The notes beneath the pieces were generated by a model, which had not been told where the DNA came from, did no database searches, and saw only the letters and a list, made by a program, of their open reading frames with translations. DNA of 64,000 bases from Planctomycetota bacterium (GTDB lineage: Bacteria; Planctomycetota; UBA11346), in the NCBI GenBank assembly GCA_038213805.1, contig JBBQSO010000012.1, forward strand, positions 1-64,000, read 5' to 3'. The position numbers and the translations under genes are program-made. How positions within the stretch are numbered: position 1 is the stretch's first letter; the number at the start of each line of letters is the position of its first letter. This document shows, one piece after another, positions 1 through 64,000 of this stretch.

Positions 1-22
1 CATTTCGATGTGGCAGGATCTG

Positions 23-439
23 TGCCGCCCGCTCCGCGGGCTCCGATCCGCCTCTCTCAACCGAGGTTCCCAGGGCTCGCGCCCTGGGCTACGATGTGTC
101 GCCCGCTCCGCGGGCTGTGGACAGGACTGCGCTGAAAAGAGGGTCAGTGACCGAGCGCTGCGACATGTGGGTAATGGGGAGGGCTGACGCCCTGGGCTAG
201 TCGATGTCGCCTGCTCCGCAGGCTCAGAAATCGGCAGATTTCCGATTATTATGCGCTGTCGACAGCAGTGGTGGGTAATGGATAGGGCGGCTCACGCCCT
301 GGGCTACGAGATGTCGCCCGCTCCGCGGGCTGCGGACAGGACTGGGCTGACAAGAGGGTCAGTGCCCGAGTGCGGCGACTTGTGGGCAATGTGTAGCGCT
401 CACGCCCTGGGCTCATTTCTTTCGCCTGCGCTGCAGGCT
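23..439. repeat. REP/BIME-like palindromic repeat array, period about 108 bp
   Basis: GCCCTGGGCT-N6-TGTCGCCYGCTCCGCRGGCT-like units start at 81, 189, 296 and 404 (partial unit at 23-42); 81-224 is duplicated at 296-439. Confidence 0.8.
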
Positions 440-485
440 CGTCAGCCCCAATCGCCCACGCACATCCGCTTGCCGTCCCTCGCCG

Positions 486-1916
486 TCAGACGCCTTCGCG
501 CATGTTATACAAACTGCCATCCAGATGGCAGCCGCTCAGCATCTGCATCACGGTCGGGTCCAACGTCGGATCGTGGAGGAGCAGTTCGATCACCTGGTTG
601 GGGTCCGCACCCGGGTCGGTGGCGGTGCGCTCCTCGAAGACCACCGCGGCGGCGAGGATGCGCGCCTCGATGTCCAGGTCCTCCTCCTTGAGGCCTTGCG
701 GGCCGCTGCCGTCCAGGCGCTCGTGGGCGAGGCGTACCAGTGGCAGCAGGGTCTCGAGGTCTTCGACGCTTTCGAGCAGGTTGAGGGCCTTGGCGCGACT
801 CGCCGCGTCGTCGCCGCACAGGCTGTCGAAGTGATGCAGCATGCCGGCCTGGCGCAGGCGCTCGCGGCTGGCGGGGCCCAGGTGGGTCGCATCGGCCAGG
901 GCCACGCACGACCGCGCGCAGCGCTCGCCACAGCCGAGGATGCCGGCGCGGATCTCAAGCGCGCGCACCATGGTGCTCATCACCTGCCACAGCGCTGCGT
1001 GGTGGCGGCGCTGCTGCTCGGCGGCGTGCTGGGCGAGGCCGATCTGGATGGCGCAGGCCGAGATCAGCTCAAGGTCGATCTGGTCGAAGGCGCGCGCGCC
1101 CACGCCACGGCTCAGGTACAGGACGCCGCGGGTGTGGCCGGCGACCGCCAGGGGCACGCAGATCACTGAGCGGATGCCCTTTTGCACGATGCTCGAATGG
1201 CGGTCGAAGCGCTCATCCTCGCTGGCGTTGGCGGTGTGCAGCGCCTTGTTCTCGCTGAAGGTCTTCTTGATGATCGAGCGGCTGATCACCGGCTGGATCT
1301 GCGGCCCGGCGGTGCGCACCGTGGTCGGCACCAGTTTACCGGTGGCGACCTCGCGGCGGAAGATCAGCGCGCTCTCGGCGGGCATCGCGCCGACCAGGCA
1401 GTCGAGGACCTTGGCCTCTTTCTGCGCGCCGTCGTTGGGCTCGCTGACGATGCGTCCGACCTGGTAGAGGATGCGCAGGCTGCGCGCGTTGTCGTGCTGC
1501 GGTTCGTCGTCCTTGATCTCGTCGATGTCGGAGAGCTCGTCGATGCGGAACTCAAGGGTGTTCGAGAGCACGTCGGGGTCATCGTTGTAGGCGATGCGGT
1601 GCGAGCTGTCTTCGTCGGCCAAGGCGGTGCCGCCTTCGAAGATCAGCTCGGTGGTGCCGATCTTGATGACGTCGCCCTCGCGCAGCAGCTCCTCGTCGCC
1701 AAGGCGCTCGTCGTTGACGTAGGTGCCGTTCTTGGACTCCAGGTCGCGCACGAAGTACATGCCGCCGACCGGGAAGATCTCGGCGTGGAAGCGGCTAGCC
1801 GAGCGGTCGAGGATCTGGATGCCGGCTTCGGCGTCGCGGCCGATCGTGAGGGACTTGTCGACCAGGGTCTTCTCGCGCCCGCGGTAGGGTCCGTTGACGA
1901 TGCGGATCTTGCTCAC
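486..1916 (-). CDS. FHA + GAF + degenerate HD-GYP signalling protein
   Basis: FHA motifs IGR, SRFHA, SKNGT; GAF segment RSVICVPL..GVLYL; C-terminal HERLDGSGPQG..EARILA resembling HD-GYP. Confidence 0.85.
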   Translation of the reverse strand: MSKIRIVNGPYRGREKTLVDKSLTIGRDAEAGIQILDRSASRFHAEIFPVGGMYFVRDLESKNGTYVNDERLGDEELLREGDVIKIGTTELIFEGGTALADEDSSHRIAYNDDPDVLSNTLEFRIDELSDIDEIKDDEPQHDNARSLRILYQVGRIVSEPNDGAQKEAKVLDCLVGAMPAESALIFRREVATGKLVPTTVRTAGPQIQPVISRSIIKKTFSENKALHTANASEDERFDRHSSIVQKGIRSVICVPLAVAGHTRGVLYLSRGVGARAFDQIDLELISACAIQIGLAQHAAEQQRRHHAALWQVMSTMVRALEIRAGILGCGERCARSCVALADATHLGPASRERLRQAGMLHHFDSLCGDDAASRAKALNLLESVEDLETLLPLVRLAHERLDGSGPQGLKEEDLDIEARILAAAVVFEERTATDPGADPNQVIELLLHDPTLDPTVMQMLSGCHLDGSLYNMREGV

Positions 1917-1953
1917 GGGCGGGGCCCCGGGGGTGAGGGAGGGCGGAGGCGGG

Positions 1954-2424
1954 TCAACGGAGCTGATCCTCCAGGGCGCCGGCGCGTCCGCCAGCGCCAG
2001 CCGCCTGGCGCGCGCGGCCTGCGGCGGACGCGGTCAGTTCGAGCAGGCGCCAGGCCCCCGCTTCGTCGGGCGCGGCGCGCACCAGACGTTCGGCCGCGGC
2101 GGTGGCCGCGACGTGGTCGCCGGCCAGGTAGGCCTTGGCCGCATCACGGTGCAGGCGGCGCACCAGGGTGCCGTCGAGCGGGCGCACGCGTTCGCTGCGC
2201 CACAGCGCGATGCTGGCGCCGATCGCGAGCAGCGCCCACACCACGGTCGCGGCCAGGGCGCGCTGCCAGGCGGCCGGGTCGTCGCCTTCGACCAACGCCT
2301 GGGCGCCGGCGCTCAGGCAGAGCAGGGCGGGGACCAGGAAGGCCGCGCCAGCGACGGGGCGGCTGCGCAGCAGCAGGCCGGCGCCGGGCAGCAGCGCATT
2401 CAGGGGGATCAGCGCCAGGGACAT
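1954..2424 (-). CDS. Small membrane protein with C-terminal TPR-like helices
   Basis: ATG at 2424 (MSLALIPLNALLPGAG), hydrophobic segments, AYLAGD..AERLVRAAPDEAGAW TPR-like tail. Confidence 0.6.
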   Translation of the reverse strand: MSLALIPLNALLPGAGLLLRSRPVAGAAFLVPALLCLSAGAQALVEGDDPAAWQRALAATVVWALLAIGASIALWRSERVRPLDGTLVRRLHRDAAKAYLAGDHVAATAAAERLVRAAPDEAGAWRLLELTASAAGRARQAAGAGGRAGALEDQLR

Positions 2425-2572
2425 CGGCGAGGATGCTAGGCGGCTGGCCAGCGCCGGCAACGCATCCGGCCGCGATGCCCATGGTTGCCGACCCACGTGC
2501 AACGCTTGGCACGCCCTGTGCCACTCCCACTGCGGACTGGCGCCCACCTGCGCCACTCTGACAGGGGGTTCC

Positions 2573-5155
2573 ATGACGCGTTCCGCTGATGCCGAGGCGC
2601 CGCCCGCCCAGGCCGAGTCCCGCCAGGGCGAGAGCGCCCAGCCCGAGTCCCTGCCGATCGAGGTGGTGGCGGACCGCGACCGCGCCATGTCGCGTCCGGA
2701 CGACCACCTGCCGACGGTGGTGGTGGCCCTGCCGCTCAGCCAGCGGCCGGTATTCCCGAGCATGACGCTGCCGCTGGTCATTCCCGCGGGCCGCCTGGCC
2801 GACGCGGTGCGCGCGGCGATCAAGGACCACGGCGGCCATATCGGCTTCTTCCTGACCCGCGCCGCCCTTGACGACAGCGCCGCCTTCATCTACGCCGATC
2901 TGCTGCCGATCGGCAGCATCGCGCGCGTGGTCAAGCACCATGACCTCGACGGTGGCGGTCTGCAGGTCTTCGCCCAGGTGCTGGCGCGCTTCCACATCGA
3001 CGCCCTTGAGCGCACCGCCCCGGTGCTGCTGGTGCGCGGCGCGGCGGTGCGCCCGCAGGTCGATGCCGCCGATCCGCAGGTGCGTGCCTGCGCCATGGCC
3101 ATCGTCGCCGCGCTCAAGGAACTGGTGCAGCACAATCCGATCTTCGCTGACGAGATCCGCATGGTGCTGGCGAACTTCAACAACATCGACGGGCCGGGCC
3201 GGCTCGCCGACATCGCGGCGTCGCTGACCACCGCCAAGCGCGAGGACATCCAGCAGGTGCTTGAGACCTACGAGGTGGTGCCGCGCATGGAGAAGGTCCT
3301 GCTGCTGCTGGCGCGCGAGCAGCAGCTGGCGCAGATGAAATCCAAGATCACCCATCAGATCGAGGAGAAGGTCAGCGACCACCAGCGGCGCTTCTTCCTC
3401 AACGAGCAGCTCAAGTCGATCAAGCAGGAGCTTGGCCTGGAGAGCGACGACAAAAGCCTCGACCTGCAGCGCTTCCGCGCAGTGCTCGCCGAAAAGGGCA
3501 CGGCGATGAGCGAGGAGGTGCGCGGGGTGATGGAGGAGGAGCTGCGCAAGCTCGCCCTGCTCGATCCCGCGGCCAACGAATACGGGGTGGTGCGCACGCG
3601 CCTGGAATGGCTCAGCGACCTGCCCTGGGGCGTGGTCACGCCCGACCAGCTCGACCTCGCACAGCTGCGCGCGGGCCTTGACCAGGACCACTACGGGCTG
3701 GAGGAGATCAAGCAGCGCATCATCGAGTTCTGCGCGGTGCGCCGGCTGAAGGCCGAGCGCGGCGGGGGCATCATCGCCCTGGTCGGACCGCCCGGGACCG
3801 GGAAGACCTCGGTGGGCGCGTCGATCGCGCGTCAGCTCGGACGCAAGTTCTTCCGCCTGTCGCTGGGCGGCATGCGCGACGAGGCCGAGATCAAGGGCCA
3901 CCGCCGCACCTACGTGGGCGCGCTGCCCGGCAAGCTCGCTCAGGCGCTGCGCCGCGCCGGCGCGATGAACCCGGTGATCCTGCTCGACGAGATCGACAAG
4001 CTCGCCAGCGGCCACCAGGGCGACCCGGCGGCGGCGTTGCTTGAAGTCCTCGACCCCGAGCAGAACAAGGACTTCCTCGACCATTACCTGGACGTGCGCA
4101 TCGATCTGTCGCAGGTGCTGTTCATCTGCACCGCCAACGAGCTCTCGGGCATCCCCGAGCCGTTGCGCGACCGCATGGAGATCATGCGCCTGTCCGGCTA
4201 CGTCGAGGCCGAGAAGCTGGTCATCGCCCATGACCACCTGGTGCCGAAGCAGCTCGCCGCCCATGGCCTGGCGCGTGGCGACCTGACCTTCACCCGCGCC
4301 GGGCTTGGGCGCCTGGTGCGCGACTACGCGCGCGAGGCGGGCGTGCGCCAGCTCGAGCAGCAGGTCGCGCGCATCTGCCGCAAGGTCGCGACCGCGAAGG
4401 CCGCGGCGGGCGGCGGGCCCGTGGCTGCCGGCACACGCCGGCGCCCGACCGGTGCCAAAGGCAAGGCCAAGGCGGGCGCGCCACGTGCGCCCGCGCGCGT
4501 GGTCATCGGCGCCGACAATCTCGTGCCGTGGCTGGGCAAGCCACTGATGCGCGACGACGCGCTGATCGTCAATCCCATTCCGGGCGTGGTCACCGGCCTG
4601 GCGTGGACGGCCATGGGCGGCGCCACCCTCGAGATCGAGGTGGTGGCGAATCCCAGCGCCAGCGGCGGGCTGACCCTCACCGGCCAGCTCGGCGACGTCA
4701 TGAAGGAGAGCGCGACCCTGGCGCGCGCCCACCTGATGAGCCAAGCGGCGCGCCTGGGCGTGGAGGGCGGCTGGTTCGACCGGCACCAGGTGCACGTGCA
4801 CGTGCCGGCCGGGGCCACGCCCAAGGACGGACCGAGCGCGGGTTGCGCGATCGCCACCGCGCTGCTCTCGCTCGCCCTCGGCCGCCCGGTGAAGCGCCGC
4901 CTGGGCATGACCGGCGAGCTGACGCTGACCGGCCGCGTCTACCCGATCGGCGGGGTGCGCGAGAAGCTGGTCGCGGCCAAGCGCTCGGGCCTGACCACGG
5001 TGCTGCTGCCGCGCGCCAATGAGCGCGACTACGACGAGCTGCCGCAGCACGTGCGCGCGGGGCTGGAGGTGGTCTTCGTCGCGACCCTCGACGAGGTGCT
5101 GGCGCACGCCGGGTTGGGCGCGGGCAAGGCGCGCGCGGCGGCCTTAGCGCGTTGA
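2573..5155 (+). CDS. lon: ATP-dependent Lon protease
   Basis: Lon N-domain (RPVFP), Walker A GPPGTGKTS, HRRTYVGALPG, Walker B LLDEIDK, catalytic PKDGPSAG; start could also be about 2687. Confidence 0.97.
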   Translation: MTRSADAEAPPAQAESRQGESAQPESLPIEVVADRDRAMSRPDDHLPTVVVALPLSQRPVFPSMTLPLVIPAGRLADAVRAAIKDHGGHIGFFLTRAALDDSAAFIYADLLPIGSIARVVKHHDLDGGGLQVFAQVLARFHIDALERTAPVLLVRGAAVRPQVDAADPQVRACAMAIVAALKELVQHNPIFADEIRMVLANFNNIDGPGRLADIAASLTTAKREDIQQVLETYEVVPRMEKVLLLLAREQQLAQMKSKITHQIEEKVSDHQRRFFLNEQLKSIKQELGLESDDKSLDLQRFRAVLAEKGTAMSEEVRGVMEEELRKLALLDPAANEYGVVRTRLEWLSDLPWGVVTPDQLDLAQLRAGLDQDHYGLEEIKQRIIEFCAVRRLKAERGGGIIALVGPPGTGKTSVGASIARQLGRKFFRLSLGGMRDEAEIKGHRRTYVGALPGKLAQALRRAGAMNPVILLDEIDKLASGHQGDPAAALLEVLDPEQNKDFLDHYLDVRIDLSQVLFICTANELSGIPEPLRDRMEIMRLSGYVEAEKLVIAHDHLVPKQLAAHGLARGDLTFTRAGLGRLVRDYAREAGVRQLEQQVARICRKVATAKAAAGGGPVAAGTRRRPTGAKGKAKAGAPRAPARVVIGADNLVPWLGKPLMRDDALIVNPIPGVVTGLAWTAMGGATLEIEVVANPSASGGLTLTGQLGDVMKESATLARAHLMSQAARLGVEGGWFDRHQVHVHVPAGATPKDGPSAGCAIATALLSLALGRPVKRRLGMTGELTLTGRVYPIGGVREKLVAAKRSGLTTVLLPRANERDYDELPQHVRAGLEVVFVATLDEVLAHAGLGAGKARAAALAR

Positions 5156-8100
5156 TCAGCTCTCGCCGGCGAGGGCGGCCAGGGTCGCGTCGACGAGCGG
5201 CGCGAGCCCGCCGCCGAAGGTGGCGAGCTGAGCCTGATCGCCCGCGCGCGCCGCCTGCTCCAGCGCCGTGGCGTGGTGGGCGAGGCGCAGCGCGCCCATG
5301 CCCAGGCTGGCGCCGCGCAGCTGGTGGGCGAGGCGGCCGGCGCGTGGAACGTCATGGGCGGCGAGGGCGACGGCGAATTGACTGGCGAGTTGCGGCGCCT
5401 CGGTGCGGAAGGCGGTCAGGATCGTGGTCATGATCTCCGCGTCGGCGATCTCGCTGCGCAGCCGCACAAGGGTGGGATGGTCGATCAGCGGGGGCGCGGG
5501 GGGTTCTGCCGTCGGCGCGATCGGCACCGGCGGCGCTGGCGCAGCAGCAGCAGCTGCTGCTGGTGCTGCCGCTGGCTGAACTGCCGCCGCCGGTGCCACG
5601 CCATCCGCCGCGCCCTGGCGCACCGGCAGCCAGCGCGCCAGGGCGCGCTCCAGCCGTTCGAGCTGCACCGGCTTGGCCAGGTAATCGTCCATGCCCGCCT
5701 CCAGGCATTGCTCGCGGTCCCCGGCCATGGCGTTGGCGGTCATCGCCACCACCGGCATGCGCGGCCCTACGGCGCTGCGCTCGCGTTCGCGCAGCGCGCG
5801 CGTCGCGGCATACCCGTCCATGACCGGCATCTGGCAGTCCATCAGCACCAGATCGAAGCCGCCGCCGGCGAGCGTGTCGAGCGCCGCCTTGCCGTCCGCA
5901 ACCAGGGTGACGGTCAGGCCGAGGCGCGTCAGCAGGGCCTGGGCAAGGCGCTGGTTGACCGCGTTGTCTTCGGCGACCAGCACGTGTCCCGCCAGACGCG
6001 CGCTGGCGGCCTGCGGCAGCGTCGTGCGCGCCGGCGCGGCGCCGCTCAGCGCCGCGTCGGCGGCAAGCCGCAGCAGATGTGCGCGCGGCGGCTTGACCAC
6101 GCAGCGCACGCGGCCCGATGCGGCCAGCGCGGCGGACGGTTCCGCGCGGTCGACGGGGGCGAGCAGCACCACCCGGGTGGCGTCAAGCAACGGGTCGGCC
6201 GCGACCGCCTGGGCCAGCGCTGCGCCATCCATCACGGGCATGCCGAGGTCGGCGACCAGCAGCCGGAAAGGCATCCCGCTCTGGCTGGCGGCGCGCAGCG
6301 TGCGCAGGGCCTCGGCGGCGTCGGCCGCGGCGGTGCAGCGCGCGCCCCAGCCCGCGAACAACTCACCGAGCAGCGCGCGCGCGCCGGCGTGGTCGTCGAC
6401 CACCAGCACCGAGACCCCGGCGAGATCAGGGCCGGTGGGCGCAGCGGCAATCGGGGCGGCGGGCAGGCGCATGGTGCAGCGGAAGGTGCTGCCCGCGCCG
6501 GCCACGCTCTCGACCGCGATGGTGCCGCCCATCAATTCGACCAGGCGCTTGCTGATCGCCAGGCCCAGGCCGGTGCCGCCGTAGCGCCGGGTGGTCGAGC
6601 TGTCCGCTTGGCTGAACGACTGGAACAGCCGCGGCAGCGCATGCGCGGGGATGCCGATGCCGGTGTCGCGCACCGCGCAGGCGACGAGCCCCTCGCGGTC
6701 GGTGGCGACGCTCACCTCGATCTCGCCGGCGGCGGTGAACTTGACGGCGTTGCCAAGCAGGTTGATCAGCACCTGGCGCAGGCGCACCGGCTCGCCGCGC
6801 ACCTGCGCCGGCACCCCGGGGGCGAAGCGGCAGAGCAGCTCCAGGCCCTTGGCCTGGGCGCGGTCGGCGACCAGGGCGATGGCGTCCTCGACCACCGCGC
6901 GCAGCTCGAAGTCGACGCTCTCCAGCTCCAGTCGCCCGGCCTCGATCTTCGAGAAGTCGAGGATGTCGTCGATGATCGTCAGCAGGCCGTCGGCGCAGCC
7001 GCGCACGGTCTCCAGCAGGGTGCGCTGATGGGCGTCCAGCGCGGTCACGGCAAGCAGCCCGGCCATGCCGATCACGCCGTTCATCGGCGTGCGGATCTCG
7101 TGACTCATGTTGGCGAGGAAGTCGGACTTGGCGCGGTTGGCCGCCTCCGCCGCCTGGCGCGCTTCGACCAGCGCGTTGATGGTGTCGGTGACCATGATGA
7201 TGCCGCCGACGGCGCCGTCGACGTCGCGCCACGGATGGATCGCCCAGCGCAGCCACAGCACGGTCCCGTCCGGGCGTGTGAAGGCCTCCTCACTGCACGC
7301 CAGGCGCTCGCCGGCGAGGCAGCGTCGGTGCAGGTCGCGCCAGGCCTGCGGGATCTCGGAGAAGACCTCGTAGTGGCTGAGTCCGGCGAGGTCGCGGTCG
7401 CCCAGGGAATAGTCCTCGAGCCACTTGCCGCTCCAGCTCAGGTAGCGCATGTCGCGGTCGAGCATGGCGATGGCGATCGGTGCGTCGGCGACCACCTGGC
7501 GGAAGCGGTCGTGCGCACGCTGCAGCTGTTCCTGCGCGCGCTTGCGCTCGCTGATGTCGTGGATCACGCCGCTGAAGAAGCGCGCGCCTTGGGTCTCCCA
7601 CGTGGCCAGCGTCAGCTCGATGGGGAACTCGCTGCCGTCGCGGCGCAGGCCGACCAGCTCGACCGGGCGCCCGACCAGGGTCGAGACGCCGGTCGCCGCG
7701 ACGCGCGCCAGGCCGGCCTGGTGCGCGGGCCGGAAGCGCTCTGGCATCAGCAGATTCAACGGCAGGCCGACGATCTCGGACTCGTTGTAGCCGAAGATCG
7801 CCTGGGCGCCCTGGTTCCACGACAGCACCATGCCGCCGGTGTCGGTGTGCAGGATCGCCGCCCCGGCCGATTGCATCACGCCACGCAGGCGCGCCTCCGA
7901 GGCGGCCAGCGCGGCGGTGGCGCGCGTGCGCTCGGCGAGTTCGCCCTCGACTGAGGCGGTGGCCGCGGCGATGCGCCGCTGCAGTTCGCCGCTGTGCACC
8001 AGCAGGCCGGCGGTGAGCGGGCTGACCAGCAGGTAGAGGCCGCCCGCCCCTAGCGCGATCAGCCCGGCGACGCAGCTCATGATCAGCGCGAACTGCTGAT

Positions 8101-9586
8101 TGATGCCGTCAAAGACCTCGCCCGCGGGCAGGCGCGCGACGATCGCCAGGCCGCTCGCGGGCACCGGCGCGTAGGCGGCGAGCACCGGATTGGTGGTACT
8201 GAGATCAGCGGTGAGCGCGCCGGAACCCTCGGTCAGCGCCAAGCGGACTGCCTGGAGCGCGAGTGGCCCCGCGTCGCCGGCGTGGGCGACGAGGTGGCCG
8301 GCGCCATCCGCCTCCCACAGCGCGCCGCCGCCTGCGCTCGCGAGGTAGACCGTGCCGCCACCGCCCAGCCCGTCGCGGTCGGCGAGGATGGCGGCCAGGC
8401 GCGCGCAGCCGATGGTGACCAGCTCGGTGCCGCGGCGCGGCTCGCCCGCGCGGCCGGACAACAGCGGCACGACGACCACCAGCACCGCACCGCCGGGCGC
8501 GGCGAACGGGCCGCGGACATCTGCCTGGCCAGCCTGCTCGAAATTGATGGTGTCTGGCGGCGCGTCCCCGATCTGCAGCAGCAGCGCCCCGTCAGCCTGC
8601 ATGCAGCGGATGCCGCGGATCTCGGGCGTGGCGCGGACCGCCTCGCCCAGCGTGCCCTGCAGCGCCGCGACCGCCTGTTCGCGGCTGACGGTGCCGTCGG
8701 CCAGGCCGTCGAGGGCGCGTCGCGGAGTCATGCGCGAGGCGATCTGCGCGGCCAGAATGCGCGCCGAGTCGAGTTGGCCGGCGCACCCGCTGGCGCGGGC
8801 GCGCACCGTACCGAGCAGCGCCTGGCGCTCGCCCTGCTGGACGCGCACGTACATCGGCAGCGCCGCCAGCACGGCGCTGAAGGCGGCGATCAGGCCGGTG
8901 CCGAACACCGCGCTCGCGAGGATCGAACGGCGTAGGTCAGCGATGTCCAGCGGGCGCGTGATGTGCAGGGCGACGATGCGCGCGAGCAGGCTGCCGCCGC
9001 TAATGATGAAGCACACGGCGGTGTGCAGGGCCAGACGGGTGAAATTCCCCCAGCCATAGGTCGAGGGCAGGTCGAGCAAGTAACCGAGGAGCGCCAACAT
9101 GCCGATCGCCAGCACCAGCGCGCCGACGATGGCGCCGCCGAGCAGGTGCGCACCGCCGGGCCGGGGGCGCGCCAGGGTGACCAGCCCGCAGCCCATCAGG
9201 ACCATGCCGCAGGCGGTCGCCGGGGCCATGCGCCCGGGCGTGTAGACCCCGCTCGACACCCACGGTTCGAAGAACAGGCGGTCGATCCCGAGATCCCAGC
9301 CACCCATGACCTGGCTGAGGGTGAGCGCACCCAGAGCCCCGACCAGGCTGCCGAGGCAGGCGGCGGCGCGCCAGCGTGCGGTGGCGAGCGCGAGCACCCC
9401 CAGGCCGCAGCCCAGGAGCGCGAGCGCGGTGTTGTACTGCATCGGCACGTAATCCGGCAGGAGCGAGATCAGCGTCCGGTTGTGCAGGTACCAGCCGCTG
9501 ATCACCACCACGGCGATCGCCACCAGCAAGGCGCCGCCAAGCAGCTGCAGTGGGCGCGCGAGCCGCGGGAAGGTGGTTCTCAGCAT
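5156..9586 (-). CDS. Membrane hybrid sensor histidine kinase (PAS x2, HisKA, HATPase, REC x2, Hpt)
   Basis: Multiple N-terminal TM segments, FLANMSHEIRTPMNG, NLLGNAVKFT, GGTGLGL, LMDCQMPVMDG, Hpt AHQLRGAS; start chosen at MLRTT. Confidence 0.95.
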   Translation of the reverse strand: MLRTTFPRLARPLQLLGGALLVAIAVVVISGWYLHNRTLISLLPDYVPMQYNTALALLGCGLGVLALATARWRAAACLGSLVGALGALTLSQVMGGWDLGIDRLFFEPWVSSGVYTPGRMAPATACGMVLMGCGLVTLARPRPGGAHLLGGAIVGALVLAIGMLALLGYLLDLPSTYGWGNFTRLALHTAVCFIISGGSLLARIVALHITRPLDIADLRRSILASAVFGTGLIAAFSAVLAALPMYVRVQQGERQALLGTVRARASGCAGQLDSARILAAQIASRMTPRRALDGLADGTVSREQAVAALQGTLGEAVRATPEIRGIRCMQADGALLLQIGDAPPDTINFEQAGQADVRGPFAAPGGAVLVVVVPLLSGRAGEPRRGTELVTIGCARLAAILADRDGLGGGGTVYLASAGGGALWEADGAGHLVAHAGDAGPLALQAVRLALTEGSGALTADLSTTNPVLAAYAPVPASGLAIVARLPAGEVFDGINQQFALIMSCVAGLIALGAGGLYLLVSPLTAGLLVHSGELQRRIAAATASVEGELAERTRATAALAASEARLRGVMQSAGAAILHTDTGGMVLSWNQGAQAIFGYNESEIVGLPLNLLMPERFRPAHQAGLARVAATGVSTLVGRPVELVGLRRDGSEFPIELTLATWETQGARFFSGVIHDISERKRAQEQLQRAHDRFRQVVADAPIAIAMLDRDMRYLSWSGKWLEDYSLGDRDLAGLSHYEVFSEIPQAWRDLHRRCLAGERLACSEEAFTRPDGTVLWLRWAIHPWRDVDGAVGGIIMVTDTINALVEARQAAEAANRAKSDFLANMSHEIRTPMNGVIGMAGLLAVTALDAHQRTLLETVRGCADGLLTIIDDILDFSKIEAGRLELESVDFELRAVVEDAIALVADRAQAKGLELLCRFAPGVPAQVRGEPVRLRQVLINLLGNAVKFTAAGEIEVSVATDREGLVACAVRDTGIGIPAHALPRLFQSFSQADSSTTRRYGGTGLGLAISKRLVELMGGTIAVESVAGAGSTFRCTMRLPAAPIAAAPTGPDLAGVSVLVVDDHAGARALLGELFAGWGARCTAAADAAEALRTLRAASQSGMPFRLLVADLGMPVMDGAALAQAVAADPLLDATRVVLLAPVDRAEPSAALAASGRVRCVVKPPRAHLLRLAADAALSGAAPARTTLPQAASARLAGHVLVAEDNAVNQRLAQALLTRLGLTVTLVADGKAALDTLAGGGFDLVLMDCQMPVMDGYAATRALRERERSAVGPRMPVVAMTANAMAGDREQCLEAGMDDYLAKPVQLERLERALARWLPVRQGAADGVAPAAAVQPAAAPAAAAAAAPAPPVPIAPTAEPPAPPLIDHPTLVRLRSEIADAEIMTTILTAFRTEAPQLASQFAVALAAHDVPRAGRLAHQLRGASLGMGALRLAHHATALEQAARAGDQAQLATFGGGLAPLVDATLAALAGES

Positions 9587-9784
9587 GCGCGCTCCGCCGC
9601 CGGGACGCGATCGGAACTGCCGATCCCGCCACCTGGGCAACGTCCAGCATACCATGGACTTGCGCACCCCGCCAGCAGGGCCCAGCGGGTGCTGTCGAGC
9701 CGCTACTCTACCCTTTGGGAGAACCGCAGAACCCGCCAGTACGTTACCACGCCACGGGTTCGAGCGGAATCTGGAAACCCGGCC

Positions 9785-10747
9785 TCAGGCGTCGTCGCTC
9801 GCGAAGATCGCCTCGATGAAGGCGTCCGGGTCGAAGGGCTGGAGGTCGTCGGCCTTTTCGCCGACGCCGATGAAGCGCACCGGCAGCTTGAGCTCGCGGC
9901 GGATGGTGATGGTCACGCCGCCCTTGGCGGTGCCGTCGAGTTTGGTCAGGATCAGCCCGGTGACGCCCATCGCCTGGCCGAAGACCTTGGCCTGCTGGAT
10001 GGCGTTCTGTCCGGCGGTGGCGTCGAGCACCAGCAGGGTCTCGTGCGGCGCGCTCGGCAGGCGCTTCTGGATGACGCGGCGGATCTTCTCCAGCTCGCGC
10101 ATCAGGTGCTCCTTGTTGTGCAGACGCCCGGCGGTGTCGATCAGCACCAGGTCCATGCCGCGCGCCTCGGCGGCGGCGACCGCGTCGTAAGCCACCGCCG
10201 CGGCGTCGCCGCCGTCGTGGGTCTTGACGATGTCGACACCGACGCGTTCGGCCCAGATCGAAAGCTGCTCGATGGCCGCTGCGCGGTAGGTGTCGCCAGC
10301 GGCGATCAGCACCTGCTTGCCCTGATCCTTGAAGCGCTTGGCGAGCTTGGCGATGGTCGTGGTCTTGCCGGCGCCGTTGACTCCGACGATCAGCACCACG
10401 GTCGGGCCGGGCTTGCCGTCCGGAACGGCGGGTTTGGCCCAGTCGAGTTCTTCGTCGCGCGGCGCCTGCAGCTCGTCGCGCAGGCTGCGCTTGAGCAGGT
10501 CCAGCAGCTCTTCGCCGGGCGCCATCTCGCCCGCCTTGTACTTCGCCTTCAGCTCGGCGATGATCTCTTCGGTCTTGGTCACGCCGATGTCGGCTTGCAG
10601 CAAGGTGTCCTCGAGCTGCGCGAGGAAGTCCTGGTCGATGGCGCGCCCGCGGCCGATCAGTCGGCGCAGCGCGCCGCCCACCACCGAGCGGGTGCGGGCA
10701 AGGCCTTCCTTGATGCGCGTGAAGAACTTGCCGAGGGCTTTGAACAT
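9785..10747 (-). CDS. ftsY: SRP receptor FtsY
   Basis: GVNGAGKTTT, DTYRAAA, DTAGR, TKLDGTAKGG, GVGEK; ATG at 10747. Confidence 0.97.
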   Translation of the reverse strand: MFKALGKFFTRIKEGLARTRSVVGGALRRLIGRGRAIDQDFLAQLEDTLLQADIGVTKTEEIIAELKAKYKAGEMAPGEELLDLLKRSLRDELQAPRDEELDWAKPAVPDGKPGPTVVLIVGVNGAGKTTTIAKLAKRFKDQGKQVLIAAGDTYRAAAIEQLSIWAERVGVDIVKTHDGGDAAAVAYDAVAAAEARGMDLVLIDTAGRLHNKEHLMRELEKIRRVIQKRLPSAPHETLLVLDATAGQNAIQQAKVFGQAMGVTGLILTKLDGTAKGGVTITIRRELKLPVRFIGVGEKADDLQPFDPDAFIEAIFASDDA

Positions 10748-10767
10748 GGTCGCTCCCGCAGCGCGGC

Positions 10768-11163
10768 TCAGGCCTGCTTGGCGGCGCGCTTGTCGGGGTC
10801 GGGCAGCTTCTTGAGCAGCTTGTCGTAGTCGACGTCCTTGGCCGCCGGCCAGATCTTGTCGATCTTGTAGAGGTCGCGGCGCTCCTGGTCGAAGGCGTGC
10901 ACCACCACGTCGATGCAGTCGATCAGCATCCAGCCGGCCTCGCCCTCGACGGGCATGCGCGGGATCTGGTGGCGTTTGCAGAAGTGGTAGATCTCGTCGA
11001 CGATGGTGTGCACTTGGCGGTCGCTGCGACCCGTAGCCAGCACGGCGTAGTCGAAGACCATGCCGCCGGCGGGGAATTCGAGCAGGCGCACCTGCTCGCC
11101 ACCCTTGTCGAGGGCGAGGCGGACGGCGTGCAGGGCGAGGTCGCGGGGGGTGAAGGCGCTCAT
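10768..11163 (-). CDS. rsfS: Ribosome silencing factor RsfS (Iojap)
   Basis: DK..DY.VLATGRSDRQV, EG...WMLID..DVVVH.F...R..Y..DKIW. Confidence 0.9.
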   Translation of the reverse strand: MSAFTPRDLALHAVRLALDKGGEQVRLLEFPAGGMVFDYAVLATGRSDRQVHTIVDEIYHFCKRHQIPRMPVEGEAGWMLIDCIDVVVHAFDQERRDLYKIDKIWPAAKDVDYDKLLKKLPDPDKRAAKQA

Positions 11164-11269
11164 CGGTCAACCAACAGGGGTGCAGGGGCGGGGGGAGGGA
11201 TGATAGATCGGCGGGGCGGGGGGCAAGCGGGGTTCCTGGGACGTTTTGCCGGCCTGACGGCCTGATTAA

Positions 11270-11431
11270 CCGCAGAGACGCAGAGCTGAAGGCATAAGGC
11301 CACAGAGGACGGCTCTGCAGAGGGGTGTTCGCGGCGGCGAAAGGGGCGCCCTGCCACCGCTAACGAACGGCTTGAGGCCATCGGGGTCTCGCCTCTGCGG
11401 CATCCTGCCTTCGCCTTCTGTGCCTCTGCGG
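11270..11431. repeat. Long imperfect inverted repeat of CGCAGAG-type units
   Basis: Arm 11270-11308 (CCGCAGAGACGCAGAG...CCACAGAGG) pairs with arm 11392-11431 (CCTCTGCGG...TGTGCCTCTGCGG). Confidence 0.7.
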
Positions 11432-11560
11432 CAGGTCGGCCGGCCCTGCTTTGGATTTACGTGCCTGCAGTTGCGGTCACGCTGGTCCGCGCGACCAGGC
11501 CTGATCAGCCACGTCAGGCAACCCTGGCGCGTCGGCGGGGCGCCGGCAGCATTCCAGGCC

Positions 11561-12097
11561 ATGCAGCCGCAGAGCCTGATCAGCGCCGTCGAGATCCAGA
11601 CCCGCGTCACGGCGCTCGGTGCGCAGATCGCGGCCGAGCACGCCGCTGGACAGCGCACCCGCGGGGCCGGCGATCCGCTCACCCTGCTGGCGGTGATGGA
11701 TGGCGCCTTCCTGTTCGCCGCCGACCTCGCGCGCGCCATCCGCATCCCGGACCTGCGTCTGCATTTCGTGCGCGCCAGCAGCTACCGCGGCACGCTCAGC
11801 AGCGGCACTGTCGCGCACGAGGTCCTGCCCGACCTCGCCGGGCGCGACGTGCTGGTGGTCGACGACATCCTCGACACCGGGCGCACCCTGGCGGCGGTGT
11901 TGGCATCCTGCGCGGGCGCGGCGCGGCTGCGCACCTGCGTGCTGCTCGACAAGCCGGCGCGGCGCGTGCCGGGGGGACTCGCCAGCGCCGACTACACCGG
12001 ATTCACCATCGCTGACCGCTTCGTGGTGGGGTATGGGCTCGATCTGGATGGCAGATACCGGCATCTGCCGGAGGTGTGCACGATGGATGGGATCTGA
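11561..12097 (+). CDS. hpt: Hypoxanthine phosphoribosyltransferase
   Basis: VMDGAFLFAADL, SSY, PRPP motif VLVVDDILDTGRTL, LLDK, FVVGYGLD..YRHLP. Confidence 0.92.
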   Translation: MQPQSLISAVEIQTRVTALGAQIAAEHAAGQRTRGAGDPLTLLAVMDGAFLFAADLARAIRIPDLRLHFVRASSYRGTLSSGTVAHEVLPDLAGRDVLVVDDILDTGRTLAAVLASCAGAARLRTCVLLDKPARRVPGGLASADYTGFTIADRFVVGYGLDLDGRYRHLPEVCTMDGI

Positions 12098-12280
12098 CGC
12101 CGCACCGGATTCGGCCACTGTCCCAGGGGGCGCCTCCCTCACGGTCGACCCGGCCCGCAGCGGGCGGTATGCCCCTGGTGGTCGGCTCCACGCGCTTTCG
12201 CGCATCGTGCGCCGGTCTTCCGGGCCCTTCCTCAGCGGGCGGCGCGACCGGGCGTATCACCGCGCATCACTGGAGGACCC

Positions 12281-13801
12281 ATGTACCGATCCGCCCTGCT
12301 CCGCTCGATCGCCTTAGCGACCTGCCTCCTGCCGCGCCTCGCCGCGGAGGTCAAGCTGCCGGCCATCCTCGGCGACAACGCCGTGCTGCAGGCAGATGCG
12401 CCGCTGCCGATCTGGGGCACGGCCGCGGTCGATGAAGCGGTGACCGTGACGGTCGCCGGTCAGAGCCAGAGCACCAAGGCCGGGGCCGACGGCCACTGGC
12501 GGGTGAGGCTCGCGCCGCTCAAGACCGGAGGGCCGCTCGAACTCACCGTGGCCGGCACCAATACCATCGTGCTGAAGAACCTGCTGGTCGGCGAGGTGTG
12601 GGTCGGCTCCGGGCAGTCCAACATGGAGTTCGCCCTGAAGAACGCCAACGACTCCGCCAAGGAGATCGCCGCCGCCGACTTCCCGAAGATCCGTCTCTTC
12701 ACCGTGACCAAGAAGACCAGCGCCGAGCCGCTCGCCGACTGCACCGGGAAGTGGGTCGAGTGCGCGCCGGCGACGGTGCCGGGTTTCTCGGCGGTGGCGT
12801 ACTTCTTCGGACGCGAACTGCACCAGAAGCTCGGCGTGCCGGTCGGCCTGATCCACACCTCGTGGGGCGGCACCCCGGCCGAGGCCTGGACCAGCCGCCC
12901 GGCGCTCGCCGGCAACGACGAGTTCAAGGACGCGGCCGCGACCTGGGACAAGCGCCTGGCCGACCTGCCCAAGGCGCAGGCCAGGTTCGAGCAGGAGCAG
13001 GCCGCGTGGAAGACCGCCGCCGCCGAGGCCAAGGCCGCGGGCAAGCCGGAGCCGAAGAAGCCGCGCGCGCCGGACGGCGCCAACTCGCCCAACCGCCCGT
13101 CGTCGCTCTACAACGGCATGCTCGCGCCGCTCATCCCCTATGCGATCCGCGGCGCGATCTGGTACCAGGGCGAGGCCAACGCCGGCCAGCCGCTGAAGTA
13201 CCGCACCCTGCTGCCGCTAATGATCGGCGACTGGCGGCAGGCCTGGGGCGAAGGCGATTTCCCGTTCTACATCGTGCAACTCGCCAACTACATGGCGCGC
13301 CGCCCGGAGCCGGTCGAGAGCAGCTGGGCCGCGTTGCGCGAGGCGCAGTGGCTGACCACGACGACGGTAAAGAACACCGGCCTGGCGACGATCATCGACG
13401 TCGGCATGGCCGACAACATCCACCCCACCGACAAGCAGACCGTCGGCCACCGCCTGGCGGTGAACGCCCTGGCCCAGACCTACGGCAAGGACAATGAGAG
13501 TTCGGGGCCGGTGTTCGCTGCGATGAAAGTCGACGGTGCGAAAGTTGTGCTGTCCTTCACCCATTTCGGCGGCGGTCTGGTCGCCAAGGGCGGCGGCGCG
13601 CCCACCGGGTTCGCCATCGCCGGCGAGGACAAGCACTTCGTGTGGGCGACCGCGACCATCGTCGGCGACACCGTGGTGGTGACGAGCGACAAGGTCGCCA
13701 AGCCGACCGCGGTGCGCTACGCCTGGGCGGACAACCCCGAGTGCGACCTGTACAGCAAGGCGGAGCTGCCGGCGGTGCCGTTCCGGACGGACCTGCCGTG
13801 A
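12281..13801 (+). CDS. Secreted sialate O-acetylesterase (SASA/SGNH) family protein
   Basis: Signal peptide, GEVWVGSGQSNM, WYQGE, DNIHP, VRYAW..NP. Confidence 0.92.
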   Translation: MYRSALLRSIALATCLLPRLAAEVKLPAILGDNAVLQADAPLPIWGTAAVDEAVTVTVAGQSQSTKAGADGHWRVRLAPLKTGGPLELTVAGTNTIVLKNLLVGEVWVGSGQSNMEFALKNANDSAKEIAAADFPKIRLFTVTKKTSAEPLADCTGKWVECAPATVPGFSAVAYFFGRELHQKLGVPVGLIHTSWGGTPAEAWTSRPALAGNDEFKDAAATWDKRLADLPKAQARFEQEQAAWKTAAAEAKAAGKPEPKKPRAPDGANSPNRPSSLYNGMLAPLIPYAIRGAIWYQGEANAGQPLKYRTLLPLMIGDWRQAWGEGDFPFYIVQLANYMARRPEPVESSWAALREAQWLTTTTVKNTGLATIIDVGMADNIHPTDKQTVGHRLAVNALAQTYGKDNESSGPVFAAMKVDGAKVVLSFTHFGGGLVAKGGGAPTGFAIAGEDKHFVWATATIVGDTVVVTSDKVAKPTAVRYAWADNPECDLYSKAELPAVPFRTDLP

Positions 13802-14128
13802 ACTGAGGGCGCGGCGCGGGCGATGCGCCGCGCGCGTGATCGGGGATCGGCCGGGAGGCCTAGGACGCGCGACGGGTGGCGCCGCAGGATGCCGCGGCCA
13901 GGACCAGGGGCGCGACCCGCCTCGCCATGCCGTGTGCGGATCGCGCGCCGCGGCCGGGGTCGCCCGGGCCTTCACCGGATTTTGATCGTTTCCCCGCCAG
14001 AAGCGAACCGGGTATTCGCGGGATCCTCCTCGATCGCCGCTGCGGATCTACACCCGCAGGGCGTTAGTGCTGGGACGCGCGCACTGCTGTGCGCCGCGCC
14101 CAACACTCCTTGATCGAGGACCATTCCC

Positions 14129-17100
14129 ATGACCAAGCGCCCGACCCTGCCGCTCGTCCCGCTGCTGGCCGCCCTCGCGCTGCCCCTTTCGCTGCGCGCC
14201 GCTGAGACGCCCTACCTGGTGCCGACCGCGCCCGGCGTCACCGCCAGCGCGGTGCTGAGCGTGGGCGATGCGGTCGGCGTGAAACCGGACGGGGTCACGC
14301 CCTACCGTTTCTGCGGCATTCCCGACGGGCTGGGCGCCTTCGACAACGGCGATGGCACCTTCACCCTGTTGATGAACCACGAGCTCACGGGCGACAAGGG
14401 CGTCATGCGCGCGCACGGCGCCAAGGGCGCCTTCGTCTCGAAGTGGACGATCAACAAAACCACCCTGGCGGTCAGCGCGATCAGCGACCTGATCCAGACG
14501 GTCAAGCTCTTCGATCCGCTTACCGGCACCTGGGCCCCGGCCACGACGCCGTACGCGTTCTCGCGCTTCTGCTCGGCCGACCTGCCGGCGCCCACCGCCT
14601 ACTTCAACGTCGCGACCGGCAAGGGCAGCACCGCGCACATCTTCATGAATGGTGAGGAGATCAGCCCCGAGGGCACGCCGCCGACCGGCCGCTTCGGCCT
14701 GAACTTCGCGCACATCGTCGACGGTCCCGAGGCCGGCATCACCTATGAGCTGCCGCGCTTCGGCAAGTACGCGCCCGAGAACACCCTGGCCTGCCCGGTC
14801 GCCCAGGACAAGACGGTGGTGATGGGCAACAGCGACAACAGCAACGCCGGCGGCTTCGTCTACCTCTACGTCGGCACCAAGACCACCGTCGGCACCGAGA
14901 TCGATAAGGCCGGCCTGACCAACGGCACGCTGTTCGGCGTGCGCGCCAACGGCCAGGCCGATGAGACCCGCGCGGCCGCGGTCGGCGCGCTCAAGGGCGC
15001 GGCGGTGCCATTTACGCTGGTCCCGCTCGGCGACGTCTCGGCGAAGACCGGCGAGCAGCTGTTGGCGGATTCGACCACCGCCGGCGCGACGCGCTTCCTG
15101 CGCCCCGAGGACGGCGCCTGGGATCCCAGCCACCCCGACACCTACTACTTCGTCACCACCGACGACATGAATTCGGCCAAGAACGGCGGCCTGACCGTCG
15201 CTGGCAAGACCGGCCGCACGCGGCTCTGGCAGCTGCACTTCACCGACATCGCCAATCCCGAGAACGGCGGCACGATCACCAATTTGATCGACGGCACCGA
15301 GGATCCGGGACCGCAGATGATGGACAACATCACCGTCGACCACAGCGGTCGCATCGTCATCTGCGAGGACACCGGCAACAACGACCACCTCGGCAAGGTG
15401 TGGCTCTACGATATCGCCACCGGCAGCATGACAGTGGTTGCCAGCCATGATCCCGCGCGCTTCGGCGAGATCGACACCACCAGCGGCACTCCGATCGCGC
15501 GCCCGGCGAGCGGCACCTCGGCCGCGGGCATCCCTTTCACCAAGGACGAGGAGACCTCGGGCGTGCTCGATGTCTCGGAGATCCTCGGGGCCGGCCGCTT
15601 CCTCATCGATGTGCAGGCGCATGTCTCTGGCGCGACCGTGCCGTCGTCGGCCGCGGAACTGGTCGAAGGTGGCCAGCTGCTGGCGATGACCATCCCTGCC
15701 GGCACCGCGACGCCCGTCGCGACCGGCCCCGACACCGCCTACCTGGTGCCCACCGCCAGCGGCATCGCCACCAGCGCGATCCTTACCGTCGGGCAATCCG
15801 TCAACCTCAAGCCCGGCAGCACCGCGCCCTACCGCTTCTGCGGCATCCCCGATGGCCTCGGCGCGTTCGACAACCTCGACGGCACCTTCACCCTGCTGAT
15901 GAACCACGAGCTCAACAGCGGTTCGCTGGGCAGCGTGCGCGCCCACGGCTCGAATGGCGCCTTCGTGTCGCGCTGGACGATCACCAAATCCTCGCTGGCC
16001 GTGACCCGCATCGTCGACCAGATCCACACCGTGATGCGCTTCGATCCGGCGACCTCGACCTATGCACCGGGCGCGTACCAGTTCCAGCGCTTCTGCTCGG
16101 CGGACCTGCCCGCCCCGACCGCCTACTTCAATCCGTTTACCGGCAAGGGCACCAGCGAGCGCATCTTCATGAACGGCGAGGAGATCTCGCCCGAAGGCGC
16201 GCCGCCCACCGGCCGCTTCGGCGCGAACTTCGCGCACATCGCCACCGGCCCGGCCAACGGCACCAGCTTCGAGCTGCCGCGCCTGGGCAAATACGCGCCC
16301 GAGAACACCCTCGCCAACCCCTTCCCCCAGGACAAGACGGTGGTGATGGGCAACAGCGACAACAGCGCGGCCGGCGGCTTCATCTATCTCTACGTCGGCA
16401 CCAAGACCACCACCGGCACCGACATCGACAAGGCCGGGCTGACCAACGGCACGCTGTTCGGCGTGCGCGCCAACGGCAAGGCCGATGAGACCCGCGCGGA
16501 TGCGGTCGGCGCAGCCAAGAATCTCGCGGTGCCGTTCACCCTGGTGCCGCTGGGCGATGTCTCGGCCAAGACCGGCGAGCAGCTGTTCGCCGACTCCACC
16601 AGCGCCGGGGCCACGCGCTTCCTGCGCCCGGAGGATGGCGCCTGGGATCCCTCCTTCCCCAGCGACTACTATTTCGTCACCACCGACGACATGAACTCGG
16701 CCAAGAACGGCGGTCTGACCGTCGCGGGCAAGACCGGGCGCTCGCGCCTGTGGAAGCTGCACTTCACCGACATCGCGAACCCCGAGAGTGGCGGCACCAT
16801 CACCAATCTCATCAGCGGCGCCGAGGATCCCGGTCCGCAAATGATGGACAACATCACCGTCGACCGCGTCGGCCGCATCATCATCGACGAGGATCCCGGC
16901 AACCAGGATCACCTCGCCAGGATCTGGTCGTACGACATCCACACCGGTGCCCTGGTCAGGATCGCCAGCCACGATCCCGCGCGTTTCGGCGACATCTCGA
17001 CCGCCGGTGGCACGCCGGTCGCGGTCCCTGCGGCCGGCATCGCCGCGAATGGCCTACCGTTCAGCAAGGATGAGGAGAGCTCGGGCGTGCTCGACGTCAG

Positions 17101-19531
17101 CGACATCCTGGGCGCCAACCGCTTCCTGGTTGATGTGCAGGCGCACCTCGCCAGTGGCACCGTGCTGACCAACGATCAGAAGGAGCTGGCCGAGGGCGGC
17201 CAGCTGCTGGCCATGACCGTCGCGCTGCCCAACACGCCGCCGGTCGCCCAGGCCGACACCCTGACCGCGGTCAAGGACGGCAAGCTTGTGGTCGCGGCCA
17301 GCGCGCTGTCGGCCAACGACACCGACGCCGATGGCGACCCGGTGCTGGTCACCGCGGTCAGCGCCGCGAGCAGCCAGGGCGGCACGGTCGCGCTGGTCGA
17401 TGGCCGCGTGATTTACACGCCCCACGCCGGCTTCACCGGCACCGACACCTTCACCTACACGCTGCGCGACGGCGCGCGCGTGTCGAAGCCGATCCCGATC
17501 GATGCGCCGCTCGCCAGCGTGCCGGTCACGGGCGGCGCAGTCGCCGTGCAGCACGCCGGCTACGGCTCGGCGGTGGCCCAGGCCCCGGGCGTGGCCAACG
17601 AATACTTCCTGCTCACCGACCGCGGACCCAACGTCGACGGCCCGACCAGCGGCCCGCTCACCGGCGGCAAGATCTTCCCGGTCCCCGCCTTCCATCCCGA
17701 GATCGCGCGCGTGCGCCTGAACGCCGACGGCACCGTGACGCGCCTCGCCACCATCACGCTCAAGGACGCCGCCGGCGTGCCCCTGACCGGTCTGCCCAAC
17801 CCGATCGGTGCCGGCGGCACCGGCGAGCTGGCGCTCGATCCCGCGCTGAACGTCCTGCCTACCGATCCCACCGGCATCGACAGCGAAGGCCTGGTCGCGC
17901 TCGCCGACGGCAGCTTCTGGGTCAGCGACGAGTACGGCCCGTGGCTGCTGCACCTTGACGGCACCGGCCGCACCATCGAGCGCGTCGGACCGTTCGCGGC
18001 CAACAGCGCCGGCCACAAGCTGCCCAGCGTGCTGGCAAAGCGGCTGATCAACAAGGGCATGGAAGGCCTGACCGTGACGCCCGACGGCAGCATGCTGGTC
18101 GGCATCATGCAGTCGGCACTGCTCAATGGCCCATCGGTGACCGCCGACACCGCCAAGCAGGTGGCGATGCTGCGCGTCGTGACCTACCGCCTGATCGCCG
18201 GTGGCGGCGAGGCGGTCGGCGCCACCCACCAGTTCGCCTACCTGCTCGAGGTCACCAACGCGGCCGGCAACAAGCTGGCCTCGAGCGAACTGACCGCGCT
18301 GTCCAACAGCGAGTTCCTGGTCAACGAGCGCGACGGCAAGTTCCCCAGCGACAGCGGCGGCGCTAACAAGAAGTTCTGGCGCTTCACCCTGGCGGGGGCG
18401 ACCGATATCAGCGGCGGCGACACCGCCGACGGCCTGCTGCTCGGCGGCCTGCCCCTGGAGGAGGCGCTGTTCAACAAGAATTCGGCCCAGGCGCGCACCA
18501 TCCTCACCGGGGCCGGCATCACCGCCCTGGTCAAGGACGCCACCCCGCTGCTCGACCTGGTCGGCACCCTGGGCGGCCAATACGCCCACGACAAGGTCGA
18601 GGGCGTGATCTTCAGCGGCGGCCACATCATCATCTCCAATGACGATGACTTCGGCATCAACGGCAGCGGCACTGTGACCGCGAAGACCATCCCGGGCTCG
18701 CTGCCGCTCGGCAACCTGCCCGGCACCGCGACCGGGCCGCTGACCACCGACTACAGCCAGCTGTTGGAGGTCGATCCGGCCAAGCTCGCCACCGCGACCG
18801 GCACGGTCACGGTGACGGTGGCGGCCAACAGCGCGCCGACCATCGGCACGGTGGCGGACACCACCATCCTCGAGGACGCCGCCACCGGCGCGCTCGCGGT
18901 GACGGTCGGCGATGCTGAGACCCCGGCAGTTGCGCTGGTGCTGACCGCGACGTCCGACAATCCTGCGCTGCTGCCCGCTGGCGGCATCGTCCTGGGCGGC
19001 AGCGATGCGGCGCGCACCATCACCCTGACCCCGGCCGCCAACCAGAACGGTCACGCCCTGGTGACGCTGACCGTGACCGACGCCCACGGCGGCACCGCCA
19101 CCAGCACCTTCACCCTGACGGTTACACCGGTAAACGACGCGCCGGTGGCTGCTGACGGCACCCTGGCCGCGGTCGCAGGTGTGCCGGCGCACGGCACGCT
19201 GGTCGCCACGGATATCGACAGCGCGACGCTCACCTACGCGGTGGTCGGCGCCCCGGCCACCGGCACCATCGTGCTCGACGCGGGCACCGGCGCCTATGTC
19301 TACACGGCGCCTGCCGCGACGCCGGCCGGCACGGTGACCTTCACGTTCAGGGCCAACGACGGCGCGCTGAACTCCAACGTCGCCACCGTGACCGTGACTG
19401 TGGCTGCGGCGCCTCCTGGCGAGCACCATGACGACACGAAGAAGAAGTGCGGGCGCGGCTCGGGCGTCATGGCCCTCATGCTCGGGCTGTTCGCGCTGAT
19501 CCGCCTCGGCCTCTGGCGCCGCCGCCGCTGA
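14129..19531 (+). CDS. Large surface protein: two PhoX/DUF839-like domains, Ig/cadherin-like domains, phytase-like domain, C-terminal anchor
   Basis: Signal peptide; twice PDGLGAFDN..LLMNHE, RFCSADL, FLRPEDG, MMDNIT, E.SG; LTDRGPN, DSEG, WVSDEYGP, NKGMEG, KVEG, NDDDFG; DADGD/VNDAP Ig repeats; KKKCGRGSG-TM-RRRR. Confidence 0.85.
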   Translation: MTKRPTLPLVPLLAALALPLSLRAAETPYLVPTAPGVTASAVLSVGDAVGVKPDGVTPYRFCGIPDGLGAFDNGDGTFTLLMNHELTGDKGVMRAHGAKGAFVSKWTINKTTLAVSAISDLIQTVKLFDPLTGTWAPATTPYAFSRFCSADLPAPTAYFNVATGKGSTAHIFMNGEEISPEGTPPTGRFGLNFAHIVDGPEAGITYELPRFGKYAPENTLACPVAQDKTVVMGNSDNSNAGGFVYLYVGTKTTVGTEIDKAGLTNGTLFGVRANGQADETRAAAVGALKGAAVPFTLVPLGDVSAKTGEQLLADSTTAGATRFLRPEDGAWDPSHPDTYYFVTTDDMNSAKNGGLTVAGKTGRTRLWQLHFTDIANPENGGTITNLIDGTEDPGPQMMDNITVDHSGRIVICEDTGNNDHLGKVWLYDIATGSMTVVASHDPARFGEIDTTSGTPIARPASGTSAAGIPFTKDEETSGVLDVSEILGAGRFLIDVQAHVSGATVPSSAAELVEGGQLLAMTIPAGTATPVATGPDTAYLVPTASGIATSAILTVGQSVNLKPGSTAPYRFCGIPDGLGAFDNLDGTFTLLMNHELNSGSLGSVRAHGSNGAFVSRWTITKSSLAVTRIVDQIHTVMRFDPATSTYAPGAYQFQRFCSADLPAPTAYFNPFTGKGTSERIFMNGEEISPEGAPPTGRFGANFAHIATGPANGTSFELPRLGKYAPENTLANPFPQDKTVVMGNSDNSAAGGFIYLYVGTKTTTGTDIDKAGLTNGTLFGVRANGKADETRADAVGAAKNLAVPFTLVPLGDVSAKTGEQLFADSTSAGATRFLRPEDGAWDPSFPSDYYFVTTDDMNSAKNGGLTVAGKTGRSRLWKLHFTDIANPESGGTITNLISGAEDPGPQMMDNITVDRVGRIIIDEDPGNQDHLARIWSYDIHTGALVRIASHDPARFGDISTAGGTPVAVPAAGIAANGLPFSKDEESSGVLDVSDILGANRFLVDVQAHLASGTVLTNDQKELAEGGQLLAMTVALPNTPPVAQADTLTAVKDGKLVVAASALSANDTDADGDPVLVTAVSAASSQGGTVALVDGRVIYTPHAGFTGTDTFTYTLRDGARVSKPIPIDAPLASVPVTGGAVAVQHAGYGSAVAQAPGVANEYFLLTDRGPNVDGPTSGPLTGGKIFPVPAFHPEIARVRLNADGTVTRLATITLKDAAGVPLTGLPNPIGAGGTGELALDPALNVLPTDPTGIDSEGLVALADGSFWVSDEYGPWLLHLDGTGRTIERVGPFAANSAGHKLPSVLAKRLINKGMEGLTVTPDGSMLVGIMQSALLNGPSVTADTAKQVAMLRVVTYRLIAGGGEAVGATHQFAYLLEVTNAAGNKLASSELTALSNSEFLVNERDGKFPSDSGGANKKFWRFTLAGATDISGGDTADGLLLGGLPLEEALFNKNSAQARTILTGAGITALVKDATPLLDLVGTLGGQYAHDKVEGVIFSGGHIIISNDDDFGINGSGTVTAKTIPGSLPLGNLPGTATGPLTTDYSQLLEVDPAKLATATGTVTVTVAANSAPTIGTVADTTILEDAATGALAVTVGDAETPAVALVLTATSDNPALLPAGGIVLGGSDAARTITLTPAANQNGHALVTLTVTDAHGGTATSTFTLTVTPVNDAPVAADGTLAAVAGVPAHGTLVATDIDSATLTYAVVGAPATGTIVLDAGTGAYVYTAPAATPAGTVTFTFRANDGALNSNVATVTVTVAAAPPGEHHDDTKKKCGRGSGVMALMLGLFALIRLGLWRRRR

Positions 19532-19551
19532 ACCGTCGATGATTCATGACG

Positions 19552-19594
19552 ACACCGGACCCGGGAGGAGAACCTTCCCGGGTCCGGTGTTTTC
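19552..19594 (+). terminator. Intrinsic terminator hairpin
   Basis: Perfect 15-bp stem ACACCGGACCCGGGA / TCCCGGGTCCGGTGT followed by T residues, between convergent genes. Confidence 0.75.
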
Positions 19595-19705
19595 ATGGGC
19601 GGCTGACGGCTCTTGGCGTCATGGCGGCCGGAATCGTCGCCCGCGCAACCAGCCGCATCCAGCCGCGCGCATCTGCAGTTCCCGGCAGCGGGCGTGCCCG
19701 CGACC

Positions 19706-21379
19706 TCACTGCGCGTAGCAGGCGTCCGGGAAGCCATCGCCGTCGGCGTCGCGCAGCCACTGCAGCGCGGCGCCCCAGGCCTGCGCAGCGGGCACGCCGG
19801 GACCGGGCGGATGTGCGAACCAGCGCGGCGCGGCGAAGGCGCCATCGCCATCTGCGCCACGGCAGGGCAGCCCGTCGAGGCCGTACAGCACCAGCGCGCC
19901 GAGGAAGGCGAGCACCTCCTGGCGCTGCGCGATGGGCGCGCAGCGGTAGCGCGCCGCGCTGTCCGCGGCCTCGCCGCCGTGGCGGCGGATGACCGCATCG
20001 AGGTCGAGGCTGGCGCCATCGTGGCCGTAGGGCGCGCAGCTGCCGACGCCCCACAGCGGCGGGGTGCGGAACCGCGTCACCACGCTGCCGTCGAACTGCA
20101 CCTGGTGGAAGGCCGGGCCGAGGTCGTGGCTGGCAAGATCGCTGTAGAGGCCGGCGACGCGCAGCGTCCCGCCGCACGTGGGCGACTCGAGCTGCGCCAC
20201 CAGCGCACCTGCGCTGTCTTCAGCGACCGTCAGCGCGGCGAAGCGGCGGTCGCGTCCGCGCAGTTCCCAGTCGGGGACGTGGCAGGCCGCGCAGCCCAGC
20301 GCGGCGAAGTGCGCACGGCCGGCCTCCACCCCGGGCTGCGCACGCCGCTCTGCGGGGGCGGGGAGGTTCAGCAGGTAATGCTCGATCAGATCGAGGTCGC
20401 CCGCGGTGAGCTCGGCGCACACCCCGTCCCCGTCCGGGTCGTCCAGGCTGAAGCCACCCGCATCGCGGCGCAGGCCGCAATCGGCAGGCGTGCCGAGGTG
20501 CACCTGCGCAGCGCCGCTGGGCGGCGTCGCCGCCCAACCGTCGTGGCGCGGCTCCGCCGCCAGCGCGGGATCCTCGGCCTGGATCCCGGCGTGGATCATG
20601 AAGGCGCCGACCACCAGGCTGCGCAGGCTCAGGCCGTGCGCGACGCCCGGGGTCTCGCCCCAGCCGAAGGCCTGCAGCGCGAAATCGAAGCCCGCGACGC
20701 CCGGGTCGTCGAGGCGCCGCGCGCCGGGTACGCGGTGGTGGTCAAGATCCAGGTACCAGACGTGCAACTGCGGGTCGAGATCCGGGCGGCCGTCGCCATC
20801 GGCGTCGTCGAAGCGGCCGTAGGAGACCTGCGCTCCGACGCCCGTGGCCACGATCGCGCGCACGCCAGCGGCCTCAGCCGCGCTGACCATGCCGTCGCCG
20901 TCGCGGTCGACCGTGGCGAGCAGCGCGCTGCGGATGCCCCCGGCGAGCTGCTCGATGAGCCCCGCCCCGCGCAGATGCGGGGTGCGGCGACCGGACGGGC
21001 CGTTCTTGGGGATCACCGGTCCGCTGCCACCGTCCCCGCCGGCGCGCTCGTGGCACAGCGCGCAGGAGGTCACCGGGCCGAGGCGCAGCGCCGCGGTGCG
21101 GCCATCCGCGAGGCGCGGTACCGCGAGCGGTTCGCCGGCGCCGTCGCGCGCGCTGAAGCTGCGTCGGAACAGGTCGCGCCCGCGCCCCCAGGCCAGCCAC
21201 GGATCGTGCGCGACCAGCCACGCGCTGGTGCCCGGACGGTCGCTCGCGCCCTGTACCACGCGCAGGCGTGGCAGCTCCGCGTCGTCGCGTTCGGCGCCGT
21301 GGGCGGTCAGCGCGCCCCACCCCGCGAGCAGCAGCGTGACGGCTGCGCGGGCCGGGCTCAGCGTGGCAGCGCGCAGCAC
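19706..21379 (-). CDS. Di-heme oxidoreductase (DHOR/DUF1111-like) protein with EF-hand
   Basis: Two CxxCH (SCALCH, GCAACH), TPHLRGAG, LYSDLASHDLG, RTPPLWGVG..PYGHDG, HGGEA; EF loop DRDGDGMVSAAE; start approximate. Confidence 0.85.
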   Translation of the reverse strand: MLRAATLSPARAAVTLLLAGWGALTAHGAERDDAELPRLRVVQGASDRPGTSAWLVAHDPWLAWGRGRDLFRRSFSARDGAGEPLAVPRLADGRTAALRLGPVTSCALCHERAGGDGGSGPVIPKNGPSGRRTPHLRGAGLIEQLAGGIRSALLATVDRDGDGMVSAAEAAGVRAIVATGVGAQVSYGRFDDADGDGRPDLDPQLHVWYLDLDHHRVPGARRLDDPGVAGFDFALQAFGWGETPGVAHGLSLRSLVVGAFMIHAGIQAEDPALAAEPRHDGWAATPPSGAAQVHLGTPADCGLRRDAGGFSLDDPDGDGVCAELTAGDLDLIEHYLLNLPAPAERRAQPGVEAGRAHFAALGCAACHVPDWELRGRDRRFAALTVAEDSAGALVAQLESPTCGGTLRVAGLYSDLASHDLGPAFHQVQFDGSVVTRFRTPPLWGVGSCAPYGHDGASLDLDAVIRRHGGEAADSAARYRCAPIAQRQEVLAFLGALVLYGLDGLPCRGADGDGAFAAPRWFAHPPGPGVPAAQAWGAALQWLRDADGDGFPDACYAQ

Positions 21380-22788
21380 AGGGGCCCGTCGTCGTCGCCG
21401 ACGCGCACGTCCCACACCTGCAGCTGCGCGAGGGCGAGGCGCGCGTCGCTGCGCAGCACCGGCACGCTGAGCACGCGCTGCTCGCCCGCGGCCAGGTGCA
21501 GGCGGGGGTTGGGCAGTGCCGGGTCCTGATACCCGGCGAGGCGGAATTCCGCGTGCAGCGCGACCGCGCTGAGATTGGCGACGGTGAGCTGCGCGGTGGC
21601 CCCGGCGCCGCGTGCCGCGACGTACGCCAGCGTGCGCGCATTGAAGGTGCGGTCAGCGACGCGGGGCGTGGCGGTGAAACGCTCGGCCGGCAGCGCCAGC
21701 GCAGCGGCCGGTCCGCACGCGGGCAGGGGCGCACCGGCGATCGCCAGCGCGCAGACCGTCAGGGATACGGTGCTGCCGGCGTGGGCGGAGAGCCGCACCG
21801 GCACGCTGGTCATCGCACCGGGCGCCAGGGTGATGCGCGGATTGGCCGCCGCCCCGTGCTGCAGGTCGGGGAGCCGGAAATCGCAGGCGATGTCCAGGGT
21901 CGAGGCGTTGCGCAGCTGCACTGCTTCGCCGTCCGGGGCGATGCGCCACAGCAGCGCGCGCGGCGCGAACGCGGCCGAACCTTCCGCCTCGCCCGCCGCC
22001 TGCACGGCGCTCCAGCCCGGCTCCTCGGCGAAGCACGCCGCCGGTGCGCCCAGCGGCAGCAGCAGCGCGCCCTGGTCTGCGCCGACGCGCACATCCCAGA
22101 TGTCGACCAGCGCGACCGCGACGCGCGGGTCGGGGTGGGCCAGCGGCACCAGCACCTCGGCGGTGCTGCCGGGCAGGACGTGCATGCGCGGATTCGCCGC
22201 TGATGTGGCGGGCTGGTGCCCGGCGAGGCGGAAGGCGAAATGCAGCGCGTCGTGGCTGAGGTTCTTGAAGTGGATCTCGGCCGCGGACCCGTCTTCGAGC
22301 AGGCGCACCGTGCAGGCCAGGGCCTCGGCGCGGAAGCGTGCGTCGTCGCCGAAGCACTGCACGTAGGTGGCCACCGTCGCTGCGGGCGGCAGCGTCGTGA
22401 CGGACGGCGGCGGCACGCCGTCCACGGTGGTGGCCTGCAGGCGGGCGCGGTAGAGGCCCTGCTCGAGGCGCGGTCGCGGCACCGGCGTGCGCGTCCGCGC
22501 GCCGGGCGCGAGCGTGAGCGCTTCCAGGGCGCCGTCGCCTGCGGCGAAACCCTGGTCCAGCCGCACGCGGCAGGCCAGCTGCCGGCTCCCGCGGTTCCAT
22601 AGTTCGAGTTCCGCGCCATCACAGCCGCTGCGCAGCACACGGTAGGTCAGGCCGGGAAAAGCGGCATCGGCGCTGGCGAGCCACACCGGCGCGGCCGGCT
22701 GGATGTCGTCGAAGGCCGCATAGCCCCAGGCCACCGCCGGCAGCAGCGCCGCGCACGCGATCAGCAGGCAGCGCGCCAGGGCGGTCAT
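21358..22788 (-). CDS. Secreted hypothetical protein with four internal beta-rich repeats
   Basis: Signal peptide; recurring N....L...FRL...Q.....NPR..L.PG motif; ATGA overlap with upstream gene. Confidence 0.75.
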   Translation of the reverse strand: MTALARCLLIACAALLPAVAWGYAAFDDIQPAAPVWLASADAAFPGLTYRVLRSGCDGAELELWNRGSRQLACRVRLDQGFAAGDGALEALTLAPGARTRTPVPRPRLEQGLYRARLQATTVDGVPPPSVTTLPPAATVATYVQCFGDDARFRAEALACTVRLLEDGSAAEIHFKNLSHDALHFAFRLAGHQPATSAANPRMHVLPGSTAEVLVPLAHPDPRVAVALVDIWDVRVGADQGALLLPLGAPAACFAEEPGWSAVQAAGEAEGSAAFAPRALLWRIAPDGEAVQLRNASTLDIACDFRLPDLQHGAAANPRITLAPGAMTSVPVRLSAHAGSTVSLTVCALAIAGAPLPACGPAAALALPAERFTATPRVADRTFNARTLAYVAARGAGATAQLTVANLSAVALHAEFRLAGYQDPALPNPRLHLAAGEQRVLSVPVLRSDARLALAQLQVWDVRVGDDDGPLCCALPR

Positions 22789-23270
22789 GGCGCATCCGCC
22801 AGCAGCTCGACGCGCGCGCCTTCCAGCGTCGTCGCGGTCCAGCCGCCGCCCTCGCGCTGCAGGCGCAGGGTGCCGGTGACGCGCGCGCGGCGGTTCTTGG
22901 CCGGTGCCGGCTGCGGCGTCGGCAGGTCGACGAACACCAGGAACTGCGGACGCGCGTCGCAGCTCAGCCCGCAGCAGCCGAAGCGGCTGGGCGGACCGAG
23001 CACGGCACCGTCCATCAGTCCGCCGTGGACCAGCTGCGGCAGCGTGAACAGCACGCCGCTGAGCACGGTCTCGTGGCCCTCATGCGCCGCCAGATCGGGG
23101 GGAAACTCCCAGCCCTCGCCAGCCTTGCGGATGGCGGCGAAGGGCAGCCAGGCCGCACCGTCCGCGGCCGCCAGCGGCGGACGCTGCAGATCGTGCCAGG
23201 TGGCCCAGTTGACGGCGCCGATGGCGCACAGCCCGACCACCAGCAGCAGGACGGTGCGTGTCGCCATCAT
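22785..23270 (-). CDS. DUF3299-like OB-fold protein
   Basis: N-terminal TM, FPPDLAAHEGHETVLSG, FGCCGLSC, RVTGTLRL; ATGA overlap with permease stop. Confidence 0.6.
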   Translation of the reverse strand: MMATRTVLLLVVGLCAIGAVNWATWHDLQRPPLAAADGAAWLPFAAIRKAGEGWEFPPDLAAHEGHETVLSGVLFTLPQLVHGGLMDGAVLGPPSRFGCCGLSCDARPQFLVFVDLPTPQPAPAKNRRARVTGTLRLQREGGGWTATTLEGARVELLADAP

Positions 23271-24409
23271 CCGACCGCCGCCACCGGCGCCGCGTCCGCC
23301 GCCTTGCGTCCGCCAAGCGCGCGGCCAGCGCGGCGCACCAGACCCAGGCCCACGGTCGCCGCCAGCACCAGCACGAACGGCCAATGCCACCACGGGATGT
23401 TGCCCAGGGCCTCGGCCGTGCCGGTCGGCTTCGCCGAGACGCCCATGAACGAGGCCACGCAGCAGCCGCCCGCCGCCTGGCCGCCGAGCGGCGACGGCTG
23501 GTAGTGGTAGTCAGCGAAGACCCAATGATCCGCGATCAGCCCGCCGGTCAGCGACATCACCACCAGCGAAACGGTGAACAGCGCCGTGGTGCGTCCGCCG
23601 AGCTGCCGGCGCAGCGCGAGCAGTTCGCCGAGATTGGTCGCAGGCCCCGCGATCAGGAAGGCGATGCCCGCGCCCGGCGAGATGCCGGCCAGCAGCAGGC
23701 TCTGGACCACCGGCATCGACGGCACCGAGCAGGTGTACGTGACCAGCCCCAGGACGATGACGTAGACCAGGGTCATGACATGCTGCGTGCCCAGCCAGGT
23801 GGCGATCCAGCCCAGCGGCAGCAGCGCCAGCACCGCCGCGGCGATGAGCAGGCCGATCACCAGGTCGACGCTGATCTCGGCACCGAGGTCGTAGAACGCC
23901 CAATGCCCGGCGGCGCGGGCGCGGGCGCCCCACGTACGCCGGTCGGCGGCGGGGTCCACCGGGCACGCATCGCCCGGCGGCGGCGGCTCGTTGCGCAGCA
24001 GCGCATTGCCGACGAAACCCGCGAGCAGTGCACCGGTGACGCAGGTCGCGACATAGAGCACGGTGAAGGTCCCACCCATCAGGCTCAGGCACAGCAGCAT
24101 CGCGACCGGCGACAGCGCCGGGGCGGTGATCAGGAAGGACAGGATGGTGCCGCGCGCCGCGCCGCCCTTGACCATGCCGATGCCCAGCGGTAGCACCGTG
24201 CACGAGCACATCGGCAGCAGGCAGCCGATCCCGGTCGCGGTCAGCACCGGCCTCACCCCGCGCGCAGAGAACCAGCGCGCCATGGTGGCGACCGGCACGT
24301 ACTCGCGGATCACCGCCGCGATGAGGTAGCCGACGACCAGATACGGTGCGCTCTGTGCCAGGGCCTGGATGAACGCGGCGAGGAAGCGGTCGAGGTGATC
24401 CATGGGCAT
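23267..24409 (-). CDS. DUF318/ArsP-family permease
   Basis: [48 protein letters not shown]; multiple TMs. Confidence 0.9.
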
Positions 24410-24470
24410 GCTGGTCCGGCCAGCATGCTCGTCGCGGATGTGAAGATCGCGTGGACGAGCCGCGAAGGGC

Positions 24471-24500
24471 CCATCAGCCATCAGCCATCAGCCATCAGCC
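24471..24500. repeat. Heptamer tandem repeat (CCATCAG)x4
   Basis: Seen directly; contains the stop codon of the MFS gene at 24488-24490. Confidence 0.85.
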
Positions 24501-25969
24501 GTTCCCTGTTCCCGCGCTTCACCTTGATCACGCTGCCGGAACGCCACCCAAAACACCCCCAGCACCACCACGGCGAATGCCGCCAGCGGCAGCCACAGGC
24601 GCGGCCAGTACGGCAGCGAAGCGCTGGTGCTGCTGCTGACGGCGTGGCCACCGGGATCGGTGAAGGCGTGGCCGGCGAGCGCGCCGGCGACGATGGCGCC
24701 GACGTAGAGGCCCAGGCCGTAGGTGAAGAACAGGTTCATCGCCTGCGCCTGACCGCGGATCTGCGGCGGGGTGGTGCGGTCGACGTAGACTTGGCCGGTG
24801 ATGAAGAAGAAGTCGTAGCTGATGCCGTGCAGCAGCACGCCGAGCAGGAAGACCAGGAAGCCGAGGTGCATGAACGGCACCGGGAAGCCGGCGAGGACCA
24901 CGCCGGGATAGGCGGGATCGACGGCACCGTCGGCCAGGAACGGCGCCGGCACGGCGCCCTGCGTAGCCGCCCAGCTGAATAGCAGGTAGCGCACCGCCCA
25001 GGCGAGGATGCCGCACAGGATCATGCGCTTGATGCCCAGGCGGCGGATCAGCAGCGGCATCAGGAAGAGCATGCCCGCCTCCAACCAGGTGCCGAGATTG
25101 CCCCACACCGAGACGTGGCTGAGCGCCATCGCGCCCATCTGGTTGCCGAGGTAGGCGTAGTAGGCGGAGAGCGGGATGCAGACCAGGAAGGCGCACACCA
25201 GGTAGGTGGCGAAGGCCGGGTTGCGCCATTCGCGCCAGGCGTCGGCGAAGACCAGCTCGCGCCACGCGAAGGGCTGGCCGCGCTTGGGCGCAGGCGTCGC
25301 GGGCAGGGTCAGGCAGAACAGCCCGGCGGCGGCCGCGGCGAGCGCGGCGAGGCGGAACTGCACCGCGCCCTCGCCCGCCTCGACGACGTGCCCGTCCGCG
25401 CCGACGCTGCTGAAGCCGAAAGCCAGCGCCAGGCCGCCGGCGATCCAGCCGAAGGTGCCCCACAACCGCACCAGCGGGTACTGCGCGTTGCCGCCGGGCA
25501 GGTGGCGGAAGGCGAGCGCCGCGCTCAGCGCCAGGGTCGGCATGTAGCACAGCATGTGCGCGGTGATGCCGAGGTTGAACCAGGTGCTCTTGGCCATGGT
25601 CAATCCGGCCCAGGTCAGCGTGGTGTAATCCGCGCCGGCCACCGCAGTGCCCGGCAGGTCGCCGATCCACGGCAGGCACCACATGATCGCGCCGCCGGCC
25701 AGGAAACAGACGGCCAGCACTTTGCCGGCGTCGAAGAAGCGGTCGACGCACAGGCCGAGCGCGAAGGGCGCGATGATCGCGCCGAGCGGGCTGGCGGTGT
25801 AGAGCCAGAAGGCGTCCTGCGCCATGCCGTGCGCGATCATGTAGCGGAAGCCGGTCAAGTACCACGCCCCCCACACGAAGAACTGCAGGAAGAACAGTAC
25901 CGCCAGCCGTGCGAGGATGTGCGGCGGCGTGGTGGCGTCCGCGGGCGCCGGGACGGAGTCTGCGCTCAC
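24488..25969 (-). CDS. MFS transporter, nucleoside:H+ symporter (NupG-like) family
   Basis: [41 protein letters not shown]. Confidence 0.9.
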
Positions 25970-27039
25970 AGCAGCACCGTGCGTCCGCTGCGCGCTGATT
26001 CATCGGCGGCGAGCACGATCGCCAGGCTGTCGCAGGCCGCGGCCCAGTGCGTGCTCAAGTCGGTGCCCTCGCGGATCGCGGCCAGGAACCACGCCTGCTC
26101 GCGGGCGCACAGCGCGTCGTGGTCGGGCTCGTCGGCGAGGCGGATGACCTCATCCGTGCTGGTGAAGCGGTTGGCGGCGTCGAGCGCCGCGCGGTGCACG
26201 CGGATGGCGCTGGTCGCGGTGTGCGCGCCAACGTCGTCGCTGCCGTTCTCGGCGAGCGCCGCGCCGGCCTCAAGCGTCACCGACCCACGCGGGCCGACCA
26301 CGTCCTTCACGAAGCACGCGGCCGTGCTCATCATCGGGCCCCAGCCGGCCTCGTACCAGCCGACCGAGCCGTCGGCGAAGGTCACTTGGAGTTGCCCGTA
26401 GTTGCAGCGCCCCGGCGGCAGGCTGTCGTCCAGGCGCGCGGCGATGGCGCTCACCCGCAGCGGCCGGCTGCCGGTCATGCGCAGCATCAGGTCGACGTAG
26501 TGCACCCCGCAGTCGACCATCGGCGACGACGCGGCCATCAGGTTGCGGTGCACGTCCCACATGTGGCCTTGGCTCTGCTGGTTGAGGTTCATGCGCATCA
26601 CCAGCGGTGTGCCCAGCGCGCGCGCCTCGCTGATGAAGCGCTGCCAGGACGGGTGGTGCAGCAGGATGTAGCCGACCACCAGCGCGCGCCGCGCGGTGCG
26701 CGCCGCGGCGATGACCTCGGCGCACGCCGCCACCGTCGGCGCCACCGGCTTCTCGATGAACACGTGGCAGCCCTGGGCGATTGCGGCGAGGGCGATCTCG
26801 GCGTGGGTGTCGGGCCAGGTGCTGATGCACACCGCCTGCGGACGCTGCTCGGCCAGCGCTCGGCGCCAGTCGTCGTAGAGCGCGTGGCCACCGCCGAGTT
26901 CGCGGTCGAGCTCCACCTTGCTGGCGCCGCGTGCGACCAGGCCGCACACCTGGAAGTCAGGATGGTGGTGATAGGCCTTGGCGTGGGAGCGGCCCATGTT
27001 GCCGCAGCCGATGACCAGGACGCGTACTGCTGCCGGCAT
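25966..27039 (-). CDS. Gfo/Idh/MocA oxidoreductase (no signal peptide)
   Basis: GCGNMG, HVFIEKP, DCGVHYVD. Confidence 0.92.
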   Translation of the reverse strand: MPAAVRVLVIGCGNMGRSHAKAYHHHPDFQVCGLVARGASKVELDRELGGGHALYDDWRRALAEQRPQAVCISTWPDTHAEIALAAIAQGCHVFIEKPVAPTVAACAEVIAAARTARRALVVGYILLHHPSWQRFISEARALGTPLVMRMNLNQQSQGHMWDVHRNLMAASSPMVDCGVHYVDLMLRMTGSRPLRVSAIAARLDDSLPPGRCNYGQLQVTFADGSVGWYEAGWGPMMSTAACFVKDVVGPRGSVTLEAGAALAENGSDDVGAHTATSAIRVHRAALDAANRFTSTDEVIRLADEPDHDALCAREQAWFLAAIREGTDLSTHWAAACDSLAIVLAADESARSGRTVLL

Positions 27040-27222
27040 GCCGTGGCTCCCTCGGCGGTCCCCCGCTGTGCAGACCTTGCCAGGATGGCGCGGCATGGCA
27101 GCGGCGCCTACGCCGCCGAGGGGCCTGGAATCGCGTGCGTGTGAGATGGAACGCTGGGCGGCCGCCGGATGGGTCGTCAGCGTTCCCGGGCTCGCGGGTA
27201 AACCTCACCAGGGGATCCGTCC

Positions 27223-28566
27223 ATGCCGCGTGCCATCACCACCGCCGCCATCGTCCTGCTCGCCCTGGCCGGGGCCGCGCTCCCCCGCGTCCTGGTCGCC
27301 GCGGTCGAGGTGCCGCCCGGCTTCACTCCGCTGTTCAACGGCACCGACCTCAATGGTTGGTGGGGCCTCGCGACCGAGGACCCGGCGACGTGGCAGGGCC
27401 TGCCGTCAGACCAACTCGCAGCAAAGCAGGCCGCCAGCCGCGCCGACATCCGCAGCCACTGGCGGGTCGAGGGCGATGAGCTGGTCAACGACGGCGCGGG
27501 CCTCTACCTGACCAGCGACGCCGACTTCGGCGATGTCGAACTGCGCCTCGAGTACAAGACCGTCGCCCAGGCCGACAGCGGCGTTTACCTGCGCGGCTGC
27601 CCGCAGGTGCAGATCTGGGACACCACCGAGGCCGGCGGAAAATGGAACCTGGGCGCCGACAAGGGTTCGGGCGGGCTGTGGAACAACACAGCCGGCGCGC
27701 CGGGCAAGGACCCGCTGGTGAAGGCCGACAAACCCTTCGGCGAGTGGAACCGCTTACGCGTGATCATGGTCGGCGAGCGCGTGACGGTGTGGCTCAACGG
27801 TCAACTGACCGTCGACCATGCGCGCCTGGAAAACTACTTCGCGCGTCAGCTGCCGCTGCCGCGTCGCGGCCCGATCCAGCTGCAGACCCACGGCGGCGAG
27901 ATCCGCAGGCGCACTGTCGGGGTGCGGCCGATTGGCGGCGATGAGGCGCTGACCATCCTGCGCGCGCACGGGCCCGAACGCGCGCTGCACGATGCGCTGC
28001 CGGCGGTGTTCAACGGCACCGACTTCACCGGCTGGGCCGGCCCGGTCGAGAACTACGCGGTCGTCGACGGCGCCATCCAGTGCAAGCCCGGCAAGGGCGG
28101 CACCATCTACACCACCGCGGTCTACGCGGACTTCCGCGCCCACGTCGAGTTCCGTCTGCCGCCCGCCGGCAACAACGGCCTCGCCATCCGCTATCCCGGC
28201 GACGGCGACACGGCCTACGTCGGCATGTGCGAGCTGCAGGTGCTCGACAGCGAGGATCCCGGCTACGCCAAGCTCGACGCGCGCCAGTTCCATGGTTCGG
28301 CCTACGGGCTGGCCGCGGCTAGCCGCGGCTACCTCAATCCGCTCGGGCAGTGGAACTATGAAGAGGTCGCGGTCATCGGCTCGACCATCCGCGTCGAACT
28401 GAACGGCACGCGCATCCTCGACACCGACCTGGCGAAGATCCAGCCACCCTATCTCGACAACAAGCAGCACCCCGGCAAGGATCGCACCGAGGGCCACTTC
28501 GGCTTCGCCGGCCACAACGATCCGGTGGCCTTCCGCAATGTCGCGGTCCTGACGGTCGCGCACTGA
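27223..28566 (+). CDS. Secreted tandem DUF1080 (3-keto-glycoside hydrolase-like) protein
   Basis: Two domains starting FNGTDLNGW and FNGTDFTGW; DSGV / NNG, QIWD / ELQVLD, GEWN / GQWN, LQTHG / FAGH. Confidence 0.92.
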   Translation: MPRAITTAAIVLLALAGAALPRVLVAAVEVPPGFTPLFNGTDLNGWWGLATEDPATWQGLPSDQLAAKQAASRADIRSHWRVEGDELVNDGAGLYLTSDADFGDVELRLEYKTVAQADSGVYLRGCPQVQIWDTTEAGGKWNLGADKGSGGLWNNTAGAPGKDPLVKADKPFGEWNRLRVIMVGERVTVWLNGQLTVDHARLENYFARQLPLPRRGPIQLQTHGGEIRRRTVGVRPIGGDEALTILRAHGPERALHDALPAVFNGTDFTGWAGPVENYAVVDGAIQCKPGKGGTIYTTAVYADFRAHVEFRLPPAGNNGLAIRYPGDGDTAYVGMCELQVLDSEDPGYAKLDARQFHGSAYGLAAASRGYLNPLGQWNYEEVAVIGSTIRVELNGTRILDTDLAKIQPPYLDNKQHPGKDRTEGHFGFAGHNDPVAFRNVAVLTVAH

Positions 28567-28641
28567 GCACGTGCCCGAGGCGAACGCTGCCGTCGGGAAA
28601 TCCCTCCACACCAGCCGGCCTCGCCGGTATCCTTTGACCGC

Positions 28642-29940
28642 ATGACCGACCCCACGCTTCCCGCATCCAACCGTCTCGACCGCCGGCAGCTGCTCGGCGC
28701 CGGCTCGCTCGCCGCGTTCGGCATGCTCTTCGGCGGCGGCCTGGTGGCTGAGGAGTTCGCCCCCGCCCCGGCGCCCGGCGACGGCGGTGCCGCGCAGCCG
28801 GTCGGCTGCGCGGTGATCGGCCTGGGCGAACAGGGCCGCGCCCTGCTCGGCGCGCTGGCGCTGGCCGCGGGCGCCGATGTGCGCCGGATCTGCGATAGCT
28901 ACGCCGGCATCCGCGCGCGCGCGCAGGAATTGGCGCCCAAGGCCGTCGCCGGCGGCGACGCCAAGGAGGTCTTCGACGACCAATCGGTGCAGGCGGTGTG
29001 GATCGCCACGCCCACCCACCTGCACAAGGACCTGGTCCTGGCCGCGCTCGCCGCCGGCAAGCACGTCTACTGCGAGGCGCCGCTCGCCCACACCGTCGAC
29101 GACGCGCGCGCCATCGCGGTGGCGGCGACAACGGCGGCGGCGAAGGGCATCCTCTTTCACAGCGGCCTGCAGCAGCGCACCAACCCGCAGCACCTACACG
29201 TGCTGCACTTCGTGCGCGCCGGCGCGCTCGGGCGCGTGGCGATGGGCCGCGCGCACTGGCGGCGGCGCACCTCGTGGCGGCGCGCCGCGGCCAGCGACGA
29301 GCGCGCACGCGCGCTCAACTGGCGCCTCGACCCGGCTCTGAGCACCGGACTGATGGGCGAGATCGGCATCCACCAGCTCGACGTCGCCTCATGGTTCCTC
29401 AAGGGCCTGCCGCTGGCGGTCAGCGGCCTGGGCAGCATCCGCGCGTGGGACGACGGTCGCCAGGTCGCCGACACCGTGCAGGCGCTCATCGAGTACCCCG
29501 ACGGCGTCGATGTGGCCTACGACGCGACCCTGGCCAACTCCTTCGACGATCACGCCGACCTGTTCCTGGGCAGCGACGCGGCGGTGATGCTGCGCGACCA
29601 CCGTGCCTGGATGTTCAAGGAGGCCGACGCCGCCGCCCTCGGCTGGGAGGTCTACGCCTACCGCGAGAAGCTTGGCGACGAGACCGGCATCGCCCTGGTC
29701 GCCGACGCCACCAAGATCCTCGCCGCGGGCAAGAAGCCGGGCGAGAACCGCGAGGTCGATCCGCACCGCACCGCGCCGGTCACCGCCTGCGAGGCCTTCC
29801 TCGAGGCTATCCGCCACAAACAGCCCAGCGCTTGTGACGCGCTCACCGGCTTCCAGGCCACCGTCACCGCCATCACCGCCAACCAGGCGATCGCCACGCG
29901 CAGCCGCATCGAGCTCAAGCCCGAGCTGTTCCGCCTCTAG
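28642..29940 (+). CDS. Tat-exported Gfo/Idh/MocA protein (EKP replaced by EAP)
   Basis: DRRQLL twin-Arg, GLGEQG, ATPTHLH, HVYCEAP. Confidence 0.9.
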   Translation: MTDPTLPASNRLDRRQLLGAGSLAAFGMLFGGGLVAEEFAPAPAPGDGGAAQPVGCAVIGLGEQGRALLGALALAAGADVRRICDSYAGIRARAQELAPKAVAGGDAKEVFDDQSVQAVWIATPTHLHKDLVLAALAAGKHVYCEAPLAHTVDDARAIAVAATTAAAKGILFHSGLQQRTNPQHLHVLHFVRAGALGRVAMGRAHWRRRTSWRRAAASDERARALNWRLDPALSTGLMGEIGIHQLDVASWFLKGLPLAVSGLGSIRAWDDGRQVADTVQALIEYPDGVDVAYDATLANSFDDHADLFLGSDAAVMLRDHRAWMFKEADAAALGWEVYAYREKLGDETGIALVADATKILAAGKKPGENREVDPHRTAPVTACEAFLEAIRHKQPSACDALTGFQATVTAITANQAIATRSRIELKPELFRL

Positions 29941-29983
29941 GCCCGCGTCCACCGCCCATCCCCGACCCGCCAGGAGTCCCATC

Positions 29984-31381
29984 ATGGCCGACCAGCCCAA
30001 GCTTCCGTCCGTCTCCCGCCGCGGCCTGTTCAAGACCGCCGCCGCGGCGCTCACCGTCGCCGGCGTGGCCGCGTGCAGCGACCAGCGCGCAGCGGGCGCC
30101 GAGGCCACGGCCGCGCCGGCGCCCGCCGGCGGCGCCGGCGCCATGGACATGGCGCCGTTCACCGCCGGGCCGCGCGCGCCCAGCCCGGTGCAGGGCACCG
30201 GCCGCGTGCTCGGCGCCAACGACCGCGTGCGCATCGCGGTGATCGGCGTCGGTGGCCAGGGCTTCGGCGCCCACCTCAAGGGCCTGCGCGCGCTGGAAAA
30301 AGACGCCAACATCGAGGTCATCGGCGCCAGCGACGTCTACGCGCCGCGTCTGGAGCGCGCCCGCGCCGAGCTGCTGAAGGGCCGCGACGGCGCCACGGTG
30401 TTCTGCGAGAAGGACTACCGCCGCCTGCTCGACAACAAGGACATCGACGCGGTGGTGGTGGCCACGCCCGAGCACTGGCACGCGCCGGTCTCGATCCACG
30501 CGCTCGACGCCGGCAAGCACGTCTACTGCGAAAAGCCGATGACCCGCCACCTCGACGAGGCGTGGGCGCTGGTCGACGCGGTCAAGCGCACCGGCAAGGT
30601 CTTCCAGCTCGGCATCCAGTTCACCTCCGACCCCAAGATGCACGCGGTCGGCGACTTCATCCGCGCCGGCAAGATCGGGCCGCTGGTCGCCGGGCAGAGC
30701 AGCTACTGCCGCAACGCCGGCCCCAAGGGCGAGTGGAACTACGACATCGACGCCGGCGCCGGCCCGGACAACCTCGACTGGGACATGTGGCTGGGCAGCG
30801 CGCCGAAGCGCCCGTGGAACGACGACAGCCGCTCGCGCTTCTTCCGCTACCGCAAGTACCACGACTACAGCGGCGGCATCCTCGGCGACCTCATGCCGCA
30901 CCGCGTCGGGCCGTTCCTGGTCGCGAGCGGCAACCCCGAGTACCCCACGCGCGTCGTCAGCGTCGGCACGCGCCGCATCTCGACCGACCGCGAGGTCGAC
31001 GACAACGTCCAGGTGATGGCCGAGTTCCCAAGCGGCTGGACCATGCTCTTCACCGGTTCGACGGTGAACGAGCAGGGCCTGCCCGACCTGTTCCGCGGCT
31101 TCAAGGCCTCGGTGCACTTCGGCGGTGATAGCGCCATCGCCAAGCCCGAGCGCCCCTTTGCCGAGGAGATGGAGGAGACCACCATTGCCAAGGGTCCCGG
31201 CAGCGACATCCCGATGCACCACCGCAACTGGCTCGACGCCATCCGCATCGGCGCCACGCCCAACTGCCCGGTCGAGTTCGGCGCCAAGATCCAGGCCATC
31301 CTGTCGATGGCCGAGATGTCCTCGCGCGCCAACCGCGTGATGCTGCTCGACGCAGCGACGCGCACGGTCAAGCCCGGCTGA
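29984..31381 (+). CDS. Tat-exported Gfo/Idh/MocA oxidoreductase
   Basis: AGGAG RBS, SRRGLF twin-Arg, ATPEHWH, YCEKP, LDWDMWLG.AP, GILGDLMPH. Confidence 0.92.
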   Translation: MADQPKLPSVSRRGLFKTAAAALTVAGVAACSDQRAAGAEATAAPAPAGGAGAMDMAPFTAGPRAPSPVQGTGRVLGANDRVRIAVIGVGGQGFGAHLKGLRALEKDANIEVIGASDVYAPRLERARAELLKGRDGATVFCEKDYRRLLDNKDIDAVVVATPEHWHAPVSIHALDAGKHVYCEKPMTRHLDEAWALVDAVKRTGKVFQLGIQFTSDPKMHAVGDFIRAGKIGPLVAGQSSYCRNAGPKGEWNYDIDAGAGPDNLDWDMWLGSAPKRPWNDDSRSRFFRYRKYHDYSGGILGDLMPHRVGPFLVASGNPEYPTRVVSVGTRRISTDREVDDNVQVMAEFPSGWTMLFTGSTVNEQGLPDLFRGFKASVHFGGDSAIAKPERPFAEEMEETTIAKGPGSDIPMHHRNWLDAIRIGATPNCPVEFGAKIQAILSMAEMSSRANRVMLLDAATRTVKPG

Positions 31382-31389
31382 GAGCGGCC

Positions 31390-32355
31390 ATGGACGGCAT
31401 GGTCCTGCCGTCCGGCGCGCCAGGGGGCGTGCGGCTGGGGCTGGCGGCGATGCGCACGCGCTTCGAGCTGGTGCTGGCCGACGCCGGCGACGCGGCGCGG
31501 CAGCGCGCCGCGGGTGAAGAGGCGCTTGCCGAGATCGCCGACGTCGAAGCGTGGCTGAGCCCGCACCGCGCCGCCAGCGCCCTGGCGCGCGTGAACGCGG
31601 GCGCCGCGCGCGCGCCGGTGACGGTCGATGGGCGGATGCTCGGCTTTCTGCGCGCAGCGCGCGCGCTGGCCGCGGCCACCGGCGGCGCCTGCGACCCGAC
31701 CGCGGGGGCGCTGGTGGCGTGCTGGCGCGAGGCGCTCGCCGGTGAACGGGTACCTGACGCGGCGGCGATCGCGGCGGCGCGCGCCGCCTGCGGCATGGAT
31801 CTGGTCATCTGCGACGAAGCCGCGGGCAGCGTGCGCTTCGCGCAACCGGGGATGCGCCTGGACCCCGGCGCACTCGGCAAGGGCGTCGCGCTCGATCGCG
31901 CGACGGCGCTCCTGCGCGATCACGGTGTTAGGCGAGCGCTGCTGCACGGCGGCACATCGAGCGTGGTGGGGATCGGTGATCCGGGCTGGACGATCGCAGT
32001 CAGGCATCCGCTGCAGGCGCAAGAGATCATCGCCACCACGACGCTGCGCGATTCCACCCTGTCGGTGTCCGCCGGCCATGGCCGCGCGACCACCGTCGAA
32101 GGGCGCAGCTACGGCCACGTCATCGATCCGCGCAGCGGCTGGCCGGTGGCGGGACATCTGCTCGCCGCCGTGACGCATCCGCAGGCGACGGTCAGCGAGG
32201 GGTTGTCGACGGCGTTGCTGGTGTTGGGACAGGGTGGCATGGCGGATTTGGCGCGACAGTTTCCCGACGCTGCGTTCCTGCTGGTATGCAAAGCGGTGGA
32301 AGCAGTGGAGGTGATCACCATGGGTGACGGCTTCGCGATGAGCAACGTGGTCTGA
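31390..32355 (+). CDS. apbE: FAD:protein FMN transferase (ApbE family)
   Basis: AMRT, TGGACDPT, LDPGALGKG, YGHVIDPRSG, EGLSTAL. Confidence 0.85.
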   Translation: MDGMVLPSGAPGGVRLGLAAMRTRFELVLADAGDAARQRAAGEEALAEIADVEAWLSPHRAASALARVNAGAARAPVTVDGRMLGFLRAARALAAATGGACDPTAGALVACWREALAGERVPDAAAIAAARAACGMDLVICDEAAGSVRFAQPGMRLDPGALGKGVALDRATALLRDHGVRRALLHGGTSSVVGIGDPGWTIAVRHPLQAQEIIATTTLRDSTLSVSAGHGRATTVEGRSYGHVIDPRSGWPVAGHLLAAVTHPQATVSEGLSTALLVLGQGGMADLARQFPDAAFLLVCKAVEAVEVITMGDGFAMSNVV

Positions 32356-32399
32356 ACGGCTCATAACCCCACGTGGTCTGGTGTTGCGTGAGGGTCCTA

Positions 32400-32463
32400 C
32401 CTGGGACCGCGCGCCGCTGGCGCGCTCTTCGTCGCATGCACGCCAGCGGCGTGCGGTCCCAGG
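32400..32463. repeat. REP-like inverted repeat / bidirectional hairpin
   Basis: 26-nt arms 32400-32425 and 32438-32463 with two mismatches, between convergent apbE and AraC genes. Confidence 0.75.
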
Positions 32464-32500
32464 AACGGCCCAAACGGTGATGAGCGGGTTCCCGCGTCCT

Positions 32501-33412
32501 TCAGGGACCGCTCGTCCGCGTGCCGGCGCGATACCCCCCCGGCGTCCCACCAAAATGTTTCCTGAACACCCGGCATAACTGCGACGCTGAACCGAAGCCC
32601 ACGGCACGCGCCACCGCATCCAATGGCTCCCCCGTCTCGCGCAACCGCCGCCGCGCCTCCTCCAGGCGCAGGCTGGTGATGAACGCCCCCGGCGGAAATC
32701 CCGTCGCCGCGCGGAAGCGCTCCGCGAAATAGACCCGGTGCAGGCCAAGCAGCCCCGCGACGTCAGCCGGCCCGAGCGGCGTGGCGAGGTCTGCGGTGAC
32801 CAGCTCGCGCACCTGCTCGAGCAGGGCGCGCTTCGGCGCGGGCGGGTGCGCGCTGCGCTCGTGCTGACGGTCGAGCCCGGTGACGAAGGTCCACAGCGCA
32901 GCCTCGAGCGCGGACTCGTCGCCGTGGCTGCGGCGCAGCAGCCCCTCGACGATGCCGACCAAACCCTGGGCGACCGCGCCATCGGGCGCGGCGGCAAAAG
33001 TCGCACCGGCGCGCGCCACGTGCAGACGCAGGCGCTCGACCAGCTGCGGGTGGGCGACTGCGAACCAGCAGAAGGTCCACGGCGCGCCCGCCTCCGGCAG
33101 CCAGTAGCGGTGCGCCGACGGCACCAGGGCGATGAAGGCCTGGCCGGCGGTGACGCGGCGTTCACCGGCGGCATCCGCGAAAGTGCCGTGGCCGGCGAGG
33201 GTGTACTGGACGATGGCGTGCGGCACGCCCTGCGGGCAGTTCAGGTCGTGGCCGCGGCGCAGCCCGTCCCAGCGGTAACGGCGCGGGTCGGTCTGGCGCT
33301 CGCAACCGCCTGAGACCAGCAGCGGCAGCGGCAGCGCGCTTGGCCGGGGGCTGAAGGCGACGTCACCGCGCAGTGCGGCGAAACGGCGGGCGAGGTCCGC
33401 GCAGTCGGTCAT
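32501..33412 (-). CDS. AraC-family transcriptional regulator
   Basis: Cupin-like N domain and HTH (LRLEEARRRL..VGFGSASQLCRVFRK..G.TPG); divergent from ara genes. Confidence 0.9.
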   Translation of the reverse strand: MTDCADLARRFAALRGDVAFSPRPSALPLPLLVSGGCERQTDPRRYRWDGLRRGHDLNCPQGVPHAIVQYTLAGHGTFADAAGERRVTAGQAFIALVPSAHRYWLPEAGAPWTFCWFAVAHPQLVERLRLHVARAGATFAAAPDGAVAQGLVGIVEGLLRRSHGDESALEAALWTFVTGLDRQHERSAHPPAPKRALLEQVRELVTADLATPLGPADVAGLLGLHRVYFAERFRAATGFPPGAFITSLRLEEARRRLRETGEPLDAVARAVGFGSASQLCRVFRKHFGGTPGGYRAGTRTSGP

Positions 33413-33433
33413 GACTGCGACGCTGACCACCCC

Positions 33434-33446
33434 TGACAAATTGTCA
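33434..33446. promoter_or_regulatory. Palindromic operator candidate TGACAAATTGTCA
   Basis: AT-rich palindrome in the AraC/araB intergenic region. Confidence 0.45.
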
Positions 33447-33539
33447 ATCGACCTTGCAACCATGCGATAGCATGCGAATTCCCGCGCAGGTATGCTGCCT
33501 GACATATCGCTTATCGGCTCGCGCCGGATTGGACCTGCC

Positions 33540-35294
33540 ATGCCGCGCAGACTCGCCCTGGGACTCGACTTCGGCACCGATTCGGTGCGCGCCCTGGTGG
33601 TCGACGTGCGCAGCGGCGCCGAGCTTGCCGCGGGTGTCGCGCCGTTCGCGCAGTGGGCGGCCGGCCGCCACTGCGATCCGGCCGCCCAGCGCTTCCGTCA
33701 ACATCCCCAGGACCACCTCGACGCGCTGCGCGTGGCGGTGCGCGCTGCGCTGCGCCAGGCGCCGCGGGGTGCGGCCGGCCAGATCATTGGCATCGGCGTC
33801 GACACCACCGGTTCCAGTCCGCTGCCAATCGCCGCCGATGGCACCGCGCTCGGCCTGCTGCCGGAGTTCAGCGCCGACCCCGACGCGCTGTGCGTGCTGT
33901 GGAAGGACCACACTGCGGTCGCCGAGGCCGAACAGCTGAACGCGCTCGCCCACGGTGGGCGCTTTCCCGACTACACGCGCTGGACCGGCGGCATCTACAG
34001 CTCGGAATGGTGGTGGGCAAAGATCGCCCACGTGCTGCGCGGCAACCGCCGCGTCGCGGCCGCCGCGCACACCTGGATGGAGCACTGCGACTGGATCCCG
34101 TTCGTGCTCACCGGCGCCGGCGATCCCGCGCGCGCGGTGCGCAGCCGCTGCGCCGCCGGGCATAAGGCGCTGTGGCACGACAGCTGGGGTGGCCTGCCGG
34201 CGGAGGATTTCCTGGTCGCGCTTGAGCCGCGTCTGCGCGGATTGCGTGCGCGGCTCTACGGCGCGACGGTGACCGTCAACCAGCCCGCCGGCCGCCTGAG
34301 CCCGGCGTGGGCGCGGTCGTTCGGCCTGCCCGCCGGCATCCCGGTGGCCTCCGGCGCCTTTGACGCGCACCTCGGCGCGGTCGGCGCCGGCGCGCGCCCG
34401 CAGGTGCTGGTCAAGGTCATGGGCACCTCGACCTGCGACATGCTGCTGGCGCGGCCCCATCAGCTCACGGCGCGCACCGTGCGCGGCATTTGTGGCCAGG
34501 TCGAGGGCTCGATCCTGCCCGGCCTGGTCGGGCTGGAGGCGGGGCAGAGCGCCTTCGGCGATCTCTACGCGTGGTTCCGCAGCCTGCTCGCCTGGCCGCT
34601 GGCCGGCCTGCCCGCGGGCCAGCGTCAGCGCGCCTTCGCCGCTATGCTGCCGGCGCTTGAGGCGGCCGCGCGCACCCGGCCGCCGCTCGGCACCGGCGAG
34701 ATCGCGCTCGACTGGTTCAACGGCCGGCGCACCCCGGACGCCGACCAGACCCTGCGCGGCGGCTTCGCCGGGCTGCATCTCGGCAGCGACGCGCCAGCGC
34801 TGTACCGCGCCCTGATCGAGGCCAGCGCCTTTGGCGCGCGCGCCATCGTCGAACGCTTCGAAGCCGAGGGCGTGCCGGTGCGCGGTGTGCTGGCGATCGG
34901 CGGCATCGCGCGCAAATCGCCGCTGGTGATGCAGATCTGCGCGGACGTGCTCGGCCGGCCGCTGCAGGTCGCCGCCTCGGACCAGTGCTGCGCGCTGGGC
35001 GCGGCGATGGCGGGCGCGGTGGTCGGCGGCGCACACGCCACCCTCGCTGCGGCGCAGGGCGCGATGGCGAGCGGCATCGAACGCACCTACCGGCCGGTGG
35101 CGCGCGCGGTGGCGGTCTATGAGGGGGGATACCGCCGCTACCGCGAACTCGGGGAGCGCCTCGCCGCGCTGCCGGCTGCAGCGCCGCCGGTGCGCAAGGC
35201 CAGGGGTGCTCAAGCGGTCGCGGCGAGCAGTGGCGCGGCCGCGGCGGGACCGCGACGCGTCCGACTCGCGGCCGGTGCCAGGAAAAAGTCGTGA
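33540..35294 (+). CDS. araB: L-ribulokinase
   Basis: GLDFGTDSVRA, GVDTTGSSP, LWKDH, GGIYSSEW, CAAGHK, DWFNGRRTP. Confidence 0.95.
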   Translation: MPRRLALGLDFGTDSVRALVVDVRSGAELAAGVAPFAQWAAGRHCDPAAQRFRQHPQDHLDALRVAVRAALRQAPRGAAGQIIGIGVDTTGSSPLPIAADGTALGLLPEFSADPDALCVLWKDHTAVAEAEQLNALAHGGRFPDYTRWTGGIYSSEWWWAKIAHVLRGNRRVAAAAHTWMEHCDWIPFVLTGAGDPARAVRSRCAAGHKALWHDSWGGLPAEDFLVALEPRLRGLRARLYGATVTVNQPAGRLSPAWARSFGLPAGIPVASGAFDAHLGAVGAGARPQVLVKVMGTSTCDMLLARPHQLTARTVRGICGQVEGSILPGLVGLEAGQSAFGDLYAWFRSLLAWPLAGLPAGQRQRAFAAMLPALEAAARTRPPLGTGEIALDWFNGRRTPDADQTLRGGFAGLHLGSDAPALYRALIEASAFGARAIVERFEAEGVPVRGVLAIGGIARKSPLVMQICADVLGRPLQVAASDQCCALGAAMAGAVVGGAHATLAAAQGAMASGIERTYRPVARAVAVYEGGYRRYRELGERLAALPAAAPPVRKARGAQAVAASSGAAAAGPRRVRLAAGARKKS

Positions 35295-36019
35295 CCATGT
35301 TGCTGCCTGACCTGCGTCACCAGGTGCTCGCGGCCAACCTCGAACTGCACCGCCGCGGGCTGGCACTCTACACCTGGGGCAACGTCTCCGGGATCGACCG
35401 CGCCAGTGGCATGGTGGTGATCAAGCCCTCGGGCGTGCCCTATGAGGAGCTCACCGCCGCGCAGCTGGTGGTGGTCGACCTCACCGACCGTATCGTCGAG
35501 GGCACGTTGCGGCCGTCCTCGGACACGCGTACGCACACCGCGCTCTACCGCGCGTGGCCGGATATCGGCGGCGTGGCGCACGCACACGCGCCGCACGCCA
35601 CGGCGTGGTGCCAGGCGCGCCGCGCGCTGCCCTGCCTGGGCACCACCCACGCCGACCACTGCCGCGGGCCGGTGCCGTGCACCGGTCTGCTCGACGCGGC
35701 GGCGGTGGCCGGCGACTACGAGGCGGCCACCGGCGCGCAGATCATCGCGACCTTCGCTGCGGCCGGTGCAACGGCCGCCGACGCACCCGACCACCGCACC
35801 ACGCCGATGGTCCTGCTCGCCGGACATGCACCCTTTGCGTGGGGAGGCTCGGCCATGGAGGCGGCCTACCACGCGGTCGTGCTCGAAGAGATGGCGCGCA
35901 TCTCCGCGCTCACCCTCGCCCTCGACCCGCAGGCGGCGCCGCTGCCCGCGGCCATCGCCGACAAGCATTACTTCCGCAAGCACGGCGCCCTGGCCACCTA
36001 CGGCCAGCCGCGCACCTGA
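35291..36019 (+). CDS. araD: L-ribulose-5-phosphate 4-epimerase
   Basis: [36 protein letters not shown]. Confidence 0.95.
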
Positions 36020-36036
36020 CCATGCCTGGAGCGCCC

Positions 36037-37548
36037 ATGCCGTCCGACCGCCCCTGTTTATGGTTCGTCACCGGCAGCCAACACCTGTACGGGCCGGAGG
36101 CGCTCGCGCAGGTCGCGGCCAACGCGCAGACGGTGGCGGGCGGGCTGGATGCCTGCGGCCGCATCCCGCTGCCCGTCATCGCCAAGCCGGTGCTGACCAC
36201 CGCCGAAGAAATCCGCGCGCTGTGCCTGGCGGCCTCAGCAGATCCGCAGTGTGCCGGCCTGGTGCTGTGGATGCACACCTTCTCGCCGGCGAAGATGTGG
36301 ATCGGCGGACTGTCCTGCCTGCGCAAGCCGTTCGCGCACCTGCACACCCAGTTGCACCGCGATCTGCCGTGGGGCAGCATCGACATGGACTTCATGAACC
36401 TGCACCAGGCGGCGCACGGCGACCGCGAGGGCGCGCATCTGCACACCCGCATGCGCCTCGAGCGCAAGGTCGTGGTCGGGCACTGGCAGGACGGCGAGGT
36501 CCAGGACCGCCTTGGCGCGTGGGCGCGTGCCGCGCTTGGCTGGCACGACCTGCAGGGCGCGCGCTTCGTGCGCTTCGGCGACAACATGCGCAATGTCGCG
36601 GTGACGGATGGCGACAAGGTCGCCGCCGAGATGCGCTTCGGCTGCGCGGTGCTGGCGCACGGCGCCAGCGAGCTCGCCGACCGCGCCGCGCAGGTGACGG
36701 AGGCGGACGTGGACGCGCTGGTCGCGGAGTACCTCGGCAGCTACACGTGCGCGCCCGACGTGCTGCCCGGCCAAGCGGGCCACCGCTCGCTGCGCACCGA
36801 AGCGCGCACCGAACTGGCCCTGCGCGGCTTCCTGACCGACGGCCGCTTCAAGGGCTTCACCACCAACTTCGAGGACCTCGCGCACCTGCCGCAGCTGCCC
36901 GGCCTGGCCGTGCAGCGCCTGATGGCGGACGGCTACGGCTTCGGCGCGGAGGGCGACTGGAAGTCGTGCTTCATGCTGCGCGCGATGAAGACCATGGCCA
37001 CCGGCCTGCCCGGCGGCACCTCATGGATGGAGGACTACACCTACCACCTCGAGCCCGGGCGTGAACTCGTGCTCGGCGCGCACATGCTCGAGGTCTGCCC
37101 GTCGCTCGCCGCCACGCGGCCGTCGCTGCAGGTGAACCCGCGCGGCATCGGCGGGAAGGCCGATCCCGCGCGCCTGGTCTTCGATGCGCGCCCCGGAGCG
37201 GCGATCAACGTGTCCCTGGTCGACCTCGGCAACCGCTTCCGCCTGGTGGTGGCCGACGTCGAGGACGTCACGCCGCCCGCGCCGCTGCCCAGGCTGCCGG
37301 TGGCGCGGGCGGTGTGGCGCTGCCTGCCCGACTTCAAGACCGCCTGCGCCGCGTGGCTCTACGCCGGCGGCGCGCACCACGCGCTGCATTCGCAGGCCCT
37401 GAGCGGCGAGCACCTCGCCGACTTCACCGCCATCGCCGGCATCGACCTGGTGCGCATCGACGCGCGCACGCGCATCGACGAGTTACGGGAACGGCTGCGC
37501 ACCGCGGATGTGGTGTGGAGTTTCAGCCAGGGGTTGGGGCGGGTCTGA
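36037..37548 (+). CDS. araA: L-arabinose isomerase
   Basis: [42 protein letters not shown]. Confidence 0.97.
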
Positions 37549-37567
37549 CACTGCGGGGCGCGGGGCG

Positions 37568-37680
37568 CGAGCTACAAGCTACGAGAAACATATTCCGCTG
37601 GCTCAGCGCACGAGCGAGTCCGCATCCGACCCAACGGGTCCCACGTTGGCAGGCCAGGTCTTCACTCGTAGCTCATGGCT
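37568..37680. repeat. Inverted pair of GAGCTAC/CTCGTAG heptamer tracts
   Basis: 37568-37585 pairs with 37665-37680. Confidence 0.65.
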
Positions 37681-37912
37681 AGGGCCTCCGGACCTTGCGC
37701 GCCCCCGGCCGCGTCCCGCGCTTGGAAAAATTCCGCTTCGCGTTGCGGCGCGTTGGGGTCGGCTTGCGTTTGCCGTTCATCTGCACGATGCCCCAGATGA
37801 CCAGGATCACGCCGACGCCCGCGAGGGCGCCGGTGCTGCCGGTGCCTTTCAGCGCCAGCGTGCCGCTGATGCCGCCGATGATGAAGACCGCGCCGATGAT
37901 GATGTTCCACAT
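37679..37912 (-). CDS. Small two-TM protein with basic C-terminal tail
   Basis: MWNIIIGAVFIIGG..GVILVIWGIV then Lys/Arg-rich tail. Confidence 0.65.
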   Translation of the reverse strand: MWNIIIGAVFIIGGISGTLALKGTGSTGALAGVGVILVIWGIVQMNGKRKPTPTRRNAKRNFSKRGTRPGARKVRRP

Positions 37913-38018
37913 GGAGTGCTGTTTCGTCGTGAGAGGATGCCCGGGCACGCATCCACACGTGCGGCAGCTGCTGTCGGCAGGCTTGGCAACCAGATGGATG
38001 AGGGAGAATCCGGCTGCG

Positions 38019-38762
38019 TCAGGCCAGCGCCGGGCTGCCCAGCGGCGTCGCCGTGGTGCGCACCGGCGCCGGGCCGACCACCACAGTGAAGCCTTCGACG
38101 GCCAGTACGGCGAGCCGCTCGCCGGGCCGCGGGATGGTCGCGGACTGCACGACCACCTCGATCTCGCCCTGGGCGAAGGCGACGCGCGCGGTCAGCCGGG
38201 GTTGCCCGACCACCACGCCAGTGGTGCCGGTGGTGACCTGCAGCAGCACCGCCGCCGGATTCACCGGCGGCCGGCTGTCCTGCATCAACAGCGGGTTGCC
38301 GATCGAACCGGTGAAACCGGCATCGGGGTGCGTGGGCGGAACGATCTTGTTGCTTTCGTGCACTGCGTCGGCGATCAGCTGCAGCGGATCCTTGCCAACC
38401 TGGTCGACCGCAGCGGCACGCTCGAAGTTGAGCGGAAAGCCGAAGCGCTTGGCCGCGATCAGCGCGGCGACCACCACGCGCAGGTTGCCGTGGCCGAGGT
38501 GGGTCGCCGCCACCTGCTCAAGGGTCAGGTCGATGCCGGCGTGCTTGGCGACCAGCAGCTGGTTGATCAGCAGGGTGGTGTCAGCGCGGCGCAGACGCAG
38601 CAGCAGCAGATCGCCGATGCCGACCCCATGCAGGCCCTTGGTCCAGGCGCTCAGGTTCAGGTGCCAGGCCTTCACCACCTCCCACAGCAGCAGCGTGGCG
38701 ACCGGCGTGACGAGGATGAGGAAGGTCAACCACAGCCAGTTCTGAGCAAGGAAATCAGCCAT
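38019..38762 (-). CDS. FloA/YqfA N-terminal region fused to NfeD-like C-terminal domain
   Basis: LRLRR..AG..GN...VV.ALIAA....LNFERAAAVD resembles FloA; C-terminus G.TGVV...V.....GERLAVLAVEG..VVV resembles the NfeD OB-fold. Confidence 0.7.
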   Translation of the reverse strand: MADFLAQNWLWLTFLILVTPVATLLLWEVVKAWHLNLSAWTKGLHGVGIGDLLLLRLRRADTTLLINQLLVAKHAGIDLTLEQVAATHLGHGNLRVVVAALIAAKRFGFPLNFERAAAVDQVGKDPLQLIADAVHESNKIVPPTHPDAGFTGSIGNPLLMQDSRPPVNPAAVLLQVTTGTTGVVVGQPRLTARVAFAQGEIEVVVQSATIPRPGERLAVLAVEGFTVVVGPAPVRTTATPLGSPALA

Positions 38763-39158
38763 GACTCATCCTTCAAACGCGGTCCGGAACGGTGGTGAGC
38801 GCGGTGGGATCGCGATCGGGCGGGCGAGTCATACACCGCCAGGAATGCGATGCCAGCGCTTGCTGGATGGACAATTCCATCTGGCGACGGAACAATGGGA
38901 TAGGTCGAAGGACTGGGGCGCGCGACAGGCGTTTTCCAGCGTTCTCGGCTCACCTGGCGTGGCAGATGATTCCGCGGTCTGCCGAACTGCCCGCGCATCG
39001 CTCCACGCGCTCCCTGATGGCTTCTCCGCGGTGGGTTTGGGGCCTTCGCCACACGGTCACGGGGCCGGACACGAAGCGCTGGACATGAGGCGCATGCGTG
39101 TGCCATCATTCCCGCCGCGCCGCCATCCGCAGCGCTGATCCATCTTCAGGAGTCCATC

Positions 39159-40154
39159 ATGCCCCGTCCCCGCATCAGCACCGTATCCGCTCGCAGTGTA
39201 AGAGCGCTCCTCGGCGTCCTCGCACTCGCCGCGCCGCTCGCGGCAGCTCAGGCCAAACCGCCTAAGATCAGCACCGTCGGGGATGGCGACTTCGTCATCG
39301 GGCCCGACTACGTGAAGGCGCCGGAGATGAACGGCGCGGACGGCGCGCCCAAGGGCACGGTGCGCGACTTCGTGATGCAATCTTCCGAGAGCAAAATCTA
39401 CCCGGGACTGACCGGCGCCTACTCGCGCAAGGTCTGGGTCTACGTGCCGAAGCAGTACGTGCCAGGCACGCCGGCGCCGTTCATGGTGGTGCAGGACGGC
39501 GGCGGTTATGTCGGCCGGCTGACCACCGCGCTTGACAACCTGATCTTCGCGCAGCGCGTGCCGGTGATGGCTGCGGTGTTCCTCGATTCCGGCGGCGGCG
39601 ATTCCAAGGGCAGCGAGCGCGGTCTGGAATACGACACGGTCTCGGCCAAGTACGCGCAGTTCATCGAGACCGAGGTGCTGCCGCGCGTCACCAGCGAGTA
39701 CAAGGTCACCTTCACCAAGGACCCGGAGGGCCGCGCGACCATGGGCGGCAGCTCGGGCGCCGCCTGTGCGTTCACCATGGCGTGGTTCCGGCCCGACCTC
39801 TACCGCCGCGTGCTCAGCTATTCGGGCACCTTCGTCGCCCAGGAATCGCCGGACAATCCCGCTTCGCCGCACGGCGCCTGGGAATACCACGAGCACTTCA
39901 TCCCGCAGAGCCCGGTGAAGCCGCTGCGCATCTACCTGCAGGTCGGCGAGCATGACAACGGCGAAGGCCGGCCCGAGAACACCTACCACAACTGGCCCAT
40001 GGCCAACGAGCGCATGGCTGCGGTACTCAAAGCCAAGGGCTACCACTACCGCTACGAGTTCTGCAAGGGCGCCGGCCACGTCGACGGTCGCGTCATCGAC
40101 CAGACCCTGCCCAGCGCGCTGGAATGGCTGTGGCGAGGGTATGCGGGCAAGTAG
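39159..40154 (+). CDS. Secreted enterochelin-esterase-like alpha/beta hydrolase
   Basis: VYVP, VQDG, RGLEYD, nucleophile elbow GGSSG, GH near C-terminus. Confidence 0.9.
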   Translation: MPRPRISTVSARSVRALLGVLALAAPLAAAQAKPPKISTVGDGDFVIGPDYVKAPEMNGADGAPKGTVRDFVMQSSESKIYPGLTGAYSRKVWVYVPKQYVPGTPAPFMVVQDGGGYVGRLTTALDNLIFAQRVPVMAAVFLDSGGGDSKGSERGLEYDTVSAKYAQFIETEVLPRVTSEYKVTFTKDPEGRATMGGSSGAACAFTMAWFRPDLYRRVLSYSGTFVAQESPDNPASPHGAWEYHEHFIPQSPVKPLRIYLQVGEHDNGEGRPENTYHNWPMANERMAAVLKAKGYHYRYEFCKGAGHVDGRVIDQTLPSALEWLWRGYAGK

Positions 40155-40162
40155 AGGGTCAA

Positions 40163-40326
40163 GAAGTCCGGAAGTCCGGAGGTCCGGAGGTCCGGAAGTC
40201 TCGTGACGCGGCGCTAGCTGACTGGATCTGTGTGGTCCGTTTCCTGGCATCCGTGCGGGCGGTCGATTGCATCCTCGGAAGCAGGGCTGTCCGACTTCCG
40301 GACTTCCGGACCCCGGACTTCCGGAC
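40163..40326. repeat. Inverted pair of octamer (GAAGTCCG-type) tandem tracts
   Basis: 40163-40200 and 40293-40326 are reverse complements flanking about 90 bp; between convergent genes. Confidence 0.8.
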
Positions 40327-40336
40327 CGCGAAGCGC

Positions 40337-42133
40337 TCAGCGCTTCGCCGACGCTGGTCGCTCGTACGCGCCGATGTCGGCGACCTTGCCCTGCGGGCGC
40401 GGCGTGCCGTCGGCGTCGTGCGACGGGAACTTCGCCGCGGGCAGGTCAGCGGCGTCGCGCGCGGGTGAGTCGTCCTGCAGGCGCCAGTCGCCCGCCGCCG
40501 GCGCGACGAAGCGCGGGTCGTCGGCGATGACTGCGCCGGCGTCGAGACCGAGCGCCTTCCAGGCGGCCAGGTCCTTGCGTCCGCCTGCGGTGAAGGTCAC
40601 GCCGGTGCGATAAAAATTGCGGTCGCAGGTGCTGGGCGCGTCGGCGAGATCGAACACAGCACCGGTGGCGATGAGGATGTTCGCATAGCACGCCGGGGCG
40701 TTGCCGGCCGCGGTCGTGGCGATGCAGGACTGCGCCGCGCCGGCGTCGGCGGCGGTGACGATGGTGCTGAAGCGCACTGTGCTGCCGGGGCTGCGGCACA
40801 GGATCGCGGTGTCCTTGTCCCAGCCGTGCGTGCGGGTGCCGGTGATGACCAGGTTCTGCAGCAGGTGCCCGGTTCCTGATACATCGATGGTCGCGTGCGG
40901 GCCGGTCATGCGCAGGCCGTCGATCTCGATGCCGCGCCCCTGCATCACCAGGCGCGCGTCCTCGATCAGGCCGCCACGCACCAGGATGCGCGCATCGGGG
41001 TGTTCGGAATTGTTGAGCGACCAGCCGCCGCCGCGTGACACCAGATGATCCATCAGCACCGGCCCGAGCTTCGGTCCGTGCATCTCCATGATGAAGGCGT
41101 GGGCGGTGCCGTACGGATTGTAGAGCGTGCTCCAGGTGTCCTCGGTGTGCTCGTAGGTGCAGTTCCAGTATTCCGAGGCGCCGGCGGGATAAGGCGAGTC
41201 GGGCCCGTTGAATGAGACCCACGCCGAGTTGCCGCCGTTGTCCTGCCCGGGGTGGGGCCAGGCCGCGTAGCAGTCGCGGTGCACGACGCGGTGCGAGTTG
41301 ATGCAGCCGAAGTGGTGCTTGCCGGCGCGGTAGACGGCGACGCGCTCGATGAGGACATCCTCGCTGCCCATGATGCGCACGCCGTAGCCGCCGTTGTCGT
41401 CCAGGCGTGCGCTGTCCTCGGCGACCAGGTCGCGGAACACCAGGTGGTGGTGCGGCGTGCCGTCCGCCGCCATCGAGCAGATGATGTCGTCCTCAACCAC
41501 CGCGCGCCAGGCGCCCTGGGACCGCGGCTGCTGGTAGGCGAAGGCCGGCAGACCTGAGAACGCCGTCGCGTCGGCGACGGGGTCGTAGAGCTTGATGCTG
41601 AGCACCCCGGCGTGCCACGTGAACGACCACGGTTTGGCCTCGGCCGCGAAGCGCTCCCAGGCGCCGGGCTCGTGGCGGAAGAGGAACACGCCGTCGACCA
41701 GCAGCGCGTAGACCGGTGCCGCGTGCGCGATGGTGTAGACGCGGCTGTTCCCCTGCTGGGCGAACTGCTGCGCGTCCAGCGCCTCACTGCCGGTGAAGCG
41801 CGGCTTGGGCGCGGACGGTTCGCCATACGCGGCGTAGGTGATGGGCTTGCCCTCTGCGCCGTCCCAGCGCGGGCGCAGGCGGGCGCGCCAGCAGCCGCCG
41901 CGCTTGAACAGCACGCGGTCGCCGGGGGCGAGGCGGGTGGACTCCACCTTGCCGAGGCTGGACCAGGCGGAACCCGGGGTGGTGCCGTCGGCGGCGTCGT
42001 GGCCTTGAGCCTGGTCGACGTGGAAGTCCTGAGCCGCTGCGGGCGTGCCGGCCATGGCGAGCGCCAGGGTGGCGAGGCAGCGCAGGAGGGATGTTCCGGA
42101 TGAGGCGGCAGACGCGGGGAGAAGCAGCATCAT
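40337..42133 (-). CDS. Secreted right-handed beta-helix (pectin-lyase-like) protein
   Basis: G.D..DGT...AW, PGDRVLFKRG, PITYAAYG; C-terminal DWRL..DSPA.D..D.DG.PR...DIGAYE; start approximate. Confidence 0.75.
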   Translation of the reverse strand: MMLLLPASAASSGTSLLRCLATLALAMAGTPAAAQDFHVDQAQGHDAADGTTPGSAWSSLGKVESTRLAPGDRVLFKRGGCWRARLRPRWDGAEGKPITYAAYGEPSAPKPRFTGSEALDAQQFAQQGNSRVYTIAHAAPVYALLVDGVFLFRHEPGAWERFAAEAKPWSFTWHAGVLSIKLYDPVADATAFSGLPAFAYQQPRSQGAWRAVVEDDIICSMAADGTPHHHLVFRDLVAEDSARLDDNGGYGVRIMGSEDVLIERVAVYRAGKHHFGCINSHRVVHRDCYAAWPHPGQDNGGNSAWVSFNGPDSPYPAGASEYWNCTYEHTEDTWSTLYNPYGTAHAFIMEMHGPKLGPVLMDHLVSRGGGWSLNNSEHPDARILVRGGLIEDARLVMQGRGIEIDGLRMTGPHATIDVSGTGHLLQNLVITGTRTHGWDKDTAILCRSPGSTVRFSTIVTAADAGAAQSCIATTAAGNAPACYANILIATGAVFDLADAPSTCDRNFYRTGVTFTAGGRKDLAAWKALGLDAGAVIADDPRFVAPAAGDWRLQDDSPARDAADLPAAKFPSHDADGTPRPQGKVADIGAYERPASAKR

Positions 42134-42338
42134 GGCTCCGCACGGGAGCCACGATAATGGGCGGATGCGCAGCGACGACCATGCGATTTCCCACATGCAT
42201 ACCGCGGCGTGTGCGCCGATGTGAGACGGAACGCCTCATTAAAAGACAGCGCGAACGCTGGCCGTTCAGCTCTGCCGGCGTTCCCAGTGCAGCCGTTGGG
42301 GCACGCTTGCCGCGGCCGACCTTGCCGGCACCCTGCCC

Positions 42339-43280
42339 ATGGTGACCCGCGAACCGATCTTCGAAGCGCGCGCCACCAGTCTGCCGGTGCTGCGTTACCT
42401 GGTCGCCGTCGCCGAGCACCGCCATTTTGGGCGCGCCGCCGAAGCGGCGCGCATCTCGCAGCCGACCCTGTCCGCGCTGATCGGGCAGTGGGAAAAGCGC
42501 ATGAAATGCCAGGTCTTCGAGCGCGAGGCGCATGGCGTGCGCATCACCCCGGCAGGTGAACGCGTGGTGCTGGCGGCGCGCCAGGCGCTTGACGCCATCC
42601 GCGCGATGGAGGCGGCCGCGAGCGAGGCCAAGCCGCCGTTCTTCGGCGCGGTGCGCTTCGGCGTCATCCCCACCGTCGGTCCCTACGCGCTGCCGTTCGT
42701 CACGAGCGCGCTTGAGAAGGCGTTCCCCGGCCTTGAGCTGCCGATCCGCGAGGGCACCACCGCGGACCTCATCGCTGCCCTCGATGCCGGGCGCATCGAT
42801 GTTGCGATGCTCGCGCTCACCTCCGGCATGACGGAGCGCTTCGCGGTCGATGCGCTCTACGACGAGCCCTTCCTGGTCGCCCTGCCGCGCGGCCACCGCC
42901 TGGCGGAGGGCAAAGCGGTGGCGACCGCTGATCTGGCGAATGAGCGGCTGCTGCTGCTCGACGAGGGCCACTGCCTGCGCGACCAGGCGCTGGCGCTGTG
43001 CGGTCACCGCGCCGGTCAGTCCGCTGGCGCCGACTACCGTGCGACCAGCCTTGAGACGCTGCGCCAGATCGTCGCGAGCGGCGCTGGGGTCACCATCCTG
43101 CCGGCCCTGGCCGTCGGCGACGACGACCGCCGCCTGGTGCTGCGCCCGTTCGCTGGCGAACCCGCCTTCCGCACCATCGTGCTGCTGTGGCGGCGGCATG
43201 ATTCGCGGGTGGCGGCTTATCCGCTGCTGGCGGGACCGATCCGGAAGCATCTGCCGCGGGGGCAGGTCACGGCGCGGTAG
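42339..43280 (+). CDS. oxyR: Peroxide-sensing LysR regulator OxyR
   Basis: HFGRAA..SQPTLS HTH, IPTVGPY, GHCLRDQALALC (both redox Cys), ATSLETLR. Confidence 0.9.
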   Translation: MVTREPIFEARATSLPVLRYLVAVAEHRHFGRAAEAARISQPTLSALIGQWEKRMKCQVFEREAHGVRITPAGERVVLAARQALDAIRAMEAAASEAKPPFFGAVRFGVIPTVGPYALPFVTSALEKAFPGLELPIREGTTADLIAALDAGRIDVAMLALTSGMTERFAVDALYDEPFLVALPRGHRLAEGKAVATADLANERLLLLDEGHCLRDQALALCGHRAGQSAGADYRATSLETLRQIVASGAGVTILPALAVGDDDRRLVLRPFAGEPAFRTIVLLWRRHDSRVAAYPLLAGPIRKHLPRGQVTAR

Positions 43281-43344
43281 GCGCGGGGCGCGAGACTCCA
43301 TCCACCCATTGCCCTCCCCCGGCCCGTCCCCACCATCAGGACCA

Positions 43345-44796
43345 ATGGACCTCCTCGATCGCCGCATACGTGCATTGGGCCGGCGGCGCCGCGCGATCCG
43401 TGCGGTGCGGGCGTGGTTTCCCGCGCTGGCGCTCGGGTTGGGAGTGGCGGCGACCGCGGTGATGGTGGTACGGGTGGCGGTGCCGGCGGGCGGCGGCTGG
43501 GTACTGCCGCTGGCGGTCGGTGGGCTGGTGGCGCCGCTGGTGGTGGTGCCGCGCGCGCTGCGCCGGCGCGATGCCCGCGCCCAGCTCGCAGGGGAACTGG
43601 ATCTGCGCGCCGGCACGCATGGGCTGCTCATGGCCCTGGCCGAGCAGCCCAGCGGCGCCCGCGCGCCCGACTGGTCGCAGCGTTTGGAGGGATCGTTGCG
43701 CACCAGCGTGCTGCCCGCCCTGCCGTGGCGCCTCGGCCAGGCGCCGCTGATCGCGGCGGCGCTGCTCGCCGCCGCCTGCTGCCTGCCGCAGACGGTCGTG
43801 CCGGTGGGCTTGCCGCCGGCGGTGCAGACCTGGTTCCACGCCGCGGCCGAGCGCCTCGGCGATCTCGATCAGGCCGGCCTGATCCCGCCCGCCGCCGTGC
43901 CGGAACTCCAGCAGCGTCTCGCCGAACTCGCCGCCCACGCCCACGAGCACGGCATGGACCAGCCGACCTGGGAGGGCCTCGACCGCGTACGTGCCGACCT
44001 TGATCAGGCGACCGCGGTGTCGGCGCAGCGACTTGCCCAGGCGATGGCGGTGGCGGAACTGCAGGCGCGCCCGTCCGCCGCTGGCGCGCCCGGCGGCGCC
44101 GATGCCACCCACCTCGCGCAGGCGCTCGCCCAACTTGCCGCCCAGGCTCCGGGGCTGGTGCCGAAACTTGCGCCCGGCGCCGGCGCCGAGGAACTCCAGG
44201 CCGCGCTCGCCGACGCGCTCAAGGCTGGCGCGCTCAGTCCCGAGCAGGCTGCGGCGCTGCGCCAGCTCGGGCTGGCCGGCGCTCCGGGGAAAACCGTGGC
44301 CCTGGATGGCGCCGCTGCGCAGCGACTGGCCGCGCGCATCGCCAAGGAACTGGCCAAGGGGCGCAGCAAGCTCGGCGGGGCCGGCGAGGACCTCGACCAG
44401 GAGCTCGACCGCCTGCAGTCTGAAGGCCGCAGCGAGAACGGTGGCGTGGACAAGGGACCCGGCCACCCGCCGCTGACCTGGGACGATCCCCGCCGCACCG
44501 CCGGCGGCGGCGTGCAGAGCCTGCCCGCCGGCATGCAGGTCAATCCCGACGGCTCGGTGACGGTCGCCGAGCAGGTGCGCGACGCCGAGGTCGATGCCCA
44601 GGCCCTGCAGGCGGCGGCACGCGCCGCCGCGCACGCCTTCGATCCGACCGCCGCCGAAGCACGGCGCGCCGGCGTCTCGGCGCGCCACCGCGCTGCCGTC
44701 GCCGACTATTTCAAGGCATCCGCGCTGCCTGCGCCTGCTGCGCCGACCGCGCGCCCGTCTCCCCCATCCACCCCACCGGCCCCAGCCATCCCATGA
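43345..44796 (+). CDS. Membrane-anchored helical hypothetical protein
   Basis: N-terminal TMs, Ala/Gln-rich helices, C-terminal RHRAAVADYF motif. Confidence 0.7.
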   Translation: MDLLDRRIRALGRRRRAIRAVRAWFPALALGLGVAATAVMVVRVAVPAGGGWVLPLAVGGLVAPLVVVPRALRRRDARAQLAGELDLRAGTHGLLMALAEQPSGARAPDWSQRLEGSLRTSVLPALPWRLGQAPLIAAALLAAACCLPQTVVPVGLPPAVQTWFHAAAERLGDLDQAGLIPPAAVPELQQRLAELAAHAHEHGMDQPTWEGLDRVRADLDQATAVSAQRLAQAMAVAELQARPSAAGAPGGADATHLAQALAQLAAQAPGLVPKLAPGAGAEELQAALADALKAGALSPEQAAALRQLGLAGAPGKTVALDGAAAQRLAARIAKELAKGRSKLGGAGEDLDQELDRLQSEGRSENGGVDKGPGHPPLTWDDPRRTAGGGVQSLPAGMQVNPDGSVTVAEQVRDAEVDAQALQAAARAAAHAFDPTAAEARRAGVSARHRAAVADYFKASALPAPAAPTARPSPPSTPPAPAIP

Positions 44797-45911
44797 CCAA
44801 GATCGCCATCCTCTCCGTATCCGCCGGCGCCGGCCACCTGCGCGCCGCCGAAGCGCTCAAGACCGCGATCGAGGCGCGCCTGCCCGGCGCCACCGCCACC
44901 CACCTCGATGTCATGGAGTTGGTGCCCAAGCTGTTCCGCAAGATCTACGCGGACAGTTACCTCAAGGTCGTGGACCGCCACCCGGCGCTGTGGGGTTACC
45001 TCTACCACACCGCCGACCGCGCCAAGCCCGACGGCACGCTGACGCGCCTGCGCCAGGCGGTGGAGCGGCTCAATACCCGCGCCTTCGCCAGCCGGCTCGC
45101 GGAACTCGCGCCCGACTACGTGATCTGCACGCACTTCCTGCCCGCGCAGCTGCTCTCACGCATGATCGGCAAGGGCACCTTCACCAAGCCGGTGTGGGTG
45201 GTGGTCACCGATTTCGACATCCACACCCTGTGGGTGCACCCGCACCTCACCGGGTATTGCGCCGCCGCCGAGGAGATCTCGTGGCGCATGCGCGACCGCG
45301 GTCTGCGCGATTCGCGCATCGCCGTCACCGGCATCCCGATCATGCCGGCGTTCAGCACCTCGCCCGACCGCGCCACCTGCGCCGCCGAGCTCGGCATCGA
45401 TCCGCGCCGCACCACCCTGCTGATGATGTCGGGTGGTTTCGGCGTCGGCGCCATCGACCAGCTCGCGGAGCGCCTGCTCGGCATTCCCGGAGATTTCCAA
45501 ATCGTCGCGCTGGCCGGGCGCAACGCCGAGCTGCTTGAAAAACTGCGCGCGGTCGGCGCGCGCTTCCCGGGCCGCCTGCACGCGCAAGGCTTCACCCGCA
45601 CCATCGAGCGCGTCATGGCCTGCGCCGACCTGGCGATCACCAAGCCCGGTGGCCTGACCAGTTCCGAATGCCTGGCGGTCGGACTGCCCATGGTGGTGGT
45701 CTCGCCCATTCCCGGGCAGGAGGAGCGCAACAGCGATTACCTGCTCGAGAACGGCGCCGCGCTCAAGGCGCACGACGCCGCCGGCCTGGAATACCGCGTG
45801 CGCATGCTGCTCGCGGATCCCAAGCGTCTGGCCGCGATGCGCGCCAACGCCAAACGCATTGGCACCCCCCAGGCCGCCAACAGCGTGCTCGACGCCGTGC
45901 TGGGCGCATGA
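44793..45911 (+). CDS. UgtP/MGDG-synthase-like glycosyltransferase
   Basis: GAGH, CTHFLP, VVTDF, TGIPI, TKPGGLT, PGQEERN. Confidence 0.9.
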   Translation: MTKIAILSVSAGAGHLRAAEALKTAIEARLPGATATHLDVMELVPKLFRKIYADSYLKVVDRHPALWGYLYHTADRAKPDGTLTRLRQAVERLNTRAFASRLAELAPDYVICTHFLPAQLLSRMIGKGTFTKPVWVVVTDFDIHTLWVHPHLTGYCAAAEEISWRMRDRGLRDSRIAVTGIPIMPAFSTSPDRATCAAELGIDPRRTTLLMMSGGFGVGAIDQLAERLLGIPGDFQIVALAGRNAELLEKLRAVGARFPGRLHAQGFTRTIERVMACADLAITKPGGLTSSECLAVGLPMVVVSPIPGQEERNSDYLLENGAALKAHDAAGLEYRVRMLLADPKRLAAMRANAKRIGTPQAANSVLDAVLGA

Positions 45912-46450
45912 CGGCTCACACCGCCGCGGCCCCGCTGAAAGCGCCCGTGCACGCCGCCCTGCTGATCGCCGCGGTCACCGTCGTCGCCTACCTGTTCGCC
46001 AACGTCGAGATCCAGATCGAGGGCGCCGCGGGCTGGGCCGCGGGGCTGCCGGTGTCCTTCCGCATCGACCACCATTGGGCGCTCGACTGGTTCTGGGGCG
46101 GCCGCCCGATGACCGGCTACCACGCCTGGGTGTTCAGCTTCATGGCGCTGGTCTTCCACCTGCCGTTCGCGCTGTTCGGCCGCTGGTCGCTGCGCCTTGA
46201 GGCGCGCGTGCTCGGCAGCGTCATGCTGTTCTGGATCATCGAAGACGCGCTGTGGTTCGTGTGCAATCCCGCCTTCGGCTGGTCAGCGCTGCGCCCTGGG
46301 GCGCCCGGCGAGCCGGGCTGCGCGTGGTGGCACATCCACTGGTTCCTGGGCGTGCCCACGGATTATTGGACGTTCACCGTGGTGGGTGGGCTGGTGTTGT
46401 GGTGGTCGTTCCGGGCGCCGAAGGTGGATGACGCGACGCTGGGCGCGTAA
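45908..46450 (+). CDS. Trp-rich membrane protein
   Basis: ATGA overlap; EIQIEG..GWA, TGYH, EDALWF..NP. Confidence 0.8.
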   Translation: MTAHTAAAPLKAPVHAALLIAAVTVVAYLFANVEIQIEGAAGWAAGLPVSFRIDHHWALDWFWGGRPMTGYHAWVFSFMALVFHLPFALFGRWSLRLEARVLGSVMLFWIIEDALWFVCNPAFGWSALRPGAPGEPGCAWWHIHWFLGVPTDYWTFTVVGGLVLWWSFRAPKVDDATLGA

Positions 46451-46532
46451 GACGAGACCATCGCACGCCGACCGCGCGCTGGAATTGAAGAGACGAGGTT
46501 CGCGTGGTGAGCTGCGAGGAAGGCATGTCGTT

Positions 46533-46583
46533 CTCGTAGCTCGTAGCTCGTAGCTCGTAGCTCGTAGCTCGTAGCTCGTAGCT
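46533..46583. repeat. Perfect heptamer tandem repeat (CTCGTAG)x7
   Basis: Seven perfect copies; short complementary GAGCTGCGAG at 46509-46518. Confidence 0.95.
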
Positions 46584-46735
46584 GGCGCGTAGCGAGAGAC
46601 AGAACGCGTGATGCTGCCTGCATCCAGGACTTCCGGTTCGGGGTTTCCGCGCGCGGCCGTCTCATCATGCTCAGCGGCATGCCCCTCCCGATCTCGCCTG
46701 ACAGCAGACCCGCCCTCCGCATCGCGCCGCATCGG

Positions 46736-49700
46736 ATGCTGCGCGTCCTGGCCTTTCTGGCCTTGGCCGCCTATGCGCGCACCGCCGAGCCGGCCTGGGC
46801 GCCGGAGGAGTTCGAGGCCATCTCCGGTCCGGCCTCACCGCGCGTGGCGGTGGCGGTGCGATCCGAGGGTGGTCAGTTGCGCGTGGCGGTGGAGGTGGCG
46901 AGCTTCGCTGCCGACGGATCCGGAGTCCGCATCCAGCTCGGCCTCGCCGCGGACGCCACCGTCATCCTCGACGAGCGTGCGGCCCAGGTGGTGCGTGGCG
47001 CGAGTCTGACGACCTGCACCTTCGCCACGCCGCTCGCGCCGCTCGGCGATCTGCGTCGGCTGCGCCTCGGCCTGGCGATAGCGTGGGAGGGCGGACCCGC
47101 TGGCGCTGACCGCCAGCGCGAGCGCCTGCGCCACCGCTCCGGCGCTGCCCATGCCGGCCTCGCCGCCGATCCGCGCGAGTGGCTGCCCTTCGATCTCACG
47201 GAGTACGCGCTCGCCGTCGCCGACCGCCGCAACCGCCTCGAGATCACCTTCACCCAGCCAGAGGGCGGCAAGGCGACGGTAGTGATCGAGGATGCCGTCA
47301 GCGGCCGGCGACTGCGCAATCTGGTCGGCGGGCAGCCATTCGCGGCCGGCGCGCAGCGCCTGGCCTGGGACGGGCTCGACGACCATGGCGCGGTGGTGCC
47401 GCCCGGCACCTACCGCTGGCGCTCTCTGCACCACCCGGGGATCGTGCCGGAGTACGCGATGAGCTTCGCCAACGGCGACGACACGCTCGCGCAGCTCTCC
47501 GGCTGGGGACCCAACCACACCGTCCTCAACGCGGCGACCGCGAGCGGCGCGTGGACAGTGGTGTCCGCGCCGATGACCGAGGGCGGTGACGCCATCCTCG
47601 TGCTCGACGCGCAGGGCCACAAGGTGCGCGGCATGAACGTGCCGCTCGGCATGGGCATCGCCCGCACCGCTTCGGCGATCTCCGGCGACACGCTGTACGT
47701 CGCCAATGACGGTCCGGCCTTCCTCGACCACATCGACGAGCGCGATGCGCACGCGGTGGCGCACCTCAAGATCACCCTGGCGCGCTTCGACCTGGCGCAG
47801 GGCCGGCTGCTGGAATGGAAGCCGGGTGGCAGCTTCATCGCAGTCGCCGAGGCGGAGACCCACCCGGCGGAAGACTCCGCGTGGCGCTCAGCGGGTCTGG
47901 TTGGTCTGGCCGCGCTCGGCGACCGCCTCTACCTCGCTGACCGGCGCGGCGGCCGTTTGCTGGTCCTGGATGCGGCGACCGGGGCGCAGAGCGGCGTATT
48001 CGCGCTGCCCGCGCTGGCCGGGCTCACGTCCGCCCAGGGCCGGCTGTACGCGCTGGCCGCGGGCGCGGTGGTTACCATCGATGTGCAGAGCGGCGTCACC
48101 ACCACCGTGGTGCCGGCGGCGCCGTCGCGCGATCCGGTGGCGCTCGCCGTCGATGCCGGCGGGCGCATCTACGTCAGCGACGCCGCCAGCCACACCGTGC
48201 TGATGTTCGACGCCCGCGGGCAGCCGCTGGGCGCGCTCGGCCGCCCAGGCGGGCCCTACACCGGCGCCTTCGACCGCGAGCGCATGGTCAACCCGCGCGG
48301 GCTCGCGGTGGCCGCCACCGGTTGGCTGTGGGTGACGGAGGAGCGCGCCGCGCCCAAGCGCATCGTCGCCTGGGACACCGCCACGCGCCGGGTGGTGTGC
48401 GAGAAGTTCGGCTCGCCGCCCTACGGCGGCACCGGCGCGGGCGTCGACCCCGTCGATCCCACGCGCTGGATCGGCCTTGGCGCGCAGTGGCGGATCGACC
48501 TCGCCACCCGTACCGCGCAGCCCATCGCCATCGTCGGGCCGGACCACCACGAATTCCATTACTCCTACGTACGCGATCACGGCGTCACCTATCTGATCGG
48601 CTACGGCCAGGCGACCACCATCGCGCGCGTGAACGGCGACGGCTCGGCGACGCCGGTGGCGCTGATCGCCTCGGCGCACCGCTTCAGCTTCGCCTGCGAC
48701 TGGCAACCGCCGGCGGCCTTCGTCACCGCCTTCGCCGCCGCCTATCCGGGACGCGCCGGCAAGCACGCCGACAAGGGCCCGGGTTTCGTGTGGAGCGACG
48801 CCAACGGCGACGGCGTGATGCAGCCCGGCGAGTTCGACTTCGCGACCAGCGCCGAGAGCTTCGCCGGCGCCTACTTCGGCCACGACCAGCATGACCTCAC
48901 CCTGCGCGTGCCGGTCACCGTCGGCGGGCGCCGCGTGGTGGTCGCGCTCGCCCCCAGCGGCTTCACCGCCGGCGACGCGCCGCGCTACCCGTCCCTGGCC
49001 GCGGCCTGCAGTGCGGGCGTGCCGATCGACCTCCCGGGCAACGAGGTTGAGACCACCGTCGACCGCTTCGGCGATCTGATCTGCAACGCCGAACCGGAGC
49101 TCAAGGCTTTCGCGCCCGATGGCCGGCTGCTGTGGACCCATCCCAACCGCTGGGTTGGCGTGCACGGCTCGCACGACGCGCCGTTGCCCGAGACCGGCGT
49201 GATGCAGGGGGCGCTTGGCTTCATGGGCACCGCGCCGCTGGATGCGACCAGCGACGTGTTCGTGATGAACGGCAACCACGGGCGCTACTTCATGCTCACC
49301 AGCGACGGGCTCTATGTCGACGAGTTCTTCAAGGACGTGCGCATGGGCGCGCACCTCGACACCACGCTGGTCGGGGGCGAGGCCTTTGGCGGCTGCTTTG
49401 CGCGGGGTGAGCGCGATGGGGTCTATTACCTGCAGGTGGGCGGCTACCGCGTCTACCGCATGCGCGGTCTCGACCGCCTGCAGCGCGGCCAGGGTGCCAT
49501 CACCGTCAGCCCGGCGCAGGCGATCGCCGCCGAACGCGCCATGGCCGCGCACGGCGCGATCGCCGCCAAGCCGCACGCGGCCATCATTCCGCTTGTCGCC
49601 CAGGCCCCAGCCCTGCCGGGCGAGGACCACGAGTGGCCCGCGCCGGCCGCGGCCTGGGACCGTTCCGGGCGTTTCCCGGTGCGCGTGCGCGCCGCGCACG

Positions 49701-50266
49701 ACGGGCGCATGCTGTATCTGCGCTGGGAGGTCGCCGACGATAGCCCCTGGGTCAATCGTGGCGGCGATTGGACGCTGCTGTTCAAGAGCGGCGATTCCGT
49801 CGACCTGCAGCTCGGCACCGATGCCGCCGCCAATCCCGCGCGCAGCGGGCCGGTGCCGGGCGACCTGCGCCTGCTCATTGCGCCCTTCCAGGGCAAGGAC
49901 ATCGCCGTGCTCTACCGCCACCGCCTGCCCGGCGCGACTGAACCGGTGACCTTCACCAGTCCGTGGCGTGCCGAGCGCGTGGACGAGGTGCGCCGGCTCG
50001 ACAGCGCGCGCATCGCCGTCACCGTCCAGGGCGGTGGCTACCGGGTGTCCGTTGCGATCCCGCTCGCCGATCTCGGCCTCGATGCGGTTGCCGGGCGCAC
50101 CGTCAAAGCCGACTTCGGGGTGATCTACGGCGATCCGGAAGGGCGCATCGACATGCTGCGCTCGTACTGGGCGAATCCATCCACCGGCCTCGTCAACGAT
50201 GTGCCGGGCGAAATCATGCTGACGCCTGCCGCATGGGGTACGGCGACTTTCGCGAGTGCACCATGA
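46736..50266 (+). CDS. Large secreted protein: FlgD-like Ig, NHL-like beta-propeller, CBM9-like C-terminus
   Basis: RRLRNL..WDGLDD.G..VPPGTYRW; LAVD..GRIYVSD; WSDANGDG; YLRWEV.D..GDSVDLQL..IPLADLG. Confidence 0.75.
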   Translation: MLRVLAFLALAAYARTAEPAWAPEEFEAISGPASPRVAVAVRSEGGQLRVAVEVASFAADGSGVRIQLGLAADATVILDERAAQVVRGASLTTCTFATPLAPLGDLRRLRLGLAIAWEGGPAGADRQRERLRHRSGAAHAGLAADPREWLPFDLTEYALAVADRRNRLEITFTQPEGGKATVVIEDAVSGRRLRNLVGGQPFAAGAQRLAWDGLDDHGAVVPPGTYRWRSLHHPGIVPEYAMSFANGDDTLAQLSGWGPNHTVLNAATASGAWTVVSAPMTEGGDAILVLDAQGHKVRGMNVPLGMGIARTASAISGDTLYVANDGPAFLDHIDERDAHAVAHLKITLARFDLAQGRLLEWKPGGSFIAVAEAETHPAEDSAWRSAGLVGLAALGDRLYLADRRGGRLLVLDAATGAQSGVFALPALAGLTSAQGRLYALAAGAVVTIDVQSGVTTTVVPAAPSRDPVALAVDAGGRIYVSDAASHTVLMFDARGQPLGALGRPGGPYTGAFDRERMVNPRGLAVAATGWLWVTEERAAPKRIVAWDTATRRVVCEKFGSPPYGGTGAGVDPVDPTRWIGLGAQWRIDLATRTAQPIAIVGPDHHEFHYSYVRDHGVTYLIGYGQATTIARVNGDGSATPVALIASAHRFSFACDWQPPAAFVTAFAAAYPGRAGKHADKGPGFVWSDANGDGVMQPGEFDFATSAESFAGAYFGHDQHDLTLRVPVTVGGRRVVVALAPSGFTAGDAPRYPSLAAACSAGVPIDLPGNEVETTVDRFGDLICNAEPELKAFAPDGRLLWTHPNRWVGVHGSHDAPLPETGVMQGALGFMGTAPLDATSDVFVMNGNHGRYFMLTSDGLYVDEFFKDVRMGAHLDTTLVGGEAFGGCFARGERDGVYYLQVGGYRVYRMRGLDRLQRGQGAITVSPAQAIAAERAMAAHGAIAAKPHAAIIPLVAQAPALPGEDHEWPAPAAAWDRSGRFPVRVRAAHDGRMLYLRWEVADDSPWVNRGGDWTLLFKSGDSVDLQLGTDAAANPARSGPVPGDLRLLIAPFQGKDIAVLYRHRLPGATEPVTFTSPWRAERVDEVRRLDSARIAVTVQGGGYRVSVAIPLADLGLDAVAGRTVKADFGVIYGDPEGRIDMLRSYWANPSTGLVNDVPGEIMLTPAAWGTATFASAP

Positions 50267-51975
50267 GCGCCGCACGACTGCTGCTACGCCTGGCGCTGCT
50301 CGCCCTGCCGCTGGCGGCGGCCAGGGCAGAAACACTGGTCTGCGCCGGCGTGCTCGGTAATTCCGGCGAGCAAGGTCGCGACCTGGCGCGCTGCGCAGCG
50401 GCGCCGGCGCGCGGCCTGGGAGTGGTCTGCGACCGCTTCGGCACATTGTGGGACCGCGCCGGTTCCGGCGTGCTCGCCCGCTACGCCGTCGATGGACGCA
50501 TGCTCGCCCAGTATCGCATCCCCGCCGAGAACGATCGCCGCGACCAGCTCGCCCTGGTTGGCGACACCCTGGTGCTGCTCATCAATGGTCGCCTGCACAC
50601 CCTGGCGATCACCGCGCTGCCGGACAGCGCGGCCACGCCGATGACGATCGAGGCGACCTGCCTGTCGCCTTCCGCGTGGCACGGCACGGTCGCCATCGCC
50701 ACCAAGCAGGGCCTCGCCACCTGGGCGGTCGCTGAAGAGGCGGCACCGCGCCCGGTCGCCGCGCTGGCCGGAATCGAGGCGGTCGAGATCGGCGCGGACG
50801 GCGCGCTCTACGCCATGGTCGAGTGGCAGGTGCACAAGTTCGTGGCCGGCGCCGAGATCAGCGATGGCTGGCCGCGCGCCGCGCCCGGCGAGCGGCCGCA
50901 GCTCCTCGACGGCTGGTGGTATGGCCACGCCTGGAACAGCACCATCAAGCGCTGCGACGCCGACCTCGCACCGCAGCCGGGCGTGGTGCTGGGCGGCGCC
51001 TCGGGTTCGTTCATCGGCCACCTCGACCAGAGCGCCGACCTGGTCAACGGTCGCGGTCTAGCGCGGCTGGATCGCGACCTGTTCGCGGTCTCGGGCTTCA
51101 CCGGCACGCTGCAGCTGCTGGCCTGGAACGAAAATGCGCGGCAGTTCGCCGTGGTGCGGCGCATCGCCGCGCTGCCGCGCTGTCCGGCGCTGGGACTCGA
51201 CCGCGCCGGGGACGTCTGGCAGTGGAACGGCGCCTGGCGCTGGGACGACCGGCCCGACGCGCCGCTGCGCGACGGCGTCACGCCACCGGAGGAGCTCGGC
51301 CAAGCGGTGATGCTGGATGACGACGTGATGGTCGCGCCCGGCGTGATGTGGGGCAAGCCGACGCTGATGCACGGCCGCCTCGATGGCGAGGTCGCGGTCG
51401 AGCGCATCGAGGAACATTGCACGCTGCGCCGCAATCTGGTCGGCAGCGCCACTTACCGCGATGGCGATCACCTGGTGCTGCTGACCATCGACGCTGCTGG
51501 CGCCGGCCACGCCTTCGCCATCGATCCGGTGGGCCATTTCCGCGGCGATCTCGGGGCGGTCGAACTCGCCACCGCGACGCCGGTGGTGGCGTGGACCGCG
51601 TTGGCCATGGCTGGCGCCGATGCGCTGCTCGCCACGGGCGACGGCTGTGTGCTGGAGTTCGCGCGCGCTGGCGGAGGCTGGCACGAAACGCGACGCTGGC
51701 GTTCCTGGGGCGCCGGTGAGACGGAGCACTTCGGCGCGGTGATCCACATCAGTAGCGATGCGCACACCCTGGCCGTCTCCGACCGCGACCGCCACCGCGT
51801 GCTCTGCTTCGCTACCGGCGGTGGCAGCCCGCGTGCGACCTTCGGCCGCTGCGACGAGGCTGGCGCCGACCTCGCCACGCTGAGCGCGCCGACCACCGTC
51901 GCGGTGCGTGGCGAGCGCGTCGTGGTCTTCGATGCCGGCAACCAGCGCTTGGTGAAGCTGCTCAGCGCGCCGTGA
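50263..51975 (+). CDS. Secreted beta-propeller (NHL-like) protein
   Basis: ATGA overlap, signal peptide, VSDRDRHRVL, LSAPTTV..VFDAGNQRLVK. Confidence 0.7.
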   Translation: MSAARLLLRLALLALPLAAARAETLVCAGVLGNSGEQGRDLARCAAAPARGLGVVCDRFGTLWDRAGSGVLARYAVDGRMLAQYRIPAENDRRDQLALVGDTLVLLINGRLHTLAITALPDSAATPMTIEATCLSPSAWHGTVAIATKQGLATWAVAEEAAPRPVAALAGIEAVEIGADGALYAMVEWQVHKFVAGAEISDGWPRAAPGERPQLLDGWWYGHAWNSTIKRCDADLAPQPGVVLGGASGSFIGHLDQSADLVNGRGLARLDRDLFAVSGFTGTLQLLAWNENARQFAVVRRIAALPRCPALGLDRAGDVWQWNGAWRWDDRPDAPLRDGVTPPEELGQAVMLDDDVMVAPGVMWGKPTLMHGRLDGEVAVERIEEHCTLRRNLVGSATYRDGDHLVLLTIDAAGAGHAFAIDPVGHFRGDLGAVELATATPVVAWTALAMAGADALLATGDGCVLEFARAGGGWHETRRWRSWGAGETEHFGAVIHISSDAHTLAVSDRDRHRVLCFATGGGSPRATFGRCDEAGADLATLSAPTTVAVRGERVVVFDAGNQRLVKLLSAP

Positions 51976-52040
51976 GCCACGAGTTTCGCATCACGAGCTG
52001 CGAGTGACGGCATTCGCGTCTCGCGTCTCGTAGCTCGCGA
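51973..52040. repeat. Degenerate heptamer hairpin (GAGCTGCGAG / CTCGTAGCTC)
   Basis: Same family as 46533 and 37568; starts at the stop codon. Confidence 0.6.
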
Positions 52041-52109
52041 CCCGTCGCACCCGGACGGGGAAGGCCATGGCTTCCCGTCGCTCCCCGCTATGGTCGCGCC
52101 CCACGCGCG

Positions 52110-54113
52110 ATGGCAGATGATCCGACCATCTTCGATCTGCTCGGACCCGGGCAGCCGGAGCGGCCTGTGCCGGTCCCGGACGTAGCCGATGGCGGCGAGC
52201 TGACTGATGCGCTGATCGCTGCGGCGGTGGCCGCGCTGCGCGCGCGGGGGCCGCTGCTGCCCCCGGCGGATATCCCGCCCGCGCCTCACGGCCAGCGCGT
52301 CTGGGTCTATGACACCGAGGTCTTCCCCAACCTGGTGCTGCACGTCTTCACCGACGGGCGCAGCACCGAGGTCTTCCATCAGGGGACCTGGGACGCGCTT
52401 CGGACCTTCGTCAGCGATCCGGGCAAAGTCCTGGCCGGCTTCAACAGCTCGGGCTACGACGACCCGGTGCTGCGCCGCATCCTCGCCCGACCGCACCCCA
52501 CGTTGGCGGATATCTTTGCGCTCTCGGGCGAGATCATCGGCGGCGAGCTGCCGCGTGAGCTGCGCTGGGGGCCGGTGCCGTGGGCGCACGGCATCGATGT
52601 GCTGCAGCTGCTCAATGGCCGCGGTTCGCTCAAGGAGTGGGAGTGCCGCCTGGGGCTCGACCTGGTCGCGGAGTCGCCGTGCGATTTCGCCGCGCCGCTG
52701 CCGGCTGGCGCCATCGGCGAGGTGCTGCGCTACTGCCTCAACGACGTCGCGGCGACCGTGCGGCTGCTGCTCGCCAACTGGGACCTGGTGGCGATGCGCG
52801 CGGTGCTGCAGGGCATCTATGGCCAATCCGACACCATCTATGCCACCACCGAGGCCGGCATCGCCGAGGCGACCCTGGCCGACCTGGCGCGCCGCGCCAG
52901 CGGGGTGACGCGCAGCCAGCTCAAGGCCGCGGCCGCCGCCAATCCCGACAACCGCCCGCGCACGTGGCCGCTGGATGGATTGATCGCGCCGCGCGTCACT
53001 TTCGTCACCCCGCCCTTCTGCACCCTGCTTGCGGCGGTACGGGCCGGGTCGCTGGTGATCGGCGCGCGCGGTGGCGCGCTCGACCTGCCGCAGCTCCCCG
53101 GTCAGGTGTTCACGCACGACGGCACGCTCTATCAGCTCGGCACCGGCGGCCTGCACTCGCTCGACCAGCCCGGCTCGTGGCGCGCCGACACGGACACCGC
53201 CCTCATCGATCTCGACGTGACCAGCTACTATCCGTCGCTGATCATCAACGAGGGCTGGCACCCGCGCCACTATGGTCCGGCCTTCGTTGAGCACCTGCGC
53301 GGCATGCGCGACCGCCGCGTCGCCGCCAAGAACGCCGGCGACAAGCGCACCGCCACCGCGCTCAAGATCGTCATCAACTCAATCTACGGCAAGCTCAACG
53401 ACGCCTACAGCAGCATCCGCTCGGTGCCCGACGCCTTCCGCGTCACGCTCAATGGCCAGCTGCTGCTGCTCATGCTCATCGAGGGGCTGTCCAGCGCCGG
53501 CGCCGAGGTGCTGAGCGCCAACACCGACGGCGTGACGGTACGCGTACCGCGCGTGCAGCTCGCGGCGGTCGAGGCCGCAGCCGCCGCCTGGGAACGCGCC
53601 AGCGCGCTCACCCTGGAGCGCACGTCCTATCGCGCCCTGCACCGCCGCGACGTGAACAACTACCTGGCCATCACCGCCGCCGGCGAGCTCAAGACCCGCG
53701 GCGCCTTCGGCGATGGCGCTAAGGGCGATGGCGCGGTGGTGCGCGAGGCCGCGGTGGCCTGGCTGGTCGAGGGCATCGAACCGTCCGAGACCGTGGCCCG
53801 CTGCAGCGACGTGCGCGCCTTCCTGTTCTACCAGCGTACGCGCAGCGACGCGCTGCTGGTGCACGGCGAGCGCGCACTCGGCCGCATCGCGCGCTGGTAT
53901 GTCGGCTTCGGCGGCCCCACCCTGCGCCGGCGCAGCCTCGCCGAAGGCACCCTCACCACCGTCGCCCATGGCCACCACGCGCGCCTCGCCATGGATATCG
54001 CCGGCTGGACGATGGCCGACCTCACCACCCTTGACCGCAGCGCCTATGTCGCCGAGGCGTGGCGCCTGATCAACGCGGTGGCGCCGCGCGAGGGGCTGGT
54101 GGGAGACGGATGA
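52110..54113 (+). CDS. Phage-type family-B DNA polymerase with 3'-5' exonuclease
   Basis: ExoI YDTE, ExoII FNSSGYD, ExoIII YCLND; GTGGLH; motif A DVTSYYPS; motif B KIVINSIYGK; motif C NTDG; RDVNNY. Confidence 0.92.
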   Translation: MADDPTIFDLLGPGQPERPVPVPDVADGGELTDALIAAAVAALRARGPLLPPADIPPAPHGQRVWVYDTEVFPNLVLHVFTDGRSTEVFHQGTWDALRTFVSDPGKVLAGFNSSGYDDPVLRRILARPHPTLADIFALSGEIIGGELPRELRWGPVPWAHGIDVLQLLNGRGSLKEWECRLGLDLVAESPCDFAAPLPAGAIGEVLRYCLNDVAATVRLLLANWDLVAMRAVLQGIYGQSDTIYATTEAGIAEATLADLARRASGVTRSQLKAAAAANPDNRPRTWPLDGLIAPRVTFVTPPFCTLLAAVRAGSLVIGARGGALDLPQLPGQVFTHDGTLYQLGTGGLHSLDQPGSWRADTDTALIDLDVTSYYPSLIINEGWHPRHYGPAFVEHLRGMRDRRVAAKNAGDKRTATALKIVINSIYGKLNDAYSSIRSVPDAFRVTLNGQLLLLMLIEGLSSAGAEVLSANTDGVTVRVPRVQLAAVEAAAAAWERASALTLERTSYRALHRRDVNNYLAITAAGELKTRGAFGDGAKGDGAVVREAAVAWLVEGIEPSETVARCSDVRAFLFYQRTRSDALLVHGERALGRIARWYVGFGGPTLRRRSLAEGTLTTVAHGHHARLAMDIAGWTMADLTTLDRSAYVAEAWRLINAVAPREGLVGDG

Positions 54114-54150
54114 GCTGCGAGTCGCGAGGCTCGTAGCTCGAAGCTCGCGC
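54111..54150. repeat. Degenerate heptamer hairpin after the PolB stop
   Basis: TGAGCTGCGAGTCGCGAGGCTCGTAGCTCGAAGCTCGCGC. Confidence 0.6.
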
Positions 54151-54208
54151 GCTCCGGACCCACGAGAATCCCTTCCCACCCCATCCACCTTCCTGATCAT
54201 CCCGCTGC

Positions 54209-54613
54209 ATGCGCGCCACCCTGCCCGCCTTCCGCGTCTGTCGCAGCCCCATCCACGGTCGCGGTGTCTTCGCCGCCACGCGCATCCCGCGCCGCATGAA
54301 GCTCGGCGAGGTCTCCGGCGAGCTGTGCCGTCTGCCACAGGCGCGCCAGGCCATGCAGGCCCGCAGCGTCATCCATCTTGTCGAGCTCAGCCGGCGCTGG
54401 GCACTGGACTGCTCGCGTGGCAATCATTTCCGCCACCTCAACCATTCCTGCCAGGCGAACTGCTACCTGCGCATCTGGCGCCGCCGTGTCGAAGTCTACA
54501 GCCGCGGCGTCATTGCCCGTGACCACGAGTTGACCGTCGATTACCGCAGCACCCAGCATCCCGGCGGCATGGTGTGCGGCTGCGGCCGCCCTGGGTGCCG
54601 TTCGCTGCTGTGA
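54209..54613 (+). CDS. SET-domain protein (lysine methyltransferase fold)
   Basis: SPIHGRGVFA, RHLNHSC, ELTVDY, post-SET CGCGRPGC. Confidence 0.92.
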   Translation: MRATLPAFRVCRSPIHGRGVFAATRIPRRMKLGEVSGELCRLPQARQAMQARSVIHLVELSRRWALDCSRGNHFRHLNHSCQANCYLRIWRRRVEVYSRGVIARDHELTVDYRSTQHPGGMVCGCGRPGCRSLL

Positions 54614-54617
54614 CGCC

Positions 54618-54642
54618 GCGCCCCTGAATCATCCAGGGGCGC
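54618..54642. terminator. Hairpin between convergent genes
   Basis: GCGCCCCTG-N7-CAGGGGCGC, no clear U tract. Confidence 0.5.
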
Positions 54643-54662
54643 CCGTCCGCGTGCTCGCCGCT

Positions 54663-57398
54663 TCAGCGACGATCCGTCAGCATGGCTAGCAGCGGCGCCA
54701 CTTCCTCCGCTGCGAAGGCCCGGGCCGACGGCTTCCGCATGCCGACTGCCGCCGGAGCGACCAGTTCGATCTTCCAGCGCTGCGCGGCGGTACCGTTGTC
54801 GGTGTGCTGCTTGACGTTGATCCCGTCGGCGGTCCCAGAGCCATCCACGTCCAGGCAGTCGCCGCTGCACTGCGCCGTCAGCCGGTACCAGCCGCCGCCC
54901 ATGTCAGCGATCTTCCAGCGCTGCGCGGTGCCGCCATTGTCCGTCCACTGCTGGACATTCGTATCGTTGGCACTGCTCGCGCCGTTCACGTCCAGGCATT
55001 TGCCACTGCACTGCGCGGTGAGCTTCCACCAGCCGCCGCCCTGGTCGTCGAGCCGCCAGCGCTGCGCCGCCGAGCCATTGCTGGTCCACTGCTGGACGTT
55101 GGTGCCGTCCGACGTCCCGGCGGCGTTCACATCCAGGCACTTGCCGCTGCACTGCGCGGTCAGCGTATAGGTCGCGCCAGAGGCCAGACCCGTCGTCTGG
55201 ATGCGGTCGATCCGCCAACGCTGGGCATCTGTGCCGTTGTCCGGCGCCTGATTGATCGGTGTGCCGTTGGTGGTGGCGGAATGCAGCACGTCCAGGCACA
55301 TGCCACTGACCTTGGCGATCACCTTCATGGTGCCGTCACCGCGGTCGACGATCATCCAGCGCTGCGCGGCGCTGCCGTTGTCGGCCGCCTGGTCGACGCG
55401 CGTGCCGTCGCTCAGCCCGCCGCCCTGCACGTCGACGCGCAGGCCATTCGCCTGGGAGGTGATGCGGTAGCCATCGCCCAGGTCCTCGATCTTCCAGCGC
55501 TGCGCATTGGTGCCGTTGTCGGTATACTGCTGCAGCACGGTCCCGGCCGCGCCGGTCGAGCCCGGCACGTCCAGACACTTGCCACTGGCCTGTGAGGTGA
55601 AGCGGTAGACGCCGCCCGAGGTGATCGCCGCGATGCGCGGGTACACATCGACGAAGGTCGTGCCGGTCAGTCCGGCGCTGTCCGTGACGGTAAGGTGCAC
55701 GCGGTACCACTGCACGGGATCGGTCTCGCCGACCGCGGGTACGGTGAAGCTGCCGGTCGCGCCGGACAGCGGGCCCAGGAAGGGATGGGTATGGACCTCG
55801 TGGTGGAAGACGATGGTCCAGCTGAGCGCGCTGGCCGGCAGCGCGCCGTCCACCGCGTCCTGGCCCGTCCCGGCGTAGGCGATGGTCGCGCCGTCGCTGA
55901 ACAGGGAGAAATTCCGGGGCGCGGTGATGGTCGCCACCGGTGCGGTGCGGTCGCGCACTGTCAGCACCGCCTCGGCGCTGGTCGCGCTGCCCGCAGCGTT
56001 GCGCACCACCGCGCGGAAGCGCGCGCCATCGTCGGCGAGGGCGGCGGTAATCGCATAGGTCGCCCCGGTCGCCCCGGCGATATCGACCCCGCCACGCTGC
56101 CATTGGAAGCTGAGCGGCGCCGCGCCCGAGGCCCCGACGGTGAACGACGCGCGGCCGCCGACGCCGGTGGTGGCCGGCTGCGGCTGCGCCGAGATGCTCG
56201 GCGCCTGGCTGCCCGTGTAGGTGATGCGGACCAGGCGGCCGCTCGCCGACGAGGTGTTGTCCGCGCTCGAGCCGCGTGCCAGGTACCACAGCGCGCCATC
56301 TGGCGCCGCGCGCAGGTCGATCGGATTGGCGACGCCGCGCGCGAAGACCGTGGCCGCGCCCTGGTCGGTTGCGTCGCCGCGCAGCGCCTGCGGATCGATG
56401 AAGCGGATCCAGCCGTTGGAGTAGTCGCTGAAGAAGTACTTGCCGACGTAGCCCGCGGGGAACATCGCGGTCGCGGGATCGTAGAACGTCCCGCCGGTGA
56501 TGGCCGAGCCACGGGTGTCGCCGCTGCCGTGCGGGTAGGTGAAGACCGGGTCGCGATAGCGGCTGTCGTGCAGCACGCCGTCGGTGGCGCCGCCGGTGAA
56601 CCCGTAGTTCGCGCCGGCCACACCCAGGTCGATCTCCTCCCAGCTGTTCTCACCGACGTCGTTGATGAAGTATCGGCCCGTTCCGGGTTGGAATGCGGCG
56701 GTGAAGGGGTTGCGCAGGCCCAGCGCCCAGATCGCCTGGTTGCGACCGCTGGTCTGGCCGACGAAGGGGTTGTCGGACGGGATCGAGCCGTCGGCGTTGA
56801 GGCGCAGCACCTTGCCCAGCACGTTGGCCAGGCTCTGGTCGTTGGCCGAGCTAGCGTTGTTGCCGGTCGCGACGTAGAGCTTGCCGTCGGGCCCGAAGTG
56901 GATCGCGCCACCGTTGTGGTTGCCCGCGCTCGACAGGTTGTCGCACTCGAAGATCACCGTCTCGGCGCCCGCCACGTCGCCGTTCAGGGTGAAGCGGCTG
57001 ACGCGGTTGTGCGTCGCCGGCGTGCGCGCGGTGTAGTAGACGTAGATGCGGTGATTGTTGGCGAAGTCGGGATCGCAGGTGACGCCATCCAGACCGCGCT
57101 CGTTGAAGTTGTCCACCTGACCGCTGATGTCGAAGGCGGGAGTGGTCAGCAGCGCATTGCTCTTCACCACGCGCAACCGTCCGACCTTCTCGCAGACCAG
57201 CACGCGCCCGTCGGGCAGCACCTCCATGGCAGTCGGGTCCAGGCCACTGGCGACCTGGACCTCGGCGAAGCCGCTCGGCAGGGTCGCCGCCGGGGCCATG
57301 GGGGTGGCGATCAGGGCAAGCAGGGTGAGCGCGCCGGCCGACAGCGCGGCCAGCCAGCCGCGGCACGGCCGCGGCGTGGGGTTGATGATGCGACGCAT
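54663..57398 (-). CDS. Secreted PQQ-type sugar dehydrogenase (GSDH) + Ig-like domains + two ricin-B/CBM13 domains
   Basis: ERGL, NHNGG, FGPDGKLY, GLRNP, DVG..WEEI; repeated SGKCLDV..QQW..AQRW. Confidence 0.92.
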   Translation of the reverse strand: MRRIINPTPRPCRGWLAALSAGALTLLALIATPMAPAATLPSGFAEVQVASGLDPTAMEVLPDGRVLVCEKVGRLRVVKSNALLTTPAFDISGQVDNFNERGLDGVTCDPDFANNHRIYVYYTARTPATHNRVSRFTLNGDVAGAETVIFECDNLSSAGNHNGGAIHFGPDGKLYVATGNNASSANDQSLANVLGKVLRLNADGSIPSDNPFVGQTSGRNQAIWALGLRNPFTAAFQPGTGRYFINDVGENSWEEIDLGVAGANYGFTGGATDGVLHDSRYRDPVFTYPHGSGDTRGSAITGGTFYDPATAMFPAGYVGKYFFSDYSNGWIRFIDPQALRGDATDQGAATVFARGVANPIDLRAAPDGALWYLARGSSADNTSSASGRLVRITYTGSQAPSISAQPQPATTGVGGRASFTVGASGAAPLSFQWQRGGVDIAGATGATYAITAALADDGARFRAVVRNAAGSATSAEAVLTVRDRTAPVATITAPRNFSLFSDGATIAYAGTGQDAVDGALPASALSWTIVFHHEVHTHPFLGPLSGATGSFTVPAVGETDPVQWYRVHLTVTDSAGLTGTTFVDVYPRIAAITSGGVYRFTSQASGKCLDVPGSTGAAGTVLQQYTDNGTNAQRWKIEDLGDGYRITSQANGLRVDVQGGGLSDGTRVDQAADNGSAAQRWMIVDRGDGTMKVIAKVSGMCLDVLHSATTNGTPINQAPDNGTDAQRWRIDRIQTTGLASGATYTLTAQCSGKCLDVNAAGTSDGTNVQQWTSNGSAAQRWRLDDQGGGWWKLTAQCSGKCLDVNGASSANDTNVQQWTDNGGTAQRWKIADMGGGWYRLTAQCSGDCLDVDGSGTADGINVKQHTDNGTAAQRWKIELVAPAAVGMRKPSARAFAAEEVAPLLAMLTDRR

Positions 57399-57698
57399 GG
57401 GGTGTTCCTGCTGGGTGAAGCGGAAGAAGCGGCAGTGGGTGCCGCATTCGTATGGACCACGGACGTGGCGCATGTCGGTCTTTTATGTCGATACCGATCT
57501 GGCGACTATGCAGGGTCTTTGGCAGGGTTGGTCAGGAGCTGAAGCCCGCGTACGAGATGCCCCGGGTGGTCACGCATAAATTCAGCATCCGCCTGCCGCG
57601 CTCCTGGACGACGGTCGACGTCCGGCGGTTCGCGAAAGCCGCGCAGTTCATCTGGCATGCGCCGCAGTGTCGAGCGACATGCCCGAACAACCCGTATT

Positions 57699-57714
57699 GA
57701 AAAAACGTTTTTTC
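57699..57714. promoter_or_regulatory. LacI-family operator candidate GAAAAAACGTTTTTTC
   Basis: Perfect 16-bp palindrome with central CG, strongly AT-rich in GC-rich DNA. Confidence 0.65.
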
Positions 57715-57752
57715 TAGACAACGCAAGCGGGCGACCACGGTACGAACTCGTG

Positions 57753-57766
57753 TGGAAGCGCTTTCA
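57753..57766. promoter_or_regulatory. LacI/cre-like operator candidate TGGAAGCGCTTTCA
   Basis: Fits the TGnAAnCGnTTnCA pattern. Confidence 0.6.
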
Positions 57767-57804
57767 GACCACCTCCTGATCGACCACCTCACCCTGGGAT
57801 CACC

Positions 57805-60800
57805 ATGCCGCTCGCCCGCCCCATCAGCATCCGCCTCCTATCCCTGCTTGCCCCCGCCCTGCTCTCGGGCGCTTTGCTCGGTGCCCAGGACCAGCCTGTG
57901 CCAGGCTCCCTGCCGGTGCTGCTGATCGGCGGGCAGAACAACCACGACTGGAAGCTGACCAACGCCTTCCTGATGGACCTCTTCCACGCCGCCCCGGGCC
58001 TCGCCGCGGTCGAGGACGACACGCCGCCCGCCGACGCGCCACCCGCAGCCTGGGACGCCTGGCACCCGCAGTTCACCAAGTACCGCTGCGTGGTCCTCGA
58101 CTACAACGGCCAGATGTGGCCCGACGCGGTGAAGCAGGACTTCGAGGCCTACATCGCCGGCGGCGGCGGCGCGCTGGTGCTGCACGCCTCCAACAACAGC
58201 TTCACCGGCTGGACCGAGTACGAGAAGATGGTCGGCATGCTGTGGCGCGACCAGAAGTACGGCGCCAGCCTTTACGTCGACGCGCAGGGCACGGTCGTGC
58301 GCGAAGAAGCCGGCCAGGGCCGCGGCATGGGCCACGGCGCGCAGTACGACTGGCAGCTCACCATCCGCGACGCCGTCCATCCCATCACCGCGGGCATGCC
58401 CGACCACTGGCTGCACATCAAGGATGAGCTCTACCACGGCCAGCGCGGGCCCGCACAGGACGTGCACATCCTGATGACGGCCCACTCCGATCCCGGCAAG
58501 GGCGGCACCGGCAAGGACGAGCCGATCGTGTGGTGGGTGCCCTATGGCAAGGGCAAGGTGGTGACCGATGTGATGGGCCACGTCGGTGAGACCGCGACCC
58601 TGTCCTGCGTCGGTTACCAGACCACCGTGCTGCGCGCGATCGAATGGCTGGCCACCGGCGCCTGCGCCACGCCCATCCCCAAGGACTTTCCCACGCCCGA
58701 GCGCACCACGCAGCGCTATCCCGGTGGTCCGGCCAAGTCGCTCGATCCCGAGATGACGCCCGCGGAGTCGCTCGCGCGCTTCAAGTTGCCGCCCGGCTAC
58801 CACATCGAGCTGGTCGCCAGCGATCCCACCATCATCAACCCGGTGGCGTGCAGCTGGGACGGCGACGGCCGGCTGTACGTCGCGGAGATGCGCACGTACA
58901 TGCTCGACGCCGACGCCAAGGGCGAGAACGAGCCGCGCTCGCGCGTCACCCGCCTGGTCGACTCCAAGGGCACCGGCGTCTACGACCAGGCCACCGTCTT
59001 CGCCGACGGCCTGGTGCTGCCGCGCATGGTCCTCGCCCTCGGCAAGCGCGTGATCATCGCCGAGACCTCCACCGGCAAGTTCGTCTCGTACGGTGACAAG
59101 GACGGCGACGGCGTCGCCGATGACAAGGTCGAGGTCTTCGACGGCGGCCGCAGCAACGGCAACCTCGAGCACCAGGACAGCGCCCTGCAGTGGAGCCTGG
59201 ACAACCGCCTCTACACCGCGCAGGTCGGCAGCCGGCGCTTCCGCATCGCCGCCGACGGCCACTGGGATTCAGAGCCGCTCTACGGTCGCGGCTCGCAGTG
59301 GGGCCTGGCGATCGACGATCTCGGCCGCACCTACAGTTCGGCTGCGGGCGGCGAAAACGGCGCCTTCGGTTTCCAGCAGCTGCCCGCGTATGGCGCGCTC
59401 GAACTCGAGGGCGAGCAAGGCGAGGGCTTCACCGAGGTCTACCCGCGCCTGCAGACGGTCGACGTGCAGGGCGGTCTCGGCCGCGTCCATCCACTGCGCG
59501 GCACGCTCAACCATCTCACCGGCTGCGCCGGCCAGTCGATCTTCCGTGGCGACCGCCTGCCCGCCGACCTCGCGGGCGACTACATCCTGCCCGAGCCGGT
59601 CGGCCGCCTGGTGCGCCGCGCCAAGATCCAGGTCCAGGACGGCAAACGCGTGCTGGTCAACGCCTACGACCACGACGAGTTCATCACCTCGACCGATCCC
59701 TCGTTCCGCCCGGTGTGGAGCGCGACCGGTCCCGACGGCTGCCTCTACATCTGCGACCTGCACCACGGCATCATCCAGGAGGGCGCCTGGACCAACCCGG
59801 GTTCCTACCTGCGCGGCATCATCGATCGCGACGGGCATGCGAAGTATGTGGGCCATGGCCGCATCTACCGCGTCGTCGCAGACGGCTTCAAACCCGGCCC
59901 GCAGCCGCAGCTGCTGGAGCGCAAGGCGTCGGAGCTGGTGCAATACCTGGCCCACCCCAACGGCTGGTGGCGCGACACCGCGCAGCAGCTGATCGTGCTG
60001 TCCGGCGACAAGAGCGTGGTGCCGGCGCTGCAGCAGCTCGCGCGCTCGGGCTCCACGCCGCTCGGCCGCATGCACGCGCTGTGGGCGCTCGATGGCTTGG
60101 GCGCCAGCGACCACGACCTGCTTGTCGCCGCCTGCAAGGATGCGGACTGGCGCGTGCGCTGCGCCGCGGTGCGCATTGGCGAGGCACTGCTTATCAAGGG
60201 CGACGCGGCCTTCCTCGCCGCGCTCACTCCGCTCGGCGCCGACCCGGTCATCGACGTGGTGGTGCAGGTCGTCGACTCGCTGCGCTTCGTCACCGACCCG
60301 CAGGGCAAACTGCTGCTCGCGGCGATCGCGGCCCGCCACATCGGCAACGAGATCGTCACCGCCTCGGCGCAGCAGAGCCTGCGCTACGACCCCGCGCACC
60401 CCACGCCGATCAACGTCAAGCTCGACGCCAAGAGCCTGGCCCTAGCGAAGAAGGGCTACGAGCACTACACGCAACTGTGCTTCGCCTGCCACGGTCTCGA
60501 CGGCAAGGGCGTGACCAGCAACGACGGCCAGCGCATGGCCCCGCCGTTGTCCGGCTCGGCCCGCGTGCAGGGCAGCGCCGACGCGCTGACGCGCATCGTC
60601 CTCGACGGCCTGACCGGCGAGATCGACGGCAAGACCTACGTCGGCCTGATGGTGCCGATGAAGGCCAACGACGACCAGTGGCTGGCCGAGGTGCTGACCT
60701 ACGTGCGCAGCAGCTTCGGCAACAGCGCCCCGGCGATCACCGCCGCGGACGTCACGCGCATCCGCGCCGCCACCGCCAGCCGCGCCCAGCCCTGGACCAT

Positions 60801-61239
60801 GGTCGAGCTCAAGGACTTCCTGCCGCTGTCGGCCGAGGTGCTGAAGGGCTGGACGTATTCCGCGTCGCTCAACTCCGGCGCGGCTGGACACGCAGCCGAC
60901 GGCAACCGTGACTCGCGCTGGGACACGGGCGCCGGCCAGACCGCCGGGCAGTGGTTCCAGATCGACATGGCCAAGCCTTACGCGCTCAACCGCCTGGTTC
61001 TCGACGCCGAGCCCTCGACCAACGACTACCCACGCGGCTGGGAGGTGCGCCTGAGCGACGACGGCACGACCTGGTCCGAGCCCGTCGCCACGGGCGAGGG
61101 CAAGGCCGCGGTCACCGAGATCGCCTTGCCAGGCAAGTCCGCGCGCTACGTGCGCATCGTCCAGACCGCTTCAGGGAAGACCGGATTGTTCTGGTCGATC
61201 CATGAGTTGAAGGCGTACGCGAAGGAGCAGGGAAAGTAG
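57805..61239 (+). CDS. ThuA-like + PVC-type membrane dehydrogenase propeller + HEAT + cytochrome c + F5/8 (CBM32-like) protein
   Basis: GQNNHDW, DELYH; ELVASDP, D.DGDG.AD, FRPV..GPDG; GWWRDTAQ, HALW; CFACHG; DGN..SRW..WFQID. Confidence 0.9.
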   Translation: MPLARPISIRLLSLLAPALLSGALLGAQDQPVPGSLPVLLIGGQNNHDWKLTNAFLMDLFHAAPGLAAVEDDTPPADAPPAAWDAWHPQFTKYRCVVLDYNGQMWPDAVKQDFEAYIAGGGGALVLHASNNSFTGWTEYEKMVGMLWRDQKYGASLYVDAQGTVVREEAGQGRGMGHGAQYDWQLTIRDAVHPITAGMPDHWLHIKDELYHGQRGPAQDVHILMTAHSDPGKGGTGKDEPIVWWVPYGKGKVVTDVMGHVGETATLSCVGYQTTVLRAIEWLATGACATPIPKDFPTPERTTQRYPGGPAKSLDPEMTPAESLARFKLPPGYHIELVASDPTIINPVACSWDGDGRLYVAEMRTYMLDADAKGENEPRSRVTRLVDSKGTGVYDQATVFADGLVLPRMVLALGKRVIIAETSTGKFVSYGDKDGDGVADDKVEVFDGGRSNGNLEHQDSALQWSLDNRLYTAQVGSRRFRIAADGHWDSEPLYGRGSQWGLAIDDLGRTYSSAAGGENGAFGFQQLPAYGALELEGEQGEGFTEVYPRLQTVDVQGGLGRVHPLRGTLNHLTGCAGQSIFRGDRLPADLAGDYILPEPVGRLVRRAKIQVQDGKRVLVNAYDHDEFITSTDPSFRPVWSATGPDGCLYICDLHHGIIQEGAWTNPGSYLRGIIDRDGHAKYVGHGRIYRVVADGFKPGPQPQLLERKASELVQYLAHPNGWWRDTAQQLIVLSGDKSVVPALQQLARSGSTPLGRMHALWALDGLGASDHDLLVAACKDADWRVRCAAVRIGEALLIKGDAAFLAALTPLGADPVIDVVVQVVDSLRFVTDPQGKLLLAAIAARHIGNEIVTASAQQSLRYDPAHPTPINVKLDAKSLALAKKGYEHYTQLCFACHGLDGKGVTSNDGQRMAPPLSGSARVQGSADALTRIVLDGLTGEIDGKTYVGLMVPMKANDDQWLAEVLTYVRSSFGNSAPAITAADVTRIRAATASRAQPWTMVELKDFLPLSAEVLKGWTYSASLNSGAAGHAADGNRDSRWDTGAGQTAGQWFQIDMAKPYALNRLVLDAEPSTNDYPRGWEVRLSDDGTTWSEPVATGEGKAAVTEIALPGKSARYVRIVQTASGKTGLFWSIHELKAYAKEQGK

Positions 61240-61382
61240 CGCCGCGGGGAGACGGCTCGTCGTCGGGCTATTGCGAGCTGCGAGCTGTGAGGCGCAAAGC
61301 GTTGCCGGTGCGCGCCTCGATGACCTGGTGGCACGCCGGCAGTCGTCTTGCCTGGACGGTGCAGGATGGCTAGGGTGCGGGG

Positions 61383-62171
61383 ATGGTCCTGACCCTCGCG
61401 ATCACACTCGGGCTCGCACTGTGCGCGGCCGTGGTCGGATGGCGTGCGCCCCGGTCGCGGGCGCTGGGTGTGGGGGCGGTCGTGCTGGCACTCGTGGCGA
61501 CCGCCAACGTCGCCTACTACGCGCACCGCTGCGATGATCTGCCGGGATACTTCCGCTATCGCACGTGGTGGTGGGCCGACCACGTGCCGGCGCTGTCCGG
61601 GTTCCTGGTCGGGTACTGCCTGAAGACCCTGGACCGCACTGCGCGACTGGCGTCGACCGCGGCGTCCGCGCTGCTCGCGCTCGCCGCCATCGTCGGCCCG
61701 TGGGCCAAACCGCTGCTCCTGCCGCTCGATCAGCTCGACCCCGTCGGCCACTGGCAGGATGGCATCTGCATCCAGACCACCTCCAGCACCTGCGGACCGT
61801 GCGCGTTGACCAACCTGCTTCACCGGCATGGCATCGTCACCAGCGAGCGCGAATTGGCGTTCGAGGCCATGACCAGCGGCACCAGCACCGAACTCTGGTA
61901 CCTGGCGCGCTGTGCCGAACGCCGCGGGTTCACCACGTCATTCGTGGCCGGCGATCAGGCGCTGCGACCCGATGCCATCATTGGCAAGGGGCTCGGCGGG
62001 ACCGGTCATTTCATCGCAATCACCGCCGGCGCCGACGGCACGCTGGCCATCGCTGATTCCGTCGCCGGCGCCAGCCACGTCCCGCTCGCCAAGGCGCAGA
62101 AGCTGCTTGGGACGCCCGGCATGTCGTTGCTGGTGCATGGACTCCCGCCGCTGGTCCCGACTCCGCCGTGA
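61383..62171 (+). CDS. Membrane-anchored C39-like cysteine peptidase
   Basis: N-terminal TMs; QTTSSTCG (Q/C), GHF (H), IADS (D); no ABC domain. Confidence 0.75.
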   Translation: MVLTLAITLGLALCAAVVGWRAPRSRALGVGAVVLALVATANVAYYAHRCDDLPGYFRYRTWWWADHVPALSGFLVGYCLKTLDRTARLASTAASALLALAAIVGPWAKPLLLPLDQLDPVGHWQDGICIQTTSSTCGPCALTNLLHRHGIVTSERELAFEAMTSGTSTELWYLARCAERRGFTTSFVAGDQALRPDAIIGKGLGGTGHFIAITAGADGTLAIADSVAGASHVPLAKAQKLLGTPGMSLLVHGLPPLVPTPP

Positions 62172-62301
62172 CGTGGATGCGCGCCATCCGCCATGCGGCC
62201 AAACGCCGCGGAAGATCGGCGTCGATGCGGGAAATACCATGACAGTCGGGAGTCTTGCCGTGGGTGCTTGACAGACTCGTTACTCACCCCCAGCTCCACG
62301 C

Positions 62302-63246
62302 TCAGAAATTCCCGCCCCCGCCCCCCGCATTGACCATCTCCGGAGTCGGCGAAGGCAGCTCTCCCGGCGCGTCGCGTCGCGGCAGCTTGCCGCTGTCGTC
62401 GTTCTGCGGGCCGAGGTAGGTCAGCGTGCGGGCATGCCCGGCGGCGTCGGCGAAGGTCCACTCGCCGATGCGCGCGCCGCGCGCATAGCCGCCGTTCGCG
62501 ATCTGGTGGCCCTGGTCGTCCCAGAAGGTCCATACTCCGCAGCGCAGGTTGTCGCCGGCGCTGCGTTCCAGGTACCAGCCCTCGGCGAGGGTCCGCCCGT
62601 TGGCGTGGTATTCATGCCACGGGCCTAGCCGGCAGCCCTCGTTGTAGTGGCCCTCGTCGCGCAGACTGCCGTCCTCGCGCCAGCGCTTCCACAGGCCGAA
62701 TTGCAGGCCGCCGCGGTGCAGGCCCTCGGCCATCGGCTTGCCGTTCTGGAAGAAGTAGCGCCAGCGCCCGGCATAATTTCCGTCGCTGGCGAGTGGCCCC
62801 TGCGCCTTGGTCGAGCCATCCGGCCAAGTCAGGGTGCAGGGCGCCGCCGGCAGGTCCTTCTCGACCTCCAAGAAGGGCTTGCCGGCGGTGAACAGCGCGA
62901 GTCGCGCCTGGAACTCGTCGCGGCTGTTGCCGGCGCCGGCGCCACGCTCGAAGCGCTCGATGGCTTGGGCCTGCAGCTTCACCGCCTCGGCGTAGTCACC
63001 GGCCTGCGCGTAAGCGGTCGCGACGGTATCGACCATGTGCGGCGGCAGCGTGCCGGTGCCGCGCAGCTCCTTGGCGAAGGCCAACGCGGTCACCGCGTCG
63101 AGGCAGGAGGGCGCGGTCGCCACCACCCACGCATAGTTGTTGACGCGGGTCAGGAATTCGCCGCGGTCGGAGCTGGCGAGGCCTTCGACGGCGCGCGCCC
63201 CGGTCAGCGTCACGGCCAGCATAAGTAGGCATGCCGCGCGCATCAT
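62302..63246 (-). CDS. Secreted TPR + MORN-variant repeat protein
   Basis: NNYAW, DTVATAYAQAGDY.EA; repeated G.W..(Y/W)..NG....EG. Confidence 0.8.
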   Translation of the reverse strand: MMRAACLLMLAVTLTGARAVEGLASSDRGEFLTRVNNYAWVVATAPSCLDAVTALAFAKELRGTGTLPPHMVDTVATAYAQAGDYAEAVKLQAQAIERFERGAGAGNSRDEFQARLALFTAGKPFLEVEKDLPAAPCTLTWPDGSTKAQGPLASDGNYAGRWRYFFQNGKPMAEGLHRGGLQFGLWKRWREDGSLRDEGHYNEGCRLGPWHEYHANGRTLAEGWYLERSAGDNLRCGVWTFWDDQGHQIANGGYARGARIGEWTFADAAGHARTLTYLGPQNDDSGKLPRRDAPGELPSPTPEMVNAGGGGGNF

Positions 63247-63743
63247 CGCGCCTCCCGTTCCGCTCCGGCGCGCCGCTGCCCGGCCGGCGCGCTGCTTGGC
63301 GCTGGCGCCGCGCCGAGCAGCGGCGCCAGTGCCGCCACTGCCTGCTCCAGGTCGGCGACCAGGTGTGCGCTGCTGCGCGTCAGCATGCAGTTGCCGCTGA
63401 CGTCTTCAGCCGGCCGCCAGTCGGTGCGCAGCGCCACCACCGGCAGTCCGCGCGCATAGGCGTAGCCCATCTCGAAGGCGGTGCCGGAATCCGCGTCGGC
63501 GCCGTCGATCACCGCCAGCACCGCGTGCGCACGCTCGAGTTGACCCACGCACGCGGCGAAGATGCCGGCGAAATCCGGGCGCTTGCCCGCTGGCGCATCG
63601 TAGATCGCGCAGAATTCCTGGGGCAAAAGCAGTTCGACGCCGGGCAGGCGGGTGCGCAGCAACCCGGCGTTGGCGGCGTTCCACGCGCGCTCGGCGGCGG
63701 TGAAGAGGGGGCCGGCATAGTACAGCACGGGGCGGTCGCTCAT
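63243..63743 (-). CDS. Nucleoside 2-deoxyribosyltransferase family protein
   Basis: YYAGPLF, DGADADSGTAFEMGYA, NCML. Confidence 0.9.
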   Translation of the reverse strand: MSDRPVLYYAGPLFTAAERAWNAANAGLLRTRLPGVELLLPQEFCAIYDAPAGKRPDFAGIFAACVGQLERAHAVLAVIDGADADSGTAFEMGYAYARGLPVVALRTDWRPAEDVSGNCMLTRSSAHLVADLEQAVAALAPLLGAAPAPSSAPAGQRRAGAEREAR

Positions 63744-63748
63744 GGCGG

Positions 63749-64000
63749 TCAGCGTTGCGGATCGTTGCGGTCGGCGGCCGTCGGTCGCACCGGGACTCCG
63801 TGCGCCAGGACCTGGTCGAGGCCCTCCGAGAACGGGATGATCATGCCTTCGCCCGCGGCGCTGAGCACGATGTAGCAGCTGTCGACGTAGCCGAACAGCG
63901 TCCAGCGGCGCAGCGGCACGGGCGTGTACGCGACCACCGACCCGGGGCCCGGCGCCGGATGGGCGACCGCGCTGAAGCGCTCGCGGCCGCGGCCGGTATC
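63749..64000 (-). CDS. 3' part of a hypothetical protein, truncated by the window edge
   Basis: Open frame ending 5 bp before the next gene; no recognisable motif. Confidence 0.45.
   Translation of the reverse strand, partial: DTGRGRERFSAVAHPAPGPGSVVAYTPVPLRRWTLFGYVDSCYIVLSAAGEGMIIPFSEGLDQVLAHGVPVRPTAADRNDPQR

Follow-up and report, generated by a model that had tools for sequence, protein, structure and literature searches.

Four adjacent minus-strand genes, here called perm, p2, rep4 and dhor, fill positions 19706-24409 of the window (the whole stretch of 64,000 nucleotides that was analysed), and their linkage, which recurs at other Planctomycetota loci, is far beyond chance. They encode a DUF318/ArsP_1 permease, a membrane-anchored protein of DUF3299-like fold, a secreted four-domain protein and a DHOR-type di-haem protein. 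Our preferred explanation, to which we give as a whole a probability of about 0.4, is that the genes make up one tightly packed operon built of two pairs, in which perm and p2 would transport a soft metal by a thiol relay (Cu(I) export) and be coupled to a periplasmic redox pair of rep4 and dhor. The initial annotation had not recognised this combination, and our literature search found no paper describing the four together. The positions and the motifs CSC, YTCS, GGCC and CCGLSC that it gave were confirmed, dhor has two CXXCH motifs, and each of its family or fold assignments, including the repeats of rep4, holds (Table 1).

Table 1. Features of the cluster and its downstream end.
Feature	Positions	Strand	Description or basis
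perm	23267..24409	-	DUF318/ArsP_1 permease, 380 aa counted from ATG 24409
CSC motif (PMCSCTV), TM2 of perm	24200..24208	-	same motif in homologues
YTCS motif, TM6 of perm	23726..23737	-	YTCS or YTCT in homologues
46-residue loop of perm with vicinal CC (GGCC; CC at 23459-23464)	23393..23530	-	predicted periplasmic
Extra C-terminal (ninth) TM helix of perm	23336..23392	-	WWHWPF..., then basic tail; hydropathy
p2	22785..23270	-	161 aa; N-terminal TM anchor and periplasmic DUF3299-like OB domain
CCGLSC motif of p2	22959..22976	-	sequence and alignment
rep4	21358..22788	-	secreted, 476 aa, signal peptide, four Ig-like domains
rep4 domain 2	22063..22326	-	most conserved residues H173, H183, P200, R201, H203, R234, D238, G240
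dhor	19706..21415	-	DHOR-type di-haem protein, 569 aa counted from GTG 21415
Haem motif CALCH of dhor	21050-21064	-	sequence
Haem motif CAACH of dhor	20279-20293	-	sequence
GC-rich hairpin	19545..19597	.	separates the dhor end from the convergent upstream gene

Organization and conservation of the cluster

Adjacent coding regions overlap throughout. Inspection of the sequence bore out the ATGA stop/start overlaps claimed at 23267-23270 (perm/p2) and 22785-22788 (p2/rep4), and rep4 and dhor overlap too, the shared stretch being 58 nt with the GTG start of dhor in Table 1 and 22 nt with an alternative GTG at 21379. An upstream ATG at 24481 is a possible alternative start of perm, to which homologues give no support. 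The hairpin next to dhor has an MFE of -47.2 kcal/mol (z -7.2; 0 of 200 shuffles folded as well) and is probably a two-way terminator; the consensus terminator scan did not call it because it is without a T-tract.

The cluster had been described as Cys/His-rich, a description that is half right: Cys makes up 2.27% in the cluster versus 1.14% in 21 further ORFs of the window (Fisher p 4.6e-4), but His is not enriched (2.46% versus 2.42%). Similarly, the vicinal Cys-Cys pointed out in three successive products is conserved in perm (9/9 loci for which the loop region was available) and in p2 (23/23), but not in rep4: the protein here does end in LCCALPR, but of the 20 family members just two have the C-terminal CC.

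Conserved linkage had been proposed as a way to check the cluster, and the order perm-p2-rep4-dhor is indeed kept in eight Planctomycetota loci, found in five genomes (G000, G002, G014, G017 and G385) and three metagenome loci (L059, L060 and L062). The p2 and rep4 coding regions overlap or abut across the eight loci, and flanking genes differ across all six loci examined; no conserved regulator or metal sensor was found beside the cluster in the flanks examined. The carriers found are all metagenome contigs or bins (MAGs or bins in the case of the four named records), and their habitats are soil and sediment.

The taxonomic family was represented by 48 genomes. In five of them p2 gave a strong match, the match in a sixth being weak and confined to the TM region, and rep4 gave strong matches in the same five genomes plus G018. 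The two distributions are narrow and nearly identical, and, since only 5-6 of the 48 genomes carry the cluster, it is to be regarded as an accessory trait. Both are very rare families: p2-type proteins number 22 in 5.8 billion clusters, and rep4 matches 46 in 1.84 billion representatives.

The four genes had also been presented as one coupled unit. Their coupling is tight, but the unit is not indivisible, for perm-p2 and rep4-dhor are separable. G076 has perm and a p2-like gene beside unrelated genes, with neither rep4 nor dhor, and G018 has rep4-dhor with a Ser/Thr kinase gene upstream in place of perm-p2; no p2 was found in the latter genome, which is 81% complete and whose contig extends 2 kb upstream of rep4, covering the kinase. 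Because the pairs are found apart in these two genomes, perm-p2 and rep4-dhor may not work together.

The permease and its DUF3299-fold partner

The perm product scored 131.5 bits against ArsP_1 (PF03773; cut-off 32.3) over profile positions 2-292 of 294, the match spanning residues 30-317 when numbered from the alternative ATG 24481, and is a member of that family. Its best NCBIfam matches, and hence nearest curated families, are SaoE (NF040736; 199.8 bits, below the cut-off of 325) and the SO_0444 Cu/Zn efflux family (NF033936; 172.7 bits, below the cut-off of 300). Judged by sequence, perm is a relative of SO_0444 and SaoE that lies outside both equivalog families. It shares with them the PF03773 domain and, in the same helix, the Cys-Ser-Cys that characterises their members; no other motif is described as being so strongly conserved between SO_0444 and SaoE as CSC (preprint 10.1101/2022.07.06.499078, Haft), and growth in the face of Zn or Cu stress is reported to require SO_0444 (PMC3219624). 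Unlike these relatives, perm has a CC loop predicted to lie in the periplasm as well as a ninth TM helix, and is paired with a DUF3299-fold protein; unlike SO_0444, it has no ZntR-type regulator beside it. The topology, including the periplasmic placement of the CC loop, was inferred with a simple hydropathy and positive-inside script. Homologues in four related genomes are 53-61% identical to perm. Strong matches to its C-terminal 95 aa (E below 1e-10) occur in only 5 of 401 genomes of the phylum, and all five of these permeases adjoin a p2-type gene. Few members of DUF318 have been characterised.

The p2 protein has no Pfam or NCBIfam match even at E 10, and the PF11736 (DUF3299) model matched neither p2 nor the genome at E up to 10. 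The designation "DUF3299-like" is nevertheless borne out by the predicted fold and by language-model features. The top Foldseek match of the AF2 model (pLDDT 88.4) is 4hsp, the DUF3299 protein PA4066 (E 6.8e-4, probability 1.00); the VIA comparison with PA4066 gave Z 9.8 and an rmsd of 3.1 A over 112 residues, the next best Z being 7.6; and the named clusters retrieved for p2 in the Atlas with language-model features are DUF3299, with scores of 0.90 and 0.89. In the alignment of 23 sequences, C99, C100, L102 and C104 are invariant, and the distant homologue in G076 has CCGPTC in place of CCGLSC.

PA4066 is described as a periplasmic accessory of a Zur-regulated MacB-type exporter, and PA4066 itself is reported to show no evident binding of Zn (PMC11481552). 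PA4066 resembles p2 in its OB-like fold and in being a periplasmic accessory encoded directly after a membrane transporter. In contrast to PA4066, p2 is TM-anchored, carries an invariant CCGxxC and has a DUF318 partner instead of an ABC/MacB pump; the ABC (MacB/FtsX-type) genes of the Pseudomonas aeruginosa PA4063-PA4066 operon are absent from the cluster and its flanks. Canonical DUF3299 gave matches in 78 Planctomycetota genomes, and at the 30 loci with the best scores there is no perm-like gene within 1.5 kb.

The pairing also recalls the "two-component permease" of PF03773 with DUF1980/TIGR03943, in which a DUF318 permease precedes a membrane-anchored protein with a vicinal CC in its C-terminal beta-domain, and of which the source genome has a copy on contig C46 (motif MCCAAD). 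TIGR03943 matched other contigs and not p2, and alignment of p2 with the genome's own DUF1980_C domain gave an hhalign probability of 0.1; the comparison points to a likeness in architecture only.

The secreted protein and the di-haem protein

The four repeats ascribed to rep4 are real, domain 2 matching domain 4 with E 2e-20 and domain 1 matching domain 3 with E 3e-7. The AF2 model (pLDDT 88.4, pTM 0.88) has four beta-sandwich domains, at residues 34-127, 155-242, 277-355 and 381-473, whose structural matches are generic Ig-like ones with Z at most 5.9, and rep4 has no Pfam or NCBIfam family match. In an alignment of 20 sequences the eight columns of domain 2 listed in Table 1 are invariant or nearly so, and we infer that this domain is a candidate metal site. 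At least one Cys lies within the last 15 residues in 11 of the 20 proteins, and none in the other nine.

The dhor protein scored 35 bits against the DHOR model (PF06537; cut-off 22) and has two CXXCH sites, which together make it a DHOR family member; the match covers only residues 342-507, corresponding to profile positions 341-498 of 499, the last third. All of the best 120 homologues listed contain PF06537. Further profile matches were to bacterial cytochrome c peroxidase (1eb7, E 2.5e-7), 2c1u (1.5e-5), the di-haem enzyme 6e1c (1.8e-3) and MauG (3orv, 0.035), and these matches place dhor in the bCcP/MauG superfamily. In NCBIfam, a scan at E 0.01 returned only TIGR03981, at 27 bits versus a cut-off of 340. 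DxDxDG loops are found at residues 170, 204, 326 and 556, four in all.

Another member of this superfamily, MbnH, is reported to produce the kynurenine that belongs to the copper site of its partner MbnP (PMC11951088). The rep4-dhor pair resembles MbnH-MbnP and MauG-preMADH in that the gene of a di-haem enzyme directly follows that of a secreted beta-rich protein with conserved Trp/His. Unlike MbnH, dhor is a DHOR with four DxDxDG loops and no MbnH-family match in NCBIfam at E 0.01; unlike MbnP, rep4 is without the WxW motif and an MbnP match, nothing being returned for it from NCBIfam at that threshold.

Related DHOR clades adjoin other secreted partners, namely tandem DUF2330 or FG-GAP/ASPIC proteins. 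In a tree of 19 DHORs, those linked to rep4 form a clade (support 100/100), as do those linked to DUF2330 (90/87) and those linked to FG-GAP together with others (100/100). Because the clades match partner type, the DHOR enzyme appears to track the neighbouring secreted protein; however, all members of the rep4-linked clade are from one taxonomic family, so that this grouping may reflect descent and not partner specificity.

A possible mechanism and its alternatives

According to the preferred explanation, perm would carry a thiol-loving metal or metalloid on Cys residues within the membrane (CSC in TM2 and YTCS in TM6) and pass it over at the periplasmic side, via the lineage-specific CC loop, to the CCGxxC site of membrane-anchored p2, whose anchor probably packs onto the ninth helix of perm. 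The conserved His, Trp and Tyr of rep4 may form a metal site, and dhor, as a bCcP/MauG-type protein, would act on rep4 or together with it. Exported Cu(I) would then be captured in the periplasm and oxidised, a logic analogous to that of CopA/CueO or the Pco system. The metal, the direction and the redox step are drawn from relatives, namely SO_0444/SaoE, the DUF3299 protein of the Zur operon and the bCcP/MauG enzymes; by this comparison the substrate is probably copper, and export is somewhat more likely than uptake. Two observations speak against copper: DHOR/DUF1111 proteins elsewhere have been linked, just indirectly, to iron uptake and not to copper, and DUF3299 has been tied to Zn/Co homeostasis (PMC11481552). 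The lack of evident Zn binding by PA4066, the lack of a conserved regulator or metal sensor in the flanks examined and the accessory distribution of the cluster also count against the explanation. If the preferred explanation is true, it describes a new wiring of a DUF318 transporter, in which a di-haem enzyme and a nameless protein family (rep4) connect with a Cys relay that runs in the periplasm by way of a DUF3299-fold protein, and it gives testable roles to three little-understood families, DUF3299, DHOR/DUF1111 and DUF318.

It is rather unlikely, in our estimate, that two unrelated modules lie side by side, perm-p2 being a metal(loid) transporter and rep4-dhor a separate peroxidase or protein-modifying pair. 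One would then expect the separate pairs seen in G076 (perm and a p2-like gene) and G018 (rep4-dhor below a kinase, with no p2 found), and close DHOR relatives that adjoin DUF2330 or FG-GAP/ASPIC proteins without a permease; but eight loci keep one gene order in variable surroundings, with p2 and rep4 overlapping or abutting, and these two genes share nearly the same narrow distribution. An EfeUOB-like uptake system, in which dhor would shift the redox state of periplasmic Fe or Cu and perm would import the product after its binding by rep4 and p2, seems to us clearly improbable. The order of the genes, with binding proteins and then a peroxidase beside a permease, mirrors EfeUOB, and a DHOR-type protein in a transport-linked periplasmic gene set has precedents: operons for iron uptake are described that encode DUF1111/DHOR proteins together with EfeO-like imelysins, the former being treated there as EfeB-like peroxidases (PMC3143127; preprint 10.1101/072470). 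However, the Pfam search found no imelysin/EfeO, Ftr1/EfeU, TonB-dependent receptor or ferritin in the cluster or flanks, and no DUF1513 in the cluster or its neighbours, and the nearest curated relatives of perm are exporters. In addition, the coordination chemistry of Cys pairs suits soft metals better than iron.

A non-metal, thiol-reactive substrate (S/Se species or organoarsenicals), which would travel in the form of Cys adducts and be oxidised by the cytochrome in a Sox-like manner, is very unlikely. Eleven of the 20 rep4 proteins have a Cys near the C-terminus, which presumably resembles the swinging arm of SoxY; against this, nine have none, no sox, ars or sel genes lie nearby in the cluster and flanks examined, and no SoxYZ or SoxAX sequence or fold match was among the matches listed. 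Also in favour of such a substrate, the family name and a title indicate that ArsP-type DUF318 members export organoarsenicals, and selenoproteins are mentioned among SO_0444 relatives (preprint 10.1101/2022.07.06.499078).

A different version of the rep4-dhor step, which we hold to be improbable, makes dhor a MauG/MbnH-like maturase that modifies rep4, the resulting metal site serving the Cys relay. The enzyme would oxidise a conserved rep4 residue, the candidates being W36, Y23 (at the mature N-terminus) and the H173/H183/H203 cluster, and the site would feed or drain a relay running from CCGxxC of p2 to the CC loop of perm and on to CSC/YTCS. More broadly, dhor would belong to a Planctomycetota DHOR subfamily of maturases with swapped protein substrates, namely rep4, the tandem DUF2330 proteins and the FG-GAP/ASPIC proteins. 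The partner switching itself, as seen among the DHOR clades, hints that enzyme-substrate pairs of this sort are more widespread in the phylum, and this may be the lead of broader reach.

Organization and distribution of the four-gene set

The four genes encode a DUF318/ArsP_1 permease (perm), a membrane-anchored protein with a DUF3299 fold and a CCGLSC motif (p2), a secreted protein with four Ig-like domains (rep4), and a DHOR-type di-haem protein (dhor). They are arranged head to tail in Planctomycetota DNA of high GC content (about 71% over the window), with an ATGA overlap at both the perm/p2 and p2/rep4 junctions; rep4 and dhor overlap by 22 or 58 nt, according to which GTG is chosen as the dhor start. 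An MFS nucleoside-symporter gene upstream of perm ends 78 nt before the perm start, and the 3' end of dhor is set apart from the convergent gene by a hairpin of very high stability (-47 kcal/mol, z -7.2). A scan of 19400-24700 detected no promoter-like or terminator-like sites, and no Rfam family matched within 19300-24800 at E values up to 0.1.

Positions of the four genes and of neighboring features in the window
Feature	Position	Strand	Product
perm	23267-24409	-	380 aa
p2	22785-23270	-	161 aa
rep4	21358-22788	-	476 aa
dhor	19706-21415	-	569 aa
Convergent gene	14129-19531	+	1800 aa
Heptamer tandem repeat	24471-24500		
rep4 and dhor, GC peak of the window	19706-22788		

The perfect heptamer repeat, (CCATCAG) x 4.3 on the plus strand and CTGATGG on the gene strand, covers the symporter stop codon and a possible upstream ATG of perm; an ATG and a TGA occur in every unit but not in the same frame, and a one-unit slippage would cause a frameshift. 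The convergent gene encodes a secreted protein with a C-terminal transmembrane anchor, two PhoX-like repeats, a phytase-like esterase domain, and several cadherin/Big_9 Ig domains.

The coupling of the four genes, a feature of the initial annotation, was found to be conserved. The same order occurs in four more genomes from the taxonomic family of the source genome (G002, G014, G017, in which contig ends cut the outer genes, and G385) and in three metagenome contigs (L059, L060 and L062). Contigs L061 and L063 end too soon for the set to be judged, and L064 has merely a weak partial match to p2. Because the gene order is kept while the flanking genes differ in every locus looked at (the window, L006, L008, L023, L009 and L060), the set behaves as a self-contained module. 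In L060, a 163-kb contig, a thioredoxin gene (4312-4707, minus strand) lies divergently just upstream of perm, and no such gene was observed at the other loci. Where related records are named, they are Planctomycetota MAGs. The set is rare.

Occurrence of p2 and rep4 in sequence collections
Query	Collection	Result
rep4 profile	1.84 billion representatives	46 proteins at E 1e-3, 21 at 1e-30
rep4	401 sampled phylum genomes	4 genomes, including the source genome; 0/377 outside the family
rep4	48 genomes of the family	strong in 6
p2 profile	8000 candidates scored, 5.8-billion-cluster database	22 proteins
p2 motif	185,579 species, one genome each	22 pattern matches, 4 confirmed
p2	48 genomes of the family	strong in 5

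The unit consists of two pairs, perm-p2 and rep4-dhor, each of which was found apart from the other. Genome G018 (81% complete) carries rep4-dhor with a divergent Ser/Thr kinase gene upstream, and p2 was not found anywhere in that assembly. Conversely, G076, from a different taxonomic family, has, on contig C164 (6374-8121), a perm homologue (49% identity, with the CC loop and extra helix described below) followed by a distant p2 (28% identity, motif CCGPTC), and neither rep4 nor dhor is present near them. The neighbors of this pair encode a Peripla_BP_6 protein, a large Ig-domain protein, and a Ser/Thr kinase.

In base composition, rep4 and dhor together form the GC peak of the window (76%); their GC3 is lower than that of neighboring genes (0.85 versus 0.90-0.93) and their first-position GC (0.81-0.83) is higher, which fits an accessory, possibly acquired, gene set.

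Cysteine motifs of the permease and p2

Perm is clearly a DUF318/ArsP_1 permease (131.5 bits; cut-off 32.3). Among curated families, those closest to it are the metal efflux transporters SaoE and SO_0444, both with scores well under their cut-offs. Perm retains their characteristic CSC motif, with a matching YTCS motif in its second half. The core is followed by a 46-residue loop with a vicinal CC, then by an extra helix (WWHWPF...) and finally by a basic tail. The CC loop is predicted to be periplasmic from hydropathy and the positive-inside rule. The CC and the extra helix were present in all nine loci that hold this region, and the C-terminal 95 residues gave strong matches in only 5 of the 401 phylum genomes, G076 being the fifth.

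No Pfam or NCBIfam model matched p2, even at E 10. Its predicted fold (from a 23-sequence alignment; pLDDT 88) has an N-terminal transmembrane helix and an OB-like domain, for which the solved DUF3299 protein PA4066 was the sole strong structural match (Foldseek E 6.8e-4; VIA Z 9.8, rmsd 3.1 A over 112 residues, the next best Z being 7.6). A language-model search, independent of the structure match, also ranked DUF3299 clusters first (0.90 and 0.89). The description of p2 as DUF3299-like in the initial annotation is thus correct for the fold, but not for the family. C99, C100, L102 and C104 of p2 are invariant in 23 of 23 sequences. A relationship between p2 and the DUF1980_C domain encoded elsewhere in the same genome was rejected (hhalign probability 0.1).

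The Ig-like protein and the DHOR-type enzyme

The rep4 model (pLDDT 88, pTM 0.88) shows a signal peptide followed by four Ig-like beta-sandwich domains that are mutually homologous (domain 2 versus 4, E 2e-20; 1 versus 3, E 3e-7). When the whole model (more than 400 residues) was compared by Foldseek and VIA, only generic matches with Z of 5.9 or less were obtained (tandem Ig/FN3, PapD-like, ApaG, and SOD-like folds). The best score in a language-model atlas search was 0.86, with no named family, and the only Pfam match was a weak one to the Ig-like FixG_C, below the cut-off (18.8 versus 25.6 bits). In 20 aligned sequences, H183, P200, R201, H203, R234, D238 and G240, mainly in domain 2, are invariant; H173, W36 and Y23 are almost so, Y23 being the first residue past the likely signal cleavage site. 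No Cys is conserved in this alignment, and the terminal CC, which had been counted as a third vicinal pair of the cluster, occurs in only 2 of the 20 sequences. Two candidate assignments were discarded: a lipoprotein, as the LIAC of the window's signal peptide is missing from homologues, and a relative of a DUF2330 protein (hhalign probability 0.06). In the rep4 homologue of G385 (contig C228, about 8550-8660), a low-complexity insert of SGPE/SGPK repeats separates domain 1 from domain 2 and breaks the search match into two pieces.

Dhor contains a pair of CXXCH sites and four DxDxDG loops, among them the canonical EF-hand loop DRDGDGMVSAAE. In a 23-sequence alignment, invariant columns fall within three of these loops (at 170, 204 and 326), and no Cys outside the haem motifs is conserved. 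The protein passes the DHOR gathering score, but over the last third of the model only. A profile of 23 homologues matched bacterial cytochrome c peroxidases of solved structure (E 2.5e-7), 6e1c, a di-haem enzyme corresponding to MbnH (E 1.8e-3), and MauG (E 0.035); because of these matches to solved members, dhor is assigned by profile to the bCcP/MauG superfamily. Prediction of a complex of dhor (residues 45-530) and rep4 (22-476) from alignments scored 0.01 against a mark of 0.32 and gave no call either way.

The dhor subfamily is large, with at least 756 matches at E 1e-3 among 8000 candidates scored, and matches at E 1e-40 were found in 20 of the 401 phylum genomes. At five loci elsewhere in the phylum (G348, G374, G215, G319 and G349, four of them scanned with Pfam), a DHOR gene directly follows one to four tandem DUF2330 genes on the same strand. 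The DUF2330 proteins are about 410-600 aa long, and, the rep4 clade apart, the DHOR proteins encoded beside them are the closest homologues (tblastn identity 42-47%). A literature search turned up no paper mentioning DUF2330. This pairing may represent a second enzyme-partner system. Other, more distant DHOR homologues (L055, L056 and L058, in G350 and G232) adjoin FG-GAP/UnbV_ASPIC proteins, with a tandem DHOR pair in G350. A tree of 19 DHOR sequences, built by maximum likelihood, resolved rep4-linked (100/100), DUF2330-linked (90/87), and FG-GAP-linked or other (100/100) groups; the rep4-linked sequences all come from one taxonomic family or unplaced metagenome contigs, and shared descent could yield the same picture as grouping by partner.

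A possible role in metal handling

All the motifs reported in the initial annotation were located where it had placed them, and its observation is sound save for the rep4 Cys pair and the "His-rich" label of the cluster, which was not upheld; its interpretation, a module for metal capture, redox and transport, is reasonable but unproven. The parts either fall within known kinds or look like them (a DUF318 permease, a DUF3299 fold, and a DHOR/bCcP/MauG enzyme). Neither Pfam nor NCBIfam, the libraries searched, describes p2 or rep4 as a family or the permease form with a CC loop, and literature searches found no paper on such a four-gene cluster. The module, which comes from uncultured hosts, is rare, well defined and testable, combining two unnamed families with a suggestive enzyme-partner pattern.

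By analogy, each part resembles proteins that move metals across the cell envelope or handle them within it. The two invariant Cys clusters predicted to be periplasmic, the perm CC loop and CCGxxC of p2, together with the two in-membrane perm motifs, CSC and YTCS, point to a soft metal being relayed between thiolates on the external side of the membrane, and the coupling of rep4 with dhor suggests a periplasmic redox or maturation step. The single likeliest version would be Cu(I) export with periplasmic capture and oxidation, to which we assign a probability of roughly 0.4. Among the relatives of the parts, SaoE, with the same CSC motif, is a proposed metal exporter (10.1101/2022.07.06.499078), SO_0444 is reported to be required under Cu or Zn stress (PMC3219624), and PA4066 is presented as an accessory protein serving a MacB-type exporter under Zur control (PMC11481552). 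The bCcP/MauG enzyme MbnH is described as making kynurenine in the copper site of its neighbor MbnP (PMC11951088), and DHOR proteins are recorded in iron-uptake operons (PMC3143127; 10.1101/072470). A metal other than Cu, and uptake instead of export, are live alternatives. It is also a live reading that perm-p2 and rep4-dhor, which occur separately in G076 and G018 and jointly in the conserved set, are functionally independent.

The source genome holds a parallel to perm-p2 on another contig (C46, 187-1493), where a separate PF03773 permease is followed by a DUF1980_C/TIGR03943-like protein in the known "two-component permease" layout; the latter protein carries an MCCAAD motif and a stretch rich in His and Asp (HAHDHDHDDHGH).

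Follow-up and report, generated by a model that had tools for sequence, protein, structure and literature searches.

An apparently domesticated phage-type family-B DNA polymerase in uncultured Planctomycetota, with a predicted clamp-binding N-terminal peptide

A phage-type DNA polymerase gene in a planctomycete contig

The window analysed here, i.e. the whole stretch of 64,000 nucleotides from a planctomycete contig (JBBQSO010000012.1, assembly GCA_038213805.1), contains on its forward strand an intact gene for a family-B DNA polymerase with a 3'-5' exonuclease, called polB. Table 1 lists its features and those of its immediate flanks.

Table 1. Features of polB and its flanks (positions in the window)
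Feature	Position	Strand	Remarks
Host intergenic hairpin/heptamer element upstream of polB	51995..52036	+	
Presumed promoter/leader upstream of polB, shared with loci L001 and L003 as far as the likewise conserved ATG	52037..52109	+	conservation only
polB, 667-aa family-B DNA polymerase + 3'-5' exonuclease, phage-type (phrog_1252)	52110..54113	+	ATG start; intact
Clade-specific N-terminal extension, residues 1-57	52110..52280	+	absent from 58/58 other tree rows
Candidate beta-clamp-binding peptide DDPTIFDLL, residues 3-11	52116..52142	+	core T6-I7-F8-D9 at 52125-52136
ExoI, VYDTEVFPN, residues 66-74 (D68, E70)	52305..52331	+	translation and alignment
ExoII, GFNSSGYDD, residues 110-118 (N112, D117)	52437..52463	+	translation and alignment
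ExoIII, YCLND, residues 208-212 (Y208, D212)	52731..52745	+	translation and alignment
GTGGLH, residues 344-349, phage PolB family signature	53139..53156	+	translation, alignment, sequences of the PMC7544198 supplement
Polymerase motif A, DLDVTSYYPS, residues 367-376 (D369)	53208..53237	+	translation and alignment
Polymerase motif B, KIVINSIYG, residues 419-427	53364..53390	+	translation and alignment
Polymerase motif C, SANTDGV, residues 469-475 (D473), family-typical DTDS variant	53514..53534	+	
RRDVNNY, residues 512-518, divergent counterpart of the KxY motif	53643..53663	+	translation and alignment
Same hairpin element directly after the polB stop codon, 12-bp stem; possible transcript-end hairpin	54112..54139	+	

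The exonuclease domain of PolB enzymes is defined by the motifs ExoI (DxE), ExoII (Nx3[FY]D) and ExoIII (Yx3D), and their polymerase domain by motifs A (DxxSLYPS), B (Kx3NSxYG) and C (DTD, the second Asp being catalytic). In the polB product the former are represented by D68/E70, N112/Y116/D117 and Y208/D212, which are (nearly) invariant in all 24 sequences of the alignment, and the latter by DVTSYYPS, KIVINSIYG and NTDG, with D473 retained. Residues D68, E70, D117, Y208, D212, D369, K419, N423, G427 and N471-T472-D473-G474 are invariant in all 24 aligned relatives, including the phage members. Throughout the phage family, Asn takes the place of the first Asp of motif C; NTDG thus characterises the family and is no sign of decay, as it is unchanged in those 24 relatives, phage ones included. 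An earlier note on this DNA had described the exonuclease motifs and motifs A, B and C as intact, together with GTGGLH, NTDG and RDVNNY, and all of them can indeed be read from the translation.

The same note had called the enzyme phage-type rather than Pol II, and profile searches agree. The product matches the phrog_1252 'DNA polymerase' profile over its full length (residues 57-658, E 7.8e-117), and it fails the NCBIfam Pol II equivalog model NF004421 (26.1 bits for a cut-off of 570); with Pfam DNA_pol_B it scores 13.3 bits, under the cut-off of 23. A tblastn search with polB retrieved 828 phage records, headed by a 40-kb Caudoviricetes genome that encodes portal, terminase and capsid proteins (42% identity). 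The AlphaFold model (pLDDT 87.1) retrieved tailed-phage PolBs in a structure search (TM 0.79), with crAss-like phages among the matches, and the closest Atlas clusters are 85-100% viral. Foldseek against the PDB returned archaeal PolB and Pol alpha (E 1e-14 to 1e-11, TM about 0.5), i.e. the PolB fold, and no protein-primed polymerase (pPolB or piPolB) is found among the 50 best PDB matches.

Genomic context and composition

polB is an orphan in its surroundings. Pfam analysis of 33 ORFs of the window (28 with families, five without) revealed neither integrase, primase or helicase genes nor virion genes. PHROGs profiles matched only two of the 11 polB neighbours submitted: a LysR regulator, which hits a family of unknown function, and a GSDH-ricin protein, which matches 'toxin', 'tail protein' and 'Hoc-like' families piecewise, in our reading because of lectin or Ig-like domains in common. 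The neighbours of polB in the window are metabolic and envelope genes according to Pfam and form no defence island; two of them, of 670 and 632 aa, belong to no Pfam family. The base composition is that of the host: the GC content at positions 52001-54000 is 0.714, within the window range of 0.674-0.761, and the GC3 of polB is 0.89, that of the other long ORFs being 0.82-0.95. Both the lack of phage genes nearby and the host-like composition had been claimed from the letters of the sequence, and both hold.

We compared the window with three other Planctomycetota loci, two of which (L001 and L003) correspond to the same locus and one (L002) to other chromosomal surroundings. L001 is collinear with the window around polB, and L003 is collinear on both sides of the gene save for a 5.6-kb, two-gene upstream indel. 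In L002, polB lies among other chromosomal genes, and no integrase, replication-module or virion genes were found beside it. Its GC3 tracks the host there too (0.80, with neighbours at 0.77-0.83). In contrast, the polB homologues of the three non-planctomycete loci sampled (Bacillota/Actinomycetota) are all surrounded by integrase, helicase, primase and RecE-like nuclease genes. No partner gene is kept across the window, L001, L002 and L003; a SET-domain neighbour common to the window, L001 and L003 is absent from L002. An alignment of the upstream regions of the four genomes revealed a leader of ~75 nt conserved in the three close ones, and no nameable operator, of the damage-response type or other, was recognised in it.

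The earlier note had also pointed out that heptamer hairpins of the host bracket polB. The repeats are real and lie on both sides of the gene: GAGCTGCGAG..CTCGTAGCTC occurs three times (at 46509, 51995 and 54112) vs none expected, and the heptamer word has 15 matches vs 1.5 expected. The RNA folding energies of the flanking hairpins, however, are no better than those of shuffled sequences (z about -1), and we thus treat them as a repeat family rather than as proven structures. Since the element is missing around polB in L003, it delimits no unit; it is a host repeat without bearing on the capture of polB. Around polB, terminal inverted or direct repeats marking a mobile unit are likewise missing, the only pairs detected being chance ones of low identity.

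The repeats on both sides, together with the 670- and 632-aa neighbours devoid of Pfam families, might be taken to mean that polB is part of a minimal element that can still move, be it a self-replicating island, a phage satellite or the like, and whose other parts go unrecognised. We find this hardly credible. L003 carries polB in the same position and lacks the repeats, the gene for the 670-residue protein sits in a separate indel and is missing from L003, the flanks are collinear in related genomes, and there is neither an integrase nor terminal inverted repeats or a target duplication.

A single clade under purifying selection

In a tree of 75 family members, polB groups with its 16 closest relatives in a single clade (17/17, SH-aLRT 100, stem 0.56), nested in a family that comprises a bona fide tailed phage and polymerases fused to primase-helicases; these are its nearest relatives in the tree, a quick search without bootstrap that singles out no exact sister of the clade. 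The catalytic residues are invariant over the 17 sequences of the clade, down to 54% identity. Among the 18 clade members of full length, four have a known genomic context (those of the window, L001, L002 and L003), and the other 14 are called cellular on the sole basis of the N-terminal extension that they have in common.

The gene is under purifying selection. Its dN/dS ratios are 0.19, 0.25 and 0.26 relative to L001, L003 and L002, respectively, in the same range as those of neighbouring genes (0.12-0.23 and 0.20-0.35); being Nei-Gojobori estimates in a genome with a GC3 of ~0.9, these values are rough, and the dS relative to L002 (0.89) is near saturation.

The best explanation of these data is that polB was captured once, in the ancestor of an uncultured Planctomycetota lineage, and has been passed on ever since like any other gene of the chromosome. 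The proposed direction of transfer, from virus to cell, is drawn from the distribution rather than from a rooted test. The earlier reading of polB as a captured phage replicase is thus supported by three of the checks proposed with it, namely phylogeny (a single clade inside the phage and primase-helicase-fusion family), synteny (gene order retained in two related genomes) and dN/dS equal to that of neighbouring host genes, as well as by the lack of prophage signs.

Two other origins have to be weighed. polB might be what remains of a prophage or integrated element that has decayed, intact by chance and without host function, given that by far the most of the family is viral and that, in the other bacterial genomes sampled, its members reside within integrated elements. 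This appears very improbable: no further element gene remains in any of the four genomes, and Pfam and PHROGs give no sign of a decaying prophage, in contrast with the integrase/primase/helicase modules of the three non-planctomycete homologues. In addition, neither the invariance of the catalytic residues nor the low dN/dS values are those of a relic, the gene has fully taken on the composition of its genome in hosts with 65% as well as 71% GC, and the clade has gained a conserved N-terminal peptide of its own.

Alternatively, polB might belong to an already described cellular PolB clade, G3 or the Pol II-like G1 (Kazlauskas et al. 2020), and hence be nothing new. In that paper (PMC7544198), G3 is reported in eight bacterial phyla and clusters with crAss-like phage PolBs, and entries from Planctomycetes are found in the supplement, one of them a 564-aa protein with SANTDG. 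However, the motif descriptions of the paper set polB apart from G1, G2 and G3. The MotifC glutamate of G3 is missing, as residues 467-477 (VLSANTDGVTV) contain no Glu (the comparison with G3 being by motif description); ExoII reads GFN instead of the 'GWN' of G1, and the score with the Pol II model is a fraction of its cut-off; ExoI and ExoIII are both intact, whereas in G2 the former is unconserved and the latter missing. The nearest relatives are, moreover, primase-helicase fusions and a tailed phage, and the N-terminal peptide has no counterpart in the part of the PMC7544198 supplement searched, save one unrelated fungal match. We therefore consider membership of a described clade improbable.

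The N-terminal extension and a candidate clamp-binding peptide

On the sequences compared, the novelty of the planctomycete clade is its N-terminal extension of ~57 residues with an invariant T-I-F-D core, which is limited to that clade. Residues 1-27 are modelled as disordered, and residues 33-45 as a helix (pLDDT ~93). T6, I7, F8 and D9 are invariant in 17/17 clade members, amid an otherwise variable, disordered N-terminus. The consensus of clamp-binding peptides is QL[S/D]LF, as quoted in PMC3716654, and DPTIF matches it at three of five positions (positions 3-5 only). A glutamine is retained in two of the 18 clade members, both basal (QRTIF and QPTIF), and is missing in the other 16.

A prediction of the complex between PolB and the E. 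coli beta2 clamp placed the peptide in the peptide-binding cleft of the clamp with a score of 0.66, the best control reaching 0.00; this mark is attained by 116 of 157 solved complexes and by two of 215 mismatched pairs. At least 33% of the contacts agree between runs, with a partner pLDDT of at least 45. The predicted contacts involve clamp residues 172, 174-177, 242-243, 246-247, 344, 346, 360 and 362-365 and PolB residues 3-8 and 10-11, and the docking site would be the cleft between clamp domains II and III. In this prediction the E. coli clamp is a stand-in for the planctomycete one, the alignment is of our own making and the partner fold is uncertain (pLDDT 46-49); its success may also reflect memory of clamp-peptide complexes already solved. 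Binding of the N-terminal peptide to the host beta sliding clamp is thus a prediction of the model.

Possible links to the clamp appear elsewhere in the family. A canonical Q-type clamp motif is found 0-6 residues from the C-terminus in 17 of the 257 other family members, compared with an expectation of 0.35 from the interior rate and with shuffled tails, which gave 0.5 on average and 2 at most. The nearest relatives of polB that are solo proteins end in QQS[LI]F(DII). In phages CAjan and RHEph04, the gene immediately upstream of that of PolB is annotated as a processivity factor, which in CAjan is weakly DnaN-like. This gene arrangement suggests that the family works with a beta-type clamp.

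Proposed role

A host role in repair, gap filling or defence, as put forward in the earlier note, is an inference. The product of polB is probably a domesticated, clamp-tethered accessory polymerase with proofreading, derived from a phage and analogous to E. coli Pol II. A phage PolB with an intact proofreading exonuclease would have been captured once by a planctomycete ancestor and would then have shed its phage partners, i.e. the primase-helicase and the phage clamp. Its disordered N-terminal peptide, (Q/D/E)-x-T-I-F-D-L, would dock in the hydrophobic cleft of the host beta clamp, and the tethered enzyme, in the part of an accessory polymerase, would copy primed DNA accurately, be it for gap filling, repair synthesis or restart. 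The logic of clamp tethering would be the same as for E. coli Pol II.

A role in anti-phage defence or counter-defence, in which the captured polymerase would hamper the replication of related phages, e.g. as a competitor for the clamp or for primed phage DNA, seems unlikely to us. Phage-derived genes are frequently exapted for defence, and a gene of L002, encoded on the opposite strand 2 kb upstream of polB, has a match to the PADLOC candidate PDC-S60 (E 8.2e-31, 168 of 906 profile positions). However, PADLOC has no match for PolB or for any of the three window neighbours tested, and polB has no conserved partner gene, even the SET-domain neighbour being missing in L002. The metabolic and envelope genes around it make no defence island, and its stable synteny and a dN/dS equal to that of housekeeping neighbours are unlike the fast turnover of defence loci.

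Our broader proposal is more tentative than that of an accessory polymerase, and we put it forward as a possibility of somewhat less than even weight. It holds that polB might represent a fourth independent domestication of a viral PolB in Bacteria, from a crAss-like/HelPrimPolB stock unlike those of G1-G3, confined to an uncultured Planctomycetota lineage and rewired through an N-terminal, glutamine-less clamp peptide. The whole phage PolB family might then be beta-clamp dependent, some members having their own clamp and others hijacking that of the host through C-terminal QxSLF tails.

Comparison with known systems

Bacteria are thought to lack an ancestral PolB and to have acquired a few PolB lineages from viruses, according to PMC7544198 and PMC11348598. 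The enzyme class is established, as is the proposal that bacterial PolBs were derived from viruses, and polB is no new kind of system. No planctomycete PolB or domesticated phage PolB was found described in the literature searched. The planctomycete locus offers a clean, datable example of capture from a different viral donor group, with phage relatives that are still recognisable. The domestication step is visible in it, or at least predicted, with phage partners replaced by a host-clamp peptide, an unusual N-terminal variant of clamp-binding motifs, (D/E/Q)xTIFDL, being the predicted addition. It may serve as a testable model for the path from viral replicase to cellular repair enzyme, and it points to the hijacking of host clamps by phage PolBs as an under-described strategy.

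The closest functional parallel is E. coli Pol II (G1), thought to be virus-derived (PMC7544198), with QLGLF as its clamp peptide (quoted in PMC3716654). Both are bacterial chromosomal PolBs with proofreading and a short terminal peptide for the beta clamp, predicted in the planctomycete case. In contrast with Pol II, the planctomycete enzyme belongs to another PolB clade, has GFN rather than GWN in ExoII and NTDG rather than DTDS in motif C, and is ~120 residues shorter; its candidate clamp peptide is N-terminal and mostly devoid of glutamine.

By sequence, the planctomycete PolB belongs to the same family (phrog_1252) as the crAss-like and HelPrimPolB groups, which form the EpsilonN-like clade in PMC7544198, and which have divergent MotifC and KxY (section 17 of that paper). 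The crAss-like entries seen in its supplement have GGLHS, SANTDG and RD[VI]NNY in common with it. Some of its relatives, at 44-49% identity, are fused to a primase/SF3-helicase (P0030-32 and P0121-124). The N-terminal fusion to PrimPol and SF3 helicase that defines HelPrimPolB is lacking in the planctomycete protein, whose 667 residues include only a 57-residue extension. Unlike those groups, it constitutes a clade of its own with this extension, and its gene stands alone in the chromosome with no replication-module or virion gene.

The PolBs of the siphoviruses Seuratvirus (CAjan) and Kleczkowskavirus (RHEph04) are ~30% identical to it over ~90% of the length. They are phage replicases with their own clamp, whereas the planctomycete polB has no adjacent clamp gene and would therefore need the clamp of the host. 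Finally, PolB G3, as described in PMC7544198, is similarly bacterial and chromosomal, has crAss-like phage PolBs among its relatives and is proposed to stem from viruses; by that description, the planctomycete enzyme differs from it in lacking the MotifC glutamate, the synapomorphy of G3.

An intact polymerase of the tailed-phage type

The polB gene is one uninterrupted frame, and its translation contains all the motifs recognised in the earlier note (see the table). The catalytic positions, N471-T472-D473-G474 included, are invariant in an alignment of 24 relatives of at least 42% identity, phage sequences among them; NTDG thus characterises the whole family and is no sign of damage. The AlphaFold model, with the family alignment as input, is confident (pLDDT 87.1, pTM 0.84), residues 1-27 and 660-667 being disordered.

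As the earlier note had proposed, polB is of the phage type and not of the type of Pol II, the family-B polymerase of E. coli. The PHROG 'DNA polymerase' family phrog_1252 matches residues 57-658 (E 7.8e-117), the general Pfam PolB model matches weakly (13.3 bits vs a cut-off of 23) and the NCBIfam Pol II models fall far below their cut-off (26 bits vs 570). A tblastn search of 50,697 phage records yielded 828 matches. The best is a circular 40-kb Caudoviricetes genome (42% identity) encoding portal, terminase, capsid and a VirE-type primase-helicase; the next, at ~30% identity, come from Rhizobium, Escherichia, Loktanella and other siphoviruses. An exhaustive profile-free search returned 4160 cluster representatives (E <= 0.001), many with an N-terminal primase-helicase fusion or long C-terminal additions. 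Among solved structures, the model resembles archaeal PolBs and Pol alpha (E ~1e-14, TM ~0.5); it is much closer to predicted tailed-phage PolBs (TM up to 0.79), including those of crAss-like phages, and the closest ESM-Atlas clusters are 85-100% viral.

The classification by Kazlauskas et al. 2020 (PMC7544198) has 'crAss-like' and 'HelPrimPolB' groups, and the polB family corresponds to these two groups as described there. CrAss-like entries in its supplement have GGLHS, SANTDG and RDINNY strings, as in the polB family. That polB belongs to one of the bacterial groups G1-G3 (Pol II being in G1) is a weaker reading, given its Pol II profile scores and its departure from the motif criteria of all three groups, compared by the motif descriptions in the part of PMC7544198 available. 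Thus, motifs and profiles identify polB, at the family level, as an intact phage-type proofreading PolB.

Chromosomal setting and related loci

Pfam on 33 ORFs across the window points to ordinary chromosomal functions, including Lon, a hybrid histidine kinase, RsfS, a LysR regulator and arabinose catabolism, together with a glycosyltransferase resembling MGDG synthase and proteins of GSDH-ricin and ThuA-DUF7133-cytochrome c type; five ORFs have no family. Among Lon homologues with a named source, those of highest identity (96, 93, 88 and then 75-60%) all come from 'Planctomycetota bacterium', and identity falls to ~50% in other phyla, which places the host in an uncultured planctomycete lineage. 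The reported absence of integrase, primase, helicase and virion genes holds for Pfam on these 33 ORFs, where terminase and capsid are also missing, and for PHROGs on 11 polB neighbours. Two of the latter have PHROG matches, namely the LysR regulator (a family of unknown function) and the GSDH-ricin protein, whose piecewise matches, to the 'toxin', 'tail protein' and 'Hoc-like' families, are attributed to shared lectin or Ig-like domains. The base composition is host-like, as had been noticed: polB GC3 is 0.89, similar to other long genes of the ~71% GC window, and 0.80 in the planctomycete locus L002, where neighbours have 0.77-0.83.

A small SET-domain gene lies 95 nt 3' of polB on the same strand. 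It also follows polB in the planctomycete loci L001 and L003 and is absent in L002; no functional link with polB is evident. Elsewhere in the window, two octamer arrays in opposite orientation separate convergent genes, and a 108-nt repeat at the left end lies next to the 3' end of an FHA-GAF-HD gene.

Scanning 185,579 species-representative genomes gave 53 polB loci, three of them in Planctomycetota (L001, L003 and L002, at 93, 84 and 69% identity, respectively). The synteny comparison called for earlier showed the same gene order in two of them. In L001, collinearity with the window starts at the upstream gene and extends to the end of the L001 contig; in L003 it covers both polB flanks apart from a missing 5.6-kb segment of two genes. 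The L003 polB comes straight after the glycosyltransferase gene and has the leader and ATG seen in the window. In L003, the counterparts of the GSDH-ricin and ThuA-DUF7133 genes are broken or shortened frames whose DNA aligns over the full length, which may represent assembly frameshifts or real decay.

In L002 (65% GC genome), polB is flanked on one side by a zinc-type alcohol dehydrogenase gene and on the other by genes for an unknown protein, a prepilin-type protein, LpxR and a kinase-receiver protein; Pfam and PHROGs indicated no phage genes at this locus. A 355-aa protein without a Pfam family, encoded ~2 kb upstream of polB in L002, matches the PADLOC defence candidate PDC-S60 (E 8.2e-31), though the match covers only profile positions 6-173 of 906.

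That polB is part of a still-mobile element is a weaker reading. Of the 50 non-planctomycete loci we sampled three, from Paenibacillus (L007), Criibacterium (L013) and Adlercreutzia (L023). In each, genes for integrase, helicase, primase and a RecE-like nuclease form a module with the polymerase, whose C-terminus is fused to an Erf-like single-strand annealing domain. In the planctomycete lineage, polB is chromosomally fixed, without other phage genes.

The heptamer hairpins described as bracketing polB stand in part. The GAGCTGCGAG..CTCGTAGCTC element is indeed present before polB and after its stop, with a third copy before the two-gene indel followed by a perfect CTCGTAG array; its folds are no better than those of shuffled sequence. 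CTCGTAG has 15 matches in the window vs 1.5 expected, and is found upstream of polB in L001 and not in L003. A different heptamer run, GCGCACT, lies just upstream of polB in L002. The element does not delimit a captured polB but is a host repeat of recent age. The segment missing from L003 has it at both ends, so these repeats may be where the indel originated.

Coordinates of polB motifs and of features in the window and related loci
Feature	Location	Position	Strand	Detail
polB	window	52110..54113	+	667 codons, ATG start
ExoI	polB protein	66-74		VYDTEVFPN
ExoII	polB protein	110-118		GFNSSGYDD
ExoIII	polB protein	208-212		YCLND
GTGGLH	polB protein	344-349		
Motif A	polB protein	367-376		DLDVTSYYPS
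Motif B	polB protein	419-427		KIVINSIYG
Motif C	polB protein	469-475		SANTDGV
RRDVNNY	polB protein	512-518		
SET-domain gene	window	54209-54613	+	
SET-domain gene	L001	3031-3648		
SET-domain gene	L003	12994-13443		
Segment missing from L003	window	46428-52036		5.6 kb
Gene in segment	window	46667..50266		FlgD_ig/NHL, 1199 aa
Gene in segment	window	49963..51975		670 aa, no family
GAGCTGCGAG..CTCGTAGCTC element	window	46509, 51995, 54112	+	
CTCGTAG array	window	46533-46583		x7.3
Further CTCGTAG copies	window	37568-37675, 51994-52037, 54130-54147, 61274-61284		intergenic
Octamer array	window	40163-40200		GAAGTCCG x4.8
Octamer array	window	40293-40327		GACTTCCG x4.4
Convergent gene	window	39018..40154	+	
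Convergent gene	window	40337..42235	-	
108-nt repeat	window	72-413		x3.2, 64% matches, 17% indels
GSDH-ricin and ThuA-DUF7133 counterparts	L003	13516-20276		
PDC-S60-matching gene	L002	917-1981	-	
Erf-fused polymerase	L007	9992-12499		
Erf-fused polymerase	L013	9998-12526		
Erf-fused polymerase	L023	9974-12709		
Processivity factor, CAjan	L055	1-197		
Processivity factor, CAjan	L058	69-1022		
Processivity factor, RHEph04	L056	1-197		

Descent and selection

For a tree we chose 75 of 257 family proteins: the 17 close relatives, 44 proteins with 36-50% identity, and an outgroup of 14 more distant ones. Fragments were excluded, as were the full-length P0012 and the bulk of the 30-37% group. The tree came from an IQ-TREE quick search under LG+C20 PMSF, with SH-aLRT as the sole support measure. 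The phylogeny advised in the earlier note places the 17 close relatives on a single branch (support 100, stem length 0.56), nested in a 59-row clade (support 95) whose other members include the protein of phage MW202897 and all but one of the 13 N-terminally fused proteins; this 75-row quick search settles no immediate sister.

By the Nei-Gojobori method, polB dN/dS is 0.19 against L001 (dS 0.19), 0.25 against L003 (dS 0.37) and 0.26 against L002 (dS 0.89, near saturation). Neighbouring genes have 0.12-0.23 against L001 (n=5) and 0.20-0.35 against L003 (n=5), with similar dS; polB therefore diverges in step with its neighbours, under similar constraint. polB goes back to a single origin and evolves under purifying selection; that it is a decaying remnant is a weaker reading.

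An N-terminal peptide predicted to dock on the sliding clamp

All 17 clade rows have 38-95 additional residues ahead of the exonuclease domain, an extension shared by none of the 58 other tree rows, several of which bear different N-terminal additions (e.g. primase-helicase fusions). Only T6, I7, F8 and D9 are invariant in it, and L10 nearly so; the ~20 residues that follow vary freely, and helix 33-45 packs on the enzyme in the model. P0012 has the TIFD peptide too, which makes 18 of 18 full-length clade members. The peptide reads QRTIF and QPTIF in two basal members and (D/E)(D/P)PTIF in the remainder; PMC3716654 gives QL[S/D]LF as the consensus for clamp binding in bacteria and QLGLF as the Pol II version.

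In a single complex-prediction test, two E. coli beta (DnaN) chains from Swiss-Prot and polB residues 1-60 (17-row alignment) scored 0.66, 0.67 and 0.66 in three runs, the best control scoring 0.00; 116 of 157 solved complexes attain this score mark, as do 2 of 215 mismatched pairs. Contact agreement between the runs was at least 33% and partner pLDDT at least 45, the partner fold being uncertain. Residues 3-8 and 10-11 of polB contact clamp residues 172, 174-177, 242-243, 246-247, 344, 346, 360 and 362-365, which we take to be the canonical peptide cleft of solved clamp-peptide complexes. Gly-174 and Pro-363 are among the clamp contacts named in PMC3716654. The clamp comes from another phylum than the host, the alignment was self-built, and the score may reflect memory because clamp-peptide complexes are already solved. 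The model supports, rather than shows, clamp binding by the N-terminal peptide.

Of 257 family proteins outside the clade, 17 have a Q-type clamp motif of the form Qx[S/T/D..][L/I/M]F ending 0-6 residues from the C-terminus, including QQSLF, QRTLF, QMSLF, QLDLF and QLGLF (P0024, P0026, P0027, P0029, P0041, P0096, P0099, P0157, P0161, P0180, P0211, P0228, P0233, P0243, P0244, P0246 and P0252); one, P0188, has it at the extreme N-terminus (MQTTLF...). The interior rate of the same pattern predicts 0.35 such tails, and 200 tail shuffles gave a mean of 0.5 and a maximum of 2; being related, the sequences do not count as independent trials. Among solo relatives, those closest to the clade (the first five listed) have QQS[LI]F C-termini, and three of them end in QQS[LI]FD(II/P), closely resembling TIFDL[IL] of the clade. 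These tails suggest that phage or mobile-element PolBs may recruit the host clamp.

In phages CAjan and RHEph04, an annotated DNA polymerase processivity factor is encoded directly upstream of PolB; that of CAjan is weakly beta-clamp-like (Pfam DNA_pol3_beta_2 E 1.7e-4, below cut-off; PDB clamps E 0.01). The N-termini of the PolBs resemble each other in the two phages (..G[FL]FW[QD]D..) and are possibly their own clamp-docking site. Judging by the motif tails and the upstream processivity factors together, members of the family seem to operate with clamps of the beta type, phage-encoded or host; polB of the planctomycete clade would use that of the host, to which it is predicted to be tethered by its N-terminal peptide.

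Proposed role

PMC7544198 and PMC11348598 already regard the PolBs of bacteria as rare and of viral origin. In the literature covered, mainly non-subscription papers with part of the PMC7544198 supplement, this polB is undescribed; what is new is its donor group, its restriction to a planctomycete lineage and its N-terminal clamp-type peptide. An anti-phage defence function is a weaker reading, as polB has no PADLOC match and no partner gene is conserved across the loci. We infer instead that polB may serve as an accurate accessory polymerase in gap filling, repair synthesis or restart, for which E. coli Pol II provides the model.
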